Of a stretch of 64,000 bases of DNA, positions 1-64,000 are shown one piece after another. The DNA is taken from assembly GCA_045648765.1 (NCBI GenBank), contig JAZROQ010000003.1:2965-66964 (forward strand), written 5' to 3'. The position numbers and the translations under genes were made by a program. The stretch comes from Acutalibacteraceae bacterium (GTDB lineage: Bacteria; Bacillota; Clostridia; Oscillospirales; Acutalibacteraceae). Positions within the stretch are counted from its first letter, which is position 1. The number at the start of each line of letters is the position of its first letter. The notes under the pieces were generated by a model. It was not told the DNA's origin, made no database searches, and saw only the letters and a list, made by a program, of their open reading frames with translations.

Positions 1-274
1 TGGAAAACCCTTCGGTCATGGCTTTTTCAATATCGGGAATACCCGGTCCGTTGTCGGCAAGTTCAATATAGATTTTTTCCGGTGCAATCTCCACCGTTGC
101 TTCGCCGCCATTTGCGTGAATCACCATGTTAATTTCGCCTTCGTACATGGCAATCGCCACACGGCGGATAACGTCTGCGGGAAACCCCAACTGTTTGAGT
201 TTTGCCTTCACAGCGCCCGAAGCCTCACCCGCGCGGGTGAAATCGTTGGCGGGAACAGTGTATTGTAATTTCAT
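1..274 (-). CDS. GHKL/HATPase_c-type ATP-binding protein (anti-sigma-factor/serine-kinase-like). The first 91 codons are in the window and the 3' part lies outside it.
   Basis: My minus-strand translation from the ATG at 274-272 reads MKLQYTVPANDFTRAGEASGAVKAKLKQLGFPADVIRRVAIAMYEGEINMVIHANGGEATVEIAPEKIYIELADNGPGIPDIEKAMTEGFS. EGEIN...HA and DNGPGIPD resemble the N and G1 boxes of GHKL ATPases. It pairs with the downstream DRTGG gene. Confidence 0.6.
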   Translation of the reverse strand, partial: MKLQYTVPANDFTRAGEASGAVKAKLKQLGFPADVIRRVAIAMYEGEINMVIHANGGEATVEIAPEKIYIELADNGPGIPDIEKAMTEGFS

Positions 275-285
275 ACGCTGTCACC

Positions 286-633
286 TCAACCGCACAAGCC
301 GTTTTGATATAACAACCCGCACGCGGTAAACATGCGCAACGGGGTTTTCAGCAACACAATGTCGAATTCTTTGGCAAGTTCCACCATTTCGGGGGTGGGT
401 TCCTTGCCGCGCACAAACACCACGCAAAGCATATCCATCATTTCGGCGGTGCGAATCACTTGCAAGTTCACAAGCCCCGTCATCAGCACCGATTGATCCT
501 TTACAAACGCCAGCACGTCGCTCATCATATCGCTGCCGCAAGCGTTGTGTACTTCCTGCTCCAAAAGGTCGTCGCCGCAAAGAATTTCGGCGTTCAAAAT
601 ACGTTTAACATCTGCAATGGTCATGTGTGTCAC
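286..633 (-). CDS. DRTGG domain-containing protein
   Basis: The 115-aa ORF contains SDMMSDVLAF...LMTGLVNLQVIRTAEM...VVFVRGK, which is typical of small DRTGG proteins. It sits 11 nt upstream of the HATPase gene on the same strand. Confidence 0.6.
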   Translation of the reverse strand: MTHMTIADVKRILNAEILCGDDLLEQEVHNACGSDMMSDVLAFVKDQSVLMTGLVNLQVIRTAEMMDMLCVVFVRGKEPTPEMVELAKEFDIVLLKTPLRMFTACGLLYQNGLCG

Positions 634-798
634 GCTCCTTCATAACAACAGTATACCGCAAAACTTTCTTTGTTGCAAGTATCTATAAAACAAACCCAAA
701 AATTCACGTTTTTTTGCCAAAATGCCGTTGACGAATCACAAAAAACAGAGTATGATAATATATTATCAATGTTATACAAATTTTGGGAGGCATGTATT

Positions 799-1881
799 AT
801 GGCAAGAGTATATAATTTTTCCGCAGGTCCGTCGGTTTTGCCCGAATCGGTGCTCAACCGTGCCGCTGCCGAAATGTTGGATTATCAAGGTTCGGGACAA
901 TCGGTGATGGAGATGTCGCACCGTTCCAAAGTGTACGATGCCATCATCAAAGAATGCGAAGCCTTGCTCCGCGAAGTGATGAACATTCCCGATAACTATA
1001 AAGTGCTGTTTTTGCAAGGCGGCGCTTCGTCGCAATTTGCGATGATTCCGCTGAACCTGCTTAACAAAAGCGGCAAAGCCGATTTTATCTTAACGGGTCA
1101 ATGGGCAACCAAAGCCTACAAAGAAGCGGCACGCTACGGCGAAGCCAAGGCAATTGCCAGCTCCAAAGATAAAACGTTCTCGTACATCCCTGCTTGGGAC
1201 GAAGCTGATTTCACCCCCGATGCGGACTATTTCCACATCTGCATGAACAACACCATCTACGGCACCCGCTTTACCGAATTGCCGCAAACCGGCAACGTTC
1301 CGTTGGTGGCAGATATTTCGTCTTGCATTTTGTCCGAACCGATCGACGTTTCCAAGTTCGGCATTTTGTACGCCGGCGCACAAAAGAACATGGGCCCTGC
1401 GGGTCTCACCGTTGTCATCATCCGCGAAGACTTGATCGGCAACGCGCAAGAAATCACCCCCACCATGTTCAACTACGCCACTCATTCCGAAAACGATTCC
1501 ATGTTCAACACCCCGCCGTGCTACGCCATCTACATTTGCAAACTGGTTCTCGAATGGTTGCGCGATGAAATCGGCGGTTTAGAGAAAATGAAAGAAATCA
1601 ACGAAAAGAAAGCCGCTATCTTGTACGATTTCTTGGATTCGTCCACCATGTTCAAAGCCACTGTCGAAGCCAAAGACCGTTCGCTCATGAACGTGCCGTT
1701 TATCACCGGCAACGAAGAACTCGATGCCAAATTCGTCAAAGAAGCCACTGCCGCCGGTTTTGTCAACTTAAAAGGTCACCGTTCGGTGGGCGGTATGCGC
1801 GCTTCCATCTACAACGCCATGCCCGTAGAAGGCGTGGAAAAATTAGTGGCGTTCATGAAAGCTTTCGAAGCCGCTAACTAA
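799..1881 (+). CDS. serC: Phosphoserine aminotransferase
   Basis: MARVYNFSAGPSVLPESVL...SVMEMSHRSK...GAQKNMGPAGLTVVIIRED...GGMRASIYNAMP are hallmark SerC motifs. I trimmed the start to the ATG at 799, which has a GGGAGG RBS at 785-790. Confidence 0.95.
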   Translation: MARVYNFSAGPSVLPESVLNRAAAEMLDYQGSGQSVMEMSHRSKVYDAIIKECEALLREVMNIPDNYKVLFLQGGASSQFAMIPLNLLNKSGKADFILTGQWATKAYKEAARYGEAKAIASSKDKTFSYIPAWDEADFTPDADYFHICMNNTIYGTRFTELPQTGNVPLVADISSCILSEPIDVSKFGILYAGAQKNMGPAGLTVVIIREDLIGNAQEITPTMFNYATHSENDSMFNTPPCYAIYICKLVLEWLRDEIGGLEKMKEINEKKAAILYDFLDSSTMFKATVEAKDRSLMNVPFITGNEELDAKFVKEATAAGFVNLKGHRSVGGMRASIYNAMPVEGVEKLVAFMKAFEAAN

Positions 1882-1892
1882 GGAGAATTATT

Positions 1893-3050
1893 ATGGACAT
1901 TTTAACACTTAATAAAATTGCCGCTTGCGGCACCGACTTGTTCGGCAATGCCTACAACGTCAGCGACGCCGCCGAAAACCCTGCGGGTATTTTGGTGCGC
2001 TCTGCCGCCATGCACGATATGGAATTGCCGGCTTCGTTGTTGGCGGTTGCCCGTGCAGGTGCCGGTGTCAACAACATTCCGCTCGACAAATGCAGCGAAG
2101 CGGGCGTCGTGGTGTTCAACACCCCCGGTGCCAACGCCAACGCGGTAAAAGAATTGGTCATCGCGGGTTTGTTGCTCGCTTCACGTAAAGTGGTTCCCGC
2201 CATCGACTGGGCAAAAACCCTCAAAGGCGAGGGCGCCGCTGTCGGCAAACTGGTCGAAAAAGGCAAAGGCCAATTCGCCGGTCCCGAAATTTTGGGCAAA
2301 AAACTCGGCGTTATCGGTCTTGGTGCCATTGGCGTGTTGGTTGCTAACGCCGCCACCGCTTTGGGCATGGAAGTCTATGGCTACGACCCGTACTTGTCGG
2401 TGGATGCCGCTTGGGCGCTTTCGCGTTCCACGCATCACGCCGCCACGCTCGAACAAATCTATGCCGAATGCGATTACATCACCTTGCACTTGCCGCTTAA
2501 CGACGGCACCCGCGGCATGATCGGCGCCGATTCTTTGGCACAAATGAAAGATGGTGTCCGCATTCTCAACTTTGCCCGCGGCGAATTGGTCGAAAGCGAA
2601 GCCATGAAAGCGGCTTTGGCAAACGGCAAAGTTGCCGCCTATGTGGTGGACTTCCCGTCGGATGAAATGCTGTGTGTCGAAAATGTGGTGGCTATCCCGC
2701 ACCTTGGTGCTTCCACCCCCGAAAGTGAAGATAACTGTGCCGTCATGGCGGTGCAAGAACTCAAAGCCTATTTGGAACAAGGCGTTATCCGCAACTCGGT
2801 CAACTTCCCCGCCATGGAACTCGAAAAATCCAGTGCCGTGCGCGTGTGTGTGTTGCACCGCAACGTGCCGACCATGCTTGCCCAAATCAGCGCAGTGATT
2901 TCCGAAGCGGGTGTCAATATCGACACGCTGACCAACCGTTCCCGCAAAGAATACGCCTACACAGTGGCCGATATCAGCGTCGACGTCGCACAAGACGTGC
3001 TGGATAAAGTGGCTGCCATCGACGGCGTCATTCGCGTTCGTAAAGTTTAA
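1893..3050 (+). CDS. serA: D-3-phosphoglycerate dehydrogenase (2-hydroxyacid dehydrogenase with a C-terminal ACT-like domain)
   Basis: It has a GLGAIG NAD-binding motif and a C-terminal ACT-like segment (RVCVLHRNVPTMLAQISAVISEAGVNI). It lies directly downstream of serC. Confidence 0.88.
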   Translation: MDILTLNKIAACGTDLFGNAYNVSDAAENPAGILVRSAAMHDMELPASLLAVARAGAGVNNIPLDKCSEAGVVVFNTPGANANAVKELVIAGLLLASRKVVPAIDWAKTLKGEGAAVGKLVEKGKGQFAGPEILGKKLGVIGLGAIGVLVANAATALGMEVYGYDPYLSVDAAWALSRSTHHAATLEQIYAECDYITLHLPLNDGTRGMIGADSLAQMKDGVRILNFARGELVESEAMKAALANGKVAAYVVDFPSDEMLCVENVVAIPHLGASTPESEDNCAVMAVQELKAYLEQGVIRNSVNFPAMELEKSSAVRVCVLHRNVPTMLAQISAVISEAGVNIDTLTNRSRKEYAYTVADISVDVAQDVLDKVAAIDGVIRVRKV

Positions 3051-3056
3051 GTTTAG

Positions 3057-3096
3057 CAGCGGTGCAACGCCAAGCGTTTGCACCGCTGTTTTTTTT
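3057..3096 (+). terminator. Intrinsic terminator after serA
   Basis: CAGCGGTGCAA...TTGCACCGCTG stem followed by T8. Confidence 0.75.
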
Positions 3097-3113
3097 CAAT
3101 GATGGGAGAAATT

Positions 3114-3902
3114 ATGGAAAGGAAAGAAAACATGGCATTACTTTTGCGCATGGTTGGTGCCACAATCTTTGTACTGCTTTTTGTGTGGGGCGTGTTGCCC
3201 ACACTCACGGGGCGGTTTCACTTGGGTTGTGTGGCGCTCATGCTTGCGGGCGCTGTCGGCGCCTTTTCGTGCGCGTGTTTGCCTTTGGTTGTCAAATGGT
3301 GGTGCGCCGCTTGGCAGACCGTGGCAGGGAAAATTGTGTTGAGCAGTTTCACCGGTATAGCAGCGGCGTTGCTTTTGCTGTTTTGTGCGGTTTCGTGCTT
3401 GATGGTTGCCGCCAACTACCAAAAACCCGCCCAAGATGCCACCGTGGTGGTGCTGGGTGCCGCTTTGCGCGGCGAAAACCCCAGCCGTTTGTTGCGCGAA
3501 CGGTTGGAAACCGCCAAGGACTATCTGCATCAAAACCCCACCGCCGTTTGTGTGGTGTCGGGCGGTCAGGGCGAGGACGAAGTATGCAGCGAAGCCCGGG
3601 TCATGAAACGGTATCTCATGGAGCACGGCATTGCCGAACAGCGCATTTATATGGAAGATAACTCCACCAGCACGTTCGAAAACATCCGCTTTTCCAAAGA
3701 ACTTATCAAGCAACATGGTCTTTCCCAAAACATTGCGCTTGTCACACAAGAATTTCACCAATACCGCGCCTCCAAACTGGCACGTCAAGCAGGTTTTACA
3801 AACATTGGTGCTTTGCCGTCGCAAACACCGTTTTATCTGCTCGGCAGTTATTGGGTGCGTGATTTTGCGGGCGTTTGTCACTTGGCAGTGTTTGGCTGGT
3901 AA
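3114..3902 (+). CDS. DUF218 (YdcF/ElyC/SanA-like) membrane protein
   Basis: N-terminal TM helices are followed by VVVLGAALRGENPSRLLRERLETA...VVSGGQG...EARVMKRYL...STSTFENIRFS. I chose the ATG at 3114 because it lies downstream of the serA terminator and has a GGGAGA RBS. Confidence 0.75.
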   Translation: MERKENMALLLRMVGATIFVLLFVWGVLPTLTGRFHLGCVALMLAGAVGAFSCACLPLVVKWWCAAWQTVAGKIVLSSFTGIAAALLLLFCAVSCLMVAANYQKPAQDATVVVLGAALRGENPSRLLRERLETAKDYLHQNPTAVCVVSGGQGEDEVCSEARVMKRYLMEHGIAEQRIYMEDNSTSTFENIRFSKELIKQHGLSQNIALVTQEFHQYRASKLARQAGFTNIGALPSQTPFYLLGSYWVRDFAGVCHLAVFGW

Positions 3903-4004
3903 GCCCGCAGGGCGGGGGCTCAGCTCCCGCGGTATTCCTCTTGCCAAAACTGACATAATGTGCTAAACTTTAACCGAAAAACCGAATTTTCGAGGTGAAC
4001 ATAA

Positions 4005-4778
4005 ATGACCGAACTAAAAAATAAACAAGGTTTCATTTGCGATATGGACGGTGTGATCTACCACGGTAACAAAGTGCTCGACGGCGTGCAGGAATTTGTC
4101 AACTGGCTGATCGACAACGACAAAAAATTTGTGTTCTTGACCAACAGTTCCGAGCGCACCCCCCACGAACTGAGTATGAAACTCGGCAGAATGGGGCTCG
4201 AAGTCGGCGCTTCGCATTTTTACACCAGCGCCATGGTAACGGCAGAATTTTTACATTCGCAAGCTCCCGGCAGCACCGCCTACGTCATTGGCGAAGCGGC
4301 ACTCACCAAAGCGCTGTATGACCACGGCATTTATATGAACGACGTCAACCCCGATTACGTTGTAGTGGGTGAAACACGTACCTATAGTTTCGAAAAAATT
4401 GAAAAAGCTGTCAACTTGGTTCGTGGCGGCGCCAAACTCATTGGCACCAACCCCGATATCACCGGCCCGACCGAAAAAGGCATCATGCCCGCCACGGGCG
4501 CACTGATTGCTCCCATTGAAATGGCAACCGGCAAAAAGGCGTATTTTGTCGGCAAACCCAACCCGCTGATGTTGCGCCACGGTTTGAAAAAACTCAATTG
4601 CCATTCGCAAGACATCGCCTTTGTCGGCGACCGCATGGATACCGACATCATTGCGGGCATCGAATCCAATGTCGATACCGTGTTGGTGCTTTCGGGCGTG
4701 ACAGACAAAGAAACCATCGACCTTTATCCCTACCGTCCCAAATACATTTTCGACGGCGTCGGCGACATTGTAAAATAA
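4005..4778 (+). CDS. HAD-IIA family phosphatase (NagD/YutF-like)
   Basis: FICDMDGVIYHG...FLTNSS...GKPN...VGDRMDTDI are HAD motifs I-IV. Confidence 0.8.
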   Translation: MTELKNKQGFICDMDGVIYHGNKVLDGVQEFVNWLIDNDKKFVFLTNSSERTPHELSMKLGRMGLEVGASHFYTSAMVTAEFLHSQAPGSTAYVIGEAALTKALYDHGIYMNDVNPDYVVVGETRTYSFEKIEKAVNLVRGGAKLIGTNPDITGPTEKGIMPATGALIAPIEMATGKKAYFVGKPNPLMLRHGLKKLNCHSQDIAFVGDRMDTDIIAGIESNVDTVLVLSGVTDKETIDLYPYRPKYIFDGVGDIVK

Positions 4779-4790
4779 TCAAAACAATAA

Positions 4791-4820
4791 CCCCCCGCAT
4801 AGCGGGGGGGATTTCATTTT
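4791..4820 (+). terminator. Intrinsic terminator after the HAD gene
   Basis: CCCCCCGCATAGCGGGGGGG hairpin followed by a T-rich tail. Confidence 0.7.
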
Positions 4821-4931
4821 CGGGCATAGCTCTAATACTACTGGCTGCGCACAAGTGCGCTTTTTATTGGCCTGCCAGCCGCGCATGGATTACCGGCTAC
4901 CCATAAATGGGTTATAGCAATGCCTAATGAA

Positions 4932-5172
4932 GCCTCCCTTGTGTAAAGGGAGGTGGCCGAGGAGGCAAGGCCGACGAGGTTGGAGGGATTGTAAAGCATA
5001 TTGACACATTTTATCTCATCATAACAATCCCCCAGTCAGCCTTACGGCTGCCAGTGTCTCGCTGCGGCTCGGTCCACCCGCGGCTCTGACAGTCCACCGG
5101 ACTGTCATTCACTACCGCGGGATGCCGCTTCGCTACCCTTTACACAAGGGGGCCTTCCCCGCTGCGGCGGGG
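4932..5172 (-). repeat. Nested-palindrome repeat element, copy 1 (inverted relative to copy 2 at 13603-13774)
   Basis: It shares four blocks with copy 2: CCGCCGCAGCGG..GGCCCCCTTGTGTAAAGGG, GACTGGGGGATTG, ACAATCCCTCC and the 25-nt identical CCACCTCCCTTTACACAAGGGAGGC. The outer blocks form a 15-bp inverted repeat and the inner blocks a 7-9-bp one. Confidence 0.6.
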
Positions 5173-5270
5173 TTTTTCATCGGTAAACCTCTTTTGAACC
5201 ACGCGACTATCGCGTGGTTTTCATTTGCAAAAAAAGGCACTGCAAACTGTGTTTGCAGTGCCTTTTAATT

Positions 5271-5387
5271 CACCTCGTTTCACTCGGTGTCGCTCCCTTT
5301 CCTGGTTTGAATCCCTAACACAACCAAAAGAAAAAAAGGTGTCGGCCTTTGCAGACCAACACCTTTTTTGGCGGAGAGTTAGGGATT
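5271..5387. repeat. Unit 1 of a tandem duplication of about 188 bp (46-nt block, A-rich spacer, hairpin, 19-nt copy of the tRNA-Ser 3' end)
   Basis: 5271-5316 matches 5459-5505 (CACCTCGTTTCACTCGGTGT(T)CGCTCCCTTTCCTGGTT(T/C)GAATCCC). 5369-5387, TGGCGGAGAGTTAGGGATT, is identical to 5558-5576, the 3' end of the intact tRNA-Ser. Confidence 0.7.
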
Positions 5388-5502
5388 TTATCGCAGTCGC
5401 TGACGCTCCTTTGGAGGAAAGTCAAAACAGTCCACCGGACTGTTTTTCTGTCGCTCCTCACCTCGTTTCACTCGGTGTTCGCTCCCTTTCCTGGTTCGAA
5501 TC
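5369..5502 (-). pseudogene. Possible decayed tRNA-Ser-like remnant (D-arm-like 5' part, unrelated insert, authentic 3' acceptor/CCA copy)
   Basis: The minus strand starts GGAGCGAACACCGAGTGAAACGAGGTG. That is 17/27 identical by eye to the tRNA-Ser 5' half, including CCGAGTG. It ends AATCCCTAACTCTCCGCCA. I could not draw a cloverleaf. Confidence 0.3.
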
Positions 5503-5557
5503 CCATTCACCCAATAAAACAAAAGAACCAATCCTTTCGGACTGGTTCTTTTTGTTT

Positions 5558-5643
5558 TGGCGGAGAGTTAGGGATTCGAACCCTAGGTACTTTCGTACAC
5601 AGCATTTCGAGTGCTGCACCTTCGACCACTCGGACAACTCTCC
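5558..5643 (-). tRNA. tRNA-Ser (anticodon CGA), CCA encoded
   Basis: 86 nt. The acceptor stem is GGAGAGT/ACTCTCC, the anticodon stem CAGCA/TGCTG with loop CTCGAAA, the long variable arm GTACGAAAGTAC and the T arm TAGGGTTCGAATCCCTA. Confidence 0.9.
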
Positions 5644-5701
5644 GTACCGATTGGCGACCTAGATATTATAGTGGATTTTTTGTCGTTTGTCAACGGAAAT
5701 T

Positions 5702-6541
5702 TTAAAGATTCTGCGGTTGTGTCTTGCGATAGGCAGAAGGGGTCATGCCAAACTTGGCTTTAAACAACACAAAAAAATAACTTTCGGTCGAAAATCCAAT
5801 CGCTGCGGCAATTTGCGCCACGGGTTTTTCGGTACTGCGCAGCAGCATGGCGGCAACCGACAACCGTTTTTCTGTTACCAACTGTGAAAGGGTGCACCCA
5901 TAACTTTTGCGAATAATACGTGAGGTTTGTTTTTCGCTCAAAAACAGTCGCCCCGCGACGTCGGCAAGTGTGAGATTGCGCTCGAACGATTCGGCTAAAA
6001 TGCGGTCGATTTCGAACACATAATTCGTGCGCCCCGCCGCTGGTTTTTGTGCGGGAGCTGCGTGCATGGTGTTGAGCAAAATCAACGTGAGCAGTGGTTC
6101 CACCTTTAACCATTCTCGATTATTCCACGCTTCACCGAGTTTTTGCAGATACAACAGTGTTTCTTCGTTTTTGCGAATTTGGTGAACTTGCGGGGTGGAA
6201 AGAGCGTCAAAAAAGTTTTGAACCAAAGAAGTTTTGGCCTGGCGTGCCTCAAATTTGACCGAAAACCGAAACGTATGCTCACCCAAAATCGAAAAATGAC
6301 TGAGCTGTGGCGGGACAACGGCAATGGTGTTTTTGTAACAAAACGAGCCTTGTTCGGTCACGATGGTCAGCGCGTTTTCTTCCACAAAAAAGAACTCGAA
6401 AAATGAATGTGTGTGAAACGAATCGGATTGTGTGATGTTGTCGGTTTTGTCCACGGCAAAATTGCAGTCCAAAATAATTTCCAAAATCGTGCCGTCAATA
6501 TTCAGTTGTGTGTCGTAAACAAAATTCTTATCCATACCCAC
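5702..6541 (-). CDS. AraC family transcriptional regulator
   Basis: The C-terminal HTH_18 region (LTLADVAGRLFLSEKQTSRIIRK...PVAQIAAAIGFSTESYFFVLFKAKFGMTPSAYRK) follows a cupin-like N-terminus. The gene is divergent from the lyase gene. Confidence 0.85.
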   Translation of the reverse strand: MGMDKNFVYDTQLNIDGTILEIILDCNFAVDKTDNITQSDSFHTHSFFEFFFVEENALTIVTEQGSFCYKNTIAVVPPQLSHFSILGEHTFRFSVKFEARQAKTSLVQNFFDALSTPQVHQIRKNEETLLYLQKLGEAWNNREWLKVEPLLTLILLNTMHAAPAQKPAAGRTNYVFEIDRILAESFERNLTLADVAGRLFLSEKQTSRIIRKSYGCTLSQLVTEKRLSVAAMLLRSTEKPVAQIAAAIGFSTESYFFVLFKAKFGMTPSAYRKTQPQNL

Positions 6542-6713
6542 ATTCTACCAAAGCACCGATTTGCTGTCAACGATTTATACTTAAAAAAACGGATATTCCC
6601 TAAAAAAACTTTAAAAAAAGGACATTGCTCATAAAAGGTGTCCGTTTTCTTTATCGAAAAAAGCACAACGGTTTGTTACAATGAGGAAAAAAGAAAAAGA
6701 GGAGTGTTGTTCA

Positions 6714-7604
6714 GTGGCAAAGGGTACTTTCAACGGCGTATATAGCGCCATTTTTTCGATTTATGATGAAAATTTAAACGTGAAATTTGATGCGGTGCAA
6801 AAACTGGTGGATTACCAATTAGCAGGCGGTGTCAAAGGTTTTTACGTGTGTGGTAACACGGGTGAATGTGCGGTATTGCCTGTTTCTACCCGCAAACAAA
6901 TGTTGGAAGCGGTGGTCAAAGCCAATCGCGGCCGCGGTCAAATTATGGCGCATATCGGTGCCACTTCCATTGACCAAACCAAAGAATTGCTCGAACATGC
7001 CAACGGGATGGATATCGATGCCATTTCTTCGTTGCAACCGGCTCAAAAACCGTATTACCGCACCCCCGAAATTTTGGAATATTATCGTTGGCTGGCCGAA
7101 AACAGCAAACATCCGGTGTATGCTTATGTCACACCCGACATGCAAGGCAGCCCCGTGGCAATTGCCAAAGAATTTGAAAGAATCGATAACATTGCGGGTA
7201 TCAAGCTTACCAACCCCGATTATTTTTCGTTTGGTGCCGTTATGCGGGAGTTTAAAGGCAAACTCAATGTGCTTAACGGTCCCGATGAGACCATGATTTG
7301 CGGTTTGGCGGTGGGCGCCGACGGTGCTATCGGTACCACCTATAACCTGCTTCCCAAAGTATCGGTTGCTATTTACGAAAACTTTATGGCGGGCAACGTT
7401 CAAAAAGCTCTCGAAAGCCAACAAAAACTCAACCGTGTGATCGAACTTGCCATCAGCGGCAACATTGCTTATTGGAAAGCCATTTTGGGCGTTCACGGTT
7501 TTGATGTCGGTCACACTGTGTTCCCCCGCAAACTCCCCACCGAGCAAGAACTTGCCGAACTCAAAGCCAAGTTGGACGAAATCGGTTTTGCCGACATGAT
7601 GTGA
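6714..7604 (+). CDS. DapA/N-acetylneuraminate-lyase family aldolase
   Basis: GVKGFYVCGNTGECAVLPVSTRKQMLE and IAGIKLTNPD (Schiff-base Lys context) fit the DHDPS/NAL family. The ATG at 6681 overlaps a TGtTACAAT extended -10 at 6674-6682, so I prefer the in-frame GTG at 6714, which has an AAAGAGGAG RBS. Confidence 0.75.
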   Translation: MAKGTFNGVYSAIFSIYDENLNVKFDAVQKLVDYQLAGGVKGFYVCGNTGECAVLPVSTRKQMLEAVVKANRGRGQIMAHIGATSIDQTKELLEHANGMDIDAISSLQPAQKPYYRTPEILEYYRWLAENSKHPVYAYVTPDMQGSPVAIAKEFERIDNIAGIKLTNPDYFSFGAVMREFKGKLNVLNGPDETMICGLAVGADGAIGTTYNLLPKVSVAIYENFMAGNVQKALESQQKLNRVIELAISGNIAYWKAILGVHGFDVGHTVFPRKLPTEQELAELKAKLDEIGFADMM

Positions 7605-7611
7605 GAACACT

Positions 7612-8532
7612 ATGATTATCAAAGGTTTTCTGCTTATGTGCGTTTCGGCCTTGGACACCGCCATGATGTCCACGGCGCGCAAACGATATGACCGCCATTG
7701 CGGCAATTCGATGTCGGCGGCAATGGGTCTTCCGTTTTTTTGCTTTTCTCTGGTTGTGCTGTTTTTGCTGATTTGGCAAGGCGGGTTCCCCAAATTTGAT
7801 GCTGTGGCTTTTCTCTTGGCAGGCATTTACGGTGTGTTAAGTCTTTTAAACACAGTGTTGGCGATAGGGGCCACGCACTACGGCAATATCAGTATGATTG
7901 GTGTGTTTTGCTCGCTTGGCTCGTTGTGTTTATCACCGCTTTACGGTTTTATTTTCAACCCGCAAGACAACGGCATTAACGTTCCCATGATTTTGGGATA
8001 CGCACTGTCGTTGACGGTTTTGGGTCTTAATTTCAAAACCGATGTCGGGTCACAAAACCGCACCAAGCAACAAAAACGCCGTTTCAACTTATGTTGTTTG
8101 GGCTTGTTTGTTGCCACGGGTATTTGCGCTGTTCTGTTTTATGTCAAAAAAGATTATGCGCCCACTTTTCCAAACAACGACTTCATTTTGCTGTACATGC
8201 TTGTCAGCACCGTTGTGGCAGGGTTGTGGTTGCTGTGGCTGTTTATAAAACCCAACACTCGCACCGTTACCAAACAAAGCGTTGCGCAAAGTTTCCGCCC
8301 TTGTGTGGTGTGGATTTTCCCCGTATACGCGTTGCTCATTGGACTGGGGGAATGGACGGCGCTTGCCGCTACGTCGTTTTTACCGGTGGTTGTCAAAGCC
8401 CCGCTTTCGTTTTCGTTGCCGGTGGTATTTACCGCCGCGATGGATTTTGCGTTTTATCGCTCCAAACCTTCGGGGCGGCAATGGTTGCAAATTGGGCTTT
8501 CGGTTTTGGCAAGTTTGTGTTTTGTGTTATAA
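7612..8532 (+). CDS. Polytopic membrane protein, possibly a DMT/EamA-like permease
   Basis: I read about 10 hydrophobic segments in two halves. The start is 8 nt after the lyase stop. I recognised no specific motif. Confidence 0.45.
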   Translation: MIIKGFLLMCVSALDTAMMSTARKRYDRHCGNSMSAAMGLPFFCFSLVVLFLLIWQGGFPKFDAVAFLLAGIYGVLSLLNTVLAIGATHYGNISMIGVFCSLGSLCLSPLYGFIFNPQDNGINVPMILGYALSLTVLGLNFKTDVGSQNRTKQQKRRFNLCCLGLFVATGICAVLFYVKKDYAPTFPNNDFILLYMLVSTVVAGLWLLWLFIKPNTRTVTKQSVAQSFRPCVVWIFPVYALLIGLGEWTALAATSFLPVVVKAPLSFSLPVVFTAAMDFAFYRSKPSGRQWLQIGLSVLASLCFVL

Positions 8533-8533
8533 C

Positions 8534-8570
8534 AAAAAAGAGGAGATGCTTTGCATCTCCTCTTTTTTTA
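8534..8570. terminator. Bidirectional terminator between the convergent permease and trmL genes
   Basis: AGAGGAGATGC-TTT-GCATCTCCTCT hairpin flanked by A-run and T-run. Confidence 0.75.
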
Positions 8571-9056
8571 TTTTAATTGACCTTGTGTGCGCAAGGCGGG
8601 AAACCCCCACTGGCGCAACACTTCGTACGCGCCGACCGCCACGGTGTTGGACAAATTCAGTGACCGTGCGGCATCGTCGTTGAGCATCGGCAACCGCACA
8701 CACCGTTCGGGATGTTCGCGCAGTAACCATTCGGGCAACCCTGCGGTTTCTTTGCCAAACAACAAATACGCGCCGTCGGGGTAGGAAACGTCGGAATAAA
8801 TGTGTGTTCCCTTGGTGGTAAAATAAAAAAACGGACCGTTGTTTTTTTCAAAAAACTCTGTCAAATTTTCATAATACGTCAAATCCAGCAAATGCCAATA
8901 ATCCAAGCCTGCGCGTTTTAATTTTTTGTCATCCACCGTAAACCCCATCGGTTTGACAATGTGCAAACGACTGCCCGTAGCAGCGCAGGTACGGCTGATA
9001 TTCCCTGTATTTTGCGGAATCTCCGGTTCCACCAAAACAATGTTGAGTTGCGGCAT
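8568..9056 (-). CDS. trmL: tRNA (cytidine/uridine-34 2'-O)-methyltransferase, SpoU/TrmL family
   Basis: LVEPEIPQNTGNISRTCAATG...LLFGKETAGLP...NLSNTVAVGAYE are SPOUT motifs. The ORF is 162 aa. Confidence 0.88.
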   Translation of the reverse strand: MPQLNIVLVEPEIPQNTGNISRTCAATGSRLHIVKPMGFTVDDKKLKRAGLDYWHLLDLTYYENLTEFFEKNNGPFFYFTTKGTHIYSDVSYPDGAYLLFGKETAGLPEWLLREHPERCVRLPMLNDDAARSLNLSNTVAVGAYEVLRQWGFPALRTQGQLK

Positions 9057-9177
9057 AGTTTCTCCTCCGTTTCGATTGTTTTATTGTACTATTAACGTCG
9101 ATTTCTGTCAAGAGTGACAACGGCGGTGAATATTCTTTGCCAAAACACAAAAGATAGGAATCTAAGGGGGAAATCAT

Positions 9178-11571
9178 ATGGTATCACCGATTTTTTTTGA
9201 TAAAGAGAGTTTTCGCAAAACATTCACCGATATGTTGTGGACCACATTTTCGGTCACACCCGAAAAATGCACCGAAGAACAATGTTACGAGGCATTGGCG
9301 CGGCTGCTTCGCGACGCTTTCAAAAAATCTCGCGCCGAGTATATGGCAGGGGTGCACCGCACACAGCAAAAACAAGTGTATTATTTGAGCATGGAATTTT
9401 TGATGGGTCGTTCGCTCAAAAATGCGTTGTATAACTGGAACCTAACGGAATTGGTCGAACAAGTGCTTTTGGAATACGGCATATCCTTGCACCGCGTATA
9501 CGAAAAAGAACCCGATGCCGGTTTGGGAAACGGCGGTTTGGGGCGTTTGGCGGCCTGTTTTTTAGATGCGCTTGCAACCGCCTCGATCCCTGCCATGGGA
9601 TATTCGCTGTTGTACGAATGTGGTATTTTTCGCCAAAAAATTGTAGACGGCAAACAACAAGAAACCCCCGATTTTTGGTTGCCCGGTGGGGAATGTTGGT
9701 TGGTTCCTCGTCCCGAACACGCCAAAGAGGTGTGGTTTGGCGGCACTTTGCAAGAAAGTTGGGACGGCGGTTTTCATCGCACCGAACACCAAAATGCCAC
9801 GGTGGTGGTTGCCAAACCCTACGATATGCTGGTCCCCGGCAAAGACGGTGCGGGCGTTTCGGTGTTGCGGTTGTGGAAAGCCACTTCGCCGAGCGGAATG
9901 GATATGTCGTTGTTTAACTGCGGAGAATACGCCCGCGCCATGGAGAAAAAATCCTTGGCGGAAGTGATCACCCAAGTATTATACCCCGCCGATGAGCACT
10001 GCGAAGGCAAACGGTTGCGCCTGACACAACAATATTTTTTAGTTTCGGCCTCAGCGCAAGACATTGTCACCCGCCATCTTGAACATTACGGCACGCCGGA
10101 TTCGTTGCCCGAAAAAGCGGCGGTTCACATTAACGATACGCACCCCACGTTAATTATCCCCGAATTGATGCGACTATTTTTGGACGAATGCGGTTACACG
10201 TGGGAAAAAGCGTGGTCGCTTGTTTGCCGCATGGTGGCCTATACCAACCACACCGTCATGCGCGAAGCGTTGGAATGTTGGCCCGAAGAGTTGTTTTCCA
10301 AACAATTGCCGCGCATTTACCAAATTGTCAAAGAGATTGACCGCCGCTATACGTGGGAACTGTCCCAAAAAGCGGGGGAACATTCGCACATGGCCATTTT
10401 GCAAAACGGCACAATCCACATGGCAAACTTGTGTATTGCCGCTGCGCACAGTGTCAACGGTGTGGCAAAAATCCACAGCCAAATCCTCAAAGAAAGCGTG
10501 TTTCGCGAAGCCTACACGCTTACTCCCGAAAAATTCAAAAACGTCACCAACGGCATTGCGCATCGGCGGTGGTTGTGTCAAGCCAATCCCTTGCTTTCGG
10601 CATGGATCACCGAACGTATCGGCAACGACTACGTGCTTGATGCCACGGCACTTTCGCGCTTGGAAAAGTTTAGCAACGATGCGGCGGCAAAAGAGGAATT
10701 TTTAGCCATCAAGCAGCACAACAAAGAACGCCTTGCGCACTATATTGCCAAAAAGAATGGTGTGGCGGTGGACCCGCGCAGCATTTTTGACGTGCAGGTA
10801 AAACGTTTGCACGAATACAAACGCCAACACCTCAATGCTTTGCACATTTTGCATCGGTATTTGGAAATCAAAGAAAACCCCACAGCCGATGTCACCCCGC
10901 GCACCTATATTTTCGGTGCCAAGGCGGCGCCGAGCTATGCCATGGCAAAAGAGATCATCCATTTGCTTTGTACCATTTCCAAACTGATTGAAAACGATGC
11001 CGCCGTGCGCGAAAAACTGCGGGTGGTGTACTTGGAAGATTACCGTGTCACCTTGGCAGAACTGTTGATGCCGGCGGCGGATATCAGCGAACAAATTTCA
11101 CTGGCGGGTACCGAAGCCAGCGGTACGGGGAACATGAAACTCATGATGAACGGTGCCATCACGTTGGGCACGCTCGATGGTGCTAACGTGGAAATCTGTG
11201 AACAGGTCGGCAAAGAAAACATGTTTTTGTTCGGCATGGAAAAACACGAAGTCGAGCAAAAACGAAACGGCTACGAGCCGAGGCGCGTTGCAGAAACCGA
11301 CAAACGGTTGCAACGCGTGTTCCAATTGCTCGAAAAGGGGATAGAGGGTGTGCGGTTTACCACTCTTGCGCAGTCGCTTTTGCAACACGACCCTTATATG
11401 GTACTTGCCGATTTCGATGCCTATTGTGCGGCGCAAGAACGGTCGGCGCAAACCTATCGCGACCGTTCTTGTTGGGGGCGTATGGCGCTTATCAACACCG
11501 CCAAAAGCGGCGTGTTTTCCGCCGACCGCTCAGTGCGCGATTATGCCAAAACGATATGGCAAATACCATAA
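9178..11571 (+). CDS. glgP: Glycogen/maltodextrin phosphorylase
   Basis: 797 aa with YLSMEFLMGRSL, GLGNGGLGRLAACFLD and the PLP site EASGTGNMKLMMNGA. Confidence 0.95.
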   Translation: MVSPIFFDKESFRKTFTDMLWTTFSVTPEKCTEEQCYEALARLLRDAFKKSRAEYMAGVHRTQQKQVYYLSMEFLMGRSLKNALYNWNLTELVEQVLLEYGISLHRVYEKEPDAGLGNGGLGRLAACFLDALATASIPAMGYSLLYECGIFRQKIVDGKQQETPDFWLPGGECWLVPRPEHAKEVWFGGTLQESWDGGFHRTEHQNATVVVAKPYDMLVPGKDGAGVSVLRLWKATSPSGMDMSLFNCGEYARAMEKKSLAEVITQVLYPADEHCEGKRLRLTQQYFLVSASAQDIVTRHLEHYGTPDSLPEKAAVHINDTHPTLIIPELMRLFLDECGYTWEKAWSLVCRMVAYTNHTVMREALECWPEELFSKQLPRIYQIVKEIDRRYTWELSQKAGEHSHMAILQNGTIHMANLCIAAAHSVNGVAKIHSQILKESVFREAYTLTPEKFKNVTNGIAHRRWLCQANPLLSAWITERIGNDYVLDATALSRLEKFSNDAAAKEEFLAIKQHNKERLAHYIAKKNGVAVDPRSIFDVQVKRLHEYKRQHLNALHILHRYLEIKENPTADVTPRTYIFGAKAAPSYAMAKEIIHLLCTISKLIENDAAVREKLRVVYLEDYRVTLAELLMPAADISEQISLAGTEASGTGNMKLMMNGAITLGTLDGANVEICEQVGKENMFLFGMEKHEVEQKRNGYEPRRVAETDKRLQRVFQLLEKGIEGVRFTTLAQSLLQHDPYMVLADFDAYCAAQERSAQTYRDRSCWGRMALINTAKSGVFSADRSVRDYAKTIWQIP

Positions 11572-11609
11572 AAAAAGCGGAGACACTTTGCAGTGTCTCC
11601 GCTTTTTTT
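11571..11609. terminator. Bidirectional terminator between convergent glgP and the symporter gene
   Basis: AGCGGAGACACT-TTGC-AGTGTCTCCGCT hairpin with an A-run and a T-run. Confidence 0.75.
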
Positions 11610-11616
11610 GGTTTTA

Positions 11617-13167
11617 TTATTCCGCGCCGTTTTTAATGGCTTCGGCATCTGCTGCTTGAATTTCGGGGTCGTAAGAGATAATGGGTTCAACGTCTTTGTT
11701 TTTCGCTTTACGGTCCACAAAGTTTTTGGTAATCTTTGCAACGAGGGGAAGCATCACCAAAACGCCGATAAGGTTGGGGATCATCATCAAACCGTTGAAG
11801 GTATCCGAGATATCCCAAGCAAGCGAAGATGTGAGAACGGCACCAAAGATAACCGTGCAAACGTGGATGATTCGGAAAACAACGGTGGTTTTGGCACCAA
11901 AAAGATATTCCCAAGCTTTGGAACCATAGTGCGACCAACCAAGAACGGTGGTAAAGGCGAACAAGAACATGGCAATGGCAACGAAACGTTGACCAATGTT
12001 ACCCCAAGAGAACACTTCGTTAAACGCGCCGCCAACCAACGTAGCGTCGGAAAGACCGGCAGCAATTTCACCGGTTTGAACGTTGAACACGCCGCCGGCA
12101 AGGCCACCGGAAGTAAGAACCACCAATGCCGTCATGGTGCAAACGACCATGGTATCGGCAAATACTTCAAAGATACCCCACATACCTTGTTTGACAGGTT
12201 CTTTCACGCTGGAATTGGAGTGAACCATAACCGAAGAACCAAGACCTGCTTCGTTGGAGAACACACCACGTTTGAAACCGTTGGTCATGGCAACGATCAC
12301 GCCGCCGATACCGCCGCCGACAAAGGCTTGCGGTTTGAAGGCGTTCACAAAAATAGCTTTAAAAGCGGGGATGATCGCATCGTAGTTGATACCAATGATA
12401 ACAAGGCTGCCAAGCACATAAAGAACAACCATAAAGGGAACAACTTTTTCGGCAACGTTGGCAATGCGTTTTACACCGCCAAGTGTGATAAGCGCGGTAA
12501 GAAGCATAATCACAACGCCCAACAAAATGTTGTAAAGCGAGATACCCTCGAACACCATAACGGAAGAAAGGGCTTTTACGTCAAAAGCGGCAGAAACGTT
12601 GGCAACAATTTTGTTCACCTGACCCATACTGCCGATACCAAAGGAAGCGAGCATGGTAAAGAGGCAGAACAAAACAGCCAACACTTTGCCAATCCATTTG
12701 CAACCTTTTTTGGCACCGAGACCGTCGCGCAAGTAATACATAGCACCGCCGGACCATTCACCCTCGGAGTTCTTGCGGCGGAAGTAAATACCCAACACGT
12801 TTTCGGCAAAGTTGGTCATCATGCCAAAGAAAGCGGCAACCCACATCCAGAACACGGCACCGGCACCGCCAAGGCACAAAGCAGCGGCAACACCGGCAAT
12901 GTTACCGGTACCCACCGTAGCGGCAAGGGCTGTGCAAAGAGCTTGGAAGGGGGAGATAACGCCCTTTTCTTTGCGGTGTTTCATAACGTTTTTGGTGAAC
13001 ATGCTGCCAATGGTGTTTTTCCACCACATGCCAAGGTGCGAAATTTGGAACACCTTGGTGCACAGGGTAACAATGATACCCGTGCCGATGAGCAGTGCAA
13101 GACCGAAGATGCCCCACACTACGCCGTTGATACTGCCGTTGATTTCGGCAATTTTGTCAAGAATCAT
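11617..13167 (-). CDS. Sodium:alanine/glycine symporter (AGCS family)
   Basis: 516 aa, polytopic. ISPFQALCTALAATVGTGNIAGVA is the AGCS signature region. A glycine riboswitch lies upstream. Confidence 0.9.
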   Translation of the reverse strand: MILDKIAEINGSINGVVWGIFGLALLIGTGIIVTLCTKVFQISHLGMWWKNTIGSMFTKNVMKHRKEKGVISPFQALCTALAATVGTGNIAGVAAALCLGGAGAVFWMWVAAFFGMMTNFAENVLGIYFRRKNSEGEWSGGAMYYLRDGLGAKKGCKWIGKVLAVLFCLFTMLASFGIGSMGQVNKIVANVSAAFDVKALSSVMVFEGISLYNILLGVVIMLLTALITLGGVKRIANVAEKVVPFMVVLYVLGSLVIIGINYDAIIPAFKAIFVNAFKPQAFVGGGIGGVIVAMTNGFKRGVFSNEAGLGSSVMVHSNSSVKEPVKQGMWGIFEVFADTMVVCTMTALVVLTSGGLAGGVFNVQTGEIAAGLSDATLVGGAFNEVFSWGNIGQRFVAIAMFLFAFTTVLGWSHYGSKAWEYLFGAKTTVVFRIIHVCTVIFGAVLTSSLAWDISDTFNGLMMIPNLIGVLVMLPLVAKITKNFVDRKAKNKDVEPIISYDPEIQAADAEAIKNGAE

Positions 13168-13203
13168 TTCTTAACGCTCCTCTTTTAAAAATTCACTTAA
13201 TAA

Positions 13204-13233
13204 TAAAAAAATCCGACCCTTTCGGTTCGGACA
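13204..13233 (-). terminator. Expression-platform terminator of the glycine riboswitch
   Basis: The minus strand reads UCCGAACC-GAAA-GGGUCGGA followed by U7, and lies 36 nt upstream of the symporter ATG. Confidence 0.65.
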
Positions 13234-13274
13234 AAATAGCACCAAAAAACCAATTTCTTGATTTTTAAAAGCTT

Positions 13275-13372
13275 CGACTTTGTCCTTTTGCCTGAGAGAT
13301 TCGGCGTTAAAAAAAACACCTTGCACCTTCGGCACTCATTTAAGAGATTCTCCAGAGTCCCCTCCGCCTTCA
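13275..13372 (-). ncRNA. Glycine riboswitch aptamer (apparently a single aptamer)
   Basis: The minus strand reads GGCGGAGGGGACTCTGGAGAATCTC...GTGCCGAAGGTGCAAGG...CGCCGAATCTCTCAGGCAAAAGGACAAAG. The CTCTGGAGA, CCGAAGGxGCAA and CTCAGGCAAAAGGAC cores are the conserved glycine-aptamer blocks. Confidence 0.8.
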
Positions 13373-13602
13373 GTCAAAAAACTTCCTAAAGGTTTCAACG
13401 GGCTATATTAAGTTGTTGACAGTATATCATAAACCAAACCGAAAAGCAATAGGGTATTTCGAAAAAATTCGACGATATTTCACACAATGTGGTTTGGCTT
13501 TTTTGGCAAACCGCCCAAAAAGATGGTCAGCAATCTTTTTTTGGTTTTAGGGAAAACCACCAGCAGTGCTGGTGGTACAATCAAGCTTTAGCTATGGGGA
13601 AT

Positions 13603-13774
13603 CCCGCCGCAGCGGAGGCCCCCTTGTGTAAAGGGGGGTGTCAAAAACCTCCGATTTTTGACTGGGGGATTGCTTGGTAAAAGAAATTATTTGGAGCAGA
13701 ATGTTGGTTTTGCGCAGACAATCCCTCCGTCTTTTTGCTGCGCAAAAATCCACCTCCCTTTACACAAGGGAGGC
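13603..13774 (+). repeat. Nested-palindrome repeat element, copy 2
   Basis: It has the same four conserved blocks as 4932-5172, in the opposite orientation. No credible CDS overlaps it. Confidence 0.6.
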
Positions 13775-13891
13775 GATTTTAACCACATTTGTGGTGGAGC
13801 AACACATGCAAAAGAAATACGTTCGATGAGCCTATAGGCTCGGCTGGTAATATGCCCTAAGGGGGCACCGGCACGACCGGTGGTTTTTGGT

Positions 13892-15532
13892 TTATTGAGC
13901 AAACCGAATGGTATCAATCGCTTTTCCGTTTAGCGTAAACGTTACGGTGTCGCCCGATTTGGCAAAGGGAAGCAAATCGGATTTGGTAACAAGCACGGTG
14001 TATACGTTCGTGTCGTTTTCCAATTTCAGATAATACACGGTGTTTCCTTCCACCACCGCCGAAGTAATGTTGGCGATTACTCCGGTTACTTCCGGTTTTT
14101 CTTCTTCGGGCGTTGTGGGAAGATTTTCGGTTTTGAGTTTCGAAATATAATCTGCTCGCGCACTTTCCACCGAATTGCCGGTACCCACGATCTGATACTG
14201 ATTCACGTCTACAAAGGCATACATTTTAACAAGCCCCGCACCGTCTTTCAGCGACATAAAATACGTGGGTCTGTCCGAAACGTTCAACAAAAGCGGGAAC
14301 GTTGCGGAATAAGAAAGGTGTTGCACTTGTCCTTCGGCAGAACTCATGGCGGAATATTCCTCGGCACCGGGAATGGTATAAAACTTCGTTTCTTTGGTGC
14401 GCAAATTCACCAACACAAAACCCACGTTGGATTCGTCGCTGGTAACCGAGGTCATACCGGTGTACAAATATACGTCGTCGTCCAACGCCAAATAATTGTA
14501 ACCGTCGGTGGGTTGCAGCACCCCGCGTTGACCGAAAATCGAGTTAAGGAACCCCGAACGGTATTTGCCGTTATAAATCAGTTGTTGTTCCACCATATAC
14601 GAATCGAACACTTGGTCGATCCAGGTAGGCACCTCGTCAAGCGCATAATAATTGCTTTCGCCGGTTTGCGCATTCATAAGAATCACACCGTCAATATCGC
14701 TGCCGCTCCAAAAACCGATTTTAAAATCAATCACCGACGCCACCCAAAACGGTGTGCCGTTGTCGTCGATTTCAAACGAAATGTTATCAAAAATCTTGGT
14801 GGGATATTTAAACCGAAGCGCACGGTTAAGGTCGCGCATAAAATATTCGCTGTCGGCATATTTAATGCCGTTTTCAAGCCGTACCAGTTCGGTTTCTTGC
14901 GTGGTCATATCCACAGTGATATAGGCGGGAATACCTTCTTGGCGGTTGTTAAACCATTTGATAATATCGCCGTACATCAAAGGTGTCACCCGCACGGGTT
15001 TTCCTTTGTAGTTAATTTGTGTGTAAATCTCTTCAATTTCAAACTGCGAAACCAAATCCGCCATTTCGCCCAGCTTGCGTTGTCCCAAGCGGGAAGCGGT
15101 GTCGCGGTCAACCACGGGTATTTGGTCTTGACTGATTTCGGCAACGTCTTCAATAAAATCGCCGTCTTGAAGGGTGATCAGTTGGTTATATGCTTTGGCG
15201 TTAAAAATCTCGGCGCCCACAATCGAAGCTCCCACGCTTAAAACCGCAATCACCAACACCAAAAGCAACGCCGCTTTGATCGGTTTGCCAAATGCTTTCA
15301 GTGTCAAACGCGGCACACCCGCCACTTTGTCCGGGTTTTTATTGTCGCGCAAAAAAGCCACCACTTGCGAAAAAGCATTGATTACCACGGCAATAATAAT
15401 CGAAAAGGTAACAAAGCTCCAAAACTCTTTACTTTGCAAGTGAATGGGCGGCAACACAAAATAGTAATACCCGCCGATAACCAGCAACGTTATCAGCCAT
15501 TTTAAAAGAGCAAACGGTACGCTTTTTTTCAT
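13892..15532 (-). CDS. Conserved-looking membrane protein of unknown function (N-terminal TM helices plus a large extracytoplasmic domain)
   Basis: 546-aa ORF with a GGAGG RBS and three hydrophobic helices in the first ~115 aa. The remainder is rich in beta-type sequence. I recognised no family. Confidence 0.6.
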   Translation of the reverse strand: MKKSVPFALLKWLITLLVIGGYYYFVLPPIHLQSKEFWSFVTFSIIIAVVINAFSQVVAFLRDNKNPDKVAGVPRLTLKAFGKPIKAALLLVLVIAVLSVGASIVGAEIFNAKAYNQLITLQDGDFIEDVAEISQDQIPVVDRDTASRLGQRKLGEMADLVSQFEIEEIYTQINYKGKPVRVTPLMYGDIIKWFNNRQEGIPAYITVDMTTQETELVRLENGIKYADSEYFMRDLNRALRFKYPTKIFDNISFEIDDNGTPFWVASVIDFKIGFWSGSDIDGVILMNAQTGESNYYALDEVPTWIDQVFDSYMVEQQLIYNGKYRSGFLNSIFGQRGVLQPTDGYNYLALDDDVYLYTGMTSVTSDESNVGFVLVNLRTKETKFYTIPGAEEYSAMSSAEGQVQHLSYSATFPLLLNVSDRPTYFMSLKDGAGLVKMYAFVDVNQYQIVGTGNSVESARADYISKLKTENLPTTPEEEKPEVTGVIANITSAVVEGNTVYYLKLENDTNVYTVLVTKSDLLPFAKSGDTVTFTLNGKAIDTIRFAQ

Positions 15533-15556
15533 AATAAAACCTCCAAAAAAATTTTT

Positions 15557-16897
15557 TTAATGGTATTCCGGCAATGTTTTTTTCCAATTGCCGCTTACAT
15601 ACAAAATAACGTTAAGTGTCGCTTCCAACCCCCACGAAATCACCCACGCCAAATAAATGCCGTTCATACCGTAAAGCGGGGCAAGCCATACGGTAAGCAA
15701 AATACGTGTAACTGCGCCAAAAGAGGTGGCAATATACAGCAGTTTCATGGCGCCGATACCGCGGCAAAACGCGTGGAATAAGCTGTTAAGCGAGTTTACC
15801 ATGGCAAACGGCAAAAAGATTCGCGCAAAATCCACGGCATACCCCAGCGCCACATTGTCGGGTACCGTGCCGAAAAACAACCGACAAATCGGTTCGGCAA
15901 ACACTGCGCTCACCACAACAAACGGTGCCGAAAGCAAAAATCCTTGCAAAAATCCCACGCGAACACTGCGGCGAAGATTGTGATATTGCCGCGCACCCAC
16001 GCTTTGCGCCACGTAGTTGGTAAGTGTTTTGGAAGAGTTTTGGTAAACGCCGGTGTTAATTTCGAAAAACCGCATCACTACCGAAAAACCGGCGGTGGCA
16101 CTGCTGCCCAGCACGTTAACAAACGGCGAAATTAAAAACGAGGCAAAATACATGGTCATCTGTTGAGCAATGGTCGGCAGTGAAAACCGCAACGCCGCGC
16201 GGGTGTCGGCAAACCCCCACACCACTTTTTCGTTTTGAACATTCAATGTTACAAAATAGCGGCGCAGTTGCCACCACAGTAACGCACAAGAAATAACGCC
16301 CGTCACGGCAGGAACCGCCGCCAACCCGACAATGCCCATGCCCCATGTTCCCACGGCAAGCAAGTTGCCGAAAACGTGTAAAACCCCTGTCAACAACGAC
16401 ACAATCAGCGGAAAGGCGCTGACCCCCAATGCGTGTAGCACACACGTAAAAGCAAACGTTATCAACGACAGCGGCAGCCCGCCAATGTAAATGGCAAAAT
16501 AGGTGGCGGCATCGTCCAACACTTTTTCGTCGGTGTTGAGCATCCGCAAAATCGGATAGCGAAAGGCAATGGACACGGCCGATAACACCAAAAGCAACAC
16601 CGCCGAAAACACCAAAAAGTTGTATGCGGCGGTTTTAAAACGCTTTACATCGCTCGAGCCGAACAACTGCGCCAAATAAATGCACACACCGTTAGTATAC
16701 CCCCACGATGCCGAAGAAATCAGCGTGATAAACCCGCTGCCGGCACCCACAGCCGCCAAACCGTCACTGCCCAAAAAGCGTCCTGCGATCATGGTGTTTA
16801 TCAGCTGCGAACTTTGTGTCAGCAAACCCGAAAGCACAATCGGTATGGCAAACAAAATAAAGGTTTTATAAATATTCCCCTCGATTAACCGCCGCAT
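15557..16897 (-). CDS. MATE family efflux transporter
   Basis: 446 aa with about 12 TM segments. The N-terminus IYKTFILFAIPIVLSGLLTQSSQLINTMIAGRFLG is typical of MATE proteins. Confidence 0.85.
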   Translation of the reverse strand: MRRLIEGNIYKTFILFAIPIVLSGLLTQSSQLINTMIAGRFLGSDGLAAVGAGSGFITLISSASWGYTNGVCIYLAQLFGSSDVKRFKTAAYNFLVFSAVLLLVLSAVSIAFRYPILRMLNTDEKVLDDAATYFAIYIGGLPLSLITFAFTCVLHALGVSAFPLIVSLLTGVLHVFGNLLAVGTWGMGIVGLAAVPAVTGVISCALLWWQLRRYFVTLNVQNEKVVWGFADTRAALRFSLPTIAQQMTMYFASFLISPFVNVLGSSATAGFSVVMRFFEINTGVYQNSSKTLTNYVAQSVGARQYHNLRRSVRVGFLQGFLLSAPFVVVSAVFAEPICRLFFGTVPDNVALGYAVDFARIFLPFAMVNSLNSLFHAFCRGIGAMKLLYIATSFGAVTRILLTVWLAPLYGMNGIYLAWVISWGLEATLNVILYVSGNWKKTLPEYH

Positions 16898-16933
16898 GGT
16901 TTTCTCCTTTCACAAAACGTGGAATCCCTTTGC

Positions 16934-17473
16934 TTATTTTTGCAAAAGCGCTGCTACTTTCAACACCAATGCTTGGGTTTTCCCATCGGGGATTTCCCCG
17001 TCAAGCACCATGCGTACCGCTTTGTCAAGCTCGATACGCTCAATTTGCAAAAATTCGTCTTCGTCGGGGTCGGTGTCACCAAACGATAACCCTGTCGCAA
17101 GGTACAACGTCAAAATTTCGTCGCAATACCCCGGTGCGGGATACAATTCTCCCAAAAACTGCACGTCTTGGGCAACTGCACCGGTTTCTTCGCGCAGTTC
17201 GCGAATGGCGGCAGAAAGTCGGTCTTCTTCTTTGCTGTCAAGCTTGCCTGCCGGCAACTCCAACAACACCTTGCCGTAGGGATGGCGGTATTGCCGCACA
17301 AACAACAACTCACGTTTGTCGGTCAGCGCCGCAATACAGACCCCGCCGTTGTGCTCAATCACTTCTCGTGTGGCGGTGTTTTCGTTGGGTAACCGCACCG
17401 TATCCACGCGCAAGTTCAAAATACGCCCCTCAAAATGCCGAACGGTAGAAAGGGTAGTTTCGTTTAAATTCAT
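16934..17473 (-). CDS. NUDIX hydrolase (ADP-ribose pyrophosphatase-like)
   Basis: The Nudix box is GKLDSKEEDRLSAAIRELREETG. I trimmed the start to the ATG at 17473, which has an AAGGAG RBS. Confidence 0.85.
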   Translation of the reverse strand: MNLNETTLSTVRHFEGRILNLRVDTVRLPNENTATREVIEHNGGVCIAALTDKRELLFVRQYRHPYGKVLLELPAGKLDSKEEDRLSAAIRELREETGAVAQDVQFLGELYPAPGYCDEILTLYLATGLSFGDTDPDEDEFLQIERIELDKAVRMVLDGEIPDGKTQALVLKVAALLQK

Positions 17474-17520
17474 AACACAGACTCCTTGCGAATAAGATAA
17501 GAAAAGATAGGGGGGATAAC

Positions 17521-18423
17521 ATGCCACGACTGATTAAACCGCAACCCATGGATTACGGTGCGGTGCGTGGCCTTTGCACCGCGCTTGGCAGTCGCTACCG
17601 TTTTTTACAAACTGTGCCGCTTGGGCAAAGTGTGTTGCACCGCACCATTGGTGCTCTTTCGCTCGGTGCGGGTGACGAAACAGTGTTGATAGCGGCGGCG
17701 TTTCACGCCCAAGAATGGATGACCGCGTTTGTGTGTTTGCGGCTATGCGAAGATTTGTGCGATGCCATTGCCCACCACCGCCCCTTGGCAGGGTGGAACG
17801 TGCGCCGCGCCTTGCGTGACCGCCGTGTTTTGTTTGTCCCTTTGGTAAACCCCGATGGGGTGGAAATTGCCTTGCACGGTTGTGACAGTGCAGGCAAGTT
17901 TTGCCAAGCGGTAAAAAGCTTGGGCGGCAACATTCCCCGCCGTTGGCAAGCCAACGTACGAGGTGTCGATCTTAATCATAATTTTAATGCAGGTTTCGGA
18001 AAATTGCAAGTCGAAGAACGAAAAAAAGGCATCAACGGTCCCTCTGCACGGCAGTGGGGCGGTCCATTTGCCGAAAGTGAGCCCGAAACAGGGGTGCTCA
18101 CTTCACTTTGTCGGCGCATACCGTTTCGACACGTGGTGGCATTGCATAGTCAAGGCGAGGAGATTTATTGGCAATACGGCGACAAAACACCACCCCATTC
18201 CTTGCTGATAGCACAGACGATGGCATCGGTTTCGGGGTATCGTGTGGCACACCCGACAGGGCTTGCTTCGCACGGCGGATTCAAAGATTGGTTCATAGAA
18301 ACGTTTGCGCGACCGGGGTTTACCATCGAACTGGGTTGCGGCGAAAACCCGTTACCGTTGTCGGAGTTTGAAAGTGTCTACCAAAAAGCACAAGAAATGT
18401 TGTTAATTTCGGCGTTTATATAA
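17521..18423 (+). CDS. M14 family gamma-D-glutamyl-(L)-meso-diaminopimelate peptidase-like carboxypeptidase
   Basis: AFHAQEWMT (HxxE zinc site), VPLVNPDGV, VDLNHNF, SEPET and ALHSQGEEIYW are M14 motifs. Confidence 0.8.
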   Translation: MPRLIKPQPMDYGAVRGLCTALGSRYRFLQTVPLGQSVLHRTIGALSLGAGDETVLIAAAFHAQEWMTAFVCLRLCEDLCDAIAHHRPLAGWNVRRALRDRRVLFVPLVNPDGVEIALHGCDSAGKFCQAVKSLGGNIPRRWQANVRGVDLNHNFNAGFGKLQVEERKKGINGPSARQWGGPFAESEPETGVLTSLCRRIPFRHVVALHSQGEEIYWQYGDKTPPHSLLIAQTMASVSGYRVAHPTGLASHGGFKDWFIETFARPGFTIELGCGENPLPLSEFESVYQKAQEMLLISAFI

Positions 18424-18494
18424 CATAATTCTTGAATTTTTCGAAGAAATATTGTATACTGTACCTTGGTTAGGCACAAAGGGGAGGGATTGGC

Positions 18495-18866
18495 GTGAAA
18501 CGGAGATTTCACCGCGCCGATGCGGTTGTGTTGGCGTTCACGGCAATCGCTGCCGTGTTGTGTTTGGTTTGGCTTATTTCTCCGCGTTCTTCCGGCACGC
18601 AGGTGGCGGTTGCCTCACCCGCAGGCGAGGCGCGATATTCGCTGTCTATCCCCGCACAATTTGTGGTGGCGGGTGCCGATGGACATACTGTCACTGTCAA
18701 AATCGAAAGAGGCCGCGTGCGCGTTGCGCAAAGCGATTGTCCTGACAAAGTGTGTGTCAACAGCGGTTGGCTTTCGCAATCCGGACAAGCTGCGGTGTGT
18801 GTTCCCGCTGCGGTAACGGTGCGGGTTGTGGGCGGCACTGCCGACATCGACGGGGTGACAGCATGA
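18495..18866 (+). CDS. NusG domain II-containing protein (DUF1312-like)
   Basis: GTG start with a GGGGAGGG RBS, then a TM anchor. VKIERGRVRVAQSDCPDKVCVNSGWLSQSGQAAVCVPAAV is characteristic of NusG_II. Confidence 0.7.
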   Translation: MKRRFHRADAVVLAFTAIAAVLCLVWLISPRSSGTQVAVASPAGEARYSLSIPAQFVVAGADGHTVTVKIERGRVRVAQSDCPDKVCVNSGWLSQSGQAAVCVPAAVTVRVVGGTADIDGVTA

Positions 18867-19360
18867 AAACAGCGGTCAAACAATGGACATTGGCAGGTGT
18901 TTTTTCTGCGTTGGCGGTGGCTTTGTCGGCGCTCGAAAGTATGTTGCCGCCTTTGCCAGTGGCGGGTGCCAAATTGGGCCTTGCCAATTTGGCGGTTATG
19001 GCGGCACTGCTTGCGGTTTCGTTGCCGTGTGCGGCGGGGGTTACCGCTGTCAAAATTGGTTTTGCGTTGTTTCGCGGTCCGCTTGCTTTTGCCATGAGCG
19101 CCGCAGGCAGTGTGCTTTCGTTGGTGGCCATGGCGGTTGTTTACCGCCTGTGTCGGGACAAGCTTTCGTGTTTAAGCTTGGGTCTTGTCGGCGCCGTGAT
19201 GCACAATGCAGGGCAATGGATCATGGCATACGTACTGCTTGGCAAAGCCATGGTGTACTATGCACCGCTTCTGTTTTTAATGTCGATACCGGCAGGCTTG
19301 TTAACCGGTCTTACCGTATCGCTTCTCAAACCATATCTGGAAAACATAACGAAAGGATGA
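18863..19360 (+). CDS. Gx transporter family protein (Hpre_diP_synt_I-like membrane protein)
   Basis: ATGA overlap with the upstream gene. Small polytopic protein containing KLGLANLAVM...AGSVLSLVAM...GAVMHNAGQW. Confidence 0.65.
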   Translation: MKTAVKQWTLAGVFSALAVALSALESMLPPLPVAGAKLGLANLAVMAALLAVSLPCAAGVTAVKIGFALFRGPLAFAMSAAGSVLSLVAMAVVYRLCRDKLSCLSLGLVGAVMHNAGQWIMAYVLLGKAMVYYAPLLFLMSIPAGLLTGLTVSLLKPYLENITKG

Positions 19361-20685
19361 GTATGTTGTTTTCTGCGTTGATTCACAAACCGCGCGGCGG
19401 TGTTCATCCGCCGCACCGCAAACATACTGCCGAATGTGAAACCGTGGTAATGCCCACCCCCGAAAAGGTGCTCATTGCCATGTCACAGCATTTGGGCGCG
19501 CCGTGTATTCCCACCGTTAAGGTAGGGGACACGGTCGAAGTCGGTCAAATTGTCGGCGATAGCGAAGCACCGCTTTCCGCACCGATTCACAGCAGTGTTT
19601 CGGGCACGGTAACGGGGCTTAAAGAATTGTTGTTACCTGCCGGTCGCACCACCATGGCATTGGAAATTACGTCGGACGGTGAAAACCGTGTGCACAGCAG
19701 TGTGGTACCGCCGCAAGTCAACACGTACGAAGAATTTATCGCCGCGGTGCGCGCTTCGGGCTTGGTTGGTCTTGGCGGTGCGGGTTTCCCCACACACATC
19801 AAACTCAACCCCAAAAACCGCGATGCCATCGACACCGTCATTATCAACGCGGCAGAATGCGAACCGTATATCACCACCGACTACCGCGAATGTATGGAAA
19901 ATTCGTGGGATATCGTGTCGGGTGTGCATACGGTTATGGAATTTTTGGGCGCTGCGCGGGTGCTCATTGCGGTCGAACGCAACAAACCCGCCGCCATTGC
20001 CGAACTTTCGCGCATTGCGGCTTCGGTCAGCACGCCCACCCGCAAAGTAACGGTCAAACCGCTTCCCACACGGTATCCGCAAGGCGCCGAAAAGGTGCTG
20101 ATTGCGGCGTGTACCGGTCGTCGCGTGCCGGAGGGCGGGCTTCCTTCCGATGTAGGTTGCGTGGTAATGAACGTCACGTCGGTTTCGGTGCTTTCCCGCT
20201 ATTTAAAAACCGGTATGCCGCTGGTTACCAAACGCATTACGGTGGACGGTTCGGCGGTGGAAAAACCGCAAAACCTGCAAGTGGTGTTGGGAACACCCAT
20301 CCGCGATATTTTGGAATTTGTCGGGCTTAAAAAACCGGTCCGCAAACTCTTGTTTGGCGGTCCCATGATGGGCCTTGCCCTGATGAACGATGAACTGCCT
20401 TTGCTCAAACAAAACAACGCCATTTTGGCATTGGCAGAAGAAGACGTGGTCGAAATCCCCGCTTCGACGTGCATTCGTTGCGGTCGGTGCGTAGACGTGT
20501 GTCCCATGCAACTGCTTCCCACGTCGATTACCAAAGCATACTACGCCGGCAATCTGGAAGAACTCAAACGTCTGTCCACCATGACGTGCATGGAATGTGG
20601 CAGTTGCTCGTTCTCGTGTCCCGCGCATCGTCCGATCTTGCAAACCATTCGCATGGCAAAAGATATTTTGCGGGCGGCGAAATAG
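19357..20685 (+). CDS. rnfC: Rnf complex subunit C
   Basis: GGVHPPHRK..., GLGGAGFPTHIKL, and two 4Fe-4S motifs (CIRCGRCVDVCP and CMECGSCSFSCP). ATGA overlap with the Gx gene. An alternative ATG lies at 19363. Confidence 0.92.
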   Translation: MSMLFSALIHKPRGGVHPPHRKHTAECETVVMPTPEKVLIAMSQHLGAPCIPTVKVGDTVEVGQIVGDSEAPLSAPIHSSVSGTVTGLKELLLPAGRTTMALEITSDGENRVHSSVVPPQVNTYEEFIAAVRASGLVGLGGAGFPTHIKLNPKNRDAIDTVIINAAECEPYITTDYRECMENSWDIVSGVHTVMEFLGAARVLIAVERNKPAAIAELSRIAASVSTPTRKVTVKPLPTRYPQGAEKVLIAACTGRRVPEGGLPSDVGCVVMNVTSVSVLSRYLKTGMPLVTKRITVDGSAVEKPQNLQVVLGTPIRDILEFVGLKKPVRKLLFGGPMMGLALMNDELPLLKQNNAILALAEEDVVEIPASTCIRCGRCVDVCPMQLLPTSITKAYYAGNLEELKRLSTMTCMECGSCSFSCPAHRPILQTIRMAKDILRAAK

Positions 20686-20696
20686 GAGGGTTAACA

Positions 20697-21647
20697 ATGG
20701 AAAAACAACCGTTATTGGTTTCCTCATCTCCGCACCTGCACTGCGGTATGAACACGCGCGATATCATGCGCGACGTTGTCATTGCACTGATTCCCGCTTT
20801 GGTGGCTTCGGTGTGGTTGTTCGGTTTTCGTGCACTTGCGGTGCAAATCGTTTGTGTCGGCGCCGCTATGGCGTCGGAATATGTCAGCCGCCTTGTCATG
20901 AAACGTCCCCAAACAGTGGGCGACCTTTCGTGTGTCGTGACAGGTCTGTTGCTCAGCTTTAACCTGCCTGTCACCATTCCGCTGTGGCAAGCCGCCCTTG
21001 GCAGCATTGCCGCTATTGTGGTTGCCAAGCAAATGTTTGGCGGCTTGGGTCAAAACTTTGTCAATCCCGCGCTTGTTGGACGTATCGTGCTGATGGGCAG
21101 CTTCCCTGCCGAAATGAACGACTGGGTAGTTCCGCTTTCGTGGCTTGGCAAAACCGATGCTGTTACCGGTGCCACACCGCTTGCCTTGTTGGCAGATGGT
21201 GCCGCCACCGATATCGACCCGTTACAACTGTTGTTTGGGTTGCGCGGCGGTTGCTTGGGCGAAACGTGCGTTGCCGCGTTGTTGCTTGGCGGCATTTACT
21301 TAATCGCGCGCCACATTATCAGCCCTCTCATTCCCGTAACGTATCTTGCAACGGTGTTTGTGCTCACGTGGTTGCTTGGTTCCAATCCGGTCGTTCACGT
21401 GCTTTCGGGCGGTTTGGTAATTGGTGCGGTGTTCATGGCAACCGACTATGCCACGTGCCCCATCAACAAACTAGGCAAATTTGTTTATGCCATCGGTTGC
21501 GGTCTTATCACCGTGCTGATTCGGTTGTACGGCTCGTTGCCCGAAGGGGTATCGTTTGCCATTGTCATTATGAACATCTTAACGCCTCTGATTGAAAAAG
21601 TGACGCATCCGCGTCCGTTTGGCAGCAAAAAGGCGGTGCGCTCATGA
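20697..21647 (+). CDS. rnfD: Rnf complex subunit D
   Basis: SSSPHLH...MRDVVIALIPA...GAVFMATDYATCP. GGAGGG RBS. Confidence 0.92.
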   Translation: MEKQPLLVSSSPHLHCGMNTRDIMRDVVIALIPALVASVWLFGFRALAVQIVCVGAAMASEYVSRLVMKRPQTVGDLSCVVTGLLLSFNLPVTIPLWQAALGSIAAIVVAKQMFGGLGQNFVNPALVGRIVLMGSFPAEMNDWVVPLSWLGKTDAVTGATPLALLADGAATDIDPLQLLFGLRGGCLGETCVAALLLGGIYLIARHIISPLIPVTYLATVFVLTWLLGSNPVVHVLSGGLVIGAVFMATDYATCPINKLGKFVYAIGCGLITVLIRLYGSLPEGVSFAIVIMNILTPLIEKVTHPRPFGSKKAVRS

Positions 21648-22186
21648 AACGGTTAAAAGAAATTTTGGTTTGCGCTTTGGCGCTTATGCTTATCAGCGGG
21701 GTTGTCACCGCCGCCTTGGCGGGCACCAATGCCCTGACCAAAGGTGAAATCCAACGCCAAAACGACGAAATTGCCACTGCGGCACGGCTGGAAGTAATGA
21801 AAGCCGACTCGTTTGAAAAAGCCACCGTAACGGTAAGCGGCGAAAAAACGGAATATTACAAAGCCGTTTCCAACGGAGCGGTCACAGGCTACGTTTTCAC
21901 CGCACAATCGGCGGGAAAAAGCGCAGGACTTACCGTAATGACCGGCATTTCCAAAGACGGCAAAATCACCGGTGTCAAGGTGACAGAGCAAAACGAAACC
22001 GCCGGTTATGTCGACAAAGTTATCAAAGCGGGTTTTCTCCAATCGTTTGAGGGTCAACCCGCAGTCGAACTCAAACTCGGCAGTCAAGTCGATGCGGTTT
22101 CCCAAGCCACTAAAACCTCGTCGGGTATTTGCAAAGCCGTCAACAAAGCCATTGCGGCTTACCAAGCAGTAAAGGAGGGTGCCTGA
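21644..22186 (+). CDS. rnfG: Rnf complex subunit G (FMN-binding)
   Basis: ATGA overlap with rnfD, a TM anchor, and an FMN_bind region with DAVSQATKTS (flavinylation Thr context). Confidence 0.9.
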   Translation: MKRLKEILVCALALMLISGVVTAALAGTNALTKGEIQRQNDEIATAARLEVMKADSFEKATVTVSGEKTEYYKAVSNGAVTGYVFTAQSAGKSAGLTVMTGISKDGKITGVKVTEQNETAGYVDKVIKAGFLQSFEGQPAVELKLGSQVDAVSQATKTSSGICKAVNKAIAAYQAVKEGA

Positions 22187-22187
22187 A

Positions 22188-22871
22188 ATGAGTAACGCCT
22201 ACTGGAACGCCTTTTCCAAAGGCATCATCAAAGAAAACCCCACCTTCCGTTTGGTGCTGGGCACCTGCCCGACACTGGCAGTCACCACCGCCGCCTTCAA
22301 CGGTTTGGGCATGGGTGCGGCGGCATCGTTTGTGCTGATTTGTTCCAACATCGTTATTTCGCTGTTGCGCAAAGTCATTCCGAGCAAAGTGCGCTTGCCC
22401 GCCTACATTGTTATCATTGCCGGGTTTACCACCATGGTACAAATGCTGGTCAAAGCGTACTTGCCCGCCATTGACAAATCGCTCGGTATCTACTTACCGC
22501 TCATCGTGGTAAACTGCATTATTCTCGGTCGTGCCGAAGCATTTGCGGGTAAGAACTCGGTGGGACTTTCCGCGCTTGACGGACTGGGTATGGGCGTCGG
22601 TTTTACCGCTGCGCTGGTTATCATGGGCGGCATCCGCGAATTTTTGGGCAACGGCACCATCTTTGGTTGGCCCGAGGGCGGTCTTATTCCTGCCATTACC
22701 GTGTTTGTGCTACCTGCAGGCGGGTTTTTCGTGTTTGGTATGCTCATTTGGCTAACCAACAAGCTCTCGCAACGACTCGACGAAAACGCCACGCGCAAAG
22801 AACTCACCGCGTGCGCGGGATGCCCCATGGCTTCCCACTGCTCCAAAGAGGAGGGTGCCTGCCATGAATAA
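22188..22871 (+). CDS. rnfE: Rnf complex subunit E
   Basis: IIKENPTFRLVLGTCPTLAVT...IYLPLIVVNCIILGRAEAFA. Confidence 0.92.
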   Translation: MSNAYWNAFSKGIIKENPTFRLVLGTCPTLAVTTAAFNGLGMGAAASFVLICSNIVISLLRKVIPSKVRLPAYIVIIAGFTTMVQMLVKAYLPAIDKSLGIYLPLIVVNCIILGRAEAFAGKNSVGLSALDGLGMGVGFTAALVIMGGIREFLGNGTIFGWPEGGLIPAITVFVLPAGGFFVFGMLIWLTNKLSQRLDENATRKELTACAGCPMASHCSKEEGACHE

Positions 22872-23451
22872 TACAAGTTTCTTTGCCATTCTCATTGGCG
22901 GGTTGCTCGTTAACAACTTTGTGTTGTCGCAGTTTTTGGGAATTTGCCCGTTTTTGGGTGTTTCCAAAAAACTCGGTTCCGCTGTCGGTATGTCGGTGGC
23001 GGTCATTGTGGTTATGCTCATGGCAACCGCGGCAACGTATCCGCTATATCATTTTGTGCTCGAACCGAACGACCTGTCGTATTTGCAAACCATTGTGTTC
23101 ATTTTGATTATTGCGGCGCTTGTGCAGTTGGTCGAAATTGTGTTGCGTCGATTTGTGCCGCCGCTGTATAACGCGCTGGGCATTTATTTGCCGCTCATCA
23201 CCACCAACTGCGCGGTGCTCGGTGTAACCATTCTCAACATCGACAGCGGCTACACGTTCGCGCAATCCATCGTCAACGCGCTGGGCGCAGGTCTTGGCTT
23301 TTTACTCGCCATGGTGATGTTTGCCGGCGTGCGGGAACGGTTGGAAAGCGCCGAAGTTCCCGAAGGTTTAAAAGGATTGCCCATCACCTTGGTGGCGGCA
23401 TCCATCGTTTCGGTTTCCTTCCTTGGTTTCCAAGGACTGTTCGGATTATAA
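22864..23451 (+). CDS. rnfA: Rnf complex subunit A
   Basis: NNFVLSQFLGICPFLGVSKK...IYLPLITTNCAVLG. It overlaps rnfE by 8 nt. Confidence 0.92.
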   Translation: MNNTSFFAILIGGLLVNNFVLSQFLGICPFLGVSKKLGSAVGMSVAVIVVMLMATAATYPLYHFVLEPNDLSYLQTIVFILIIAALVQLVEIVLRRFVPPLYNALGIYLPLITTNCAVLGVTILNIDSGYTFAQSIVNALGAGLGFLLAMVMFAGVRERLESAEVPEGLKGLPITLVAASIVSVSFLGFQGLFGL

Positions 23452-23463
23452 GGAGGAAGGAAT

Positions 23464-24252
23464 ATGAATCCCATTTTATTAGCAGTCCTGCTGTTGGCAG
23501 GTTTGGGTTTGTTTGCCGGTCTTATTTTGGCGGTAGCCTCGGTGCTGATGGCTGTTCCCAAAGACGAGCGGGTAGAAGCCGTGCGCGATTTGCTTCCCGG
23601 CGCCAACTGCGGCGCGTGCGGGTATTCAGGTTGCGACGGCTATGCCGAAGCGTTGGTCAAAGGCGAAGCGGCAGTCGGCTTGTGTTCGCCCGGCGGCACG
23701 GCAGTTGCCGAAGCCACGGGGAATTTGCTTGGCACTTCGGGCGACGTGGTGCGCCAAACCGCCGTGGTGCATTGCGGCGGTTGCAAAGAATTCACCACCT
23801 GCAAACTCGATTATCACGGCATCCAATCGTGCCGCGCGGCAACGCAGTTTTTCGGCGGTGACCGTTTGTGCTCATACGGTTGCTTGGGCTATGGCGATTG
23901 TGCTTCGGCTTGTGAATATGGTGCCATCACCATCAAAGACGGTCTGGCGCGTATCGACGGCACGCTTTGTCGCGGTTGCACCAAATGTGCCGCTGCTTGT
24001 CCCAAAAAACTCATTGTCATGCACAACAGCGCACACCGCGCGGTGGTGCGTTGCTCCAACCACGACAAAGCCGCCAAAACACGTGCAGCGTGCAAAGTGG
24101 GTTGCCTTGGTTGCGGCAAATGCCAAAAAGTGTGCGAACACGACGCTGTTCGCCTTGTCAACAACGCCGCCATTATCGACGGCGAAAAATGTGTCGGTTG
24201 CGGCAAATGCGCCGAAGCATGTCCGGTACATTGTATTGCCATATACGAATAA
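23464..24252 (+). CDS. rnfB: Rnf complex subunit B (polyferredoxin)
   Basis: TM anchor, the CGACGYSGCDGYA motif and several CxxCxxCxxxCP clusters. Confidence 0.92.
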   Translation: MNPILLAVLLLAGLGLFAGLILAVASVLMAVPKDERVEAVRDLLPGANCGACGYSGCDGYAEALVKGEAAVGLCSPGGTAVAEATGNLLGTSGDVVRQTAVVHCGGCKEFTTCKLDYHGIQSCRAATQFFGGDRLCSYGCLGYGDCASACEYGAITIKDGLARIDGTLCRGCTKCAAACPKKLIVMHNSAHRAVVRCSNHDKAAKTRAACKVGCLGCGKCQKVCEHDAVRLVNNAAIIDGEKCVGCGKCAEACPVHCIAIYE

Positions 24253-24261
24253 TCTAAAAAC

Positions 24262-24309
24262 AAAAAAGACCGAGGAAACGCTTGGCGAAATTTCCTCGGT
24301 CTTTTTTTG
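24262..24309. terminator. Bidirectional terminator after rnfB and the HMA gene
   Basis: AAGACCGAGGAAA...TTTCCTCGGTCTT hairpin with flanking A-run and T-run. Confidence 0.75.
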
Positions 24310-24317
24310 TTGCTGTT

Positions 24318-24536
24318 TTATACTACCGAAAACCCTGCCTGTGCCAACGCTTGTGTTATGGTATCTACCGTTGTCTTTTTCGGCGAAAACGAAACTTGCG
24401 CTACTGCTAAACGGTGATTGACGGTGGCAGATTTCACGCCGTCTACTTGTTTAAGTGCTTTGGTGGCAGCGTGTCCGGTGGCGGCGTCGTGCACACCCGA
24501 TAACGTCATGGTAATCGATTCGGTTTTCGAAAACAT
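24318..24536 (-). CDS. HMA-fold (heavy-metal-associated-like) small protein lacking the CxxC motif
   Basis: 72 aa with an AGGAG RBS. The beta-alpha-beta-beta-alpha-beta spacing resembles CopZ (..MTLSGV....ATKALKQVDGVKSATVN...VSF....TVDTITQALAQAGF), but GVHDAATGHA replaces GMTCxxC. There is no Cys in the protein. Confidence 0.5.
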   Translation of the reverse strand: MFSKTESITMTLSGVHDAATGHAATKALKQVDGVKSATVNHRLAVAQVSFSPKKTTVDTITQALAQAGFSVV

Positions 24537-24582
24537 TTGCGGTCACTCCTATCAAGCAATAGAGTGTCCGAAAAAATTTTAA

Positions 24583-25977
24583 TTATGCGCGGTGCCATTT
24601 CATGCCTTGGGGCGTATCTTCCACCACAATACCCATGGCTTTGAGCTCGTCGCGGATACGGTCGGATTCTGCCCAGTTTTTCTCGGCGCGCGCTTTGCGG
24701 CGCATCTCAACCATTTCTTCGATTTGGGCATCGTCGCCGTCGTTTTGGCGGCTGTACAAAAGCCCCAACACGTCGGCAAACTCATTAAACAAACCGAGTG
24801 CCAGTTCGCAGCTGCCTTTGGTGACGTTGCCGTTTGCAATCATAATGTTGCAATCTTTGGCAAGTTCAAACCACGCGGCAATGCCGTCGGCGGTGTTCAA
24901 ATCGTCATCCATGGCGGTAATAAACTGTTCGCGGCGGGCATCACAAAACGCTTTTACCGCTTCGTCGGCTTCGCCGTCGGCAGCGTTTTTAAGCGCAAAT
25001 TCCAAACCGTCGCGGCAGTTGTAAAGTCGTGTGAGCGCGGCTTTGCCTTGCTCAATGCTTTCGTGGTTGTAGTTGATGGGGCTGCGGTACGAGGAGGAAA
25101 TGAGGAAGAATCGAATCGGCTCATATCCAAATTGTTCGGCAACGTCGCGCACCGTAAAGAAGTTACCAAGCGATTTCGACATTTTTTTGTTGTCGACATT
25201 GATGTAACCGTTGTGCATCCAATACCGCGCAAACGGCACACCGTTGCAGCATTCGCTTTGTGCCACTTCGTTTTCGTGGTGCGGGAAAATCAAATCTTGA
25301 CCGCCGCAGTGAATGTCAATGGACTCGCCCAAATACCGACGCGCCATGGCAGAACATTCGATGTGCCAACCGGGACGACCGTCACTCCACGGCGAATCCC
25401 ACGCGGGTTCACCGGGTTTGGCGGCTTTCCACAATGCAAAGTCAAGCGCATCTTCTTTTTCTTCGCCCACGCCGATACGTGCGCCCGATTCCAAATCGTC
25501 AATCGGTTGGTGCGACAGTTTGCCGTATTCAGCATCGCGGCGGGTGCGGAAATACACGTCACCGTTGTCGGCGCGATAGGCAAAGCCTTTTTCTTCAAGC
25601 GTGCGCACAATGTCGATGATCTCGTCAATGTTTTCGGTTGCTTTGGGATGTACCGTGGCTTCGCGCACACCTAACCCCGCAGCATCTACACGGAATTCGT
25701 CGATATACCGCTTGGCAATCACGTCGTACGTCACGCCTTCTTCGTTGGCGCGACGGATAATTTTGTCGTCAATATCGGTAAAGTTTTGCACAAATTTCAC
25801 CGTATAGCCGCGCCATTCCAAATAACGGCGCAACACGTCAAACACACAAAGCGGACGCGCGTTGCCAATGTGAATGTAGTTGTAAACCGTCGGACCGCAC
25901 GCATAAATGCGCACCACACCCGGTTCCAGCGTCACCAAATCTTGCTTTTGTCGCGCCATGGTATTATAAATTTTCAT
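24583..25977 (-). CDS. cysS: Cysteine--tRNA ligase
   Basis: [11 protein letters not shown]...[18 protein letters not shown] (HIGH) and KMSKSLGN (KMSKS). I trimmed the start to the ATG at 25977. Confidence 0.95.
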
Positions 25978-26605
25978 TGTCGGTACCTCCCACTTGTTTT
26001 TCAAGTTCTTTAATGCGTTTTTCCAAACGCTGTATTTCTGCAGTGATGGGGTCGGGGATATGCACTTGGTCAAGTTCCGCCACCTTTTCGCCCTTGCGGC
26101 GTACCACGCGGGCGGGCACACCCACTGCGGTGGAATGCGAGGGAATATCTTGCAACACCACGGCACCTGCCGCAATGCGCACGTCGTCACCAATGGTGAT
26201 AGGTCCCAGCACCTTGGCACCCGCACCCACCATCACATGATCGCCCAAGGTAGGGTGGCGTTTGCCTTTGTCTTTGCCCGTACCGCCCAAGGTGACACCC
26301 TGATACAACGTGCAATCGTCACCAATAACGGTGGTTTCACCAATCACCACACCGGTGCCGTGGTCAATAAACAACCGTCTGCCGATGTTGGCGGCGGGGT
26401 GAATTTCAATATTGGTGCGGTTGGATGACCGCCACGAAATTTGCCGCGCAATAAACTTAAACCCATGGCGGTAAAACCAGTTGGCAAGACGGTGCGACCG
26501 CACGGCTTTGAACCCGTTGTATAACAGCAGCACTTCCCAAACGGAGCGCGCGGCGGGGTCGCGTTCGCGCACCACGGCAATATCTTCACGCAATCGTTTA
26601 AACAA
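25964..26605 (-). CDS. cysE: Serine O-acetyltransferase
   Basis: The hexapeptide-repeat core is [41 protein letters not shown]. The likely TTG start at 26605 is 7 nt after AGGAGG. The gene overlaps cysS by 14 nt. Confidence 0.88.
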
Positions 26606-26875
26606 AAGGACACCTCCTAAAAAGCAAAAAACCTTCGTCACCTCAAAAGGCAACGAAGGTGCAAAACACGGTTCCACTTCGACTTTCACTCAAAAACCAT
26701 TTAACGGTGGTGGGCCGGACAAGGATACTAAAAAATTTTTGTTCCCCTTGTCTGCTCGCGGAGGCATTTCGCCGTGGGTTTGCCAAGGCGGCTTGCAGCC
26801 GACGACCGCCTCTCTCTGGTGCAAAAGAACACAGGTACTTCTTCCGTTCAACGCAGTTATTTTGTAGTTACTATT
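26606..26875 (-). promoter_or_regulatory. T-box leader (probably Cys-specific) controlling cysE-cysS
   Basis: On the minus strand I read the AGAGAG and AGTA elements, a candidate specifier GAAA-UGC-C (the UGC is GCA on the plus strand at 26764-26766), a T-box core GAAGUGGAACCGUG (around 26665-26680) and the terminator ACCUUCGU...ACGAAGGU followed by U6 (26626-26661). A TGcTATAAT extended -10 lies at 26879-26887. Confidence 0.75.
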
Positions 26876-26909
26876 GTTATTATAGCAGATTTTTTCAAAA
26901 AATCTACCC

Positions 26910-27488
26910 TTATTTTTCGTTTTTAAAATATTCGCGGTTTTGCCACACGTATTCCACGCCCGCAATCAGTGTCAGCACCACCGAAATCCAAATAAAAACC
27001 TGTCCCACCACAAGCGGTACCGAAAAAGCGGCAGCGGGGAGAGAAAGAAAGCTTTGCCACGTGGAAAATTCCATGGCGGTTAAGGTGTAAATAATGGCAA
27101 CAAACTGTGCCACGGTTTTCAGTTTGCCCCAATAGCTTGCGGCAATCACTTTGCCGTCTTTGGCGGCAATCAAGCGCACCGAAGTCACCATGAATTCGCG
27201 CGTGAGCACCAAAAACAGCGCCCACACGTCCATTTGCCCTTTTGCCATAAACAGCAAAAAGGCGGCGGTGGTCAACATTTTATCGGCAAGCGGGTCCAAA
27301 AATTTGCCAAAATTGGTAATCAGCCCGCGCGCACGTGCAATTTTGCCATCGAACATGTCGGTCAGCGCTGCGGCAATAAACACAATGAGCGCCGCCGCAT
27401 AATGAAAAGGGAATTCCCACAAAGCCAGCACCAAAAACAGCGGTGCTAATATAATGCGCAATACAGTTAATTTGTTTGGTAAATTCAT
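26910..27488 (-). CDS. pgsA: CDP-diacylglycerol--glycerol-3-phosphate 3-phosphatidyltransferase
   Basis: MNLPNKLTVLRI...DMFDGKIARARGLITNFGKFLDPLADK is the CDP-alcohol phosphatidyltransferase motif. It overlaps rimO by 4 nt. Confidence 0.9.
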   Translation of the reverse strand: MNLPNKLTVLRIILAPLFLVLALWEFPFHYAAALIVFIAAALTDMFDGKIARARGLITNFGKFLDPLADKMLTTAAFLLFMAKGQMDVWALFLVLTREFMVTSVRLIAAKDGKVIAASYWGKLKTVAQFVAIIYTLTAMEFSTWQSFLSLPAAAFSVPLVVGQVFIWISVVLTLIAGVEYVWQNREYFKNEK

Positions 27489-28807
27489 ACTTGTTCCCCC
27501 ACTAAATCCCAATCCATTGCTTCGGTAATGCGCACGTTGATGATTTCACCGGGCGCTATGCGACCTTTGGCAGTAAAAAACACTTTTCCGTCAATGTCGG
27601 GTGCGTCGGCGGCGGTGCGTCCAAACCAACATTCGGCGTACTTGTCAAACGCTTCCACCAACACTTGTTTTACCGTGCCGATTTGTTCTTCTTGATAGGC
27701 AGCAGCAATGCGCGATTGCAATTCCATTACCACGTCGCGACGATGCGCTTTGACTTCTTCGTCAATTTGGTTTGCCATTTCGGCGGCGGCGGTCCCTTCT
27801 TCGCACGAAAAAGCAAAACACCCCAACCGTTCAAACTTCATTTCTTTGATAAACGCGCACAGTTCTTCAAAATCTTCTTCGGTTTCACCGGGGAAGCCTG
27901 TCATCACCGTGGTGCGCAACACGATGCCGCGCACTTTTTGGCGCACGTTGTTAATTTGCGCGGTTAAACGTTCTTTGTTGCCCACACGGTTCATGGCGCG
28001 CAACACGTTGCCGCTGGCATGTTGAATGGGCAAATCCATGTATTTCACAATTTTATCTTGTTTTGCCATCACGTCGAGCAGTTCGTCGGTGATGTGCTCG
28101 GAATAGCAATACATCAACCGAATCCACTGAATCCCATCAATCTCGCACAAGCGGTCAAGCAACTGCGGTAACTCCGATTTGCCGCTGCGGTCCACACCGT
28201 AAACGGTGGTATCTTGCGCAATGACCACCAGTTCTTTCACGCCGTTTTGCGCCAGTGTGCGCGCTTCTTGCACCACGGCTTCCATCGAGCGACTGCGCAG
28301 CCCACCGCGAATGGAGGGGATGGCGCAATACGCGCAACGGTTGTCGCAACCGTCGGCAATGCGCAAATAGGCAAAAAAGTGCGGTGTGGTTTGCACACGT
28401 TCGCCATCCAATTCCCAACGAGAAAGTGGGGGAAACGAAGCAACCGTTTCGCCGTTTAACACGGCGCGTACCGCTTCGACAATATCCACGTTGGCGCCAA
28501 GCCCTAACACGGCATCACATTCGGGCAGTTCGTTGCACAATTCTTGTTGGTAGCGTTGTGAAAGACACCCTGTGACAATCAGTTTTTTGATTTGCCCTTC
28601 TTTTTTCAGTTGGGCAAATTCCAAAATATTTTCAATTGCTTCGCGTTTGGCATCCTCGATAAACCCGCAGGTGTTCACAATCACCACGTCGGCTAAACCG
28701 CTTTCGGCAGTCAGGGTAAACCCCGCTGCTTCCAGTTTGGCTAACATGAGTTCGGCATCCATTTGGTTTTTGGGACAGCCAAGCGAAACCATTCCCACTT
28801 TAATCAT
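27485..28807 (-). CDS. rimO: Ribosomal protein S12 methylthiotransferase
   Basis: [17 protein letters not shown] and the radical-SAM motif CDNRCAYC, followed by a TRAM-like C-terminus. GGAGGAGC RBS. Confidence 0.88.
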   Translation of the reverse strand: MIKVGMVSLGCPKNQMDAELMLAKLEAAGFTLTAESGLADVVIVNTCGFIEDAKREAIENILEFAQLKKEGQIKKLIVTGCLSQRYQQELCNELPECDAVLGLGANVDIVEAVRAVLNGETVASFPPLSRWELDGERVQTTPHFFAYLRIADGCDNRCAYCAIPSIRGGLRSRSMEAVVQEARTLAQNGVKELVVIAQDTTVYGVDRSGKSELPQLLDRLCEIDGIQWIRLMYCYSEHITDELLDVMAKQDKIVKYMDLPIQHASGNVLRAMNRVGNKERLTAQINNVRQKVRGIVLRTTVMTGFPGETEEDFEELCAFIKEMKFERLGCFAFSCEEGTAAAEMANQIDEEVKAHRRDVVMELQSRIAAAYQEEQIGTVKQVLVEAFDKYAECWFGRTAADAPDIDGKVFFTAKGRIAPGEIINVRITEAMDWDLVGEQV

Positions 28808-29420
28808 TGTTTTGCTCCTCCGAAAAAGCCGCAAGTGCGCGGCGCACTGTATCGTGCGAAAAACCATAGCGTGCCATTGCGGCAGCTGCACGGTCATCGC
28901 CAACAGTATACCGTTTTTTGCGCAAAAATTCAAGTGCCAGTTGCCAATCTTCTTTTTCGATCGTTTTTACGGCTTCGGCGGCAATGTCGCGGGCAATCCC
29001 TTTTTCGCAAAGTGCTTGTTCGGCGCGGCGGTGCGGGTAGCATTTTTCCAAACAAAAACGACGTGCCAACCGCTCGGCATACGCTTTGTCGTTAACGTAG
29101 CCGTATTCTTCCATGGCAGCGGCGGCTTGCCTTGCCGCTTCGCGGTTGTCGACAACAAAACGCCCACCCTCGCGGCACAAGCGTTGTTCCAGCTCTTTGC
29201 GGGAATAATCGCGCTTCGAAAGCAAAAAAATCGCTTTGTTGCGTGCCCGCCGTTTTTGGGAGGCGGCTACCAATTCTTCTATCTGTAAACGCGACAAAGA
29301 GGAACCCACCCCAAAGGGGGATTCCTCCCAAAGTCCTTTATCGATTACCGTTTCTTCACCGTTGTCAAACAAAAGTGTCACACGGCTTTGTCGCGCGGGT
29401 TTTACCGCGGTAATAATCAT
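28800..29420 (-). CDS. recX: Recombination regulator RecX
   Basis: 206 aa, three-repeat helical protein (...[16 protein letters not shown]...). ATGA overlap with the recA stop. Confidence 0.8.
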
Positions 29421-30562
29421 TCGTCGTCCACCACAATGTCAATTTTGGCACGTGCGGTATTGGCGGTGTATTGCGCCGCCGCACTAATCGGAATTTCCAC
29501 CGGTGCTGCGGCGGGTTGCACCGCTTCGTCACCTTTGTTTTGGATGGCAGCCAACACTTTTGCTTCGATTTCGGCAGCAAGTTCCGTGTCGCGTTCCAAA
29601 AATTCTTTTACGTTGTCGCGGCCTTGACCCAAGCGTTCCTCGTTGTACGAGAACCACGAACCCGATTTTTGAATAATTTCCAATTTAATGGCCAAATCCA
29701 ACAATTCGCCCATGCGCGAAATGCCTTTGCCGTACATGACGTCAAATTCGGCTTCTTTAAACGGCGGGGCCACTTTGTTTTTCACCACGCGAACGCGGGT
29801 GTGCGAACCGACGGGTTCACCCGCCACTTTCAGCGTTTCGGCACGGCGCACGTCCAAGCGCACCGAAGCATAATATTTCAGCGCGTTACCGCCGGCAGTA
29901 ACTTCGGGGTTGCCGTAAACCACGCCGACTTTCAAGCGCAATTGGTTGATAAACACGGCAACACAACCGGTTTTGCCCACGGCGCCTGCGAGTTTACGCA
30001 TGGCTTGCGACATAAGACGAGCTTGCAAACCCACGTGCGAATCGCCCATTTCGCCTTCGATTTCTTGACGGGGTACCAACGCGGCAACCGAGTCGATAAC
30101 CACCATGTCAATGGCGCCCGAACGAATGAGTGCCTCGGCAATTTCCAGCGCTTGTTCGCCGGTGTCGGGTTGCGAAACCAACAACGAGTCGACATCGACA
30201 CCCAGTGCACGAGCATACACAGGATCTAACGCGTGTTCCACGTCGATATAAGCGGCTTCGCCACCTTGCTTTTGCGTTTGCGCCACGGCGTGCAAAGCAA
30301 GCGTGGTTTTACCCGAAGCTTCGGGACCGTAAATTTCGACAATACGGCCGCGGGGGAAACCGCCCACGCCGAGTGCCAAATCCAACGTCAGCGAACCGGT
30401 GGGGATAACCTCTACGTTCATGCCGGCGTTTTCGCCCAAACGCATGACTGCGCCTTTACCGTAATTTTTTTCAATTTGTGCCAGTGCCGCTGCCAAAGCT
30501 TTTTGTTTGCTTTCGGAAGCTGCTGCCGGTTTATCGGTCAATTTTTTCTTTGCGTCTGCCAT
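29417..30562 (-). CDS. recA: Recombinase RecA
   Basis: [17 protein letters not shown] (Walker A), [11 protein letters not shown] and [36 protein letters not shown] trimmed the start to the ATG at 30562, which has an AGAGGAG RBS. Confidence 0.95.
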
Positions 30563-30616
30563 GCGAATCTCCTCTTTCTGTCCCGCCAAAAGGCGTTTTC
30601 TACGATTACAACACCT

Positions 30617-30645
30617 ATTGTACCGCATTCTTTTTCAGAAATCAA
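30617..30645 (-). promoter_or_regulatory. Putative recA promoter (TTGATT-17-TACAAT)
   Basis: On the minus strand the -35 lies at 30645-30640 and the -10 at 30622-30617, with a 17-nt spacer. Confidence 0.55.
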
Positions 30646-30663
30646 GGGTTTTGACGAAAAAAA

Positions 30664-30677
30664 CGAACAAATGTTTG
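30664..30677. promoter_or_regulatory. Cheo/LexA (DinR) SOS box upstream of recA
   Basis: CGAACAAATGTTTG compared with the Firmicute consensus CGAACNNNNGTTCG has one mismatch. Confidence 0.6.
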
Positions 30678-30731
30678 GTTTTTTATTTGACAAAACGGAC
30701 CCCCCGCCGAAAAACCGGCGGGGGGATGGTG

Positions 30732-32741
30732 TTATACTCTGTTTTTAAGGATTTTGTAATAAACACTCTTTAGTTGGCAGCGTTCCAAAACGTCGCGTTC
30801 TTCCAAACGGACGTCGTGGGCGCCGGGGTGAACAACAGGGGTATAATGCAGCACCGCTTGTTGACACGCGGCATCTAATTTTTCCCAAATTTCTTCGTAG
30901 CCTTCGCCGCGGTACCATGCATTGCGGTATTGCAAGAACAGTACCAGCAATTCCATGGAATCAATACCGTATTTGAGCAGGCGCATATCTTCTTCTAACC
31001 GTTCCACATATTCACCCGCCAAGGCATAGCGCGTATCCAGCGGGTTAACGGCAAATCCCGGTACCAACACAACGTTTTTGCTGTGATGGATTAGTTGTTC
31101 GCGATGTACTCGTTTGAAAATCTCAAATGCTTCGCGCAACAATGCCAAAATTTCGTCGCCGCGTTTTTCGGCATTGCCCGCCAAGTGGTCGTCTTCTTTT
31201 AGCGGAGCGGTGGGTTTGTCGCCGTTCCAGCCGTATTGCAGTTGCATCAACACGCAATCCATGTTCCAGTTACGCCAACTGCTGATGTCGGCAAATGCCG
31301 ATTCGATCAAATCGTATGCTTTGCGAATCTCGTCGGCAGAATCGCCGTAACGGTCTTTATAATATTGTGTAATATAGGCGTCAACATCGGTGTTAATATC
31401 CCACGAAAGTTGCGCATATAACAGTTGGGTGATGTTGCGCACACCCCATTCCAGCATGGGCAGGTGCATATACGTCATGCCCGTAACGCCTTGTTTGTGA
31501 TAATACTTAATATCGTTACCAATGGTGCGGTTGAACAACAGCGGCAGATCTTCGAACTTGGAAACATTGTAATATTCGCCCATCATAATCGGAATATCGT
31601 GCCAACCCTCGAGCGCTTCGCGGAAACGATTGTTTTGTGCACAAGTCGGGTCATAGAATTGGTGCTCATAGCAACGATAGATGGGGTAATAGGTGATGCT
31701 GTCGCCCGAGTTGCGCAAGTTTTCGGGAATACCGTTAACCGGCGGTTGCAACGTGGCAGTACCCTCGTAGGCGCACATGCTGTATTTTACATCGTGGTCC
31801 AAGCGGCCTTCGGCAATGGCTTTGTCGGTGTAGTCGCGCAAGAAGGACAAGAAGTGAAGCATGGTATCACTGCCGTTACCGCGCGCTTTGCACGCGTCGC
31901 ATTGGCAGCATTTGCCCCAAGTATCAAAGCCCCACACGTCGATACGGTCGGCATCGTACCAGTCGGTGGTGGCACGGCGCAACACTTCCTCCGAAAGGAA
32001 GGTGAGCAATTCCTCGTTCGAGGTGCAAAATTGCGTGTTGAGCGCTTTGGATTTGTCGTCGGTGCCGTACCATTCGGGATGTGCTTCCCACAATGTACGG
32101 CCGTCTTTGGTGTAGTTATCGGGTTTTAATACCGCCTCGAAAATGTGACCGCCGTTTTTGAAAATCATGCCTAATTTCTTTTGGAATTTATGGGTATAAG
32201 GGCGGTAAGTGGCTAAGTTTAAGCGGTTACGCGCCATCCACAACCACAAACGCGGCGTATCTTTAAGCGGACCCTCAAAGTCAAAACCGCGAGCGAGCGG
32301 CATGGAGGGGGAATGACTCGATTCAGCGGTGGGAAGAACGAGGGGGGCACCCGGTGCGGGGACAATATCTTCGTTGGGGTTAAGCCAACGAATGCCCTGC
32401 ATGCGCAAAATCTCATACGCGCCGTACAGTGTGCCCACGCGGGTGGCGCCGCGCACCAAAACGCCATCTTTGGTGGGGGTAAGCACAAAATCGCACGCGT
32501 CGCCTTGTTCGCTGTCGACAGCCAACACAATGTTTTGTGCGCCTTCAACAACCGCATCGGCAAACGATACGTCGAACTGCAATTTTTTAAGATACGTTTC
32601 CAGCTCCGTTGCGGCAAACGAAACGGTACACCGCGTAGCGCGTGCATGGTCGCGGCGAAAATCAATGCTTTCTTCTTCCACCGCCCAAGCGTGTACGTTT
32701 TTTTCGACATCCGTATACGGAATCACAATGACAACAGACAT
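30732..32741 (-). CDS. Putative glycoside-hydrolase-like protein (DUF4838-like)
   Basis: 669 aa with an AAGGAGG RBS at the ATG at 32741. The N-terminal region ...RVGTLYGAYEILRMQGIRWLNPNE... resembles the GH20/GH67-type N-domain architecture as I recall it for DUF4838. I saw no signal peptide. Confidence 0.45.
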   Translation of the reverse strand: MSVVIVIPYTDVEKNVHAWAVEEESIDFRRDHARATRCTVSFAATELETYLKKLQFDVSFADAVVEGAQNIVLAVDSEQGDACDFVLTPTKDGVLVRGATRVGTLYGAYEILRMQGIRWLNPNEDIVPAPGAPLVLPTAESSHSPSMPLARGFDFEGPLKDTPRLWLWMARNRLNLATYRPYTHKFQKKLGMIFKNGGHIFEAVLKPDNYTKDGRTLWEAHPEWYGTDDKSKALNTQFCTSNEELLTFLSEEVLRRATTDWYDADRIDVWGFDTWGKCCQCDACKARGNGSDTMLHFLSFLRDYTDKAIAEGRLDHDVKYSMCAYEGTATLQPPVNGIPENLRNSGDSITYYPIYRCYEHQFYDPTCAQNNRFREALEGWHDIPIMMGEYYNVSKFEDLPLLFNRTIGNDIKYYHKQGVTGMTYMHLPMLEWGVRNITQLLYAQLSWDINTDVDAYITQYYKDRYGDSADEIRKAYDLIESAFADISSWRNWNMDCVLMQLQYGWNGDKPTAPLKEDDHLAGNAEKRGDEILALLREAFEIFKRVHREQLIHHSKNVVLVPGFAVNPLDTRYALAGEYVERLEEDMRLLKYGIDSMELLVLFLQYRNAWYRGEGYEEIWEKLDAACQQAVLHYTPVVHPGAHDVRLEERDVLERCQLKSVYYKILKNRV

Positions 32742-32885
32742 ACAGTAAACCTCCTTTTTACGGTTACAATGCCAATATACCACAATAATCTTCAAAATCA
32801 TAGCCCATTCTTGCTAAAAAATTGCAAAATCTTGCTGTTGAATTCCGGCACAAAATAAAAATCTTATTTTTTTGAAAAAACATGC

Positions 32886-32914
32886 TTGACAAACGGTGGG
32901 ACATACTATATAAT
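32886..32914 (+). promoter_or_regulatory. Consensus sigma-A promoter of the tRNA operon (TTGACA-17-TATAAT)
   Basis: TTGACA at 32886-32891, TATAAT at 32909-32914, exactly 17 nt apart. Confidence 0.75.
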
Positions 32915-32955
32915 GGTCAAGTCCCCTCGGAAAAGAACCGCAGGGTGTACGCCAT

Positions 32956-33032
32956 GGCTGTATAGCTCAGTTGGCTAGAGCACGCGGTTCATACCCGCGG
33001 TGTCACTGGTTCAAATCCAGTTACAGCCACCA
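32956..33032 (+). tRNA. tRNA-Met (CAT), elongator type
   Basis: Acceptor GGCTGTA/TACAGCC, anticodon arm CGCGG-TTCATAC-CCGCG, CCA encoded. G1-C72 rules out an initiator. An Ile2-lysidine tRNA is not excluded. Confidence 0.85.
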
Positions 33033-33036
33033 ACAT

Positions 33037-33111
33037 GGCCCGATGGTCAAGCGGTTAAGACACCGCCCTTTCACGGCGGTAACACGGGTTCGATTCCCGT
33101 TCGGGTCACCA
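33037..33111 (+). tRNA. tRNA-Glu (TTC)
   Basis: GGCCCGATGGTCAAGCGGTTAAGAC..., anticodon arm CCGCC-CTTTCAC-GGCGG, CCA encoded. It starts 4 nt after tRNA-Met. Confidence 0.9.
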
Positions 33112-33149
33112 TTTTTCTTTTTGGTCGTTGCAGCAGCGACGGCTGATTC

Positions 33150-33226
33150 GGGCGTATAGCTCAGCTGGTTAGAGCGCCTGCTTCACACGCAGGAGGTCAG
33201 CGGTTCGAGTCCGTTTACGCCCACCA
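33150..33226 (+). tRNA. tRNA-Val (CAC)
   Basis: Acceptor GGGCGTA/TACGCCC, anticodon arm CCTGC-TTCACAC-GCAGG, CCA encoded. Confidence 0.9.
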
Positions 33227-33240
33227 CTTATTGTGATTAA

Positions 33241-33271
33241 AAAAGACAGTTCGTTTTGAACTGTCTTTTTT
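33241..33271 (+). terminator. Terminator of the tRNA operon
   Basis: AAAAGACAGTTC-GTTTT-GAACTGTCTTTT followed by a T-run. Confidence 0.75.
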
Positions 33272-33284
33272 GTTTTATTTTGCA

Positions 33285-33318
33285 AAACCGCCCTCTGCTC
33301 AACAGAGGGCGGTTTTTT
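33285..33318. terminator. Second, bidirectional terminator overlapping the MFS stop codon
   Basis: AACCGCCCTCTG-CTCAA-CAGAGGGCGGTT flanked by A-run and T-run. Confidence 0.7.
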
Positions 33319-34588
33319 ATGTGTTTGCTGCTTGTGTGAGCAGAGCGTTTTTATCTTTGTAGGCTTTGCTGATAACGAGCTGAAAACCAACGGAAACCAG
33401 CAGCATCAACACGCAGAAAAACCAAAAACAAGGCACGTATGTGCCGTATTTATCAAAATAGAAATTCCCCAGCGGTGAGCCCAAGCAAAGTCCCATCGAA
33501 TTGGCTGCCATAAAAATGCCCAACACTTTGTTGTAGGCTTTGGCACCAAACAATTCGTTAGAAAGCAGCGGAAGCATGACCGTTTCGAGCGGCAAGGCAA
33601 AGCTGGTGCAGCTAACGGCAATGATAGCAAACACCATACCGAGTGTGGAATCGTTGAGCAACGCTTTAAGCGCAAAGGCGACCATTGACAAACCGTGGCA
33701 CATAAGCAGCGTAAACCGCAACCCGCGTTTGTCAAACGTAAAGCCCACCAAAAACTTGGAAACGGTAAGCGTGAGCGAAGAAATGGTGGCTGTTGTGGCT
33801 ACAAATCCGGCGCTTAATCCCACGTCGGTCATGTGGGCAATGCTGATACTGCCGATGCTTTGCAAACTGATGCCGGTCAAAAACACCATAACGGCGGTGA
33901 GATAAAAATACGGTTTGCGCTTGATGACCTCGTACGGCAAACCGTTCCACAGTTCACCGCGCACTTTTTTGCCGGCGGTGGTTGCAGCTGTGCTTTCGGC
34001 AGGCTTTTCTTTGAGAAACAACACAACGACCACACAAAACGCCAAGGTGATGGCGGCGGATAACAAATAGGCTTTGCGGTAACCGAAAGTTTCGCCGTTG
34101 TTGATGATAGGCGAAATGATTTGCGCTGCCGCAGCGCCCCCGATGCCGTTTGCCGACATGACAATACCGATATATTTGCCCAAATCTTTGTCGAACCACC
34201 GCCGAATAATGGTGCTTGCCATGGTACCGCCCATCAGCACAATGCCAAAGCCCCAAAACACACTGCCCAAAAAGATGCCCCAAATGTTGGTGGCGACAGC
34301 ACGCAAAAAAACCGAAAGTGCCAGTGCGATACCGCCGACACACACCGGTTTTTTCAGGCCGAAGTGTTGGGTGATGGTGCCAAACGACAATGCGGTGAGC
34401 GTTTGCACAACGTAACGGATACTTTCGTTAAAAGAATACAAACTGCGCGGGATTTCCAGCGCTGTGGTAACGGGTACCAAGTAAAGTCCCACGTTACTGC
34501 TGCAAAACCCAAGACAAACAAATTCCATAAAGAAACAGACAATCAAAATAACCCATTTATAATCGAGTTTTTCGCGCCATTTTTGCAT
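33317..34588 (-). CDS. MFS transporter
   Basis: 423 aa with about 12 TM segments. The layout is typical MFS, with a loop containing RRWFDKDLGKYIG. Confidence 0.8.
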   Translation of the reverse strand: MQKWREKLDYKWVILIVCFFMEFVCLGFCSSNVGLYLVPVTTALEIPRSLYSFNESIRYVVQTLTALSFGTITQHFGLKKPVCVGGIALALSVFLRAVATNIWGIFLGSVFWGFGIVLMGGTMASTIIRRWFDKDLGKYIGIVMSANGIGGAAAAQIISPIINNGETFGYRKAYLLSAAITLAFCVVVVLFLKEKPAESTAATTAGKKVRGELWNGLPYEVIKRKPYFYLTAVMVFLTGISLQSIGSISIAHMTDVGLSAGFVATTATISSLTLTVSKFLVGFTFDKRGLRFTLLMCHGLSMVAFALKALLNDSTLGMVFAIIAVSCTSFALPLETVMLPLLSNELFGAKAYNKVLGIFMAANSMGLCLGSPLGNFYFDKYGTYVPCFWFFCVLMLLVSVGFQLVISKAYKDKNALLTQAANT

Positions 34589-34671
34589 AATCCCACGTCC
34601 CCTCGGTGAAAGTATAACACTAAGACGTGCATTACGCCATTACACAGTATTTATCCGAGCATAACAAAAAC

Positions 34672-35565
34672 TTAATGCAAATCGCCGTAAAATTTTTGAG
34701 CAAAGGTCAAAAAAGCTTGTTCGTGCGGCAACAGCGGATGATCTTTGCGCCAATACAGGCGCGCCACCCACGGCTCGAACGGATCGTCAAGCGGGATATA
34801 CCGCACGTTAGCAGAAAACAAATGACTGACATTTTGCGAAGCAAACGAAACGCCCATGCCGCTTGCAACCATCCGTTGTCGCGCCACGTACGAATAAAAG
34901 GTGTCGGTGGGGTAGGGAATACCGCTGTGCTCGAACAGTTGCATCAAACGGTCGCTCAATGAAGAACCGGGGTTGGGCATAAACAGTTTGTCATTGGCAA
35001 GTGCAGACAGACTAACAACGGTTTCGTTTGCCAGCGGGTGGTCTTTGTGTAACATGGCGACAGGATTGGCAGAAAACAAGAACACGCTGTCCAATTCTTC
35101 ATTGAAAGCGGGCGGGATCTCGTTTTCGTAAGCAAGTAAAAACCGACAGTGGGGAGAAAGTCCGTTTTCGGCAAGGTCGGCGATGGATGTTGCGGAACAC
35201 GCCATGGTGTAGTCGGGCGATTCCAAAGTGAACGCGGTTATCAGTTCCACCCAAATTACCGTATTAACGCTGATAAGTGAAATACTGTTTTGGTGTTGCG
35301 CCAAGCTTTGTTGGAGTTCCAGCTTGGCGTTTTCCAAGTTAGAAAGAATTTGGTTAGTGTGTTTTAAAAATATTTTTCCTTGCGCGTTTAACACAATGCG
35401 GTTACCCGCGCGGTCAAACAACCGCACCCCCAATTCTTTTTCCAAGCGGGAAACAGAGGTGCTCAAAGCGGGTGCCGAAACAAACAGTGACTCGGCGGCT
35501 TCGTTAATTTTGCCGATGGTTGCCACCGCTTTAAAATATTTGAGTTGTTGTATATCCATTTCCAT
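34672..35565 (-). CDS. LysR family transcriptional regulator
   Basis: MEMDIQQLKYFKAVATIGKINEAAESLFVSAPALSTSVSRLEKELGVRLFDR is the LysR HTH. The ATG at 35559 is an equally plausible start. The ORF-track N-terminal extension is rejected. Confidence 0.85.
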   Translation of the reverse strand: MEMDIQQLKYFKAVATIGKINEAAESLFVSAPALSTSVSRLEKELGVRLFDRAGNRIVLNAQGKIFLKHTNQILSNLENAKLELQQSLAQHQNSISLISVNTVIWVELITAFTLESPDYTMACSATSIADLAENGLSPHCRFLLAYENEIPPAFNEELDSVFLFSANPVAMLHKDHPLANETVVSLSALANDKLFMPNPGSSLSDRLMQLFEHSGIPYPTDTFYSYVARQRMVASGMGVSFASQNVSHLFSANVRYIPLDDPFEPWVARLYWRKDHPLLPHEQAFLTFAQKFYGDLH

Positions 35566-35715
35566 CAACCTCCGTTTGTTTTGATTATAGCGTTTTGACG
35601 ATGGGTTTGCAAGGTATACACGACAAAACTTTTGTTTTTCAGACGGCGAAATTCTGCCAAAAACGCGCGGACAAGCCTGTATGATAAAAGAGAAGATAAA
35701 GGGAGGCATAAAACT

Positions 35716-36069
35716 ATGGTAATACGTATGGATGCGGCACCGTCGGGGTTGACGGTGTGGCTTTCGGGAGAGCTCGACCATCACTCGGCACGGTCACTTC
35801 GCGAACAGGTCGATGCCGCAGTGGCACGTTCCGATGCCAAACTGTTGCGGCTTGATTTTTCGGGCGTGACGTTTATGGACAGTTCGGGGATCGGACTGAT
35901 TATGGGGCGGTATCGGCTGATGCAATCTCGTGGCGGAAAATTGTTGGTGGTCGGCACAAGCGACCGCTTGCTGCGCGTGATGAAATTGGCGGGATTGGAG
36001 CGTTTGCCGGTGTGGGAAACGGCACCGACAACAGAAAACAAAAAGAAACAGGGGGCAGTCAAACGATGA
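35716..36069 (+). CDS. spoIIAA: Anti-sigma-F factor antagonist (STAS domain)
   Basis: GELDHHSARSLRE...LDFSGVTFMDSSGIGLIMGRY is the STAS phospho-Ser context. AAGGGAGG RBS. Confidence 0.85.
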   Translation: MVIRMDAAPSGLTVWLSGELDHHSARSLREQVDAAVARSDAKLLRLDFSGVTFMDSSGIGLIMGRYRLMQSRGGKLLVVGTSDRLLRVMKLAGLERLPVWETAPTTENKKKQGAVKR

Positions 36070-36518
36070 AAAAACCAATAAACGAAATGAGAGTATCTTT
36101 TCCCAGCCGTTCGGCAAACGAGGGATTTGCCCGTTCGGTGGTGGCTTCGTTTTTATCACAACTCGATCCGGCGGTGGACGAACTTGCCGATTTGCGCACC
36201 GCGGTTTCGGAAGCGGTGACCAATTGCATTGTTCACGCCTATCGTGACGAAATCGGCACCATTACCATTCACATGAAACTGTATGCCGATGGTCGCACGG
36301 TGGTCAAAGTTCGTGACCGCGGCTGTGGCATTGACAACGTCAACCAAGCCATGGAACCGCTGTTTACCACCGGCGGTGATGACCGTTCGGGACTTGGGTT
36401 TTCGGTTATGGAAAGTTTTACCGACCGTTTGCGGGTATCGTCGCGACTCGGTAGGGGCACGGTTGTGACCATGGAAAAATACATAGCGGTACGCCATCGG
36501 CAAGAGAGGGCAGTGTGA
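36066..36518 (+). CDS. spoIIAB: Anti-sigma-F factor (serine kinase)
   Basis: ATGA overlap with spoIIAA. NEGFAR...EAVTNCIVHAY...VRDRGCGI...ERSGLGF are HATPase motifs. Confidence 0.88.
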   Translation: MKKPINEMRVSFPSRSANEGFARSVVASFLSQLDPAVDELADLRTAVSEAVTNCIVHAYRDEIGTITIHMKLYADGRTVVKVRDRGCGIDNVNQAMEPLFTTGGDDRSGLGFSVMESFTDRLRVSSRLGRGTVVTMEKYIAVRHRQERAV

Positions 36519-37168
36519 GTGACAGAGAACGCAATATTTGCGATAATATGGGGCTGGTGCACACCTGTGCCCGACGTTTTACGGGGCGGGGTATCGAATA
36601 CGACGATTTGTTCCAAGCGGGGTGCATGGGACTTGTAAAAGCGGTAGACGGTTTTGACGAAAGCCGAGGACTTAAATTTTCCACCTATGCCGTTCCGGTG
36701 ATATTGGGAGAAATCCGCCGCTTGTTTCGCGATGGCGGTACTGTCAAAGTCAGTCGCACGCTCAAAGAATTGTCGCTCAAAATCACTCGCGAACGCGAAA
36801 CCTTTTTCAAGCGCGAAGGCCGTGAACCTGATGTGGGGGAACTGGCAGCGGCACTCGGCGTGGAACGCGAACAGGCGGCTTTGGCGCTGGGGGCTTCGCT
36901 GCCCGCTTTGTCGCTCACACGTGGGGAAGAAGAAGGCGACGAAATCGACATTCCCATTGCCCCGCCCGAAGAACACATCACCGACCGTTTGGCACTGCAA
37001 CAAGTGTTGGGGGAACTCGAACCCAATGACCGTTCGCTGATTTATTTGCGGTATTTTCGACGGCAAACACAACAAGTCACCGCCGAAAAACTGGGCATGA
37101 CACAAGTGCAAGTGTCACGTCGTGAACGTGCTATTTTGGGACAACTGCGCCGCCGACTTTCGGGATGA
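36515..37168 (+). CDS. sigF: Sporulation sigma factor F (sigma-70 family)
   Basis: GTGA overlap with spoIIAB. DDLFQAGCMGLVKAVDGFDESRGLKFSTYAVPVILGEIRR is region 2. The C-terminal region 4 HTH is QTQQVTAEKLGMTQVQVSRRE. Confidence 0.85.
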   Translation: MSDRERNICDNMGLVHTCARRFTGRGIEYDDLFQAGCMGLVKAVDGFDESRGLKFSTYAVPVILGEIRRLFRDGGTVKVSRTLKELSLKITRERETFFKREGREPDVGELAAALGVEREQAALALGASLPALSLTRGEEEGDEIDIPIAPPEEHITDRLALQQVLGELEPNDRSLIYLRYFRRQTQQVTAEKLGMTQVQVSRRERAILGQLRRRLSG

Positions 37169-37320
37169 TTGCCTTCTTCACACAGCAAATTGTGCACCAA
37201 AGTTGTCTAAAAGTGACAAAAATAAGAGGGGGATGGGCATGCTGAAACGTGTTAATTTTGTGTAATGTTACAAAAATTAACAAAAAGGTTGAAAGAAACA
37301 ATTTATTTTACACAAAAATA

Positions 37321-37349
37321 TTTACAAAAAAAGGAAAATACGGTATACT
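37321..37349 (+). promoter_or_regulatory. Putative promoter of the large GH16-like gene (TTTACA-17-TATACT)
   Basis: Hexamer spacing counted by hand. It lies in an AT-rich intergenic region. Confidence 0.5.
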
Positions 37350-37424
37350 ATTCTTAACACAAGGGCACAAACAGTAAAAGGGGCGCGCTGATAGTGCTTT
37401 TGTGAGTAGGAAAGGAGAAATACT

Positions 37425-40400
37425 ATGAGAAAAACAACACGAACACCCGCACGGATGCTAGCCTGCTGTCTTTCGATAGCATTGCTGCTTTCATGTTGCC
37501 TTTCGGGATTGGCATTGCCGGTGGCGGCGTCACCGACAGAACCTGAAATTCCTTCGGTAAACCTGTTTCCCAACGGTGATTTGGAAGGAACGCCGATCGG
37601 CAACGGATGGACCTCTTCGGTTTCGGCAATCAATGCTGCTGCCGGTTTTGGCGGTGGCAGTGCCTTTGAAGTGTACGGCAAAGACGGCGGTTCCAACTAT
37701 GTTCAATTGAGAAATATTACTCTGCCTCAACCGCTCAAAGCGGGGAAAACATACGTATTCCGCTATAAGCTATACGGCGGACAAGGTTTCTTTTGGTGGA
37801 GTGATTCTTCAACGTTGTCGGCGGACATTAACTGCAAACAAGCTCTTACCAAAAATGCGACCGAATGGACGCAAGTTCAGGTGAGTTTCTCTCCCAAAGC
37901 GGATATGTCGGTTATCAACGGTTTGCATGTGTATAACAGTAACAAAACCACCGACAGTGTGTTTTATGACGATTTTGAAATTGTGGAATATGTACCCGGT
38001 ATGAACTTTGTGACCGGCAGCGATGGCTCGGTGTTGCCGATGTCGACTAACGCCGCGTACGCCAGAAACATATTTTATAATTACGCCGCAAACATAAGCC
38101 TTGCCAATGACAACGGCAACGACGTGTGGCGTTTTTCGGGATTGACCGCTAATTATCATTCGGCACACCTGCATTTAGATGCCTTAAAACCGCCGACGGT
38201 GGCAGGTGATGAAATTGCTTTTTCGTTCCGCTACAAAACGGCAGCGGGTAATGCAACCATCACTTCCTCTGATGGCAGTTTAACCAATGTGAAAACGGTT
38301 AACGATCCTAATAACGAGGGATGGAAGATCTTTTCGGCAAAAGCTACCGTAACCTCTTTTACGTGGATATATTGTTTGGTTTTTTCCGGCACGACGGAAG
38401 TACTTATCGATGATTTTTATATCGGCCAAACCACCGCGGTGGATATTACCGATTCTGCTGTTAAAGTCGCGGCGAAGGAGTCGGTCGATTTGGCATATAC
38501 CGTGAAACCTGCCATTAACGCTGTGACGTGGTCTTCATCGGACGAAGCAGTTGCCACAGTGGATGCCGACGGAACGGTTACCGGTGTGGTACCCGGCACG
38601 GCTACGATTACCGCAACACTCCCCGACGGGAAAACCGACACGTGCGAAGTAACGGTAACGCGCCCTGTTGTGCGCAACGAGTTTTTCCCGGGCGGCGATA
38701 TGGAGGGAACGCCTGTCGGCAGCGGTTGGGAAACAGCAAGTTCCACCGTGAATGCCACGGCGGGATTCGGCGGCGGTAAAGCGTGGGAACTTTTTGGTGC
38801 AGTAGATGCTGCCAAGAGCGTGCAATTAACTAATGTCACCTTAACACAACCACTCAAAGCAGGAAAAACTTACCTTTTCCGTTATAAAGTGTACGGCGGA
38901 AACGGTTACATGTGGTGGAGCGACAGTACGACCTTGCCTGCCTCGTATAACTTCTATTCCGCGGCCGCAAAACCTGCCGACGAGTGGGTGGAAGCACAAC
39001 TGGTCTTTACGCCGTCTGCCGATATGTCGGCTATCAAAGGGTTGTATGTTTATAACACGAATAAAGACGGTACCAGTGTGTATTTTGACGATTTTGCCAT
39101 CGTGGAATACCGCCCCGGCATGAACACCATACCCGGTGAAGACGGCTCGGCGTTGCCACTTACGGCGGCCAGCTCGGTGCTCAGCAAATTTACCGTGAAT
39201 TTGGCGCAAGACGGCGAAAATACCGTTTGGAAATTCTCGGGATTGGATGCAACAGACAAATATTTGTTGTTAGGTCATATTGCCCCCATGGTAACAGCAG
39301 GGGATAAGTTGACGGTTTCCTTCCGTTACAAAGGTGTGGATGCAGATGCCACGGTGTCGATGACCAGCGGCAGTCTTGCCAACGCCATTATCAGTCATAA
39401 CACGTCTACGGTTCCGGATGCAGAGGGATACCGCACATATAGCGCTGTAATAACGATGCCGAGCGTTAACCTTAACTGGTCGGCACGGCTTAGATTTAGC
39501 GGCGCTACCGAAGTGTATGTCGATGATTTTTACGTAGCGGAAAGCACGGGCTTGGAAGTTTCTGATTTGACGGTAGCTTCGGGTGCCGCGCAAGTGTTGA
39601 CCGGCGCACAAGTTCCGGTGTCGGTCAAGGTTACGAACCCCCGTGCGGAAGATATCGACCAAGATGTCATGGTGGATGTACGGATTTCCAACGGCGAAAC
39701 CGATATCAAACTGGCAACTTTAACGGTTCAAGGCGGTTTACAAGCAGGGGCACAAACGGTGTTGTCTGTCCCTGCTCCGTGGACGGCGTTGGAAGGCGAA
39801 TGGGTGGTTTCTGCTCATGCCTATACCTTGTTGGCGGCAGAAGAACGAAACGGAACCCAAACCAACCTCCGCGTAGCGGATGCACTTTTGGATGCACCTG
39901 CTTTGGCTCAAGCAAGTGGATATAACAAGTTGATATTCAGCGATGATTTTGCCACCGCTAATGTGGATACCGCCTATACCGGCAATTACGGTTACAAATG
40001 GTATTTGACCGATTTGACAGGTGTCGCGGGTGATGCCTCCGACTATACACTTACTGACGACGGAATCCTTTTGGCTGCTGATAATATGCGCTACAACTGG
40101 CTGCTCTGCACCATGGATGGCAGAACCGCTGCCGGTTGGCGCGGATTTACTCACGGTTATTTGGAATTCCGCACACGGTTTAATCACAACAAAGATGCCG
40201 ATGCTCCTGCCGGCGTCAAAGGTCCCGCTGTTTGGTCGTTCCCGCCCGAAACCATCTCTTCGGCTGCCGGCACCTTAGACCGTCACATCGAAATGGACTG
40301 GATGGAATATTGGGGCGACGCCTATGGGGATATGTATTGGACCGTTACCATGCACGACCAAATTAATCCCAGCGGCACACAGCATATCAACAACGGCAAA

Positions 40401-41660
40401 TCCTACGGCGTTCACGGCGATAAATTTGACATTGGCGACGGCGAGTGGCATACGGTAAGCTATTCGTGGAGCGAAGGCGTTTTGGTAGCCTATGTTGACG
40501 GCGTACAATGTTTCAGTCAAACGTGGAGCCAAGACGGCAGCGAAACGTATCCGGCAACAACAGTCCGAACCGGCGAAGCTCGCGCAGATGCTCTTTCGCC
40601 GCTCGATAGTCAGCTTTCTCCGCTTATTCTTGCCGGTTCAAAAGGCTGGCCGCTCGAAATTGACTATATCCGCGTATGGCAAGCCGACGGACAAGCGGCA
40701 AGCGTAATTCCTCAGGCAGATGAAAACACGGTGGTTTCGTCTATGACATGGGCTCATAACGCTTCGCGTGTTCTTCCGATTGCCGACGAGGCATCTGTTA
40801 TGTGGCATTCCGGTAATCCTTCGGTTGCTACCGTGGGGAACGGAAAAGTGACAGCTCATCACAGCGGTCAAGCGGTCATATCGGCGTATACGGAAGATGC
40901 CTTGCTGGCGCAGTACACGCTTACCGTGGATCGTTTTGGCGAAAGATTGCCCATTGGTGATTTTGAATCGTCGGATGATGCCAACGATAAAACGTGGTAT
41001 CATGGCTCTGCCAACTATACCATTATCGGCGAAGGCAAAGGTTCGGTTGTTACCGAACCCGACGGTAACCGCGCTTTGGCCATGCCGGCAGGAGCGTTTG
41101 GTTATCTCTATCAAGCCAATATCGAACCCGGCAAAACGTATCGTTTTTCGGGACGTGTCAAAGGCTCGGTCGGCGCAAACTTGGTACAGTTTTATACGCT
41201 GCCGTTGTACGACGGAACAGCCGTGACAAAACAACCAACCGCGGGTCATGCTGAGGATGAATGGGTGGAATTCTCATACACCTTTACCACCTATAACGTG
41301 GTTAACGGAGCCTATTCATGCGAAAGAAATTATAGCATGATTTTACGTAACAGCGGTACAACGACTGCCTATTTCGACAACTTGTCGTTGGTAGAAACCG
41401 ATGGATACGTTATCCAGGGTGTCGGCAAAAAACTGTCATCGAGCAGCAGCAATTTAGGGTTGCTCAACGGTTGTTTCCCAACGTTGGATAAAACGCAATA
41501 TACCTTTACTTTGACAGCGGAAAACACCGCGGTGTTCGCGCAAACTTCCGCCTCGGTACTCACCGCTATCGCACCGGGTACCACCAACGTTACCGTGACG
41601 GCGACTCCTGTTGACGGCAGTGCGCCGCTGACGGCAACCGTCAAAGTGACAGTCGAATAA
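37425..41660 (+). CDS. Secreted multidomain carbohydrate-active protein: signal peptide, duplicated CBM-like modules, Big_2 domains, a CARDB-like domain and a GH16-like (concanavalin-type glucanase) catalytic domain
   Basis: 1411 aa. The signal peptide is MRKTTRTPARMLACCLSIALLLSCCLSGLALPVAASP. A Big_2-like stretch reads VTWSSSDEAVATVDADGTVTGVVPGTATITA. The GH16-like blocks are GPAVWSFPPE, HIEMDWMEYWG (ExDxxE at 40289-40306), EWHTVSYSWSEGVLVAYVDG and LEIDYIRVWQ. Confidence 0.75.
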   Translation: MRKTTRTPARMLACCLSIALLLSCCLSGLALPVAASPTEPEIPSVNLFPNGDLEGTPIGNGWTSSVSAINAAAGFGGGSAFEVYGKDGGSNYVQLRNITLPQPLKAGKTYVFRYKLYGGQGFFWWSDSSTLSADINCKQALTKNATEWTQVQVSFSPKADMSVINGLHVYNSNKTTDSVFYDDFEIVEYVPGMNFVTGSDGSVLPMSTNAAYARNIFYNYAANISLANDNGNDVWRFSGLTANYHSAHLHLDALKPPTVAGDEIAFSFRYKTAAGNATITSSDGSLTNVKTVNDPNNEGWKIFSAKATVTSFTWIYCLVFSGTTEVLIDDFYIGQTTAVDITDSAVKVAAKESVDLAYTVKPAINAVTWSSSDEAVATVDADGTVTGVVPGTATITATLPDGKTDTCEVTVTRPVVRNEFFPGGDMEGTPVGSGWETASSTVNATAGFGGGKAWELFGAVDAAKSVQLTNVTLTQPLKAGKTYLFRYKVYGGNGYMWWSDSTTLPASYNFYSAAAKPADEWVEAQLVFTPSADMSAIKGLYVYNTNKDGTSVYFDDFAIVEYRPGMNTIPGEDGSALPLTAASSVLSKFTVNLAQDGENTVWKFSGLDATDKYLLLGHIAPMVTAGDKLTVSFRYKGVDADATVSMTSGSLANAIISHNTSTVPDAEGYRTYSAVITMPSVNLNWSARLRFSGATEVYVDDFYVAESTGLEVSDLTVASGAAQVLTGAQVPVSVKVTNPRAEDIDQDVMVDVRISNGETDIKLATLTVQGGLQAGAQTVLSVPAPWTALEGEWVVSAHAYTLLAAEERNGTQTNLRVADALLDAPALAQASGYNKLIFSDDFATANVDTAYTGNYGYKWYLTDLTGVAGDASDYTLTDDGILLAADNMRYNWLLCTMDGRTAAGWRGFTHGYLEFRTRFNHNKDADAPAGVKGPAVWSFPPETISSAAGTLDRHIEMDWMEYWGDAYGDMYWTVTMHDQINPSGTQHINNGKSYGVHGDKFDIGDGEWHTVSYSWSEGVLVAYVDGVQCFSQTWSQDGSETYPATTVRTGEARADALSPLDSQLSPLILAGSKGWPLEIDYIRVWQADGQAASVIPQADENTVVSSMTWAHNASRVLPIADEASVMWHSGNPSVATVGNGKVTAHHSGQAVISAYTEDALLAQYTLTVDRFGERLPIGDFESSDDANDKTWYHGSANYTIIGEGKGSVVTEPDGNRALAMPAGAFGYLYQANIEPGKTYRFSGRVKGSVGANLVQFYTLPLYDGTAVTKQPTAGHAEDEWVEFSYTFTTYNVVNGAYSCERNYSMILRNSGTTTAYFDNLSLVETDGYVIQGVGKKLSSSSSNLGLLNGCFPTLDKTQYTFTLTAENTAVFAQTSASVLTAIAPGTTNVTVTATPVDGSAPLTATVKVTVE

Positions 41661-41678
41661 CCTTTTTGGCAAACACAC

Positions 41679-41706
41679 AAGAGCGTGGCGAACGCCACGC
41701 TCTTTC
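41679..41706 (+). terminator. Hairpin terminator after the GH16-like gene
   Basis: AAGAGCGTGGCG-AA-CGCCACGCTCTT with a weak T tail. Confidence 0.55.
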
Positions 41707-41824
41707 CCTGTGACAAAAAACTCTTGCTTTTTTAAAATAAGTATGATATACTGCATACAGTGATAACGATTTTAGTAAAGGAGTGGGGCAACCCGCTCCT
41801 TTGTGTTTGTGGTAAGGAGGGCGT

Positions 41825-42346
41825 ATGGCACAACCAAAAAAATCGGGCGGGAACATTGCGGCTGTTTGTCGCGAGTTGGCACAACCCGCCGCCGAACAAC
41901 TGGGTCTTTTTTTGTGGGATGTTCGTTTTGTGAAAGAGGGGACCGATTGGTTTTTGCGCATTATCATTGATAAACCGAACGGCGTTACCATTAACGACTG
42001 TGTCGACATGACACATTTGATGAACCCCATTTTGGACAAAGCTGATCCCATTTCGCAATCGTATTGCTTGGAGGTTATGTCCCCCGGCATCGAGCGGGAA
42101 CTCACCCGCCCCGAACATTTTGCCGCATACGAGGGTGAACTTGTCAACGTTAAACTGATTCGCCCCGACGAAAACGGCGAACGCGAAATTGTCGGTGTGT
42201 TACTGGGTGAGGGCGACGGTGCCGTCACCTTGCAAACCGACGAAGAAACAACACGTACATTTTCTCACAAAGAGATTTCCGCGGTACACGTGGTAGATAT
42301 GTGGGATGAAGAGTCAACAGACGAAGAAATCATAACGGAGGAATGA
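41825..42346 (+). CDS. rimP: Ribosome maturation factor RimP
   Basis: LWDVRFVKEGTDWFLRIIIDKPNG... is a typical RimP sequence and the gene sits immediately upstream of nusA. Confidence 0.88.
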   Translation: MAQPKKSGGNIAAVCRELAQPAAEQLGLFLWDVRFVKEGTDWFLRIIIDKPNGVTINDCVDMTHLMNPILDKADPISQSYCLEVMSPGIERELTRPEHFAAYEGELVNVKLIRPDENGEREIVGVLLGEGDGAVTLQTDEETTRTFSHKEISAVHVVDMWDEESTDEEIITEE

Positions 42347-42352
42347 CACAAA

Positions 42353-43417
42353 ATGACTAACAATGCAGAATTTTTTGACGCCTTACGGTTGCTCGAAAAA
42401 GAAAAAGGAATCAATGGCGAATACTTGCTCGAAAAGATTCGCGCTGCCATTATCTTGGCTGTAAAAAAAGATTACGGCGGAAAAGAAAACATCCGTGTTA
42501 TCATGGATGCGCAAACCGGTGAATTTTCGGTAGCATTGCTCAAAACCGTGGTGGAAGAGCTCACCGACCCCGACGAAGAATTGTTGCCCGAACAAGCGGT
42601 AAAATACTCCAAAAAAGCCAAAGTCGGCGACGTGGTGGAAATTCCGCTGCAAACCAAACAGTTTGGTCGTATTGCGGCGCAAACCGCCAAACACGTGATC
42701 CGTCAAGGCATCCGCGAAGCAGAACGCGGCCAAAAAATTGTGGAATTCCAACGTCATAACCAAGAATTGGTCACGGCATTGGTTTCCCGCGTGGATCCCA
42801 AAACGGGCGCTGCCACGGTGGAAATCGGCAAATCCGAAGCCGTGTTACCCAAAAACGAACAAGTCGGCGACGAAGTGCTGCGTGAAGGCATGCGTGTGAA
42901 AGTCTACGTGGTAGATGTTAAAGACACCGAAAAAGGTCCTCGCGCTCTCATTTCTCGCACACACCCCGGCTTGGTCAAACGCTTGTTTGAAATGCAAGTA
43001 CCCGAAATTTTTGACGGTACGGTAGAAATTAAAGCCATCTCGCGTGAAGCGGGTTCCCGCACCAAACTGGCGGTTTTCGCCCACGACGAAAACGTGGATG
43101 CCGTCGGCGCTTGTATCGGTGCCAAAGGTGTTCGTGTGGCAGAAATTGTGGAAGAACTCTGCGGCGAAAAAATCGACATTGTCGAATACAGCGAAAACTC
43201 CGAAGAATTCATTGCCGCTGCTCTGGCTCCCGCCAAAGTTGTCAGCGTGGAAGTCGATCCTGAAGGCGCCAAAGCCTGCCGCGCCACCGTGCCGGATGCG
43301 CAACTTTCTTTGGCCATCGGTAACAAAGGTCAAAATGCGCGCTTGGCGGCAAAACTGACCGGTTGGAAAATCGATATTCGCCCCGAAAGCGGTTTTTACG
43401 GCGAAGACGAGGAATAA
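42353..43417 (+). CDS. nusA: Transcription termination/antitermination factor NusA
   Basis: N-terminal domain, S1 and two KH domains (IGAKGVRVAEIVEEL; AIGNKGQNARLAAKLTGWKIDI). Confidence 0.95.
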   Translation: MTNNAEFFDALRLLEKEKGINGEYLLEKIRAAIILAVKKDYGGKENIRVIMDAQTGEFSVALLKTVVEELTDPDEELLPEQAVKYSKKAKVGDVVEIPLQTKQFGRIAAQTAKHVIRQGIREAERGQKIVEFQRHNQELVTALVSRVDPKTGAATVEIGKSEAVLPKNEQVGDEVLREGMRVKVYVVDVKDTEKGPRALISRTHPGLVKRLFEMQVPEIFDGTVEIKAISREAGSRTKLAVFAHDENVDAVGACIGAKGVRVAEIVEELCGEKIDIVEYSENSEEFIAAALAPAKVVSVEVDPEGAKACRATVPDAQLSLAIGNKGQNARLAAKLTGWKIDIRPESGFYGEDEE

Positions 43418-43446
43418 TGAAACGATAACGTTTAGGAGGAAGGGCT

Positions 43447-43725
43447 ATGCCGACAACCAAAAAAATACCGCTTCGCAAATGTACCGGCTGCGGTGAAATG
43501 AAACCCAAACGCGAACTGATTCGTGTGGTAAAAGGTCCCGAAGGGGATATTTCACTGGATGTAACCGGTAAAAAAGCGGGTCGCGGCGCTTATGTTTGTC
43601 CGTGTTTAGATTGCTTGGCAGATGCCCGCAAAGCCAAACGATTGGAAAAAGCGTTTTCTTGCCGTATTCCCGAAGCGGTGTACGTACAGCTTGAAGAGGA
43701 ATTGAGAGCCTATGAACAAGCATAA
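43447..43725 (+). CDS. ylxR: YlxR/DUF448 family RNA-binding protein
   Basis: PLRKCTGCGEMKPKRELIRVV...GRGAYVC. Confidence 0.88.
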   Translation: MPTTKKIPLRKCTGCGEMKPKRELIRVVKGPEGDISLDVTGKKAGRGAYVCPCLDCLADARKAKRLEKAFSCRIPEAVYVQLEEELRAYEQA

Positions 43726-44023
43726 GCTTTTGGGGCTTTTGGGGCTGTGCCGTCGTGCCGGACGGTTGGTGACGGGTTTTGATGCCGCCATCGATTTGTG
43801 CAAAGAACCGTCGGTACTGCTTATGGTGGCACAAGATGCCTCGCCCCGCACGGTGAAGGAACTGCGTTTTCACGTAAAACAGCAACCGCTGTATACGGCG
43901 CCGCTTACCAAAGAAGAAATCAGTACCGCCCTCGGCTTGCAAAAAGCAGTGGCGGTAATGGCAACCGCCGACGAAGGCTTTGCCAAAGCGATGCGCCAAT
44001 ATCTTATAGAGGAGGAATCCTAA
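43712..44023 (+). CDS. L7Ae/YlxQ family RNA-binding protein
   Basis: [16 protein letters not shown]....[16 protein letters not shown]. It holds the conserved position between ylxR and infB. Confidence 0.8.
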
Positions 44024-44025
44024 TT

Positions 44026-46374
44026 ATGATGATTAAATACCGTGTCAGTGACGTCGCCAAAGATTTTGGTGTACCGGGCAAAGCGGTGATTGAACTTCTT
44101 GCCCGTTTTGACGAAACACCCAAAAAGAGCGCCACTGCCTTGCAAGAAGAAGAATTGGACTTGGTGTTTGAATATTTCACCCAACAACACCAAATGGATA
44201 ATTTAGAAAGCTATTTTGCCGAAGCGGAATCTCGTCGTACGGCAAAAACCGCTGCTGCCCCCAAAGCGGAAGAAGCGGCTCCCGTCGAGGAAGCAAAACC
44301 CGAAGCAGAAGCCCCCGCCAAAGAAGAAGGCGGCATTGTCATTCCGCAACAACAACCCAAAAAGAAAGAAAAACCCGCGCCCGTACCGCGCGCTCAAATC
44401 GAGCGTCGTACCGTGGATACCCGCAGTGTGCAAACCAACGTGGGCGACAAATACGACGAAAAATTCGACGTAATGGCGCAAACCTCCAACCGTGTACGCG
44501 GTGATGGCGGCGGTATCAAAAAACAAAAAATCAACCAACGTTCGCAACAATACAAAAAACCGCAACGCCGCCGCGAAACCGAAGCGGAACGTTTGCAACG
44601 TATCGAAGCGGATCGTAAAAAGAAACAAATGACCATCACGGTGGGCGAAGTGATCACCGTGGCAGAATTGGCAGTGCGCCTCAAAGCCACGGTGGCGGAA
44701 GTTATCAAAAAACTGATGATGCTCGGTTCCATGGTCACCGCCAACGAAGAAATCGACTTCGATACCGCCTTCTTGGTGGCCGAAGAATTCCACGTCAAAG
44801 TGGAACGCGAAGTGGTTGTCACCATTGAAGAACAAATCATCGACGACAGCGAAGATACCGACGGCGACTTGCAACCCCGCGACCCGATCGTGGTGGTTAT
44901 GGGCCACGTTGACCACGGTAAAACCTCGGTGCTCGATGCCATCCGCAAAACCAAAGTTACCGACGGCGAAGCAGGCGGTATTACACAACACATCGGCGCT
45001 TATCGCACCAAAATCCAAGGACAATCCATCACGTTTTTGGATACCCCCGGTCACGCGGCGTTCACTGCCATGCGTGCGCGCGGTGCCCAAGTAACCGATA
45101 TTGCCATTTTGGTGGTAGCAGCCGATGACGGTATCATGCCGCAAACGATCGAAGCTATCAACCACGCCAAAGCGGCAGGTGTTTCGATTATTGTCGCGAT
45201 TAACAAAATGGATAAACCCACCGCCAACCCCGACAAAGTCATGCAACAACTCACCGAATACGAATTGGTTCCCGAAGAATGGGGCGGTGACGTTATATGC
45301 GTGCCGGTATCCGCGCTCACGGGTATGGGCATCGACAAATTGCTCGAATCGGTGTTGCTGGTAGCCGAAATCAAAGAACTCAAAGCCAACCCCGAACGTG
45401 CCGCCAAAGGCTCGGTTATCGAAGCGCGGTTGGATAAAGGCCGTGGCCCGATTGCCACGTTGTTGGTGCAAAACGGCACCTTGCACGCGGGCGATATTGT
45501 GGTGGCCGGTACCGCTGTGGGTAGAGTGCGCGCCATGACCGACGATTGCGGCCGCAAAGTCAACAGCGCCGGACCTTCCGTTCCGGTCGAAATTATGGGT
45601 CTTGCCGAAGTGCCCACCGCGGGCGATACTTTCAATGCGGTATCCGACGAACGCTTGGCACGTGAATTGGTGGAACAACGTAAACAATCCGCCAAAGAAG
45701 AAGTGTTCAAACAATATCAAAAAGTGACGTTGGATAACCTGTTTGACCAAATGCACGAAAACGACATGAAAGAGCTTAACATCATTGTCAAAGCCGATGT
45801 GCAAGGCTCGGTCGAAGCGTTGCGTCAATCGCTCGAAAAACTCAGCAACGAAGAAGTGCGCGTGCGCGTGATTCACGGTGCAGTGGGTGCCATCAGCGAA
45901 AGCGATATCACCTTGGCACAAGCTTCCAAGGCAATTGTGGTTGGCTTTAACGTACGTCCCGACCCCATGGCGCAAATCACTGCCGAACAAATGGAAGTCG
46001 ATATGCGCATGTATCGCATCATTTACGACTGCTTAGACGAAATCGAAGCCGCCATGAAAGGCATGCTCGCACCCAAAACGCGCGAAGTGTTGCACGGTCG
46101 TGCCGAGGTACGCCAAGTCTATCGCATCAGCGGTGTTGGCTTGGTTGCCGGTTGTTACGTGCTCGACGGCAAAGTCTACCGCAACGATTTGTTGCGCATT
46201 GTGCGTGACGGCATCATCATCGGCGACGATAAGATGATTTCGCTCAAACGCTTTAAAGACGACCAAAAAGAAGTGGCCCAAGGCTACGAATGTGGTATTG
46301 GTTTGGAAAAATTCACCGACATTCAAGAAGGCGACATTTACGAAACCTATATCATTGAGGAATACAGAGATTAA
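44026..46374 (+). CDS. infB: Translation initiation factor IF-2
   Basis: GGAGGA RBS. GTPase motifs [18 protein letters not shown] and NKMD, with a low-complexity Lys/Glu/Ala N-terminal region. Confidence 0.95.
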
Positions 46375-46386
46375 GGAGGGCTTAGT

Positions 46387-46740
46387 ATGTCCGGTTATCG
46401 AATGGACCGTACCGGCGAAGATATCATGCGTGAACTGACCGCCATTTTGCGAACAGTTAAAGACCCGCGCGTGTCGGGGCTTATCAGCATTGTCCGCGCC
46501 GAAGTAACGCGTGATATGTCGTATGCAACGGTGTATATCAGTTCGATGGACGGTATCGAAGCGGCCAAAAACGCAGTGAAAGGTCTTACCTCTGCTGCGG
46601 GATATATGCGGCGTGAATTGGGTGCGGCGCTCAAACTACGTCATGTTCCGGAATTGCGCTTTGTCGCAGACGATTCCATTGCTTACAGTTCCAAAATTGC
46701 GCAAACCTTGCGCAATTTGCAAACGGAGGACGACCAATGA
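46387..46740 (+). CDS. rbfA: Ribosome-binding factor A
   Basis: RTGEDIMRELTAILR.VKDPRV...ITIVRAEVTRDMSYATVYIS. Confidence 0.9.
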   Translation: MSGYRMDRTGEDIMRELTAILRTVKDPRVSGLISIVRAEVTRDMSYATVYISSMDGIEAAKNAVKGLTSAAGYMRRELGAALKLRHVPELRFVADDSIAYSSKIAQTLRNLQTEDDQ

Positions 46741-47705
46741 GTACGCCGATAACGGTGGAAAAAGCCGCCGCTATGCTCAAAAACGCCGATAACATCTTAA
46801 TACTCACTCACCATTTTCCCGATGGCGATACGCTCGGCAGTGCGTTTGCTTTGTGCCGCGCGTTGCAAACCATGGGCAAAAAGGCGCGCGTGATTTGCAA
46901 CGATGCTATTCCCGAAAAATACGACTATATGACCACCGCCGTGCCGCAACCCGATTTTGAAGAATCGTTCGTGTGCGCGGTGGACGTGGCCGATAGCCAG
47001 TTGTTGGGGGCTTCCTTGCAACCGTATGTCGACAAAGTGGAACTTTGCATCGACCACCACGGTTCACATCGTCCGTTCGAAAAGCATTTGCTGCTCGATG
47101 CCACCATGGGCGCTACCGCCATGCTGATTTATCAAGTGATAACCGCCATGGGCGTTGCGGTGGATACGGTAATGGCCGATTGCCTGTATACCGGCATGGC
47201 TACCGACACGGGTTGTTTTAAATACAGCAACACCACACCGCTTACGCACCGCATGGCAGCCGAACTCATGGAAGCGGGCGCCAATGCCGAAACCATTAAC
47301 CGCACCATGTTCGACATCAAATCCCGCGCACGCGTGCAACTCGAACAAGCGGCATTGCAATCCATTGCCTTTTACGACAAAGGCCGCACGGCGTTTATGC
47401 GCATCACCGAAGAAATGATCAAAGCCGCCGGCGCTAACGAAAACGATATGGAAGGCTTGTCACCGCTTCCCCGCCAAATCGAGGGCGTTTGGGTGGGCGT
47501 GATGATGCGCCAAAAAGCCGACGGCGATTACAAAATCAGTGTACGTACCGGCACACACGCCGACGCTTCTGCCATTTGCGGATTGCTCGGTGGCGGGGGA
47601 CACCCGCGTGCCGCCGGTTGCACGTTGTCAGGAGAGGCGGAACAAGTTATCGAAACGGTGCGAAAAGCCATTCATAAAGCTGTTCCGTGCATTACAAAAC
47701 GATGA
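46737..47705 (+). CDS. nrnA: DHH/DHHA1 phosphoesterase (NrnA-like oligoribonuclease / pAp phosphatase)
   Basis: THHFPDGDTLGS, DHHGSH and GGGHPRAAG are the DHH and DHHA1 motifs. Confidence 0.85.
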   Translation: MSTPITVEKAAAMLKNADNILILTHHFPDGDTLGSAFALCRALQTMGKKARVICNDAIPEKYDYMTTAVPQPDFEESFVCAVDVADSQLLGASLQPYVDKVELCIDHHGSHRPFEKHLLLDATMGATAMLIYQVITAMGVAVDTVMADCLYTGMATDTGCFKYSNTTPLTHRMAAELMEAGANAETINRTMFDIKSRARVQLEQAALQSIAFYDKGRTAFMRITEEMIKAAGANENDMEGLSPLPRQIEGVWVGVMMRQKADGDYKISVRTGTHADASAICGLLGGGGHPRAAGCTLSGEAEQVIETVRKAIHKAVPCITKR

Positions 47706-48592
47706 ACGGTATTTTGTGTATCGACAAACCGCAACACATGACGTCGTTCGATTGTTGCGCGTTGTTGCGGCGCCTGACCGGCGAAAAAAAGGTTGGTCAT
47801 GCGGGAACGCTCGACCCCATGGCAACAGGGGTACTGCCGCTGATGTTCGGCAAAGCCACCCGCGCTATTCCGCTTTTGCCCACACACCGCAAATGCTATC
47901 GCGCCGAGGTGCAATTCGGCCTTACCAGCGACACGCTCGACGTGTGGGGAACGGTTTCTCAAACGGGCAAACCTTATCCCACGTTGGCGGAAATCGAAGC
48001 CGTTGTCCCGCAGTTTACGGGCGATATTTTGCAAGTCCCGCCTATGATGTCGGCACTTAAAAAAGACGGTGTTCGGTTGTACGATTTGGCACGTCAAGGC
48101 ATCGAAATCGAGCGTGAAGCGCGCCCGGTGACGATTTATGCGCTGACTATCGAAGCTTATGACCCACAAAAAGGGCTGCTTACTCTCACGTGTGATTGCT
48201 CGGCAGGCACCTACATTCGCACCTTGTGCGACGACATGGGACAAGCTTTGGGATGCGGCGCAGTGCTCAGCAGTTTGCGGCGCACCGCGGCAGCGGGGTA
48301 TGAACTTTCCGCTTGCCTTACCATTGAGCAATGCCGTGCTTTGGCAGAACAAGGTGCGCTTTTAGACCACGTGTTACCCACCGAAACCGCTTTCGAGGTA
48401 TACAAAGCACTCACCGTTACCAAGCCTCAGGCCACCCGCTTTCAAAACGGCGGGGAACTTGCCGCCGAACGGTTACCTATTACGCTAGCCGAAGGCGAAA
48501 CGGTGCGTGTTAACGCGCCCGACGGTGAGTTTATCGGTTTGGGGCAACTTGAACAGCAAAGTTTACGTATCCTTCGTATATTCAAGGAGTGA
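47702..48592 (+). CDS. truB: tRNA pseudouridine(55) synthase
   Basis: MNGILCIDKPQHMTSFD...KKVGHAGTLDPMATGVLPL (catalytic Asp). ATGA overlap with nrnA. Confidence 0.93.
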   Translation: MNGILCIDKPQHMTSFDCCALLRRLTGEKKVGHAGTLDPMATGVLPLMFGKATRAIPLLPTHRKCYRAEVQFGLTSDTLDVWGTVSQTGKPYPTLAEIEAVVPQFTGDILQVPPMMSALKKDGVRLYDLARQGIEIEREARPVTIYALTIEAYDPQKGLLTLTCDCSAGTYIRTLCDDMGQALGCGAVLSSLRRTAAAGYELSACLTIEQCRALAEQGALLDHVLPTETAFEVYKALTVTKPQATRFQNGGELAAERLPITLAEGETVRVNAPDGEFIGLGQLEQQSLRILRIFKE

Positions 48593-48597
48593 TTACC

Positions 48598-49326
48598 ATG
48601 AACGAAGAGAATATTCAAACAACCATACCCGCCGAACAAGAAGTCAAACCCAAAAAACGCGGCAAAGTTCGTTATGCCGCACCGCTTGGTTTTTTGGTGT
48701 TGTTTTTGGCACTTATTGGGTGTATCTCTGTGCTGACAAGCGCGGTGCGCTTGGTGACTCGTTGGAACGATGACACCCCGCTTCGCGAAGAATTGTATAC
48801 GTTTTTGGAACCTGTCATGCAGTTTTGTCCCTCGGATTTCGAAAGCGTCGAAACCGCCAAAGATTCCGATTCGTTGTTGCTTGCCGCGGCTTATCGCGTA
48901 ACCGAAGCAGAACGGATTCGCCAACTGCGCGAAAAAGACGAAAATTGCACCTATCCGTTTGAAGAAACGCAACACCGCATGATTGTCCCGCAAGAAGTAG
49001 TGGAAAAATCCTATGCCGCATTGTTTGGCAACGCCAAACTTTCGCACCGCACGGTGGGGAACACGGAATACGTTGCCGACAAAAAGAGTTACTACATTCC
49101 GCTTACTCTCAACACATCGGGGTATACGCCGCTACTCGGCAGAATCAAAGAAAAAAAGGATACCTACACCGTTAAAGTGGCGTACGTATCCAACAACGAT
49201 ATTCAGTACGACGAACGCGGCAACGCCATAGAACCCACCGAAAAAATGGCAAAATATACCCAGTGGTATACAGTCGAACGCACCGACAACGGGTTGGCAC
49301 TCCTTGCCGTTACCGCCGATTCGTAA
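48598..49326 (+). CDS. Membrane-anchored hypothetical protein
   Basis: The AAGGAG RBS lies 8 nt before the ATG at 48598. There is one TM helix (LGFLVLFLALIGCISVL). I recognised no family. Confidence 0.55.
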   Translation: MNEENIQTTIPAEQEVKPKKRGKVRYAAPLGFLVLFLALIGCISVLTSAVRLVTRWNDDTPLREELYTFLEPVMQFCPSDFESVETAKDSDSLLLAAAYRVTEAERIRQLREKDENCTYPFEETQHRMIVPQEVVEKSYAALFGNAKLSHRTVGNTEYVADKKSYYIPLTLNTSGYTPLLGRIKEKKDTYTVKVAYVSNNDIQYDERGNAIEPTEKMAKYTQWYTVERTDNGLALLAVTADS

Positions 49327-49336
49327 CTGCAAAAAC

Positions 49337-49372
49337 AAAAACCGTGTATTGCCAAGGCAATACACGGTTTTT
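49337..49372. terminator. Bidirectional terminator between convergent genes
   Basis: AAAAACCGTGTATTGCC-AA-GGCAATACACGGTTTTT. Confidence 0.8.
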
Positions 49373-49373
49373 G

Positions 49374-50291
49374 TTATTTCAAAAATCCGTTGATGATTTC
49401 TTCTTCGGCTTGTTGTTCCGAAAGACCCAATGTCATTAACTTAATCAGTTGTTCACCCGCAATTTTGCCGATTGCCGCTTCGTGAATGAGCGAAGCGTCC
49501 AAATGATTGGCAACAATTTCAGGGATAGCGCACACGCTGGCATCGTCCATCAAAATGGCATCGCATTCGGTGTGACCGCTGCAACGGTTGTTGCCGTGAA
49601 TGCGCGAAACAAAGCGTTGCTTGGACCGTTCTTTTGCCACCGACCGCGAAATCACGTTGGCCGAGGAATCCTCACCGTTCAGTTCCACGGTAAAATCCGT
49701 TTCGGCAAACTGGTCGCCGTGTGTCATCAGTTTTTCGCGAATTACCAAGGAAGCACCGCTTGCCACCTTGGCATCGGTAATACGGCGGGTGGAATCCACC
49801 CCTTTGATTTGCGTGGTTTCCAACTCCATGGTGGCGCCTTCTTCCAGCACGATCACCGTTTGCGGGTTCATCACGCGTTTACCGTTGCCGTCACCGTCGC
49901 CGTAATGCTTTTCCACATACCGCACTTTGGCGTTTTTACCCACGTAAAACGTGTGCACACCATCGTGACGTGATTCTTCGTCGCCGCTGTTGTGAATACC
50001 GCACCCTGCCACAATGGTTACGTCGGCATCGTCACCAATAAAGAAATCGTTGTAAACCAGTTCTTGCAACCCTGCTTTGCTGATAACCACAGGAATATGC
50101 ACACTTTCGTTTTTGGTGCCGGGTTTAATGCGAATATCAATTCCCGGTTTGTCGGTCTTGGTCACAATATCAATGTTGGCAGTGGTGGCACGCCCTGCCG
50201 CTTCGCCGTTGGCGCGGATGTTGTATGCCCCTTCCGGTACGTCGTGCAAATCCGCCACGGCTTCCAATAATGTTTTTTCAATCGTATTCAT
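49374..50291 (-). CDS. SufB/SufD family Fe-S cluster assembly protein
   Basis: 305 aa. The C-terminal beta-helix region ends ...EAAIGKIAGEQLIKLMTLGLSEQQAEEEIINGFL, which is typical of SufB/D. It follows sufC directly. Confidence 0.75.
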   Translation of the reverse strand: MNTIEKTLLEAVADLHDVPEGAYNIRANGEAAGRATTANIDIVTKTDKPGIDIRIKPGTKNESVHIPVVISKAGLQELVYNDFFIGDDADVTIVAGCGIHNSGDEESRHDGVHTFYVGKNAKVRYVEKHYGDGDGNGKRVMNPQTVIVLEEGATMELETTQIKGVDSTRRITDAKVASGASLVIREKLMTHGDQFAETDFTVELNGEDSSANVISRSVAKERSKQRFVSRIHGNNRCSGHTECDAILMDDASVCAIPEIVANHLDASLIHEAAIGKIAGEQLIKLMTLGLSEQQAEEEIINGFLK

Positions 50292-50294
50292 CGC

Positions 50295-51020
50295 TTACAC
50301 CAACTTTTCCGTTAACGCTTGGCAAGTTCCCGCTTTGTCCAAAAGACGCGGCAAAATGGTGGCGGGTGTGCCAATGTCGGTAATCTCGCCGCCCGCAATC
50401 ACCACAATTTTGTCGGCAATGTTCAAAATGCGTTCTTGGTGCGAGATAATCAGGATAGAGCCGCCCTCTTTTTCGTGCATGTTTTCAAACACACGAATCA
50501 AGTTTTGGAAACTCCACAAATCAATGCCTGCTTCGGGTTCATCAAACACCGTCACGCGTGTGCCGCGCACCATCACAGTGGCAATTTCAATACGTTTGAG
50601 TTCACCACCCGATAAACTGGCGTTGATTTCGCGGTTGATGTAATCTTTGGCGCACAACCCCACCTCGGAAAGGTAAGCACACGCTTCGGTAATAGACATG
50701 TTTTTGCCTGCGGCAAGCGACAACAAATCGCGCACCGTAATGCCCTTAAACCGCACCGGTTGCTGAAACGCAAAACTAATACCGCGGTTGGCGCGTTCGG
50801 TAATGCTAAGTGCGGTAATATCCTCGCCGTCCAGCAAAATCGAACCGTTTGTGGGCACCAAAATACCCGCAATCACCTTGGCAAGGGTGGATTTACCGCC
50901 ACCATTGGGACCGGTAATTGCCACAAAGCGCTCATCGATTTGCAAATTGATGTCTTTTAATATATCTTTTGGACCGTCTTCGGTTTCGACGGTATAGCTA
51001 ATGTGTTTGAGCTCTAACAT
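50295..51020 (-). CDS. sufC: Fe-S cluster assembly ATPase SufC
   Basis: Walker A GPNGGGKST, signature LSGGELKR, Walker B VTVFDEPEAGID and ISHQERIL. Confidence 0.88.
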   Translation of the reverse strand: MLELKHISYTVETEDGPKDILKDINLQIDERFVAITGPNGGGKSTLAKVIAGILVPTNGSILLDGEDITALSITERANRGISFAFQQPVRFKGITVRDLLSLAAGKNMSITEACAYLSEVGLCAKDYINREINASLSGGELKRIEIATVMVRGTRVTVFDEPEAGIDLWSFQNLIRVFENMHEKEGGSILIISHQERILNIADKIVVIAGGEITDIGTPATILPRLLDKAGTCQALTEKLV

Positions 51021-51197
51021 GCTTGTCCTCCGTTTGAACTTCGTACTATTCGGTATTGTACCACAGTTTTCTGCAAATTAAAAGAGTAAAATTTATTTGT
51101 ACCAATAAAAAGTAACTTTGTTGATTTTTTTGTTTTGTAGTCGTATAATACAATCAATAACTAACGTAAAAAACACTGCTTGGGGAGTCGTTTGTAG

Positions 51198-52196
51198 ATG
51201 AAAAAGGTTTTATTGGGCACAAAGAAGAATTTTTACAAAGCCAATATGCATTGTCACAGTAATTTGTCCGATGCCACGCTTACACCCGAACAACTAAAAG
51301 CGCTTTATAAAGGGAATGGATATAGCATTCTTGCCATCACCGACCACGACAGTATTCGCAACCATTCCTACCTTGATGACGAGGATTTTCTCACCATAAC
51401 GTCTATGGAAATTTCCATCAAAGAGCGGCTGGTTTCCACCAGTGTCGACCGCCACATGAAGGTTTGTCACCTGAACGTCTATGCCGAAAAGCAGGATAAC
51501 GAGTATAACGTTTGTTACAGTTCCGCTTACGATAAATATTCCCCCAAAGAAAGGGTAGAGGCTATCGTTAAAAAAGACGGTGACCACCAAAGAACCTACA
51601 GCGCCCAAGGCATTAACGAAATCATCGAGGCTGCCAACAAAAACGGCTTTTTGGTAAGCTATAATCACCCAACGTGGTCGCTCGAAACTTACGAACAGTA
51701 TTCGCAATATACCGGAATATGGGGCGTCGAAATTTTTAACACGTCCTGTGTCACGGCAGGTCTTTTCGAATATAACGACCACGTTTTTGATGAATTTTTA
51801 AGAATGGGAAAAAGAGTATTCCCCGTAGCAGCCGACGATAATCACAACGATAGAGATGATAGTTTCGGCGGTTTTATCATGGTAAACAGCGATGCGTTAC
51901 AATACGAAAACATCATCGAATCGTTAAAGTGCGGTGATTTTTATGCCTCTACCGGTCCGTTAATCGATGAGGTTTTTGTAGAAGGTGATACAGTAACGGT
52001 AAAATGTGCAAACGCCAAACACGTTTATCTGTCTACTTGTTCCAGACGTGCTTACGGTATACACGCGCCAAACGACGGCTATTTAAACGAAGCAGAATTT
52101 AAATTTATTCCCGATGACATCTATTTTAGAATAACCGTTGTCGATGAGTTTGGAAATCGTGCAAACACCGGTGCTTTTTTCATAGAAGAACTTTAA
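51198..52196 (+). CDS. PHP-domain metal-dependent phosphoesterase
   Basis: MHCHSNLSDA...LAITDHD...NHPTW...AADDNH are PHP His/Asp motifs. A TTGATT-17-TATAAT promoter candidate lies at about 51122-51150. Confidence 0.7.
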   Translation: MKKVLLGTKKNFYKANMHCHSNLSDATLTPEQLKALYKGNGYSILAITDHDSIRNHSYLDDEDFLTITSMEISIKERLVSTSVDRHMKVCHLNVYAEKQDNEYNVCYSSAYDKYSPKERVEAIVKKDGDHQRTYSAQGINEIIEAANKNGFLVSYNHPTWSLETYEQYSQYTGIWGVEIFNTSCVTAGLFEYNDHVFDEFLRMGKRVFPVAADDNHNDRDDSFGGFIMVNSDALQYENIIESLKCGDFYASTGPLIDEVFVEGDTVTVKCANAKHVYLSTCSRRAYGIHAPNDGYLNEAEFKFIPDDIYFRITVVDEFGNRANTGAFFIEEL

Positions 52197-52201
52197 AATC
52201 A

Positions 52202-52228
52202 AAAGCGGCCCTTCGGGGTCGCTTTTTT
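52202..52228 (+). terminator. Terminator after the PHP gene
   Basis: AAAGCGGCCC-TTCG-GGGTCGCTTT followed by a T-run. Confidence 0.7.
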
Positions 52229-52325
52229 GCTATCCAAAACCTACCACAAGGCAAGAGGGTTGTATCTTTTTGAAAAGTGTGTTATACTGTCCTATATATT
52301 GCTTACAAAAAAAGGGGGATTTACC

Positions 52326-53456
52326 GTGATATATTTGGATAACAGCGCGACCACAGCGGTTTCGCCGTCGGTGGCACAAGCTATGGTCGAAGTCATGACA
52401 AATAACTACGGCAATCCTTCCTCGTTGCATACGCTGGGTGTCGAAGCCGAAACCGCCGTCACGGCCGCGCGGGGTGCTGTTGCCAAACTCGTTGGCGCGG
52501 CGGCAGACCAAATCGTTTTTACCGGCAGCGGCACCGAAGCCAACAATCTGGCAATTTTGGGTGGCGCGGCAGCCAAAAACCGCCGTCCGCACGTGGCAGT
52601 CACCACTGCGGTGGAACATCCGTCGGTGGCGGCGTGTTTTGACGAACTCGAAAAACAAGGTTGGTCGGTTATCCGCCTTATTCCTAATGAAAATGGCATT
52701 GTCACCCCCGAACAAGTGGCAAATGCTTGCAGTGCCGATACCACCTTGGTCAGCATTATGGCAGTTAATAACGAAACGGGCGCTCGGTTCGACATTCCTG
52801 CCATGGTTGCAAGCGTTAAACGCATTGCTCCCGAAGCACTGTTCCATACCGACTGTGTGCAAGCAGCGGGCAAACTGCCCTTGTTTGCCGAACGGTGGGG
52901 CGTGGATCTTATGTCGGTCAGCGGCCACAAATTGCATGGGCCCAAAGGGGTAGGGGCGCTGTATATTCGCAAAGGTGTCCGTTTGTTGCCCCGCACCCTC
53001 GGCGGTGGGCAAGAACGTGGCTTGCGCTCGGGCACCGAACCGGTTCCCGCCATTGTCGGTTTTGGCACTGCGGCGGCAGAAGTGGCACCGTTTGCCGAAC
53101 AAGAAAAACACTATACCGCCTTGCGTGAAGAATTGCTTGAACAACTCAAAGCATTGCCCGATGTGCGGTTGCATTTGCCCGCAAGCGCTGTGCCGTACAT
53201 TGTCAATTTTTCACTTGTGGGTTTTCGCAGTGAAACGCTGGTGCACTTTTTGGCATCGCACGGGATTTTTGTTTCGGGCGGGTCGGCGTGTTCCAAAGGC
53301 AAACATAGCCCTGTGCTAACCGCTTTGGGGTTGCCCGAACGCGAAATCGACAGTTCACTGCGCATCAGTTTTTCCTATCACACCACAAAACAGGAGATAC
53401 ACGCCTTGGCAGATGCTTTAAAGCAAGCCACTGCCACGTTACAAAGGAGAAAATAA
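52326..53456 (+). CDS. nifS: Cysteine desulfurase (NifS/NifZ/IscS class V aminotransferase)
   Basis: GTG start after an AAAGGGGGA RBS. VIYLDNSATT, GNPSSLH, SGHKLHGPKGVGALY (PLP Lys) and SGGSACS (catalytic Cys). Confidence 0.9.
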   Translation: MIYLDNSATTAVSPSVAQAMVEVMTNNYGNPSSLHTLGVEAETAVTAARGAVAKLVGAAADQIVFTGSGTEANNLAILGGAAAKNRRPHVAVTTAVEHPSVAACFDELEKQGWSVIRLIPNENGIVTPEQVANACSADTTLVSIMAVNNETGARFDIPAMVASVKRIAPEALFHTDCVQAAGKLPLFAERWGVDLMSVSGHKLHGPKGVGALYIRKGVRLLPRTLGGGQERGLRSGTEPVPAIVGFGTAAAEVAPFAEQEKHYTALREELLEQLKALPDVRLHLPASAVPYIVNFSLVGFRSETLVHFLASHGIFVSGGSACSKGKHSPVLTALGLPEREIDSSLRISFSYHTTKQEIHALADALKQATATLQRRK

Positions 53457-53460
53457 ACGG

Positions 53461-54453
53461 ATGAACAAATTTTTCTCGTTTTTAAAGACGATTATCCCCA
53501 TCAAAGGCGACAGCAAACGCGAATGGATTCGCAAACTTTCGTTTTTGTTGGCACTTTTTGTGTTTATCGGTTGCGCGGGGTATTTGGTTGACGATTTGTT
53601 GTTGCAACCTTACAGCACCCAAAAAATCACACAACAAGCGCAAGATTGGTACCACACCGAGCCGGATAACACGCCGCAAACACCCGAAGAAGAGGATACA
53701 ACGGTGGTTTACCCTGAAGAACTGGACGAATCGTTTTATGCGTTGTACCGTCGCAATCAAGATATCAAAGCGTGGCTCACATTTGCCACCACGGGCGAAG
53801 ACTTGTTCAACGGTGCCATCGATAACCCCGTGGTACAATCGGCCGATAACGATTTTTATCTAAACCGAAACTATCTCAAAGAACCCGAAAAAGCAGGGAC
53901 GTTGTATTTTGACTATCGCAACGATTTGTCGGTGGGTGCTCAAAACCGCAACTTGATTATTTACGGTCATAACCTTCCCAGCGGTCTGATGTTTTCGCGT
54001 TTTAACTTGCTTGCCAAAGGCAACGTGGATTATGCGCGCCGCTTGACCACGCTCACGCTGGATACGTGGTATGGGGAACAACGGACATACAAAGTGTTTG
54101 CGGTTATGATTATCAACGCCGAAAACAAAGAAGAAAAAATGTTCAACTACCTGCGCACCCAATTTACCGACGACTCGTTTTTGGAATTTACCGACCAAAT
54201 TCGCCGTCGCTCGCTGTTTGATTTTGGTGACGTCGATATTCAAAAAACCGACGAAATTATCACGCTTTCCACTTGCTCCAACAAACGAGAAACCAAACTC
54301 ACCGATGCGCGCACCGTCATTGTGGCGCGCCGCGTGCGCGAGGGGGAAGACCCCGCAGTAGATACCACCAAAACGGTTGCCAACACAGACGTGCTAATGC
54401 CGAAAATGTGGTACATCGCGTCTAAAAAAGAATTACCCGAAGAATATCGTTGA
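53461..54453 (+). CDS. Class B sortase-like transpeptidase (TM-anchored)
   Basis: N-terminal TM helix, NQDIKAWLTF...DNPVVQSADNDFYLNRNY, IIYGHNL (catalytic His), ITLSTCS (catalytic Cys) and IVARRV (Arg). Confidence 0.75.
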   Translation: MNKFFSFLKTIIPIKGDSKREWIRKLSFLLALFVFIGCAGYLVDDLLLQPYSTQKITQQAQDWYHTEPDNTPQTPEEEDTTVVYPEELDESFYALYRRNQDIKAWLTFATTGEDLFNGAIDNPVVQSADNDFYLNRNYLKEPEKAGTLYFDYRNDLSVGAQNRNLIIYGHNLPSGLMFSRFNLLAKGNVDYARRLTTLTLDTWYGEQRTYKVFAVMIINAENKEEKMFNYLRTQFTDDSFLEFTDQIRRRSLFDFGDVDIQKTDEIITLSTCSNKRETKLTDARTVIVARRVREGEDPAVDTTKTVANTDVLMPKMWYIASKKELPEEYR

Positions 54454-54483
54454 ATGTGTATCTTTGCTTTGCAAAGATACACA

Positions 54484-54658
54484 GCGATATAAATTCCTAA
54501 CGGAATTTGCGATATATACTCCGTATGCGATATATCTTCGATGCGATATGTCCCTTCGGGACACGGATAGGAATTTATATTATATCGCAACGAACGAAGT
54601 GAAGTTATATCGCATTTGGTAAACAAATATATCGCACGAGCAAAGCGAGTATATCGCA
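54484..54658. repeat. Array of eight 9-bp motifs: 4 x TGCGATAT(A) followed by 4 x TATATCGCA
   Basis: GCGATAT starts at 54484, 54509, 54527 and 54543. ATATCGC starts at 54582, 54607, 54629 and 54651 (spacing 25/22/22). The centre is the GTCCCTTCGGGAC hairpin at 54550-54562. Confidence 0.8.
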
Positions 54659-54672
54659 AAAGGAGACAAAAA

Positions 54673-55020
54673 ATGGCAGAAAAAACGATTAAGGAAATGG
54701 CAGTGGAATTAACCGTTGAAATAACCGCTATATGTGACGATATTAAAGGACGAACTGTTTTTGTGAATCAATTATTACGTTCTTGTTCTTCAATAGGCGC
54801 AAATTCGCACGAAGCAAAATATGCTCAAAGTAAGTTGGATTTTATCAGTAAAATGGAAATTGCATTAAAAGAGTGTTATGAAACCGAATATTGGTTTGAA
54901 ATACTTTTCAAAATCAACAGTATTGATGAAACCACCTATAAAAAGCTTTTGAATACATGCGGCACTATACGAAGAAAGCTCATCGCTTCTATTACTACTG
55001 TTAAGGGAAAAAACAGTTGA
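54673..55020 (+). CDS. Four-helix-bundle protein (23S rRNA intervening-sequence protein family)
   Basis: VNQLLRSCSSIGANSHEAKYAQSKLDFISKMEIALKECYETEYWFEIL is the family signature (IGANI.EA....S..DF..K...A..E..ET.YW). AAAGGAGA RBS. Confidence 0.8.
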   Translation: MAEKTIKEMAVELTVEITAICDDIKGRTVFVNQLLRSCSSIGANSHEAKYAQSKLDFISKMEIALKECYETEYWFEILFKINSIDETTYKKLLNTCGTIRRKLIASITTVKGKNS

Positions 55021-55046
55021 GTTAAAAGTGTTAGGATAATTGCCAA

Positions 55047-55382
55047 ATGAAACACAACATGAAACTAAACCCCGTTCCGTTCGAAAGGATTAAGAGCGGA
55101 GAAAAAACAATCGAAATTCGTTTGTTTGATGAAAAACGTCAGCAAATCAAAGCAGGGGATAAAATTGTTTTCACCAATAATACTTCCGGTGAAACCTTGG
55201 ATACATTGGTTGTGAAATTGCATCGCTTTGAGAGTTTCGAAGAATTATATAAATCGTTACCTCTTCTAAAATGTGGATATACAACTGAAAATGTTGACAA
55301 AGCAAAACCATCTGATATGGAACAATATTATTCTTTGGAAGAGCAGAACAAATACGGTGTTGTTGGTATTGAACTTTGTTGA
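55047..55382 (+). CDS. ASCH (PUA-like) domain protein
   Basis: 111 aa. MKLNPVPFERIKSGEKTIEIRLFDEKRQQIKAGDKIVF is typical of ASCH N-termini. Confidence 0.7.
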   Translation: MKHNMKLNPVPFERIKSGEKTIEIRLFDEKRQQIKAGDKIVFTNNTSGETLDTLVVKLHRFESFEELYKSLPLLKCGYTTENVDKAKPSDMEQYYSLEEQNKYGVVGIELC

Positions 55383-55412
55383 CCTAAAAAATTACAGACG
55401 AGAGGATAAAAA

Positions 55413-56579
55413 ATGAACGAAATCATTCTGATTAAAAACGGCGAACTGGCGCTCAAAGGCTTAAACCGCAGTACGTTCGAAGAAGTGTTGCTCAAAAATT
55501 TGCGTCACCGTTTACGCACGGTGGGGAATTTCACGTTGCGCAAAGCGCAATCCACCGTATATATCGAACCGCGCGACGAAGTAACCGATTGGGATACCGT
55601 CAGCGACCAAGTTGCCAAGGTGTTTGGCATTTCCGCCTTTTCCCGCGCCTGTGTGGTCGAAAAGGATTTAGAAGCCATCAAATCCGCCGCGGCGGAATAT
55701 TTGGCGCCGTCGCTGCAAATGGCGCGCACGTTCAAAGTGGAGGCCAAACGCGCCGACAAACAATTCCCCCTGACTTCTCCGCAAATTTGCGCCGAAGTGG
55801 GCGGTGCTGTATTGAGTGCGTTCCCGCACTTGACCGTAGACGTTCATAACCCCGAAGTGACCGTTTGGGTAGAAGTTCGCGATTTTGGCGCCTACATTCA
55901 CGGCCCGCAACAACAAGGTGCGGGCGGTATGCCGGTGGGCACGGGCGGAAAAGCCGCCATTTTGATTTCGGGCGGTATCGATTCACCTGTTGCCGCCTAT
56001 ATGATGGCCAAACGCGGTATTTCACTTTTTGGTGTTCACTTTGCTTCACCGCCCTATACCAGCGAACGCGCCGAAATGAAGGTGGTTTCGCTGCTCGAAA
56101 AAGTCAGTGAATACGCGGGGCACATGTCACTTGCCATTGTCCCGTTTACCCATATTCAAGAAGAAATCGGAAAACATTGCCCCGAAGAACTGTTCACCTT
56201 GGTTATGCGCCGTTTTATGATGCGCATTGCCACGCGCTTGGCACAAGAAAACGAGTGTTCGGCACTTGTTACGGGCGAAAGCGTGGGACAAGTTGCCAGT
56301 CAAACGCTTCCGGCACTGGTTTGTACCGATGCGGTAGCCGATCTGCCTGTTTTGCGACCTGTGATCGGTATGGACAAAGAAGAAATCATCGCCATTTCGC
56401 GGCGCATCGACACGTTTGATATTTCCATTCAACCGTACGAAGATTGTTGCACTGTGTTTACCCCGCGTCATCCGCGTACCCGCCCCCGTATCGAAGAACT
56501 CGAAGCGGCGGAATCGTTGTTAGCGGTAGACGAACTCATCGAAGAAGCCGTTGCCGGCGTACGGTATCGGAAAATCTGA
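55413..56579 (+). CDS. thiI: tRNA 4-thiouridine(8) synthase ThiI (no rhodanese domain)
   Basis: THUMP N-terminal region and the PP-loop LISGGIDSPVAAYMM. 388 aa. Confidence 0.92.
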   Translation: MNEIILIKNGELALKGLNRSTFEEVLLKNLRHRLRTVGNFTLRKAQSTVYIEPRDEVTDWDTVSDQVAKVFGISAFSRACVVEKDLEAIKSAAAEYLAPSLQMARTFKVEAKRADKQFPLTSPQICAEVGGAVLSAFPHLTVDVHNPEVTVWVEVRDFGAYIHGPQQQGAGGMPVGTGGKAAILISGGIDSPVAAYMMAKRGISLFGVHFASPPYTSERAEMKVVSLLEKVSEYAGHMSLAIVPFTHIQEEIGKHCPEELFTLVMRRFMMRIATRLAQENECSALVTGESVGQVASQTLPALVCTDAVADLPVLRPVIGMDKEEIIAISRRIDTFDISIQPYEDCCTVFTPRHPRTRPRIEELEAAESLLAVDELIEEAVAGVRYRKI

Positions 56580-56595
56580 TAAGGTGGTGAAAACC

Positions 56596-59500
56596 ATGAA
56601 TGCGGAGATCATTTCGGTAGGAACAGAATTGCTTTTGGGGGATATTCTCAACTCCAACAGCCAATTTTTGTCACAAGAACTTGCCGCTTACGGCATTGAT
56701 ATTTTGTATCAATCCACCGTGGGCGACAACAAACAACGCTTGGAACAAACCTTAAAAACGGCGCTTTCGCGTTGCGATATGGTCATTCTCACGGGGGGAC
56801 TCGGTCCCACCGAAGACGATATCACGCGCGAAGTGGCGGCAGAAGTGTTGGGTTTGCCGCTCGAACTGCACGAAGAAAGTTTGGGGCGTATTCAAGAATA
56901 TTTTGCCAGTACCGGCAAAGAATACACCGAAAATAACCGCAAACAAGCTCTTTTACCCAAAGATTGCATCGTATTGCCCAACGACCGCGGCACTGCCCCC
57001 GGTTGTGTCATGCAACAAGAGGGCAAACACGTCATTTTATTGCCCGGTCCGCCGTATGAACTGACGTTAATGTTCACCGAATACGTGGCGCCGTATTTGT
57101 CGCAATGTTCGGGCGGCACGATTTATTCGCATATTGTGGGTGTGTTCGGCATTGCCGAATCTGCCATTGGGGAACGTTTGCAAGATTTGATGGCAAACAG
57201 CAATCCCACCGTGGCACCCTATGCCAAAGAAGGCGAAGTAATCATTCGCGTGACCGCCAAAGCCGCCACTAAAGAAGAGGCAGACGCCATGTGCGAACCC
57301 ATCATCGCAGAAATCTGCGAACGGTTGGGCAATGCCGTTTATGGCGTCGATGCAGGCAATCTGTCCAAACGCGTGGTCACCTTGCTTTCTGAAAATAATA
57401 TGAAAATAGCCACCGCCGAGTCGTGCACTGCGGGTATTCTTTCGGGCAAACTTACCGAAGTTTCGGGTGCTTCGCGCGTGTTCGAGTGTGGTGTTGCCGC
57501 CTATTCCAAAGAAATCAAACACCAAGTTTTGGGTGTAGATGAAGTGATTTTGGAAGAAAAAGGCGCCGTTTCTCCCGAAACGGCGGGTGCCATGGCAAAC
57601 GGTGCGCGCTTGGTGGGGAACGCCGATATCGGTGTGGGTATCACCGGTGTAGCAGGGCCCGAAACCAGCGAAGGCAAAGCCGTTGGCACGGTGTACGTTG
57701 CTTTGGCAGACGAAAAGCGGGTATGGGTCAAAAAGATTTTGGCAGGTCACAACGATGAAGACCGCGAACATATCCGCCACATTGCCACTTCGTATGCACT
57801 GGATATGACACGTCGTTATTTGGAAGCGTTGCCCGGTGTGATGGCGGGCGGACAGTTGTGGGAACAATTACCGCCTGTAGAAGCCACCCTCACCCCCGAA
57901 ATAGCCAAAGCCAAACGTCGGGCACGGTTGTGGCGTTGGTTATCGGCTTTGGTGATGTTGTTGGTTGCGGCAGCCGTTTTGTTCTATACATATTGGTATA
58001 TTCCTTATCGCAATCAAAAACGATTTGACGAACTGTACGCACAATATACCGACAGTCAACCGGTCAGTACGCCGTCTGTCAGTTACCCTGCGGGGATATT
58101 AAAACAATTTATGTCGTTGTATCAAACCAACGACGATATTTGCGGCTGGATCACCGTGGCCGACACGCGTATCAATTACCCTGTCGTGGAAGAACCGTCG
58201 GAAGGGTTTTATCAAGAACACGACTTTGACGGCGTGGCATCACCCTATGGGGTGCCGTATGTCAAAGGCGGCGCCAAATGGGAAGCGGGGCTCACCCCGA
58301 AAACCGTTGCTGTTTTCGGCAATAATGCGGGTAACGATCAAATGTTTGCGCCGCTTACCAATTATACCAAAATCGAATTTTTGCGTAAGCACACCTTGCT
58401 GAACATGAGCACGCTGTACCAAGAAGGAACCTACAAAGTGTTTGCGGTGATGTTGGTGGACGACACCGACGAAGAGGAATTCGACTACGCCGCAACTGTG
58501 TTTGCCGATGAAGAAGAATTTTTGTATCACGTTACGCAAATTCGTATGCGTTCGTTGTTCGACACGCCCGTAGACGTGGTCGAAGGAGACAGTTTGTTAT
58601 TGCTCAGCACACCGATTGACTACGGATACGAAGGAGCACGTGTGGTAGTGGCGGCGCGCAAAGTACGCACGGGTGAAGTGCGTGAAAACGACCTTTCCAA
58701 AGCACGTGCCAACCGCAGTGTGCACATGCCCAAAGGTTGGGTGGAACAACACGGTTCCATAACTACAACGGTGCCGACCACCGTAACCGAAACCACCACC
58801 GTAACCGAAACCACCACCACCGAAACAACGGTAGCCACCACAACGACTACCAAAAAACCAACCACTACCACAAAACCAACCACAACGACAACTAAAAAAC
58901 CGACCACCACCACGGAAGCCACCACTGTCCCCACCACAACCACCACAAAGCCGGCAACGCCTTTGCCACCGGCAGGTGCGGTGTCGGGTACGGTGTCCGG
59001 CAGCATTGCCGAGCAAGAATTTTTGTCGCTTTTTGCGGTAAAAAACAGCGGCGTGCAAGATGCCGATTTGGCAGATTGCACCGATGAAAACGGTGTGATT
59101 CGTCCCAAAACCAAAGAACAACTGCAACGTGTGTTGACACATATTGTCAAAGTGGAACTCGGCTCTGCCAGCGCGATGGTCAACTCCACCGAAGCGCAAA
59201 AAGCGCAAGCGGTTGCCTCCTACACATACATTTTGCGTCATTGTGCGGGTGGTGCGGTATATCCCTATTCTTTCAAATCGCTGAGTCTTTCCAACAAAAC
59301 CGACAAAAAGATTTACGATGCCGTGGGCGATGTCGTCGGTGTGAAATTGCTCGATCTAAGCAAAACGAGTTTTTCGCAAATGTTGTGCTACACGCCATAT
59401 TCCGCGGCATCGGGCGGCTACACTTCTTCGTGCCATCGTGTGTGGACGTTAAATTTGCCGTATGTGCAAAGTGTGTTCAGCAAATACGACGATGCGCTGA

Positions 59501-60009
59501 CCTACGCCAAATACCGTGGCCCGGGTAGCTTTGTCAACACTGTCACCATCAAACGCGACCAATTGTATGACAAAGTGCAAAAATGGGTTGCGGCGCAAGA
59601 TAAAAATGCCACCATGCCGGAAGAACAGTTCACCACCGACAACGCGGTGTTGCCGCTTCGTGCGCTTTCCTACGACGGCGACGGCAGTGCGGGCAAGGGT
59701 GATGCATGGAATGTGGTTTATCAAACTAATTTCTATTATCTGGATGCAAGCGGCAAGAAAAAAGTGATAACCGGTCATCAAATGCGCAGCATTTTGGGGC
59801 TTCGTTCTCACGCCTTCCGCACTTCGTACGATGCAGCCACCCAAACGGTCACCATTACCACACAAGGCTATGGTCACGGCGTGGGGCTCAGCCAAATGGG
59901 CGCTGTTGGCTATGCCAACGAAGAAGGCTGGACTTACGTTCAAATTTTGCGGCATTATTACTCGGTCACCGAAAAAAGCGCTCATCAAGTTGTTTTGCCG
60001 AAATGGTAA
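56596..60009 (+). CDS. Fusion protein: CinA (MoCF/PncC-type), TM helix, degenerate sortase-B-like domain, Thr/Pro-rich linker, SpoIID/LytB domain
   Basis: A single 1137-codon ORF. CinA part: MNAEIISVGTELLLGDILNSNSQFL..., LTGGLGPTEDD and ATAESCTAGIL. TM helix: WLSALVMLLVAAAVLFYTYWYI. Sortase-like part: NDDICGWITVADTRINYPVVE...VFGNN...LLLSTP. SpoIID part: ...QGYGHGVGLSQMGAVGYA. Confidence 0.75.
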   Translation: MNAEIISVGTELLLGDILNSNSQFLSQELAAYGIDILYQSTVGDNKQRLEQTLKTALSRCDMVILTGGLGPTEDDITREVAAEVLGLPLELHEESLGRIQEYFASTGKEYTENNRKQALLPKDCIVLPNDRGTAPGCVMQQEGKHVILLPGPPYELTLMFTEYVAPYLSQCSGGTIYSHIVGVFGIAESAIGERLQDLMANSNPTVAPYAKEGEVIIRVTAKAATKEEADAMCEPIIAEICERLGNAVYGVDAGNLSKRVVTLLSENNMKIATAESCTAGILSGKLTEVSGASRVFECGVAAYSKEIKHQVLGVDEVILEEKGAVSPETAGAMANGARLVGNADIGVGITGVAGPETSEGKAVGTVYVALADEKRVWVKKILAGHNDEDREHIRHIATSYALDMTRRYLEALPGVMAGGQLWEQLPPVEATLTPEIAKAKRRARLWRWLSALVMLLVAAAVLFYTYWYIPYRNQKRFDELYAQYTDSQPVSTPSVSYPAGILKQFMSLYQTNDDICGWITVADTRINYPVVEEPSEGFYQEHDFDGVASPYGVPYVKGGAKWEAGLTPKTVAVFGNNAGNDQMFAPLTNYTKIEFLRKHTLLNMSTLYQEGTYKVFAVMLVDDTDEEEFDYAATVFADEEEFLYHVTQIRMRSLFDTPVDVVEGDSLLLLSTPIDYGYEGARVVVAARKVRTGEVRENDLSKARANRSVHMPKGWVEQHGSITTTVPTTVTETTTVTETTTTETTVATTTTTKKPTTTTKPTTTTTKKPTTTTEATTVPTTTTTKPATPLPPAGAVSGTVSGSIAEQEFLSLFAVKNSGVQDADLADCTDENGVIRPKTKEQLQRVLTHIVKVELGSASAMVNSTEAQKAQAVASYTYILRHCAGGAVYPYSFKSLSLSNKTDKKIYDAVGDVVGVKLLDLSKTSFSQMLCYTPYSAASGGYTSSCHRVWTLNLPYVQSVFSKYDDALTYAKYRGPGSFVNTVTIKRDQLYDKVQKWVAAQDKNATMPEEQFTTDNAVLPLRALSYDGDGSAGKGDAWNVVYQTNFYYLDASGKKKVITGHQMRSILGLRSHAFRTSYDAATQTVTITTQGYGHGVGLSQMGAVGYANEEGWTYVQILRHYYSVTEKSAHQVVLPKW
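58760..58978 (+). repeat. Thr-codon-rich imperfect tandem repeats encoding the linker of the fusion protein
   Basis: ACC/ACA/ACG runs and repeated ACCGTAACCGAAACCACCACC and AAAAAACC(A/G)ACCAC units. They translate to TTVTETTTVTETTTTETTVATTTTTKKPTTTTKPTTTTTKKPTTTTEATTVPTTTTTKP. Confidence 0.8.
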
Positions 60010-60017
60010 AAAAATAT

Positions 60018-60046
60018 TTGACAAACCAAAAATTGGGTGCTACAAT
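60018..60046 (+). promoter_or_regulatory. Near-consensus promoter TTGACA-17-TGcTACAAT for the aro operon leader
   Basis: TTGACA at 60018-60023 and TACAAT at 60041-60046, with TG at 60038-60039. Confidence 0.7.
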
Positions 60047-60065
60047 ACTTGACAAGGTGTTATTT

Positions 60066-60149
60066 ATGAAAACGATTATTTGTGCAGCTCAATACGTGTA
60101 TTACTTTTACTTTTTCAACAAAGGTAAGAGTGCTTTTTGCTGCCAATGA
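60066..60149 (+). CDS. Candidate leader peptide, 27 aa, Tyr/Phe-rich (MKTIICAAQYVYYFYFFNKGKSAFCCQ)
   Basis: ATG with AAGGTG 8 nt upstream. Codons 10-17 read Y V Y Y F Y F F. It sits between the promoter and an intrinsic terminator upstream of aroF-tyrA. Confidence 0.6.
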   Translation: MKTIICAAQYVYYFYFFNKGKSAFCCQ

Positions 60150-60186
60150 TTAAAAGACAAACAGGTCTTTTAACACTTGTCTTTAA

Positions 60187-60218
60187 CGACTCGCAGTGAA
60201 AAGCTGCGGGTCGTTTTT
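60187..60218 (+). terminator. Attenuator terminator in the aro leader
   Basis: CGACTCGCAG-TGAAAAG-CTGCGGGTCG (10 bp including one G-U) followed by TTTTTATTTT. It ends 37 nt before the aroF ATG. Confidence 0.7.
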
Positions 60219-60254
60219 ATTTTGTAGGCATAACAACCTAAGGAGGAAACCGTC

Positions 60255-61259
60255 ATGATTGCCGTTGTCAAACAAAACGTAGAAGAAGAACAACTTCAAA
60301 ATTTAATCGAATGGTTACAAACGCAAAACGTTTCTGTTCATATTTCCCGTGGCGAAAACCACACAGTGTTGGGCTTGGTGGGGGATACCAGCCATATCGA
60401 CATGGAACTTTTGCAAAATTTGGATATTGTCGAACGTGTCACCCGCATTAGCGAACCGTTCAAAAATGCCAACCGCAAATTCCATCCCAAAGACACGGTG
60501 GTGGATGTCAGCGGTGTCAAAATCGGTAGTGGTCACTTTGCTATTATTGCGGGTCCTTGTTCAGTGGAATCGCGCGAACAAATAGTGGAAGTAGCCAAAA
60601 GCGTCAAAGCATCGGGTGCTTCACTGCTTCGTGGCGGCGCGTTCAAACCGCGTACTTCACCGTACGATTTCCAAGGCTTAAAAGCCGAAGGCTTGGAACT
60701 GTTAAAACTTGCCAAAGCAGAAACCGGCATGCCCATTGTGACCGAAATTATGAGCGCGTCGCACTTGCCGCTTTTTGAAGACGTCGACTTAATTCAAGTC
60801 GGCGCGCGCAACATGCAAAACTTTGAACTGCTCAAAGAACTTGGCAAAATCAACAAACCGATTTTGCTCAAACGCGGTCTTGCCAGCACCATGAAAGAAT
60901 GGCTCATGAGCGCGGAATACATTATGGCAGGCGGCAACGAACAAATCATTTTGTGCGAACGCGGTATCCGCACGTTCGAAACATACACCCGCAACACGTT
61001 GGATTTGTCGGCGGTTCCCATGCTCAAAGAATTGTCGCACTTGCCGGTCATTGTCGACCCCAGCCACGCAGGCGGGCTCAGCCGCTTGGTCAAACCCATG
61101 TCTATGGCAGCAGTTGCCGCCGGCACCGACGGTTTGATGATCGAAGTGCATAACAATCCCAGCCGCGCCTTGTGCGACGGCGCGCAATCGTTAACGCCCG
61201 ACCAATTTGACGACGTTGCCAAAGCCGTACGCCGTGTGCAGGAGGCGCTGAAAGCATGA
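60255..61259 (+). CDS. aroF: 3-deoxy-7-phosphoheptulonate (DAHP) synthase, type I-beta, with an N-terminal regulatory domain
   Basis: AGPCSVES, KPRTSPYDFQGL, VGARNMQN, LLKRG and DPSHAGG. About 75 aa of ferredoxin/ACT-like N-terminal extension. Confidence 0.9.
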   Translation: MIAVVKQNVEEEQLQNLIEWLQTQNVSVHISRGENHTVLGLVGDTSHIDMELLQNLDIVERVTRISEPFKNANRKFHPKDTVVDVSGVKIGSGHFAIIAGPCSVESREQIVEVAKSVKASGASLLRGGAFKPRTSPYDFQGLKAEGLELLKLAKAETGMPIVTEIMSASHLPLFEDVDLIQVGARNMQNFELLKELGKINKPILLKRGLASTMKEWLMSAEYIMAGGNEQIILCERGIRTFETYTRNTLDLSAVPMLKELSHLPVIVDPSHAGGLSRLVKPMSMAAVAAGTDGLMIEVHNNPSRALCDGAQSLTPDQFDDVAKAVRRVQEALKA

Positions 61260-62104
61260 TTATCGGTGTTGTAGGGCTTGGCCTTATCGGCGCTTCCCTT
61301 GCTAAAGCACTCAAAGCCAACACCAATCATACCGTGCTTGGTTTTGATATTCGTTCCGCCACTACGCAATATGCCAAGCTCAGTGGCATCATCGATGCCG
61401 AACTTTCGGAAGATACCGTCAAAGATGTCGATTATCTGTTGCTTTGCGCCTATCCGCAAGCCAACAACGAATACCTTTTAAACACCGCACAGCAGATCAC
61501 TCCCAAAACAGTGGTGATTGATTGCGGCGGTATCAAACGCGAAGTTTGTGGTGTTGGTTTTGCTCTTTCAACGCAATACGGCTTTACTTTCATTGGCGGT
61601 CACCCCATGGCGGGGTTACACCGTTCGGGTATCAAATATGCCACGGCCGATTTGTATCAAAACGCGTCCATGATTTTAACACCGTATAATACCGAAGACA
61701 TCACCTTGCTTGAACGTGTGACAGCGTTTATCAAATCCATGGGTTTTGGCTCGGTTACGGTTACTACTCCCGCCGAGCACGACCGCATCATTGCCTTTAC
61801 CTCGCAACTGGCACACGTGGTTTCCAATGCCTATGTCAAAAGTCCCACCGCCGCTGTGCACCGTGGCTTTTCGGCGGGCAGTTACCAAGATTTAACGCGT
61901 GTTGCACGGCTTAACGAAAGCATGTGGACTGAGTTGTTTTTGGCAAACCGCGATAACTTGTTGTACGAAATAGATACCTTCATCGAATCGCTTTCGGAAT
62001 ACCGTAACGCCCTTGCAAACAACGATAGCGAGGAATTAAAAGCTCTGCTGCGTGATGGCAGCGACCGAAAAGAAAGGATTGACTGTGAGCATGCAACGCA
62101 TTGA
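61256..62104 (+). CDS. tyrA: Prephenate dehydrogenase
   Basis: IIGVVGLGLIGASLA (NAD-binding), GGHPMAG and SHLPH-like TSQLAHVVS. ATGA overlap with aroF. Confidence 0.88.
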   Translation: MIIGVVGLGLIGASLAKALKANTNHTVLGFDIRSATTQYAKLSGIIDAELSEDTVKDVDYLLLCAYPQANNEYLLNTAQQITPKTVVIDCGGIKREVCGVGFALSTQYGFTFIGGHPMAGLHRSGIKYATADLYQNASMILTPYNTEDITLLERVTAFIKSMGFGSVTVTTPAEHDRIIAFTSQLAHVVSNAYVKSPTAAVHRGFSAGSYQDLTRVARLNESMWTELFLANRDNLLYEIDTFIESLSEYRNALANNDSEELKALLRDGSDRKERIDCEHATH

Positions 62105-63128
62105 TGTTTCGGCTTCCCGCCACTATGCGGTGTTGATACAAAACGGCATTTTAAACCATGCGGGCGAACATTGCGCTACAGTAGTTCGCGGCAACAAACT
62201 GTTGTTGCTCACCGACGAAACGGTGGGCGCTTTGTACGAACAAACTGTGCGCACCGCCTTGGAAAAAGCCGACTTTTGTGTTTGCACCTATCGCATACCG
62301 GCAGGCGAATCCTCCAAAAGTGTCGATAACTACTTAAAAATCATTTCCTTTTTAGCCGAAAACGGTTTTACCCGCAGCGATGCGCTGGTCGCTTTGGGCG
62401 GCGGTGTGGTGGGCGACTTGGGCGGTTTTTGCGCCGCTTCTTATTTGCGCGGTATTGGTTTTGTGCAAATTCCCACCACGTTGCTCGCGTGTGTCGATTC
62501 CTCGGTCGGCGGCAAAACCGCCGTCAATTTGCCGCAAGGCAAAAATTTGCTTGGCGCATTTTACCAGCCGTGGCTTGTTTTGTGCGACCCCGCCACACTC
62601 AACACCTTGCCAAAGTCGGTCTATGCCGACGGCATGGCCGAAGTGATAAAATACGGCATGCTCGGCGATGCCGATTTGTTCGAACAATTGGAAAAAGGAA
62701 CACTCCAAAACAGCGATATTATCGCACGTTGCGTTGCTATCAAACGCGATATCGTGCAACAAGATGAACACGACAGCGGCGTGCGCGGATTGCTCAATTT
62801 TGGGCACACCGTCGGTCACGCGGTAGAAAAATGCAGCCGTTTTGCCATTCCTCACGGCAGCGCGGTGGCTATCGGCATGGTTGCCGTTACCCGCGCTGTG
62901 GCCGATGCCGAACTTGCCAACCGCTTGGAAGCACTGCTTATAAAAAACGGTTTGCCCACACGGTGCGCGTTTACCCCCGACGAATTGTATGCCGCTTCGC
63001 TTTCGGATAAAAAACGTGTAACCGACGGCATCCAAGCCGTAACGGTGAAAACGCTTGGAAATGCCAAACTCACACAAATGACGTTGTCGGAATGGAAAGC
63101 GTGTGTTCAAAGGGGTTGTGCACCATGA
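62091..63128 (+). CDS. aroB: 3-dehydroquinate synthase
   Basis: ALGGGVVGDLGGF, VDSSVGGKTAVN and LNFGHTVGHAVE. The ATG at 62091 overlaps the tyrA end by 14 nt. Confidence 0.92.
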   Translation: MQRIDVSASRHYAVLIQNGILNHAGEHCATVVRGNKLLLLTDETVGALYEQTVRTALEKADFCVCTYRIPAGESSKSVDNYLKIISFLAENGFTRSDALVALGGGVVGDLGGFCAASYLRGIGFVQIPTTLLACVDSSVGGKTAVNLPQGKNLLGAFYQPWLVLCDPATLNTLPKSVYADGMAEVIKYGMLGDADLFEQLEKGTLQNSDIIARCVAIKRDIVQQDEHDSGVRGLLNFGHTVGHAVEKCSRFAIPHGSAVAIGMVAVTRAVADAELANRLEALLIKNGLPTRCAFTPDELYAASLSDKKRVTDGIQAVTVKTLGNAKLTQMTLSEWKACVQRGCAP

Positions 63129-64000
63129 ACGTAACAGTCAATGGCAACCGCCTTGTGGGAACAGTCAGAATTATTGCTTCAAAATCGGCGGTACATCGTT
63201 TGATTGTTTGTGCCGCACACAGCAACGCCCCAACCATTATCGAAAATGTGACGTTGTCACAAGATATCGAAGCCACCATACGTTGTTTGCAACATACGGC
63301 AGAAATCAAGTTCAAAAACAACCGCCTTTTTGTTACCCCACGAGAAACACCGCAAAAAAACCCTTACCTCGATTGCGGCGAAAGCGGCTCGACGTTGCGG
63401 TTTTTATTGCCGGTCATAGCCGCTACGGGCGGTGGTACGTTTGTCGGTCACGGCAGATTGGCAAACCGCCCCTTATCACCGCTTTACGAACTGCTGTTAG
63501 AAAACGGCTGTCAATTGTCCAAAGCGGGTGAGTTCCCGCTTACCGTATCGGGCATGTTGCAAGGCGATGTTTTCGAAATCGACGGCGGTGTCAGTTCGCA
63601 GTTTATCAGCGGATTGCTTTTGGCAGCTCCGCTTTTAAAAAGGCCTGTGCGCATTGTGGTAACCGGCAAAATAGAATCTGCGCCCTACATTCAGTTAACC
63701 GTGGACGCTTTGCGGTGCTTTGGCGTGACGGTCGAAGAACAGCAAAACACCTTTTTGGTAAAAGGGGAATATTCGTCCCCCGGCACCGTTACGGCAGAAG
63801 GCGATTGGTCAAACGCCGCATTTTGGTTGGTCGGTGCCGCCGTTTCGCACAGCAAAGAATTTTCCGTTACGGGACTCAAAAACGATTCCTTGCAAGGTGA
63901 CCGCAAAATTCTTTCGCTGTTGCAGCAAGCGGGATTTGCCGTGTGCGAGCAAAACGGCGCCATCACCATTGGCGGAAACGGCAAAAACCCGTTGTGTGTC
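63125..64000 (+). CDS. aroA: 3-phosphoshikimate 1-carboxyvinyltransferase (EPSP synthase), 5' partial; it continues beyond the window
   Basis: This frame is open to the window end and is not in the ORF track. My translation reads MNVTVNGNRLVGTVRIIASKSAVHRLIVCAA...LDCGESGSTLRFLLPV...LANRPLSPL...GGVSSQFISGLLLAAP. ATGA overlap with aroB. Confidence 0.88.
   Translation, partial: MNVTVNGNRLVGTVRIIASKSAVHRLIVCAAHSNAPTIIENVTLSQDIEATIRCLQHTAEIKFKNNRLFVTPRETPQKNPYLDCGESGSTLRFLLPVIAATGGGTFVGHGRLANRPLSPLYELLLENGCQLSKAGEFPLTVSGMLQGDVFEIDGGVSSQFISGLLLAAPLLKRPVRIVVTGKIESAPYIQLTVDALRCFGVTVEEQQNTFLVKGEYSSPGTVTAEGDWSNAAFWLVGAAVSHSKEFSVTGLKNDSLQGDRKILSLLQQAGFAVCEQNGAITIGGNGKNPLCV

Follow-up and report, generated by a model that had tools for sequence, protein, structure and literature searches.

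A single reading frame of abundant gut Clostridia joins CinA to a membrane helix and two cell-wall modules, one of which is a catalytically dead sortase. The frame occupies positions 56596-60009 on the plus strand of the 64,000-nucleotide stretch of DNA analyzed here (the window) and encodes 1137 aa plus a stop codon. Its five parts are, in order, a full CinA, one transmembrane (TM) helix, a class B sortase fold without His and Cys, a Thr-rich stalk, and a SpoIID/LytB domain. The initial annotation described one frame of 1137 codons, and translation of 56596-60009 is indeed free of stops. A Shine-Dalgarno-like sequence, AAGGTGGTG, is located at 56581-56589, 6 nt before the ATG at 56596, and the alignment to the CinA equivalog model begins at residue 1, encoded by this ATG. 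The same architecture is found in homologues of 1090-1236 aa. CinA is among the most widespread "competence/damage-inducible" proteins. To our knowledge, its cellular role beyond NMN and ADP-ribose turnover is unclear, and its role in competence is obscure. Automatic annotation names the fusion "competence/damage-inducible protein A", "class B sortase", or "SpoIID/LytB domain-containing protein", and each of these names conceals two-thirds of the protein.

The fusion is a genuine, conserved membrane protein of uncultured gut Clostridia (Oscillospirales). Among 120 close homologues, 118 carry the three CinA domains, the dead sortase, and the SpoIID domain in a single frame. The domain is carried by 46 species-level genomes, all of them Acutalibacteraceae/Oscillospiraceae gut MAGs. 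The full single-frame fusion is present in 35 of these (33 complete, 2 cut by the contig end alone), and a shorter, still fused form is present in nine. The short form is composed of PncC, the TM helix, and the dead sortase, without SpoIID or MoCF; a weak KH remnant is seen in L033 only. Because nine genomes carry this form, the SpoIID domain is dispensable in some lineages and is not the sole point of the protein. Two further loci depart from the pattern. In L010, found in one genome, an in-frame TAA stands exactly between the CinA part and the TM helix. In L044, the most divergent locus, cinA is a separate gene beside the sortase and SpoIID genes, and a degenerate MoCF-like N-terminus is retained (hhalign 87%). 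Physical linkage of CinA to the rest is thus not absolutely required.

Loss of a stop codon had been offered as an alternative origin of the fusion, and it is refuted by the single frame in 118/120 homologues and 35/46 genomes. A broader version of this idea, in which an assembly or sequencing artefact (a missing stop or a frameshift) created the frame, or in which an internal start near 57841 yields separate proteins only, is scarcely credible. The linker stop in one MAG (L010) and the presence of an M416 codon are compatible with it. However, independent assemblies of dozens of species contain the same frame and the junction is conserved at the protein level, so an artefact is effectively refuted. 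As for an internal start, M416 lies within a conserved motif, no Shine-Dalgarno sequence precedes its codon, and no promoter-like site was found on the coding strand near the CinA/TM junction.

This juxtamembrane motif, RRYLEALPGVMAGG, comprises aa 406-419 (57811-57852, plus strand, as are all features below except recA) and reaches from the last residues of PncC into the linker that leads up to the TM helix. Its positions are 58-98% conserved in 121 sequences, with RRYLEA, P413, and VMAGG at 93-98% and L412 and G414 at 58-62%. A related motif is also found in the short PncC-TM-dead-sortase variants. The TM helix at aa 448-469 (57937-58002) contains the sole hydrophobic 19-mer of the fusion and has a KAKRRARLWRW cluster on its N side. 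Across the family, the helix is flanked by a mean of 4.7 Lys and Arg residues on its N side, against 1.8 on its C side. The N side is the richer of the two in 110/119 members, so the positive-inside rule gives an N-in/C-out orientation. The fusion is a single-pass membrane protein with CinA inside and the sortase fold and SpoIID domain outside, the topology proposed in the initial annotation.

The N-terminal 410 residues are a full-length CinA, as first claimed. They score 505.6 bits against the CinA equivalog NF001813 (cutoff 379, aa 1-410) and 392 bits against TIGR00200 (cutoff 243), and the Pfam models MoCF_biosynth, CinA_KH, and CinA are all matched. The moiety is made up of an N-terminal MoCF/COG1058 domain (aa 1-172, 56596-57111; PF00994, E=1.3e-37), a KH-like middle domain (aa 176-252, 57121-57351; PF18146, E=2e-26), and a PncC, or NMN deamidase, domain (aa 255-410, 57358-57825; PF02464, E=2.3e-47). 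The GGLGPTEDD motif of the MoCF/COG1058 domain is intact, and its G/P/DD pattern is preserved in 85/118 family members. In PncC, residues S276, Y303, K308, and R390 correspond to S31, Y58, K63, and R145 of AtCinA (a Ser/Lys dyad and the substrate-binding Tyr and Arg), which are needed for NMN deamidase activity (PMC5384747). This tetrad is preserved in 115/118 members. With the COG1058 motif and all four PncC residues present, the cytoplasmic CinA looks catalytically competent. Values of ω of 0.02-0.06 across the CinA domains show purifying selection.

CinA of Thermus thermophilus (PMC4246079) and Agrobacterium tumefaciens (2A9S, PMC5384747) have the same MoCF, KH, and PncC domains and the same activity-required residues as aa 1-410 of the fusion. 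Known CinA proteins are soluble, stand-alone, and cytoplasmic, and are often encoded beside recA, whereas the fusion CinA is bound covalently to the membrane and some 700 extracytoplasmic residues, lies off the recA locus, and runs on into the TM helix and ~670 further residues. The recA gene of the window (29417-30625, minus strand) is flanked by rimO, pgsA, and a gene for a 688-aa protein without a family match; as noted initially, cinA is absent from this locus and its inspected neighbors. [quoted passage not shown]

The domain following the TM helix is a catalytically dead class B sortase fold (aa 495-715, 58078-58740), identified by BLASTP to a nearby SrtB paralogue, by matches to SrtB structures in the PDB, and by AF2 modeling with Foldseek. 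It was initially described as paralogous to the sortase encoded at 53461-54453, with His replaced by Asn and Cys by Pro, and both statements hold. BLASTP aligns the two at 32% identity (E=3e-36), with IIYGHN opposite AVFGNN and TLSTC opposite LLSTP exactly as claimed. Asn (N576, 58321-58323) stands in place of the catalytic His and Pro (P673, 58612-58614) in place of the nucleophile Cys, so the domain is not a transpeptidase. The catalytic Arg is still present (R682, 58639-58641). In the family alignment, His and Cys are absent from the catalytic columns of 121/121 sequences, and Arg is present in 112/121.

PDB SrtB structures match the domain at E about 1e-19. Its AF2 model (pLDDT 88.7) returns class B sortases for all of the best 19 Foldseek matches, with TM scores of 0.64-0.90. 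The class B sortases of S. aureus (SrtB 1NG5/4LFD), B. anthracis (2OQW), C. difficile (4UX7), and C. perfringens (5B23) share its fold (TM 0.75-0.9) and membrane-anchor topology, and the GxNxxxGxMF and LxT motifs are kept along with the Arg. Unlike these enzymes, the domain has no catalytic His or Cys, is flanked by CinA and a SpoIID domain, and falls under the SrtB equivalog cutoff (TIGR03064, 99.6 bits against 153.75, aa 452-685). Since it is still under purifying selection (ω 0.09-0.12), it is a maintained pseudoenzyme. A sortase-fold pseudoenzyme maintained in this way and paired with a paralogue predicted to be active is a lead in its own right, and no earlier report of such a pair was found in the searchable literature.

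The paralogue is a stand-alone SrtB-like protein (53461-54453) recognized by profile search and BLASTP. Its His, Cys, and Arg are intact (IIYGHN, TLSTC, DARTV), and it scores 132 bits against TIGR03064 (cutoff 153.75). The gene belongs to a conserved block that begins with a nifS-like class V aminotransferase/cysteine desulfurase (52227-53456; annotation and synteny). The block continues through thiI, encoding tRNA 4-thiouridine synthase (55413-56579), directly upstream of the fusion, from which 16 nt separate it. The order nifS-srtB-thiI-fusion is found in all loci of sufficient extent. The srtB paralogue adjoins the fusion on the same strand in 42/46 loci, the remaining four not being read far enough upstream. 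Its product keeps His and Cys in 41/42 loci and Arg in 42/42. The upstream SrtB is a conserved operon partner rather than just a nearby gene. No sortase substrate with a C-terminal sorting signal was found in the 64-kb window; a candidate substrate (NPLAG, a TM segment, YKAV) is encoded in six related loci only.

The sortase fold is followed by a low-complexity stalk rich in Thr, Pro, and Lys (aa 721-795, 58756-58980, from translation composition), in agreement with the linker of ~70 aa first described. Of the 122 residues from the sortase fold to the SpoIID domain, 44 are Thr, and roughly 100 residues separate the folded domains. Across the family the linker has a median length of 140 aa (91-214) and is 47% Thr, Ser, and Pro.

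The C-terminal domain is of the SpoIID/LytB type, folded from about aa 799 (58990-60006) with an HMM core at aa 838-1137, as identified by TIGR02669, AF2, Foldseek, and profile comparison. It scores 91.7 bits against TIGR02669 (SpoIID_LytB; cutoff 83.3, aa 864-1125). Its AF2 model (pLDDT 96.1) matches only SpoIID structures in Foldseek (E about 1e-14), and the family profile matches 5i1t, 5txu, and 4rwr at E 1e-45 to 1e-47. E854 (59155-59157) aligns to E101 of C. difficile SpoIID, the catalytic Glu of that enzyme (PMC6221140), and is invariant in 121/121 family sequences. The GYGHGVGLSQMGA motif is located at aa 1091-1103, the signature motifs are invariant like the Glu, and ω is 0.06-0.07. 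SpoIID of C. difficile (5I1T/5TXU) and B. anthracis (4RWR) share the fold, the catalytic Glu, and the GxGHGxGxSQxGA motif. They differ in that SpoIID sits directly after an N-terminal anchor, whereas the fusion domain forms the C-terminal part of a multidomain protein and is carried on a Thr-rich stalk; the zinc-binding insert of C. difficile SpoIID is also missing.

The initial annotation called this module "sporulation-type", which goes too far. Membership of the SpoIID/LytB class, with its catalytic Glu, is upheld, but the sporulation equivalog TIGR02870 is not matched (78.1 bits against 234.75). That score also makes it distinctly improbable that the fusion is the lineage's own sporulation SpoIID, the engulfment lytic transglycosylase, with extra domains. 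The fold and catalytic Glu, a host order rich in spore-formers, and an Anaerotruncus colihominis locus near ypeB and an FtsW/RodA/SpoVE-family gene would fit that explanation. Against it, nine genomes carry the protein without a SpoIID domain, no spoIIM or spoIIP was found within 10 kb of any locus by Pfam/HMM inspection, and the operon partners are the housekeeping genes nifS and thiI. SpoIID-family enzymes are also reported to work in settings other than sporulation, such as the chlamydial division septum (PMC6635528). The fusion offers a lead to a predicted lytic transglycosylase of the SpoIID type that works apart from the canonical engulfment machinery.

The window protein belongs to a wider CinA-TM-SrtB-SpoIID/LytB family of 329 cluster representatives (E<=1e-30). 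A cytoplasmic domain derived from CinA is kept in many of its architectures. In many members the fused sortase is intact, and the window protein falls in a dead-sortase branch; the family NJ tree carries no support values. The window protein descends from this older, wider family with an intact fused sortase. The initial annotation knew of no description of the architecture. No paper describing a CinA-TM-sortase-SpoIID protein was found in the searchable literature, but the arrangement is not unique to this genome, and generically named members are present in RefSeq/GenBank. Across the wider dead clade, just 36/82 keep the sortase Arg, which weakens the view that dead sortases generally retain peptide binding. 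Across family representatives, sortase and PncC show reciprocal decay (Fisher p=0.0013, representatives treated without phylogenetic correction), and the SpoIID center is intact in 41/46 representatives, in both decay classes. PncC and MoCF domains without catalytic motifs are still retained and not deleted, which suggests that the tethered cytoplasmic domain is itself under selection. The link of CinA to the membrane and the two cell-wall modules has been kept over deep evolutionary time, even after decay of one enzyme.

The most likely reading, at a probability of roughly 55%, is that the fusion acts as a trans-membrane scaffold for cell-wall work, holding a domain that cleaves glycan next to the partner sortase. 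The stalked SpoIID-like domain would cut the glycan strands inside the wall. The dead sortase, without transpeptidation, may serve for binding or docking, its ligand being a sorting-signal-like peptide, lipid II or a stem peptide, or the partner SrtB. Such docking would keep the glycan cutter at the partner sortase's site of protein attachment. The CinA moiety would go on with NMN/ADP-ribose turnover and, since CinA is dimeric, would probably also dimerize the complex or localize it at the membrane. NAD-salvage chemistry could be connected, physically and functionally, to peptidoglycan remodeling or sorting.

A functionally neutral fusion of operon neighbors is doubtful, though it deserves some weight. 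The parts would then work independently, and CinA would be an ordinary NAD-salvage enzyme tethered when adjacent genes fused. The separate cinA of L044, the split of L010 at a domain boundary, and the loss of SpoIID, MoCF, and (save the L033 remnant) KH from short variants fit this explanation. So do PncC catalytic residues conserved as in a housekeeping enzyme, and, with no cinA adjacent to recA, the fused copy may be the sole one. On the other hand, the linkage persists over the deep divergence of the 329 representatives, PncC and MoCF outlast their catalytic motifs, most positions of the juxtamembrane motif are strongly conserved, and the reciprocal decay is non-random.

A bolder reading, and an improbable one, is that the family works as a trans-envelope coupling device. 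In it, a cytoplasmic NMN/ADP-ribose-binding domain and an extracytoplasmic sortase fold would communicate through one helix. Cleavage of peptidoglycan and anchoring of proteins would then be gated by the NAD or DNA-damage state of the cytoplasm, or the control would run the other way. If so, reciprocal conversion of PncC or sortase to a pseudoenzyme would make one side a ligand-sensing regulator of the other, and CinA would gain a concrete membrane and cell-wall function.

The intact-sortase version has a cultured carrier, A. colihominis, which makes experiments feasible. Its protein WP_278668045.1 has the part order of the window fusion (CinA, TM helix, SrtB fold, low-complexity linker, SpoIID/LytB), and its locus likewise has a nifS-thiI neighborhood and an adjacent stand-alone sortase. 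The fused sortase keeps His, Cys, and Arg, and degeneration is seen in the motifs of PncC and MoCF (ESGTGS; Ala at the R145 equivalent), the opposite of the window protein.

The fusion is encoded on the plus strand at 56596-60009 as a single frame of 1137 codons without interruption. Its start is well defined by a Shine-Dalgarno-like sequence, AAGGTGGTG, 6 nt 5' of the ATG, by the thiI stop codon, which is 16 nt upstream of the ATG, and by the CinA equivalog model, whose alignment begins at residue 1. The initial annotation listed CinA, sortase-B-like, and SpoIID parts, and each was confirmed by profile searches. The CinA portion is full-length (NF001813, 505.6 bits vs. a cutoff of 379), and Pfam MoCF_biosynth, CinA_KH, and CinA all match. 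Residues 452-685 are SrtB-like, scoring 99.6 bits with TIGR03064, below its cutoff of 153.75, and residues 864-1125 are a SpoIID/LytB domain (TIGR02669, 91.7 bits vs. a cutoff of 83.3). The sortase-like domain was also proposed to be a paralogue of the stand-alone SrtB (53461-54453, plus strand) with a replaced active site. In BLASTP, residues 411-720 share 32% identity with that protein (E=3e-36), and IIYGHN aligns to AVFGNN and TLSTC to LLSTP, as the initial annotation stated.

The single helix previously described is the sole hydrophobic segment of the fusion (residues 448-469), with a basic cluster, KAKRRARLWRW, on its N side. Family-wide, the helix is flanked by a mean of 4.7 Lys and Arg residues on the side of CinA vs. 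1.8 on the opposite side, and the N side is the richer in 110/119 members. This bias places CinA inside the cell and the rest of the fusion outside.

A search using only the non-CinA part (residues 411-1137) found 120 homologues among the matches listed, with 34-90% identity in the best local alignment. All three CinA domains precede the sortase-like and SpoIID domains in 118/120 of these listed homologues, as assigned with our own domain HMMs, and the full-architecture homologues are 937-1236 aa long. When a single genome was scanned for each species, the sortase-like domain was present in 46 genomes, all of them uncultured gut MAGs labeled Acutalibacteraceae, Oscillospiraceae, Ruminococcaceae, or Clostridia. 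The five-domain protein is complete and in one frame at 33 of the 46 loci, and two more are cut short by contig ends only. Measured against the two nearest relatives, pairwise dN/dS is 0.02-0.06 for the CinA domains, 0.09-0.12 for the sortase-like domain, and 0.06-0.07 for the SpoIID domain. These low values indicate purifying selection on every part of the fusion, including the dead sortase.

A lost stop codon or frameshift was originally considered as a source of the long frame. The same frame is conserved across independent assemblies, which refutes an artefact of this kind. An internal promoter and start near 57841 had also been suggested. The coding (plus) strand has no promoter-like site near the CinA/TM junction, and the candidate start codon, M416, has no Shine-Dalgarno sequence. 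M416 is located inside a conserved motif, RRYLEALPGVMAGG (residues 406-419), where most positions are 93-98% identical and L412 and G414 are about 60% identical. On this evidence, an artefact or separate products is highly improbable.

The remaining loci vary in composition. Nine of the 46 encode a shorter PncC-TM-dead-sortase protein that ends in a Thr/Ser-rich tail, without MoCF or SpoIID; one of these short variants, at L033, keeps a weak KH remnant. At L010, from an Acutalibacteraceae MAG, one in-frame TAA (9821-9823) in the variable linker just 5' of the TM helix splits CinA (443 codons) from the TM, pseudo-sortase, and SpoIID parts (717 codons). The downstream part is in the database as a 709-aa protein, P0025, and the TAA may reflect a sequencing error or a pseudogene, or it may be a natural split that is tolerated. 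At L044, the most divergent locus, CinA is a separate gene. The order there is nifS, thiI, cinA, intact SrtB, and a 971-aa protein (11027-13942) composed of a TM helix, a dead sortase, and SpoIID. The cytoplasmic N-terminal domain of this protein (~270 aa) has no Pfam match and matches the CinA MoCF profile (hhalign 87%, E=3.6e-6). A complete cinA and an intact SrtB, the latter with a long acidic repeat at its N-terminus, adjoin the 971-aa protein.

The catalytic centers of the fusion differ in state. PncC residues S276, Y303, K308, and R390 correspond to S31, Y58, K63, and R145 of A. tumefaciens CinA (offset 245), where mutation of any one results in loss of activity (PMC5384747). This tetrad is kept in 115/118 family members, and the COG1058 motif GGLGPTxDD is intact in the window fusion and in 85/118 members. 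The fused sortase has Asn in the His column in 115/121 sequences and His in 0/121, and its Cys column contains Pro, Asp, Thr, Ser, or Asn, never Cys, in the 121 sequences. At the 46 loci, Asn is found in the His column in 46/46 and Cys is never present. Of the 121 sequences, 112 retain the catalytic Arg, R682 (equivalent to S. aureus R233). An AF2 model of this domain (pLDDT 88.7) specifically matches class B sortases, with TM scores of 0.75-0.9.

When the SpoIID family profile is compared with C. difficile and B. anthracis SpoIID, the match spans the entire domain (E about 1e-47). E854 aligns to residue 101 of 5txu_A, a chain with full-length numbering, and E101 is the catalytic glutamate of C. 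difficile SpoIID (PMC6221140). E854 is invariant (121/121), and the motif GxGHGxGxSQxGA is found in 120/121 members. The AF2 model of the domain (pLDDT 96.1) matches SpoIID structures only. Unlike C. difficile SpoIID, the fusion domain has no zinc-binding insert. A role as a sporulation SpoIID is unlikely, as the domain scores below the cutoff of the sporulation SpoIID equivalog (78 vs. 234.75 bits).

The partnership of the fusion with an intact SrtB paralogue is conserved. A block of nifS, the SrtB-like gene, thiI, and the fusion recurs at all loci whose sequence reaches far enough, and the intergenic gaps in the window are very small. In the stand-alone SrtB-like gene, His and Cys are retained in 41/42 cases, and the catalytic Arg is retained in 42/42. 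The sole exception (L033 4775-6169, in a short-variant genome) apparently lacks His and Cys, with Asn and Ile in the alignment. Two small genes, for a 23S rRNA-intervening-sequence (IVP) family protein and an ASCH-domain protein, separate srtB from thiI only in the window (54616-55382) and in L001, its nearest relative. In the remaining loci thiI directly follows srtB, so the pair was recently inserted into the block. The action of CinA on NAD-derived nucleotides raised the possibility of anti-phage defense, which was rejected because PADLOC has no match for the fusion, SrtB, IVP, or ASCH genes.

No sortase substrates were found within the 64-kb window. Only six related loci, of one subclade, encode, on the minus strand just upstream of nifS, a small secreted protein (L019 3729-4232, L021 1878-2297, L022 273-746, L024 3341-3835, L026 2612-2977, and L028 3754-4158) that has no homologue in the window. 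It has a signal peptide and a conserved core, GYW...YTYTE, together with a linker that is acidic or rich in Pro. At its C-terminus, an (S)NPLAG-like motif precedes a hydrophobic helix and the tail ALYKAV, an arrangement similar to a sorting signal of class-B type. This protein is a candidate substrate of the co-located SrtB.

The ancestry of the fusion lies in a family whose fused sortase is intact. Residues 439-1137 were searched exhaustively against 1.84 billion cluster representatives, of which 329 match at E<=1e-30. The best 150 of the 329 were annotated and belong to a large family of N-in/C-out proteins, made up of CinA, MoCF only, or PncC only, then a TM helix, an SrtB fold, and, in some, SpoIID/LytB. 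The fused sortase retains His/Cys/Arg in many of these 150. One intact-sortase cluster of 306 members includes a protein of the cultured Anaerotruncus colihominis (WP_278668045.1, 1304 aa), named in the database only as a "SpoIID/LytB domain-containing protein." Its fused sortase is intact (YAHNM, LSTC), whereas its PncC and MoCF motifs are degenerate. In a neighbor-joining tree, built without support values, all dead fused sortase domains are in one clade and the stand-alone SrtB of the window family is among the intact sequences. The A. colihominis locus order is nifS, thiI, fusion, and stand-alone sortase. Simple subfunctionalization, in which an adjacent stand-alone copy would always be accompanied by a dead fused sortase, is rejected because this fused sortase is intact next to a stand-alone one.

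Decay of the two centers is reciprocal among representatives with a PncC domain. The PncC tetrad is intact in 19 and degenerate in 11 of those with a dead fused sortase, vs. 9 and 29 of those with an intact one (Fisher p=0.0013, odds ratio 5.6, uncorrected for phylogeny). Both centers are kept by only two three-part representatives. In either sortase class, 41/46 have intact Glu/His/Gln positions in SpoIID. Degenerate cytoplasmic domains are kept, not deleted, and this, with the reciprocal decay, suggests selection on the physical assembly and not just on separate chemistries.

The architecture, conservation, and topology of the fusion and the state of its catalytic centers are established. 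Our reading, with a probability of roughly 0.55, is that the fusion is a trans-membrane scaffold. The non-catalytic sortase-fold module would hold the stalked SpoIID-type domain, which would cleave glycan, at the site of action of the partner sortase. CinA, probably active judging from its sequence, would be tethered on the cytoplasmic face, perhaps dimerizing. The nine short variants, the L010 split, and the unfused L044 speak against linkage, or the SpoIID domain, being strictly required. A rival reading, in which independent modules were tethered neutrally, is less likely.

Every part of the fusion belongs to a known family, and members of the architecture are already public under partial names. 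In the searchable literature, no paper was found on a CinA-sortase-SpoIID protein or on a catalytically dead (pseudo- or inactive) sortase domain. Sortase combined with SpoIID gave nothing relevant; the sole overlap is a C. acetobutylicum paper in which a SpoIID-like protein is among the sortase substrates regarded as doubtful. CinA proteins that carry other, fused domains were explicitly left out of a 2013 survey of NMN deamidases (PMC3855486).

The best promoter-like site of the region (TTGACA, 17 nt, TACAAT with TG; 11/12) is just 3' of the fusion stop, in 60018-60254. Downstream of this site, a 13-bp GC-rich hairpin and T-run (60185-60215) are followed immediately by a DAHP synthase gene (60255). 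This stretch looks like an attenuator-type leader of an aromatic amino-acid operon. Rfam gave no family at threshold for it, and the best weak matches were PyrR and trpB motifs (E 0.04-0.14).

In many Firmicutes, cinA is located directly upstream of recA. The initial annotation reported its absence from the recA locus here, and indeed none is present (29417-30625, minus strand), the neighbors being rimO, pgsA, and one protein without a family match. Directly upstream of recA is a 689-aa ORF without an NCBIfam match (30732-32801, minus strand), and a 1411-aa ORF likewise without one is found at 37425-41660 (plus strand). Also on the minus strand are a T-box leader (26652-26860, 95.3 bits) upstream of cysteine-tRNA ligase (24583-26226) and a glycine riboswitch aptamer (13270-13365, 56.8 bits). 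A cluster of three tRNA genes is located at 32956-33223 on the plus strand, and a single further tRNA at 5561-5643 on the minus strand.

Follow-up and report, generated by a model that had tools for sequence, protein, structure and literature searches.

The window analysed here, a stretch of 64,000 nucleotides from an Acutalibacteraceae bacterium, carries near its 3′ end four genes of aromatic amino acid biosynthesis, aroF, tyrA, aroB and aroA, preceded by a leader region with a promoter, a small open reading frame (ORF) and an intrinsic terminator (Table 1). Pfam searches confirmed the four enzymes and the N-terminal ferredoxin-like domain of the DAHP synthase AroF, and the operon thus fits the aromatic signal that an earlier sequence-only reading of this DNA had seen in the leader. 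The promoter matches the consensus at 11 of 12 positions, and the TG of an extended -10 box is also there. Transcription probably starts at about 60053, and with such a start the Shine-Dalgarno (SD) sequence of the leader would lie at the very 5′ terminus of the transcript. The leader ORF has 27 codons, and seven of the eight codons from 10 to 17 specify Tyr or Phe. The near-consensus promoter and this ORF had both been described in the sequence-only reading, and both descriptions hold. An in-frame ATG at 60003 was rejected as the leader start, because it precedes the promoter and still falls within the end of the gene upstream. No other small ORF in the 64-kb window has at least seven aromatic residues in any eight.

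Table 1 Features of the aroF leader and the downstream operon in the window (positions are those of the window)
Feature	Position	Strand	Details
Sigma-70-type promoter	60018..60046	+	-35 TTGACA 60018-23; 17-nt spacer; extended -10 TGcTACAAT 60038-46
Leader Shine-Dalgarno, AAGGTG	60054..60059	+	6 nt 5′ of ATG; read off the sequence
Leader peptide ORF, 27 codons, MKTIICAAQYVYYFYFFNKGKSAFCCQ	60066..60149	+	ATG 60066; stop TGA 60147-49
Segment A, GCAGC, putative anti-antiterminator	60084..60088	+	Pairs with GCUGC 60139-43; in the minimum-free-energy (MFE) fold
Regulatory codon run, Y V Y Y F Y F F	60093..60116	+	Codons 10-17; proposed stall site at low Tyr-tRNA/Phe-tRNA
Hairpin B:C, 13 bp	60102..60132	+	60102-14 with 60120-32: Tyr/Phe codons 13-17, UACUUUUACUUUU x AAAGGUAAGAGUG; U-rich tract 3′
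Segment D, antiterminator 5′ strand, GCUUUUUGCUGC	60132..60143	+	Overlaps leader codons 23-26; under a modelled ribosome at the stop codon
Linker hairpin, AAAGAC/GUCUUU	60153..60170	+	At antiterminator apex; adds about 4 kcal/mol to the antiterminated fold
Intrinsic terminator (attenuator)	60185..60225	+	Stem 60185-60215, AACGACTCGCAGT/GAAAA/GCTGCGGGTCGTT, 13 bp, 7 G-C; then TTTATTTTGT
Antiterminator 3′ strand, GCAGUGAAAAGC	60193..60204	+	Top of terminator 5′ arm, loop, first 2 nt of 3′ arm
aroF, DAHP synthase with N-terminal ferredoxin-like regulatory domain; first regulated gene	60240..61259	+	SD AAGGAGG 60240-46; ATG 60255; PF00793 2e-80; PF18152 4e-22
tyrA, prephenate dehydrogenase	61256-62104	+	Pfam PDH_N/PDH_C
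aroB, dehydroquinate synthase	62052-63128 (ORF as called; start approximate)	+	Pfam DHQ_synthase
aroA, EPSP synthase	~63125 to window end (64000), cut there	+	Pfam EPSP_synthase

The leader RNA can adopt two sets of helices. The presence of the intrinsic terminator was upheld; the position given earlier, 60187-60218, was off by 2–3 nt. Segment D can pair instead with the top and loop of the terminator, over 12 bp including 2 G-U pairs, and this antiterminator, which had been traced by eye, is exactly the RNAduplex optimum (-17.5 kcal/mol). Upstream, hairpin B:C (-10.7 kcal/mol) is part of the MFE fold (z = -4.9). The sequence-only reading had paired the flank 60124-32 with the regulatory codons 60102-10. 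This pairing stands and extends to the 13-bp hairpin; the hairpin overlaps the antiterminator strand by one base only, and the direct competitor for that strand is GCAGC at 60084-88. Hairpin B:C is the counterpart of the 1:2 hairpin of the trp attenuator and probably serves as a pause hairpin as well, and segment A is predicted to hold the antiterminator strand when the leader is free of ribosomes. The window leader has all the expected parts: a promoter, SD and ATG, a Tyr/Phe run, a terminator and a mutually exclusive 12-bp antiterminator.

The leader was compared with the aroF upstream regions of 80 species-level relatives, whose AroF proteins are 67–81% identical. The nearest AroF relatives of the window come from Clostridia and Acutalibacteraceae metagenome-assembled genomes (80–81% identity). 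In agreement with the conservation expected of an attenuator, a small ORF with SD and ATG and a Tyr/Phe run was found upstream of aroF and followed by a terminator in about 71 of the 80 species, and the same arrangement was found on 23 metagenome contigs. Small ATG-ORFs upstream of aroF with at least five Phe or Tyr in eight residues were present in 71 of the 80 relatives, with at least six in 63 and with at least seven in 36, whereas 932 kb of related loci minus the leader regions, used as a flanking control, contained four small ATG-ORFs with at least six in eight and none with at least seven. The Tyr/Phe leader upstream of aroF is therefore well beyond chance. In 63 of 72 relatives, a promoter with at least 9 of 12 matches lay no more than 70 nt ahead of the leader SD, compared with 11% of shuffles. 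Cultured carriers of the leader include Sporobacter termitidis DSM 10068, Angelakisella massiliensis and Hominicoprocola fusiformis. The closest AroF relative (80% identity) is without the leader; the element is therefore dispensable. A covariance model of the leader matched each locus once and once only, every match lying immediately before aroF (62 loci, E < 1e-3), and no second copy near other aromatic genes was found by this search in the window or the related loci. In a metagenome pattern scan for the leader core, all 23 contigs with readable downstream DNA carried a DAHP synthase with the ferredoxin-like domain, and no gene context other than aroF occurred among these matches.

Several features point to translation of the Tyr/Phe frame. 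The SD+ATG starts located up to 90 nt upstream of the run were distributed 72:3:0 in favour of the Tyr/Phe frame. The in-frame starts are 9–42 nt from the run, and the distances vary, all being multiples of three. The runs use TTT 206 times, TTC 32, TAC 150, TAT 106 and TGG twice family-wide, so that Tyr and Phe are each encoded by both of their synonymous codons. The order and number of Tyr and Phe residues vary between loci (YFYFYF, YYYYYFF, FFYFFF etc.) and the amino acid class is constant. A conserved aromatic core could also belong to a functional hydrophobic micro-protein, since such peptides could enter membranes; the hairpin would then be the terminator of the small ORF itself, and aroF would be transcribed by readthrough or from its own promoter. 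However, the peptide varies in length from 14 to 40 amino acids and both termini are variable, the Tyr/Phe run alone being retained. After the run, the 3′ portion of the ORF shows conservation of the RNA and not of the peptide, whatever the frame or the position of the stop codon. Moreover, the motif was seen upstream of aroF only, and in the window the stretch separating the terminator from aroF showed no promoter-like site. We consider a micro-protein extremely unlikely.

Both sets of helices predicted for a ribosome-mediated attenuator are conserved. In a MAFFT alignment of 36 leaders, the terminated state was 83.6% paired, compared with 37–48% with slid partners, and its covariation score was 0.37 compared with about 0.1. 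The terminator lies 3′ of the leader in 69 of 72 relatives and is 91% paired, with compensatory changes at 13 of 13 pairs. Hairpin B:C is 83–85% paired, with two-sided changes at 9 of 13 pairs in the MAFFT alignment and at 13 of 13 in the model-fitted alignment, and the helix between segments A and D is 74–80% paired across the relatives. In the model alignment, fitted without regard to the antiterminator, this helix was 68.6% paired compared with 34–55% when slid, and the observed pairing percentage and covariation score were reached by none of 500 shuffles. Sub-lineages keep this pairing with differing sequences, for example GUGAUUUGUGCUGC with GCAGUGAcAAUCAC, GGCUAAUUUGUGAUGC with GCGGCACAGGUUAGACC, and GCGAUACGUGCUGC with GCGGCACGGUUGC. 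Column-wise covariation of the antiterminator in the register of the window was positive but modest, because the register shifts between sub-lineages with the length of the terminator loop. A register-free comparison of duplexes is stronger evidence. Segment D and the terminator of the same locus formed duplexes of -17.4 kcal/mol on average, compared with -12.1 kcal/mol for non-cognate and -10.3 kcal/mol for shuffled partners, and the cognate mean was reached by none of 10,000 permutations. The compensatory changes that the sequence-only reading had named as a check on the antiterminator are thus present. The linkers of the relatives were also more structured than their shuffles (-0.115 vs -0.069 kcal/mol per nt).

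The position of the ribosome would decide between the two states. In the window, a nascent RNA ending at 60204 folds as antiterminator, while the full-length RNA folds as terminator, and a modelled ribosome mask at the stop codon abolished the antiterminator. The energy available to the antiterminator was -17.5 kcal/mol with a ribosome in the middle of the run and -6.1 kcal/mol with a ribosome at the stop codon, in line with the earlier proposal that a stalled ribosome frees segment D and a terminating one covers it. In 67 of 68 loci the antiterminator weakened once the modelled ribosome occupied the stop codon, most of its pairing being lost (Wilcoxon p ~1e-12). The stop codon precedes segment D in 25 of the 68 loci and lies at or after its start in 43; in an early-stop subclass (31 loci, the window not among them), a ribosome at the stop codon masks the D strand only in part. 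In the window, the terminator has a stability of -21.4 kcal/mol compared with -13.4 kcal/mol for the antiterminator, or -17.6 kcal/mol including the linker hairpin. Therefore, the switch must be kinetic. In the E. coli trp attenuator, the terminator is likewise more stable than the antiterminator and control is kinetic. Even without a ribosome, the nascent RNA has the antiterminator in its MFE fold, both for the window and for 49 of 68 loci. Therefore, termination in the absence of translation is not guaranteed, and on these models basal readthrough could be high.

The lack of a strong preference for termination in the ribosome-free fold might also indicate that the small ORF acts by another route, such as translational coupling, mRNA stability or Rho-dependent polarity, with the hairpin and T-run terminating constitutively and in part; Rho termination that depends on a uORF has been described in other bacteria. 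However, 69 of 72 loci retain a canonical G+C-rich stem and T-run, and the top and loop of the terminator are constrained to complement segment D, for which a constitutive terminator has no need. The SD of aroF lies 25 nt past the terminator, and the fold leaves it unpaired. We therefore give such a route very little weight.

Comparison with known RNA families did not reveal an established regulator. The window leader was searched against Rfam with cmscan at E-values up to 10, and 12 related loci were searched at the gathering score. The window leader had no match to the Phe, Trp or His leader families at E up to 10; the only leader family to appear, Thr_leader, scored 15.7 bits on the plus strand and 20.6 bits on the minus strand against a gathering score of 55. 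The 12 related loci gave nothing at the gathering score. A T-box was rejected, with no match in the window leader (E up to 10) or in the 12 related loci (gathering score). The PyrR binding site (RF00515; 28.1 bits, gathering score 54) and the trpB motif (RF04312; 25.4 bits, gathering score 59) were rejected because their alignments covered generic hairpins and the terminator, and an rpsL_ricks match was rejected as sub-threshold and generic. For TRAP, the criterion was 9–11 (G/U)AG triplets at 2–3 nt spacing overlapping the antiterminator. The region 60053-60215 has one GAG (60128-30) and zero UAG; therefore, the leader is not a TRAP site. The sequence-only reading had asked whether any known riboswitch or T-box model scores on this leader, and none does.

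An element acting as RNA alone could have the same terminator and antiterminator, with conserved UACUUUUAC repeats and hairpins binding a TRAP- or PyrR-like protein, a tRNA or a small ligand, and with the Tyr/Phe ORF incidental to a U/A-rich stem. A conserved, covarying hairpin does have the Tyr/Phe codons as its 5′ arm, their UAC-UUU periodicity resembles a repeat motif, and the PyrR and trpB motif matches, though weak and sub-threshold, exist. However, those matches lie far under the gathering scores and align generic hairpins and the terminator alone, neither a T-box nor a TRAP site is present, and the strong frame bias of the starts, their spacing in multiples of three and the free order and number of Tyr and Phe residues within a constant amino acid class are those of a translated sequence. 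We judge an RNA-only element to be very improbable. Every refuting test named in the sequence-only reading that could be run in silico favoured attenuation.

We therefore propose that the element is a ribosome-mediated (leader-peptide) Tyr/Phe transcription attenuator of aroF-tyrA-aroB-aroA, and put the probability of this reading, on computational grounds, at roughly 85%. The computed support consists of the sequence parts, the family-wide Tyr/Phe ORF, helix covariation in both states and the geometry of ribosome positions; from these we infer the actual stalling, the kinetic competition, pausing by hairpin B:C and the U-tract, and an in vivo response to Tyr and Phe. Judging by its codons, the element would sense charged tRNA-Tyr and tRNA-Phe and not Trp. 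Transcription would begin at about 60053, and a ribosome would load immediately onto the 27-codon leader. When Tyr-tRNA or Phe-tRNA is scarce, the ribosome would stall within the seven Tyr/Phe codons of codons 10–17, covering segment A and the left arm of the codon hairpin and leaving segment D exposed. Segment D would then pair with 60193-204 as these nucleotides leave the polymerase, with the linker hairpin at the apex, the terminator stem would fail to nucleate, and RNA polymerase would continue into aroF. With both tRNAs charged, it is the UGA at 60147 that the ribosome would reach and physically cover segment D; after its release, the A:D and B:C helices would re-form. With segment D covered or re-paired, the 13-bp terminator would form and transcription would end at the T-run at about 60216-25.

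The attenuation switch itself is of the classical trp/phe type and leaves the paradigm unchanged. Amino acid leader-peptide attenuation is a textbook mechanism in Proteobacteria and is documented in Actinobacteria. In Firmicutes, to our knowledge, it has rarely been described, the aromatic operons of this group being generally taken to be under T-box or TRAP control. Aromatic regulation in the low-GC Gram-positives was reportedly treated by Panina and colleagues in 2003. A prior description of a Tyr/Phe leader attenuator in Clostridia was not found in our search of the literature, which covered papers readable without subscription; within this literature and Rfam 15, the earlier view that such control is uncommon and unannotated in aromatic operons of Firmicutes holds.

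The closest precedents are pheL, aroR of Corynebacterium glutamicum and the uORFC-13-1 motif of Acholeplasma. Like E. coli pheL-pheA, pheM-pheST and trpL/hisL, the leader has a short translated ORF with a run of codons for the pathway products, and it shares with the trp/phe type a 1:2 hairpin, a 2:3 antiterminator, a 3:4 intrinsic terminator and the masking of segment 2 by a ribosome at the stop codon. It differs from the E. coli attenuators in showing no sequence or covariance-model similarity to them, in its host, which belongs to the Clostridia and not to the proteobacteria, and in controlling the entry enzyme of the common pathway together with tyrA, not pheA. Its Tyr and Phe codons are mixed in the run, and the element therefore reads two amino acids. 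In addition, the 5′ arm of its 1:2-like hairpin consists of the regulatory codons, and the competitor for the antiterminator strand is a short helix apart from this hairpin, GCAGC:GCUGC.

In C. glutamicum, a leader peptide with Phe-Tyr-Phe, aroR, precedes the aroF operon, and ribosome stalling on it enhances transcription (Neshat et al. 2014, as presented in PMC11802643); the response described there is to Phe and not to Tyr. By these descriptions, both leaders have Phe and Tyr codons before a DAHP-synthase operon; aroR is actinobacterial and has the Phe-Tyr-Phe tripeptide only, whereas the clostridial leaders have a run of 6–10 residues. The uORFC-13-1 motif (Brewer et al. 2021, PMC8632094), with 24 representatives, was found exclusively upstream of aroF in Acholeplasma and unassigned environmental sequences. 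It comprises promoter boxes, an RBS, a start codon and a U-run encoding Phe, lies directly 5′ of an intrinsic terminator, contains an extra conserved base-paired element and was computationally predicted to act by attenuation. It is absent from Rfam 15. Compared by description only, it has in common with the clostridial leader the association with aroF, the Phe-codon uORF and the adjoining terminator. Unlike the clostridial leader, it is reported with “at least one” Phe and without a Tyr/Phe run (PMC8632094). In Bacilli, histidine leader peptides upstream of hisS/hisZ paralogues (Naville & Gautheret 2010, PMC2965389) are a precedent in Firmicutes for “regular” amino acid leader-peptide attenuators in place of T-boxes, although they concern another amino acid, other genes and another lineage, and their sequences are unrelated.

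On balance, we favour the view that the leader is a member of a large, apparently undescribed family of attenuators sensing both Tyr and Phe. In gut and rumen Clostridia, such a family, rather than T-box or TRAP, would be the dominant control on transcription of the enzyme that opens the shikimate pathway, with regulatory codons that double as an arm of the pause/anti-antiterminator hairpin. Because the regulatory codons are a hairpin arm, codon choice and RNA structure would be co-constrained. If the view is correct, the range of the family includes Oscillospiraceae, Acutalibacteraceae, Ruminococcus, Lachnospiraceae, Sporobacter and Faecalibacterium. The evidence points to a well-defined and widespread family that precedes aroF in numerous abundant Clostridia of the gut and rumen; its small ORFs and attenuators are absent from Rfam, which leaves an annotation gap. 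The element could serve as a compact Tyr/Phe-responsive switch for the engineering of anaerobes. The ferredoxin-like domain of Thermotoga-type DAHP synthases also mediates Tyr/Phe feedback inhibition, and feedback inhibition through this domain of AroF would be a second control layer. The attenuator predicts a means by which these Clostridia would sense their supply of aromatic amino acids.

The sequence-only reading had proposed a Tyr/Phe leader peptide with a terminator/antiterminator switch upstream of aroF-tyrA-aroB-aroA. The promoter, leader ORF, cluster of Tyr/Phe codons (the run), terminator and aroF were all located in the sequence as described. The expected aromatic operon was confirmed by the Pfam domain content of the four genes, which encode a DAHP synthase carrying a ferredoxin-like domain at its N terminus, prephenate dehydrogenase, dehydroquinate synthase and EPSP synthase (the last truncated by the window end). 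A second perfect TTGACA (60049-60054) lies just 3′ of the -10 box, overlapping the predicted start of transcription; 16-18 nt further on there is no matching -10 box. The mechanically called aroB ORF (GTG 62052) shares 53 nt with the end of tyrA (62052-62104), and the true start is probably an in-frame codon further downstream. Upstream of the leader, positions 56551-60009 (+ strand) form one 1152-aa open frame containing a complete CinA (MoCF_biosynth, CinA_KH and CinA domains, residues 19-424) and three further parts, namely a hydrophobic stretch, a long linker rich in Thr and Pro and, at the C terminus, a SpoIID-like region (weak match, E = 7e-4). Either the fusion is real, or two genes share one frame without an intervening stop.

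Features of the leader in the window, with antiterminator pairs of related loci (L numbers) found by AroF similarity
Feature	Position	Strand	Details
Promoter	60018-60046	+	TTGACA 60018-23, 17-nt spacer, TGcTACAAT 60038-46; 11/12 positions matched, extended -10
Leader SD	60054-59	+	AAGGTG, 6 nt ahead of ATG 60066
Leader ORF	60066-60149	+	ATG 60066 to TGA 60147-49; peptide MKTIICAAQYVYYFYFFNKGKSAFCCQ
A:D helix	60084-88/60139-43		GCAGC/GCUGC; MFE fold
Tyr/Phe run	60093-60116	+	codons 10-17, Y V Y Y F Y F F
B:C hairpin	60102-14/60120-32		13 bp; Tyr/Phe codons pair with AAAGGUAAGAGUG; MFE fold
Antiterminator	60132-43/60193-204		GCUUUUUGCUGC with GCAGUGAAAAGC; 5′ strand is segment D
Small linker hairpin	60153-70		MFE fold
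Intrinsic terminator	60185-60215	+	13 bp, 7 G-C pairs, then TTTATTTTGT; fourth element of MFE fold
aroF start	60255	+	preceded by AAGGAGG
Antiterminator, L021			GUGAUUUGUGCUGC with GCAGUGAcAAUCAC
Antiterminator, L007 and L026			GG(C/G)UAAUUUGUGAUGC with GCGGCACAGGUUA(G/C)
Antiterminator, L066			GCGAUACGUGCUGC with GCGGCACGGUUGC
Antiterminator, L006			UGCUAUGUGAAACGUC with GAUGUUUGCAUAGCA

The AroF protein was scanned against one genome per species, yielding 80 loci (67-81% identity) from Clostridia, including Oscillospiraceae, Acutalibacteraceae, Ruminococcus, Lachnospiraceae, Sporobacter, Angelakisella, Faecalibacterium, Lawsonibacter, Emergencia and others. Small ATG ORFs up to 400 nt upstream of aroF were scored by Phe/Tyr per 8 residues. 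Conservation of the leader was borne out, with an ORF of at least 5/8 in 71 of the 80 loci, at least 6/8 in 63, at least 7/8 in 36 and 8/8 in 10 (e.g. MKQNVFTAEYAYYFYFYFGNKSRSVFCCR in L002 and MSLFVFAAAYFYFYFIMSQSKSDLCCK in L021). As a control, DNA of these loci outside the leader region (932 kb) contained, on two strands, four ORFs at 6/8 and none at 7/8, and the leader is the sole small ORF at 7/8 in the 64-kb window. With 36 leaders as input, a covariance model found one copy per locus, always adjoining aroF on its upstream side, and a single copy in the window. A metagenome pattern scan with the leader core matched 23 contigs, and in all those with readable downstream DNA a terminator and then a DAHP synthase of this type follow. 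On one metagenome contig (L090, about 650-1010, - strand), the leader and segment D are kept with unrelated sequence instead of the terminator and aroF, perhaps through rearrangement or chimeric assembly.

The leader is missing in nine of the 80 relatives. Among them is the closest, L001 (AroF 80% identity), in which positions 2670-3000 lack the leader ORF and attenuator and hold, besides the terminator of the upstream gene, only a promoter region rich in A/T; gain or loss of the attenuator has therefore taken place between close lineages. A clostridial-type aroF preceded by this Tyr/Phe leader also occurs on contigs whose labels are Treponemataceae, Alloprevotella, Thermoguttaceae and Lentisphaerae (L004, L044, L054 and L060), suggesting MAG bin contamination or horizontal transfer. 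Three GC-richer loci (L062, L064 and L067) have short Tyr-dominated leaders (MARYAYYYVLYGKCRA, MMHRHFGFYYYVLFM and MLRRYFGYYYCVLFQ) about 120-165 nt upstream of aroF; these leaders are not among the covariance-model hits at E < 1e-3 and may represent a Tyr-biased sub-family.

Every SD+ATG site within 90 nt upstream of the run was assigned to one of the three frames. Non-coding RNA is expected to split such sites into roughly equal thirds; the observed split was 72:3:0, the 72 being in the Tyr/Phe frame, 9-42 nt from the run. Of 72 loci, 63 have a promoter (at least 9/12 positions) no more than 70 nt upstream of the leader SD, compared with 11% of shuffles. In the runs, Tyr and Phe are about equally frequent, each is encoded by both synonymous codons (TTT 206, TTC 32, TAC 150, TAT 106), Trp is essentially missing (TGG 2), and the Y/F order differs freely from locus to locus. 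The block after the run, AGTAARAGTG-ATTTGTGCTGC, is conserved in nucleotides whatever the frame: the stop codon precedes it in 25 of 68 loci, a TAA within AGTAAAAG sometimes serving, and the ORF enters or crosses it in the other 43, the window included. Such conservation regardless of frame or stop is the signature of a leader peptide with an RNA-structure 3′ half.

The MFE fold of 60052-60235 has -53.5 kcal/mol (z = -4.9 against dinucleotide shuffles), and the hairpin predicted between the Tyr/Phe codons and their downstream flank appears in it with 13 bp. In a plain MAFFT alignment of 36 leaders, the terminated state (A:D, B:C and terminator) had 83.6% of cells paired versus 37-48% with partners slid by 1-3 columns, a covariation score of 0.372 versus about 0.10-0.14, and changes on both sides at 22 of 31 pairs. 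The values rose to 86.8% and 0.47 in a 62-sequence model alignment, which itself leans towards the same structure.

That model alignment had no antiterminator fitting and was used to score the antiterminator. The pairing traced by hand is the exact RNAduplex optimum (-17.5 kcal/mol) in the window; its register was 68.6% paired across the alignment versus 34-55% when slid, with 76.7% in the 8-bp core, and none of 500 shuffles matched its percentage paired, double-change cells or covariation score. Since the register moves with terminator loop length, a register-free test was also run, in which the 50 nt 3′ of the run were duplexed with the terminator 5′ arm and loop. Mean energies were -17.4 kcal/mol for cognate, -12.1 for non-cognate and -10.3 ± 3.4 for shuffled targets, and the cognate mean was reached in 0 of 10,000 permutations. 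Sub-lineages maintain the pairing through differing sequences. A conserved stem top and loop is unusual for a terminator; here the stem top and A-rich loop are conserved because pairing with segment D is maintained.

In the window, nascent RNA to 60204 adopts the antiterminator fold, either free or with a modelled ribosome on codons 12-17, and loses it once the ribosome is placed at the stop codon (mask 60132-61), as the sequence-only reading had anticipated. Full-length RNA always ends in the terminator, which is more stable (-21.4 kcal/mol) than the antiterminator (-13.4, or -17.6 with the linker hairpin); B:C alone has -10.7 and A:D plus B:C -16.0 kcal/mol. The switch is therefore kinetic, a property shared with the trp attenuator of E. 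coli. In the 68 loci compared, the antiterminator strand begins a median of 16 nt past the run end and never more than 17 nt beyond the first base of the stop codon. Available duplex energy was -17.5 kcal/mol for a mid-run ribosome, -16.9 for one on the final codon of the run and -6.1 for one at the stop; in 67 of 68 loci, the stop position gave the weaker duplex (Wilcoxon p about 1e-12). In an early-stop subclass, the stop-codon ribosome masks the strand only partially. The ribosome-free nascent fold holds the antiterminator in 49 of 68 loci, so that termination without translation depends on folding order.

The feature is real and the attenuation interpretation is supported. The best-supported reading, from these folding models and alignments, is classical ribosome-mediated attenuation that would sense charged tRNA-Tyr and tRNA-Phe. 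A ribosome stalled on the run would leave segment D free for antitermination; on completion of the peptide, D would be masked, or A:D and B:C would re-form, and the terminator would form. The U-tract CUUUUUG lies directly 3′ of the B:C hairpin, and the two may pause the polymerase until the ribosome comes, like the trp 1:2 hairpin. In the modelled structure, the regulatory codons are doubly used, as they also form a hairpin arm.

A known riboswitch or T-box was searched for with Rfam 15 on the + strand of the leader; no family reached even half its gathering score and no T-box scored. The best scores were PyrR (28.1 versus 54) and the trpB motif (25.4 versus 59), both rejected as the matched parts are generic hairpins and the terminator. 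Functionally, the nearest analogues are pheL and pheM of E. coli (PMC3082878), C. glutamicum aroR, an F-Y-F leader upstream of aroF (PMC11802643), the His leaders of Bacilli (PMC2965389) and, compared by description, uORFC-13-1, a computationally predicted motif upstream of aroF in Acholeplasma (PMC8632094). No prior description of a Tyr/Phe leader in Clostridia was found in the full-text literature, subscription-only work being outside the search. The leader is in effect a sizeable new family within a well-known kind of regulator. The mechanism itself is textbook, and the useful points are that it would be the prevalent control of aroF among gut Clostridia, with predicted specificity for both Tyr and Phe and with codons that double as a hairpin arm.
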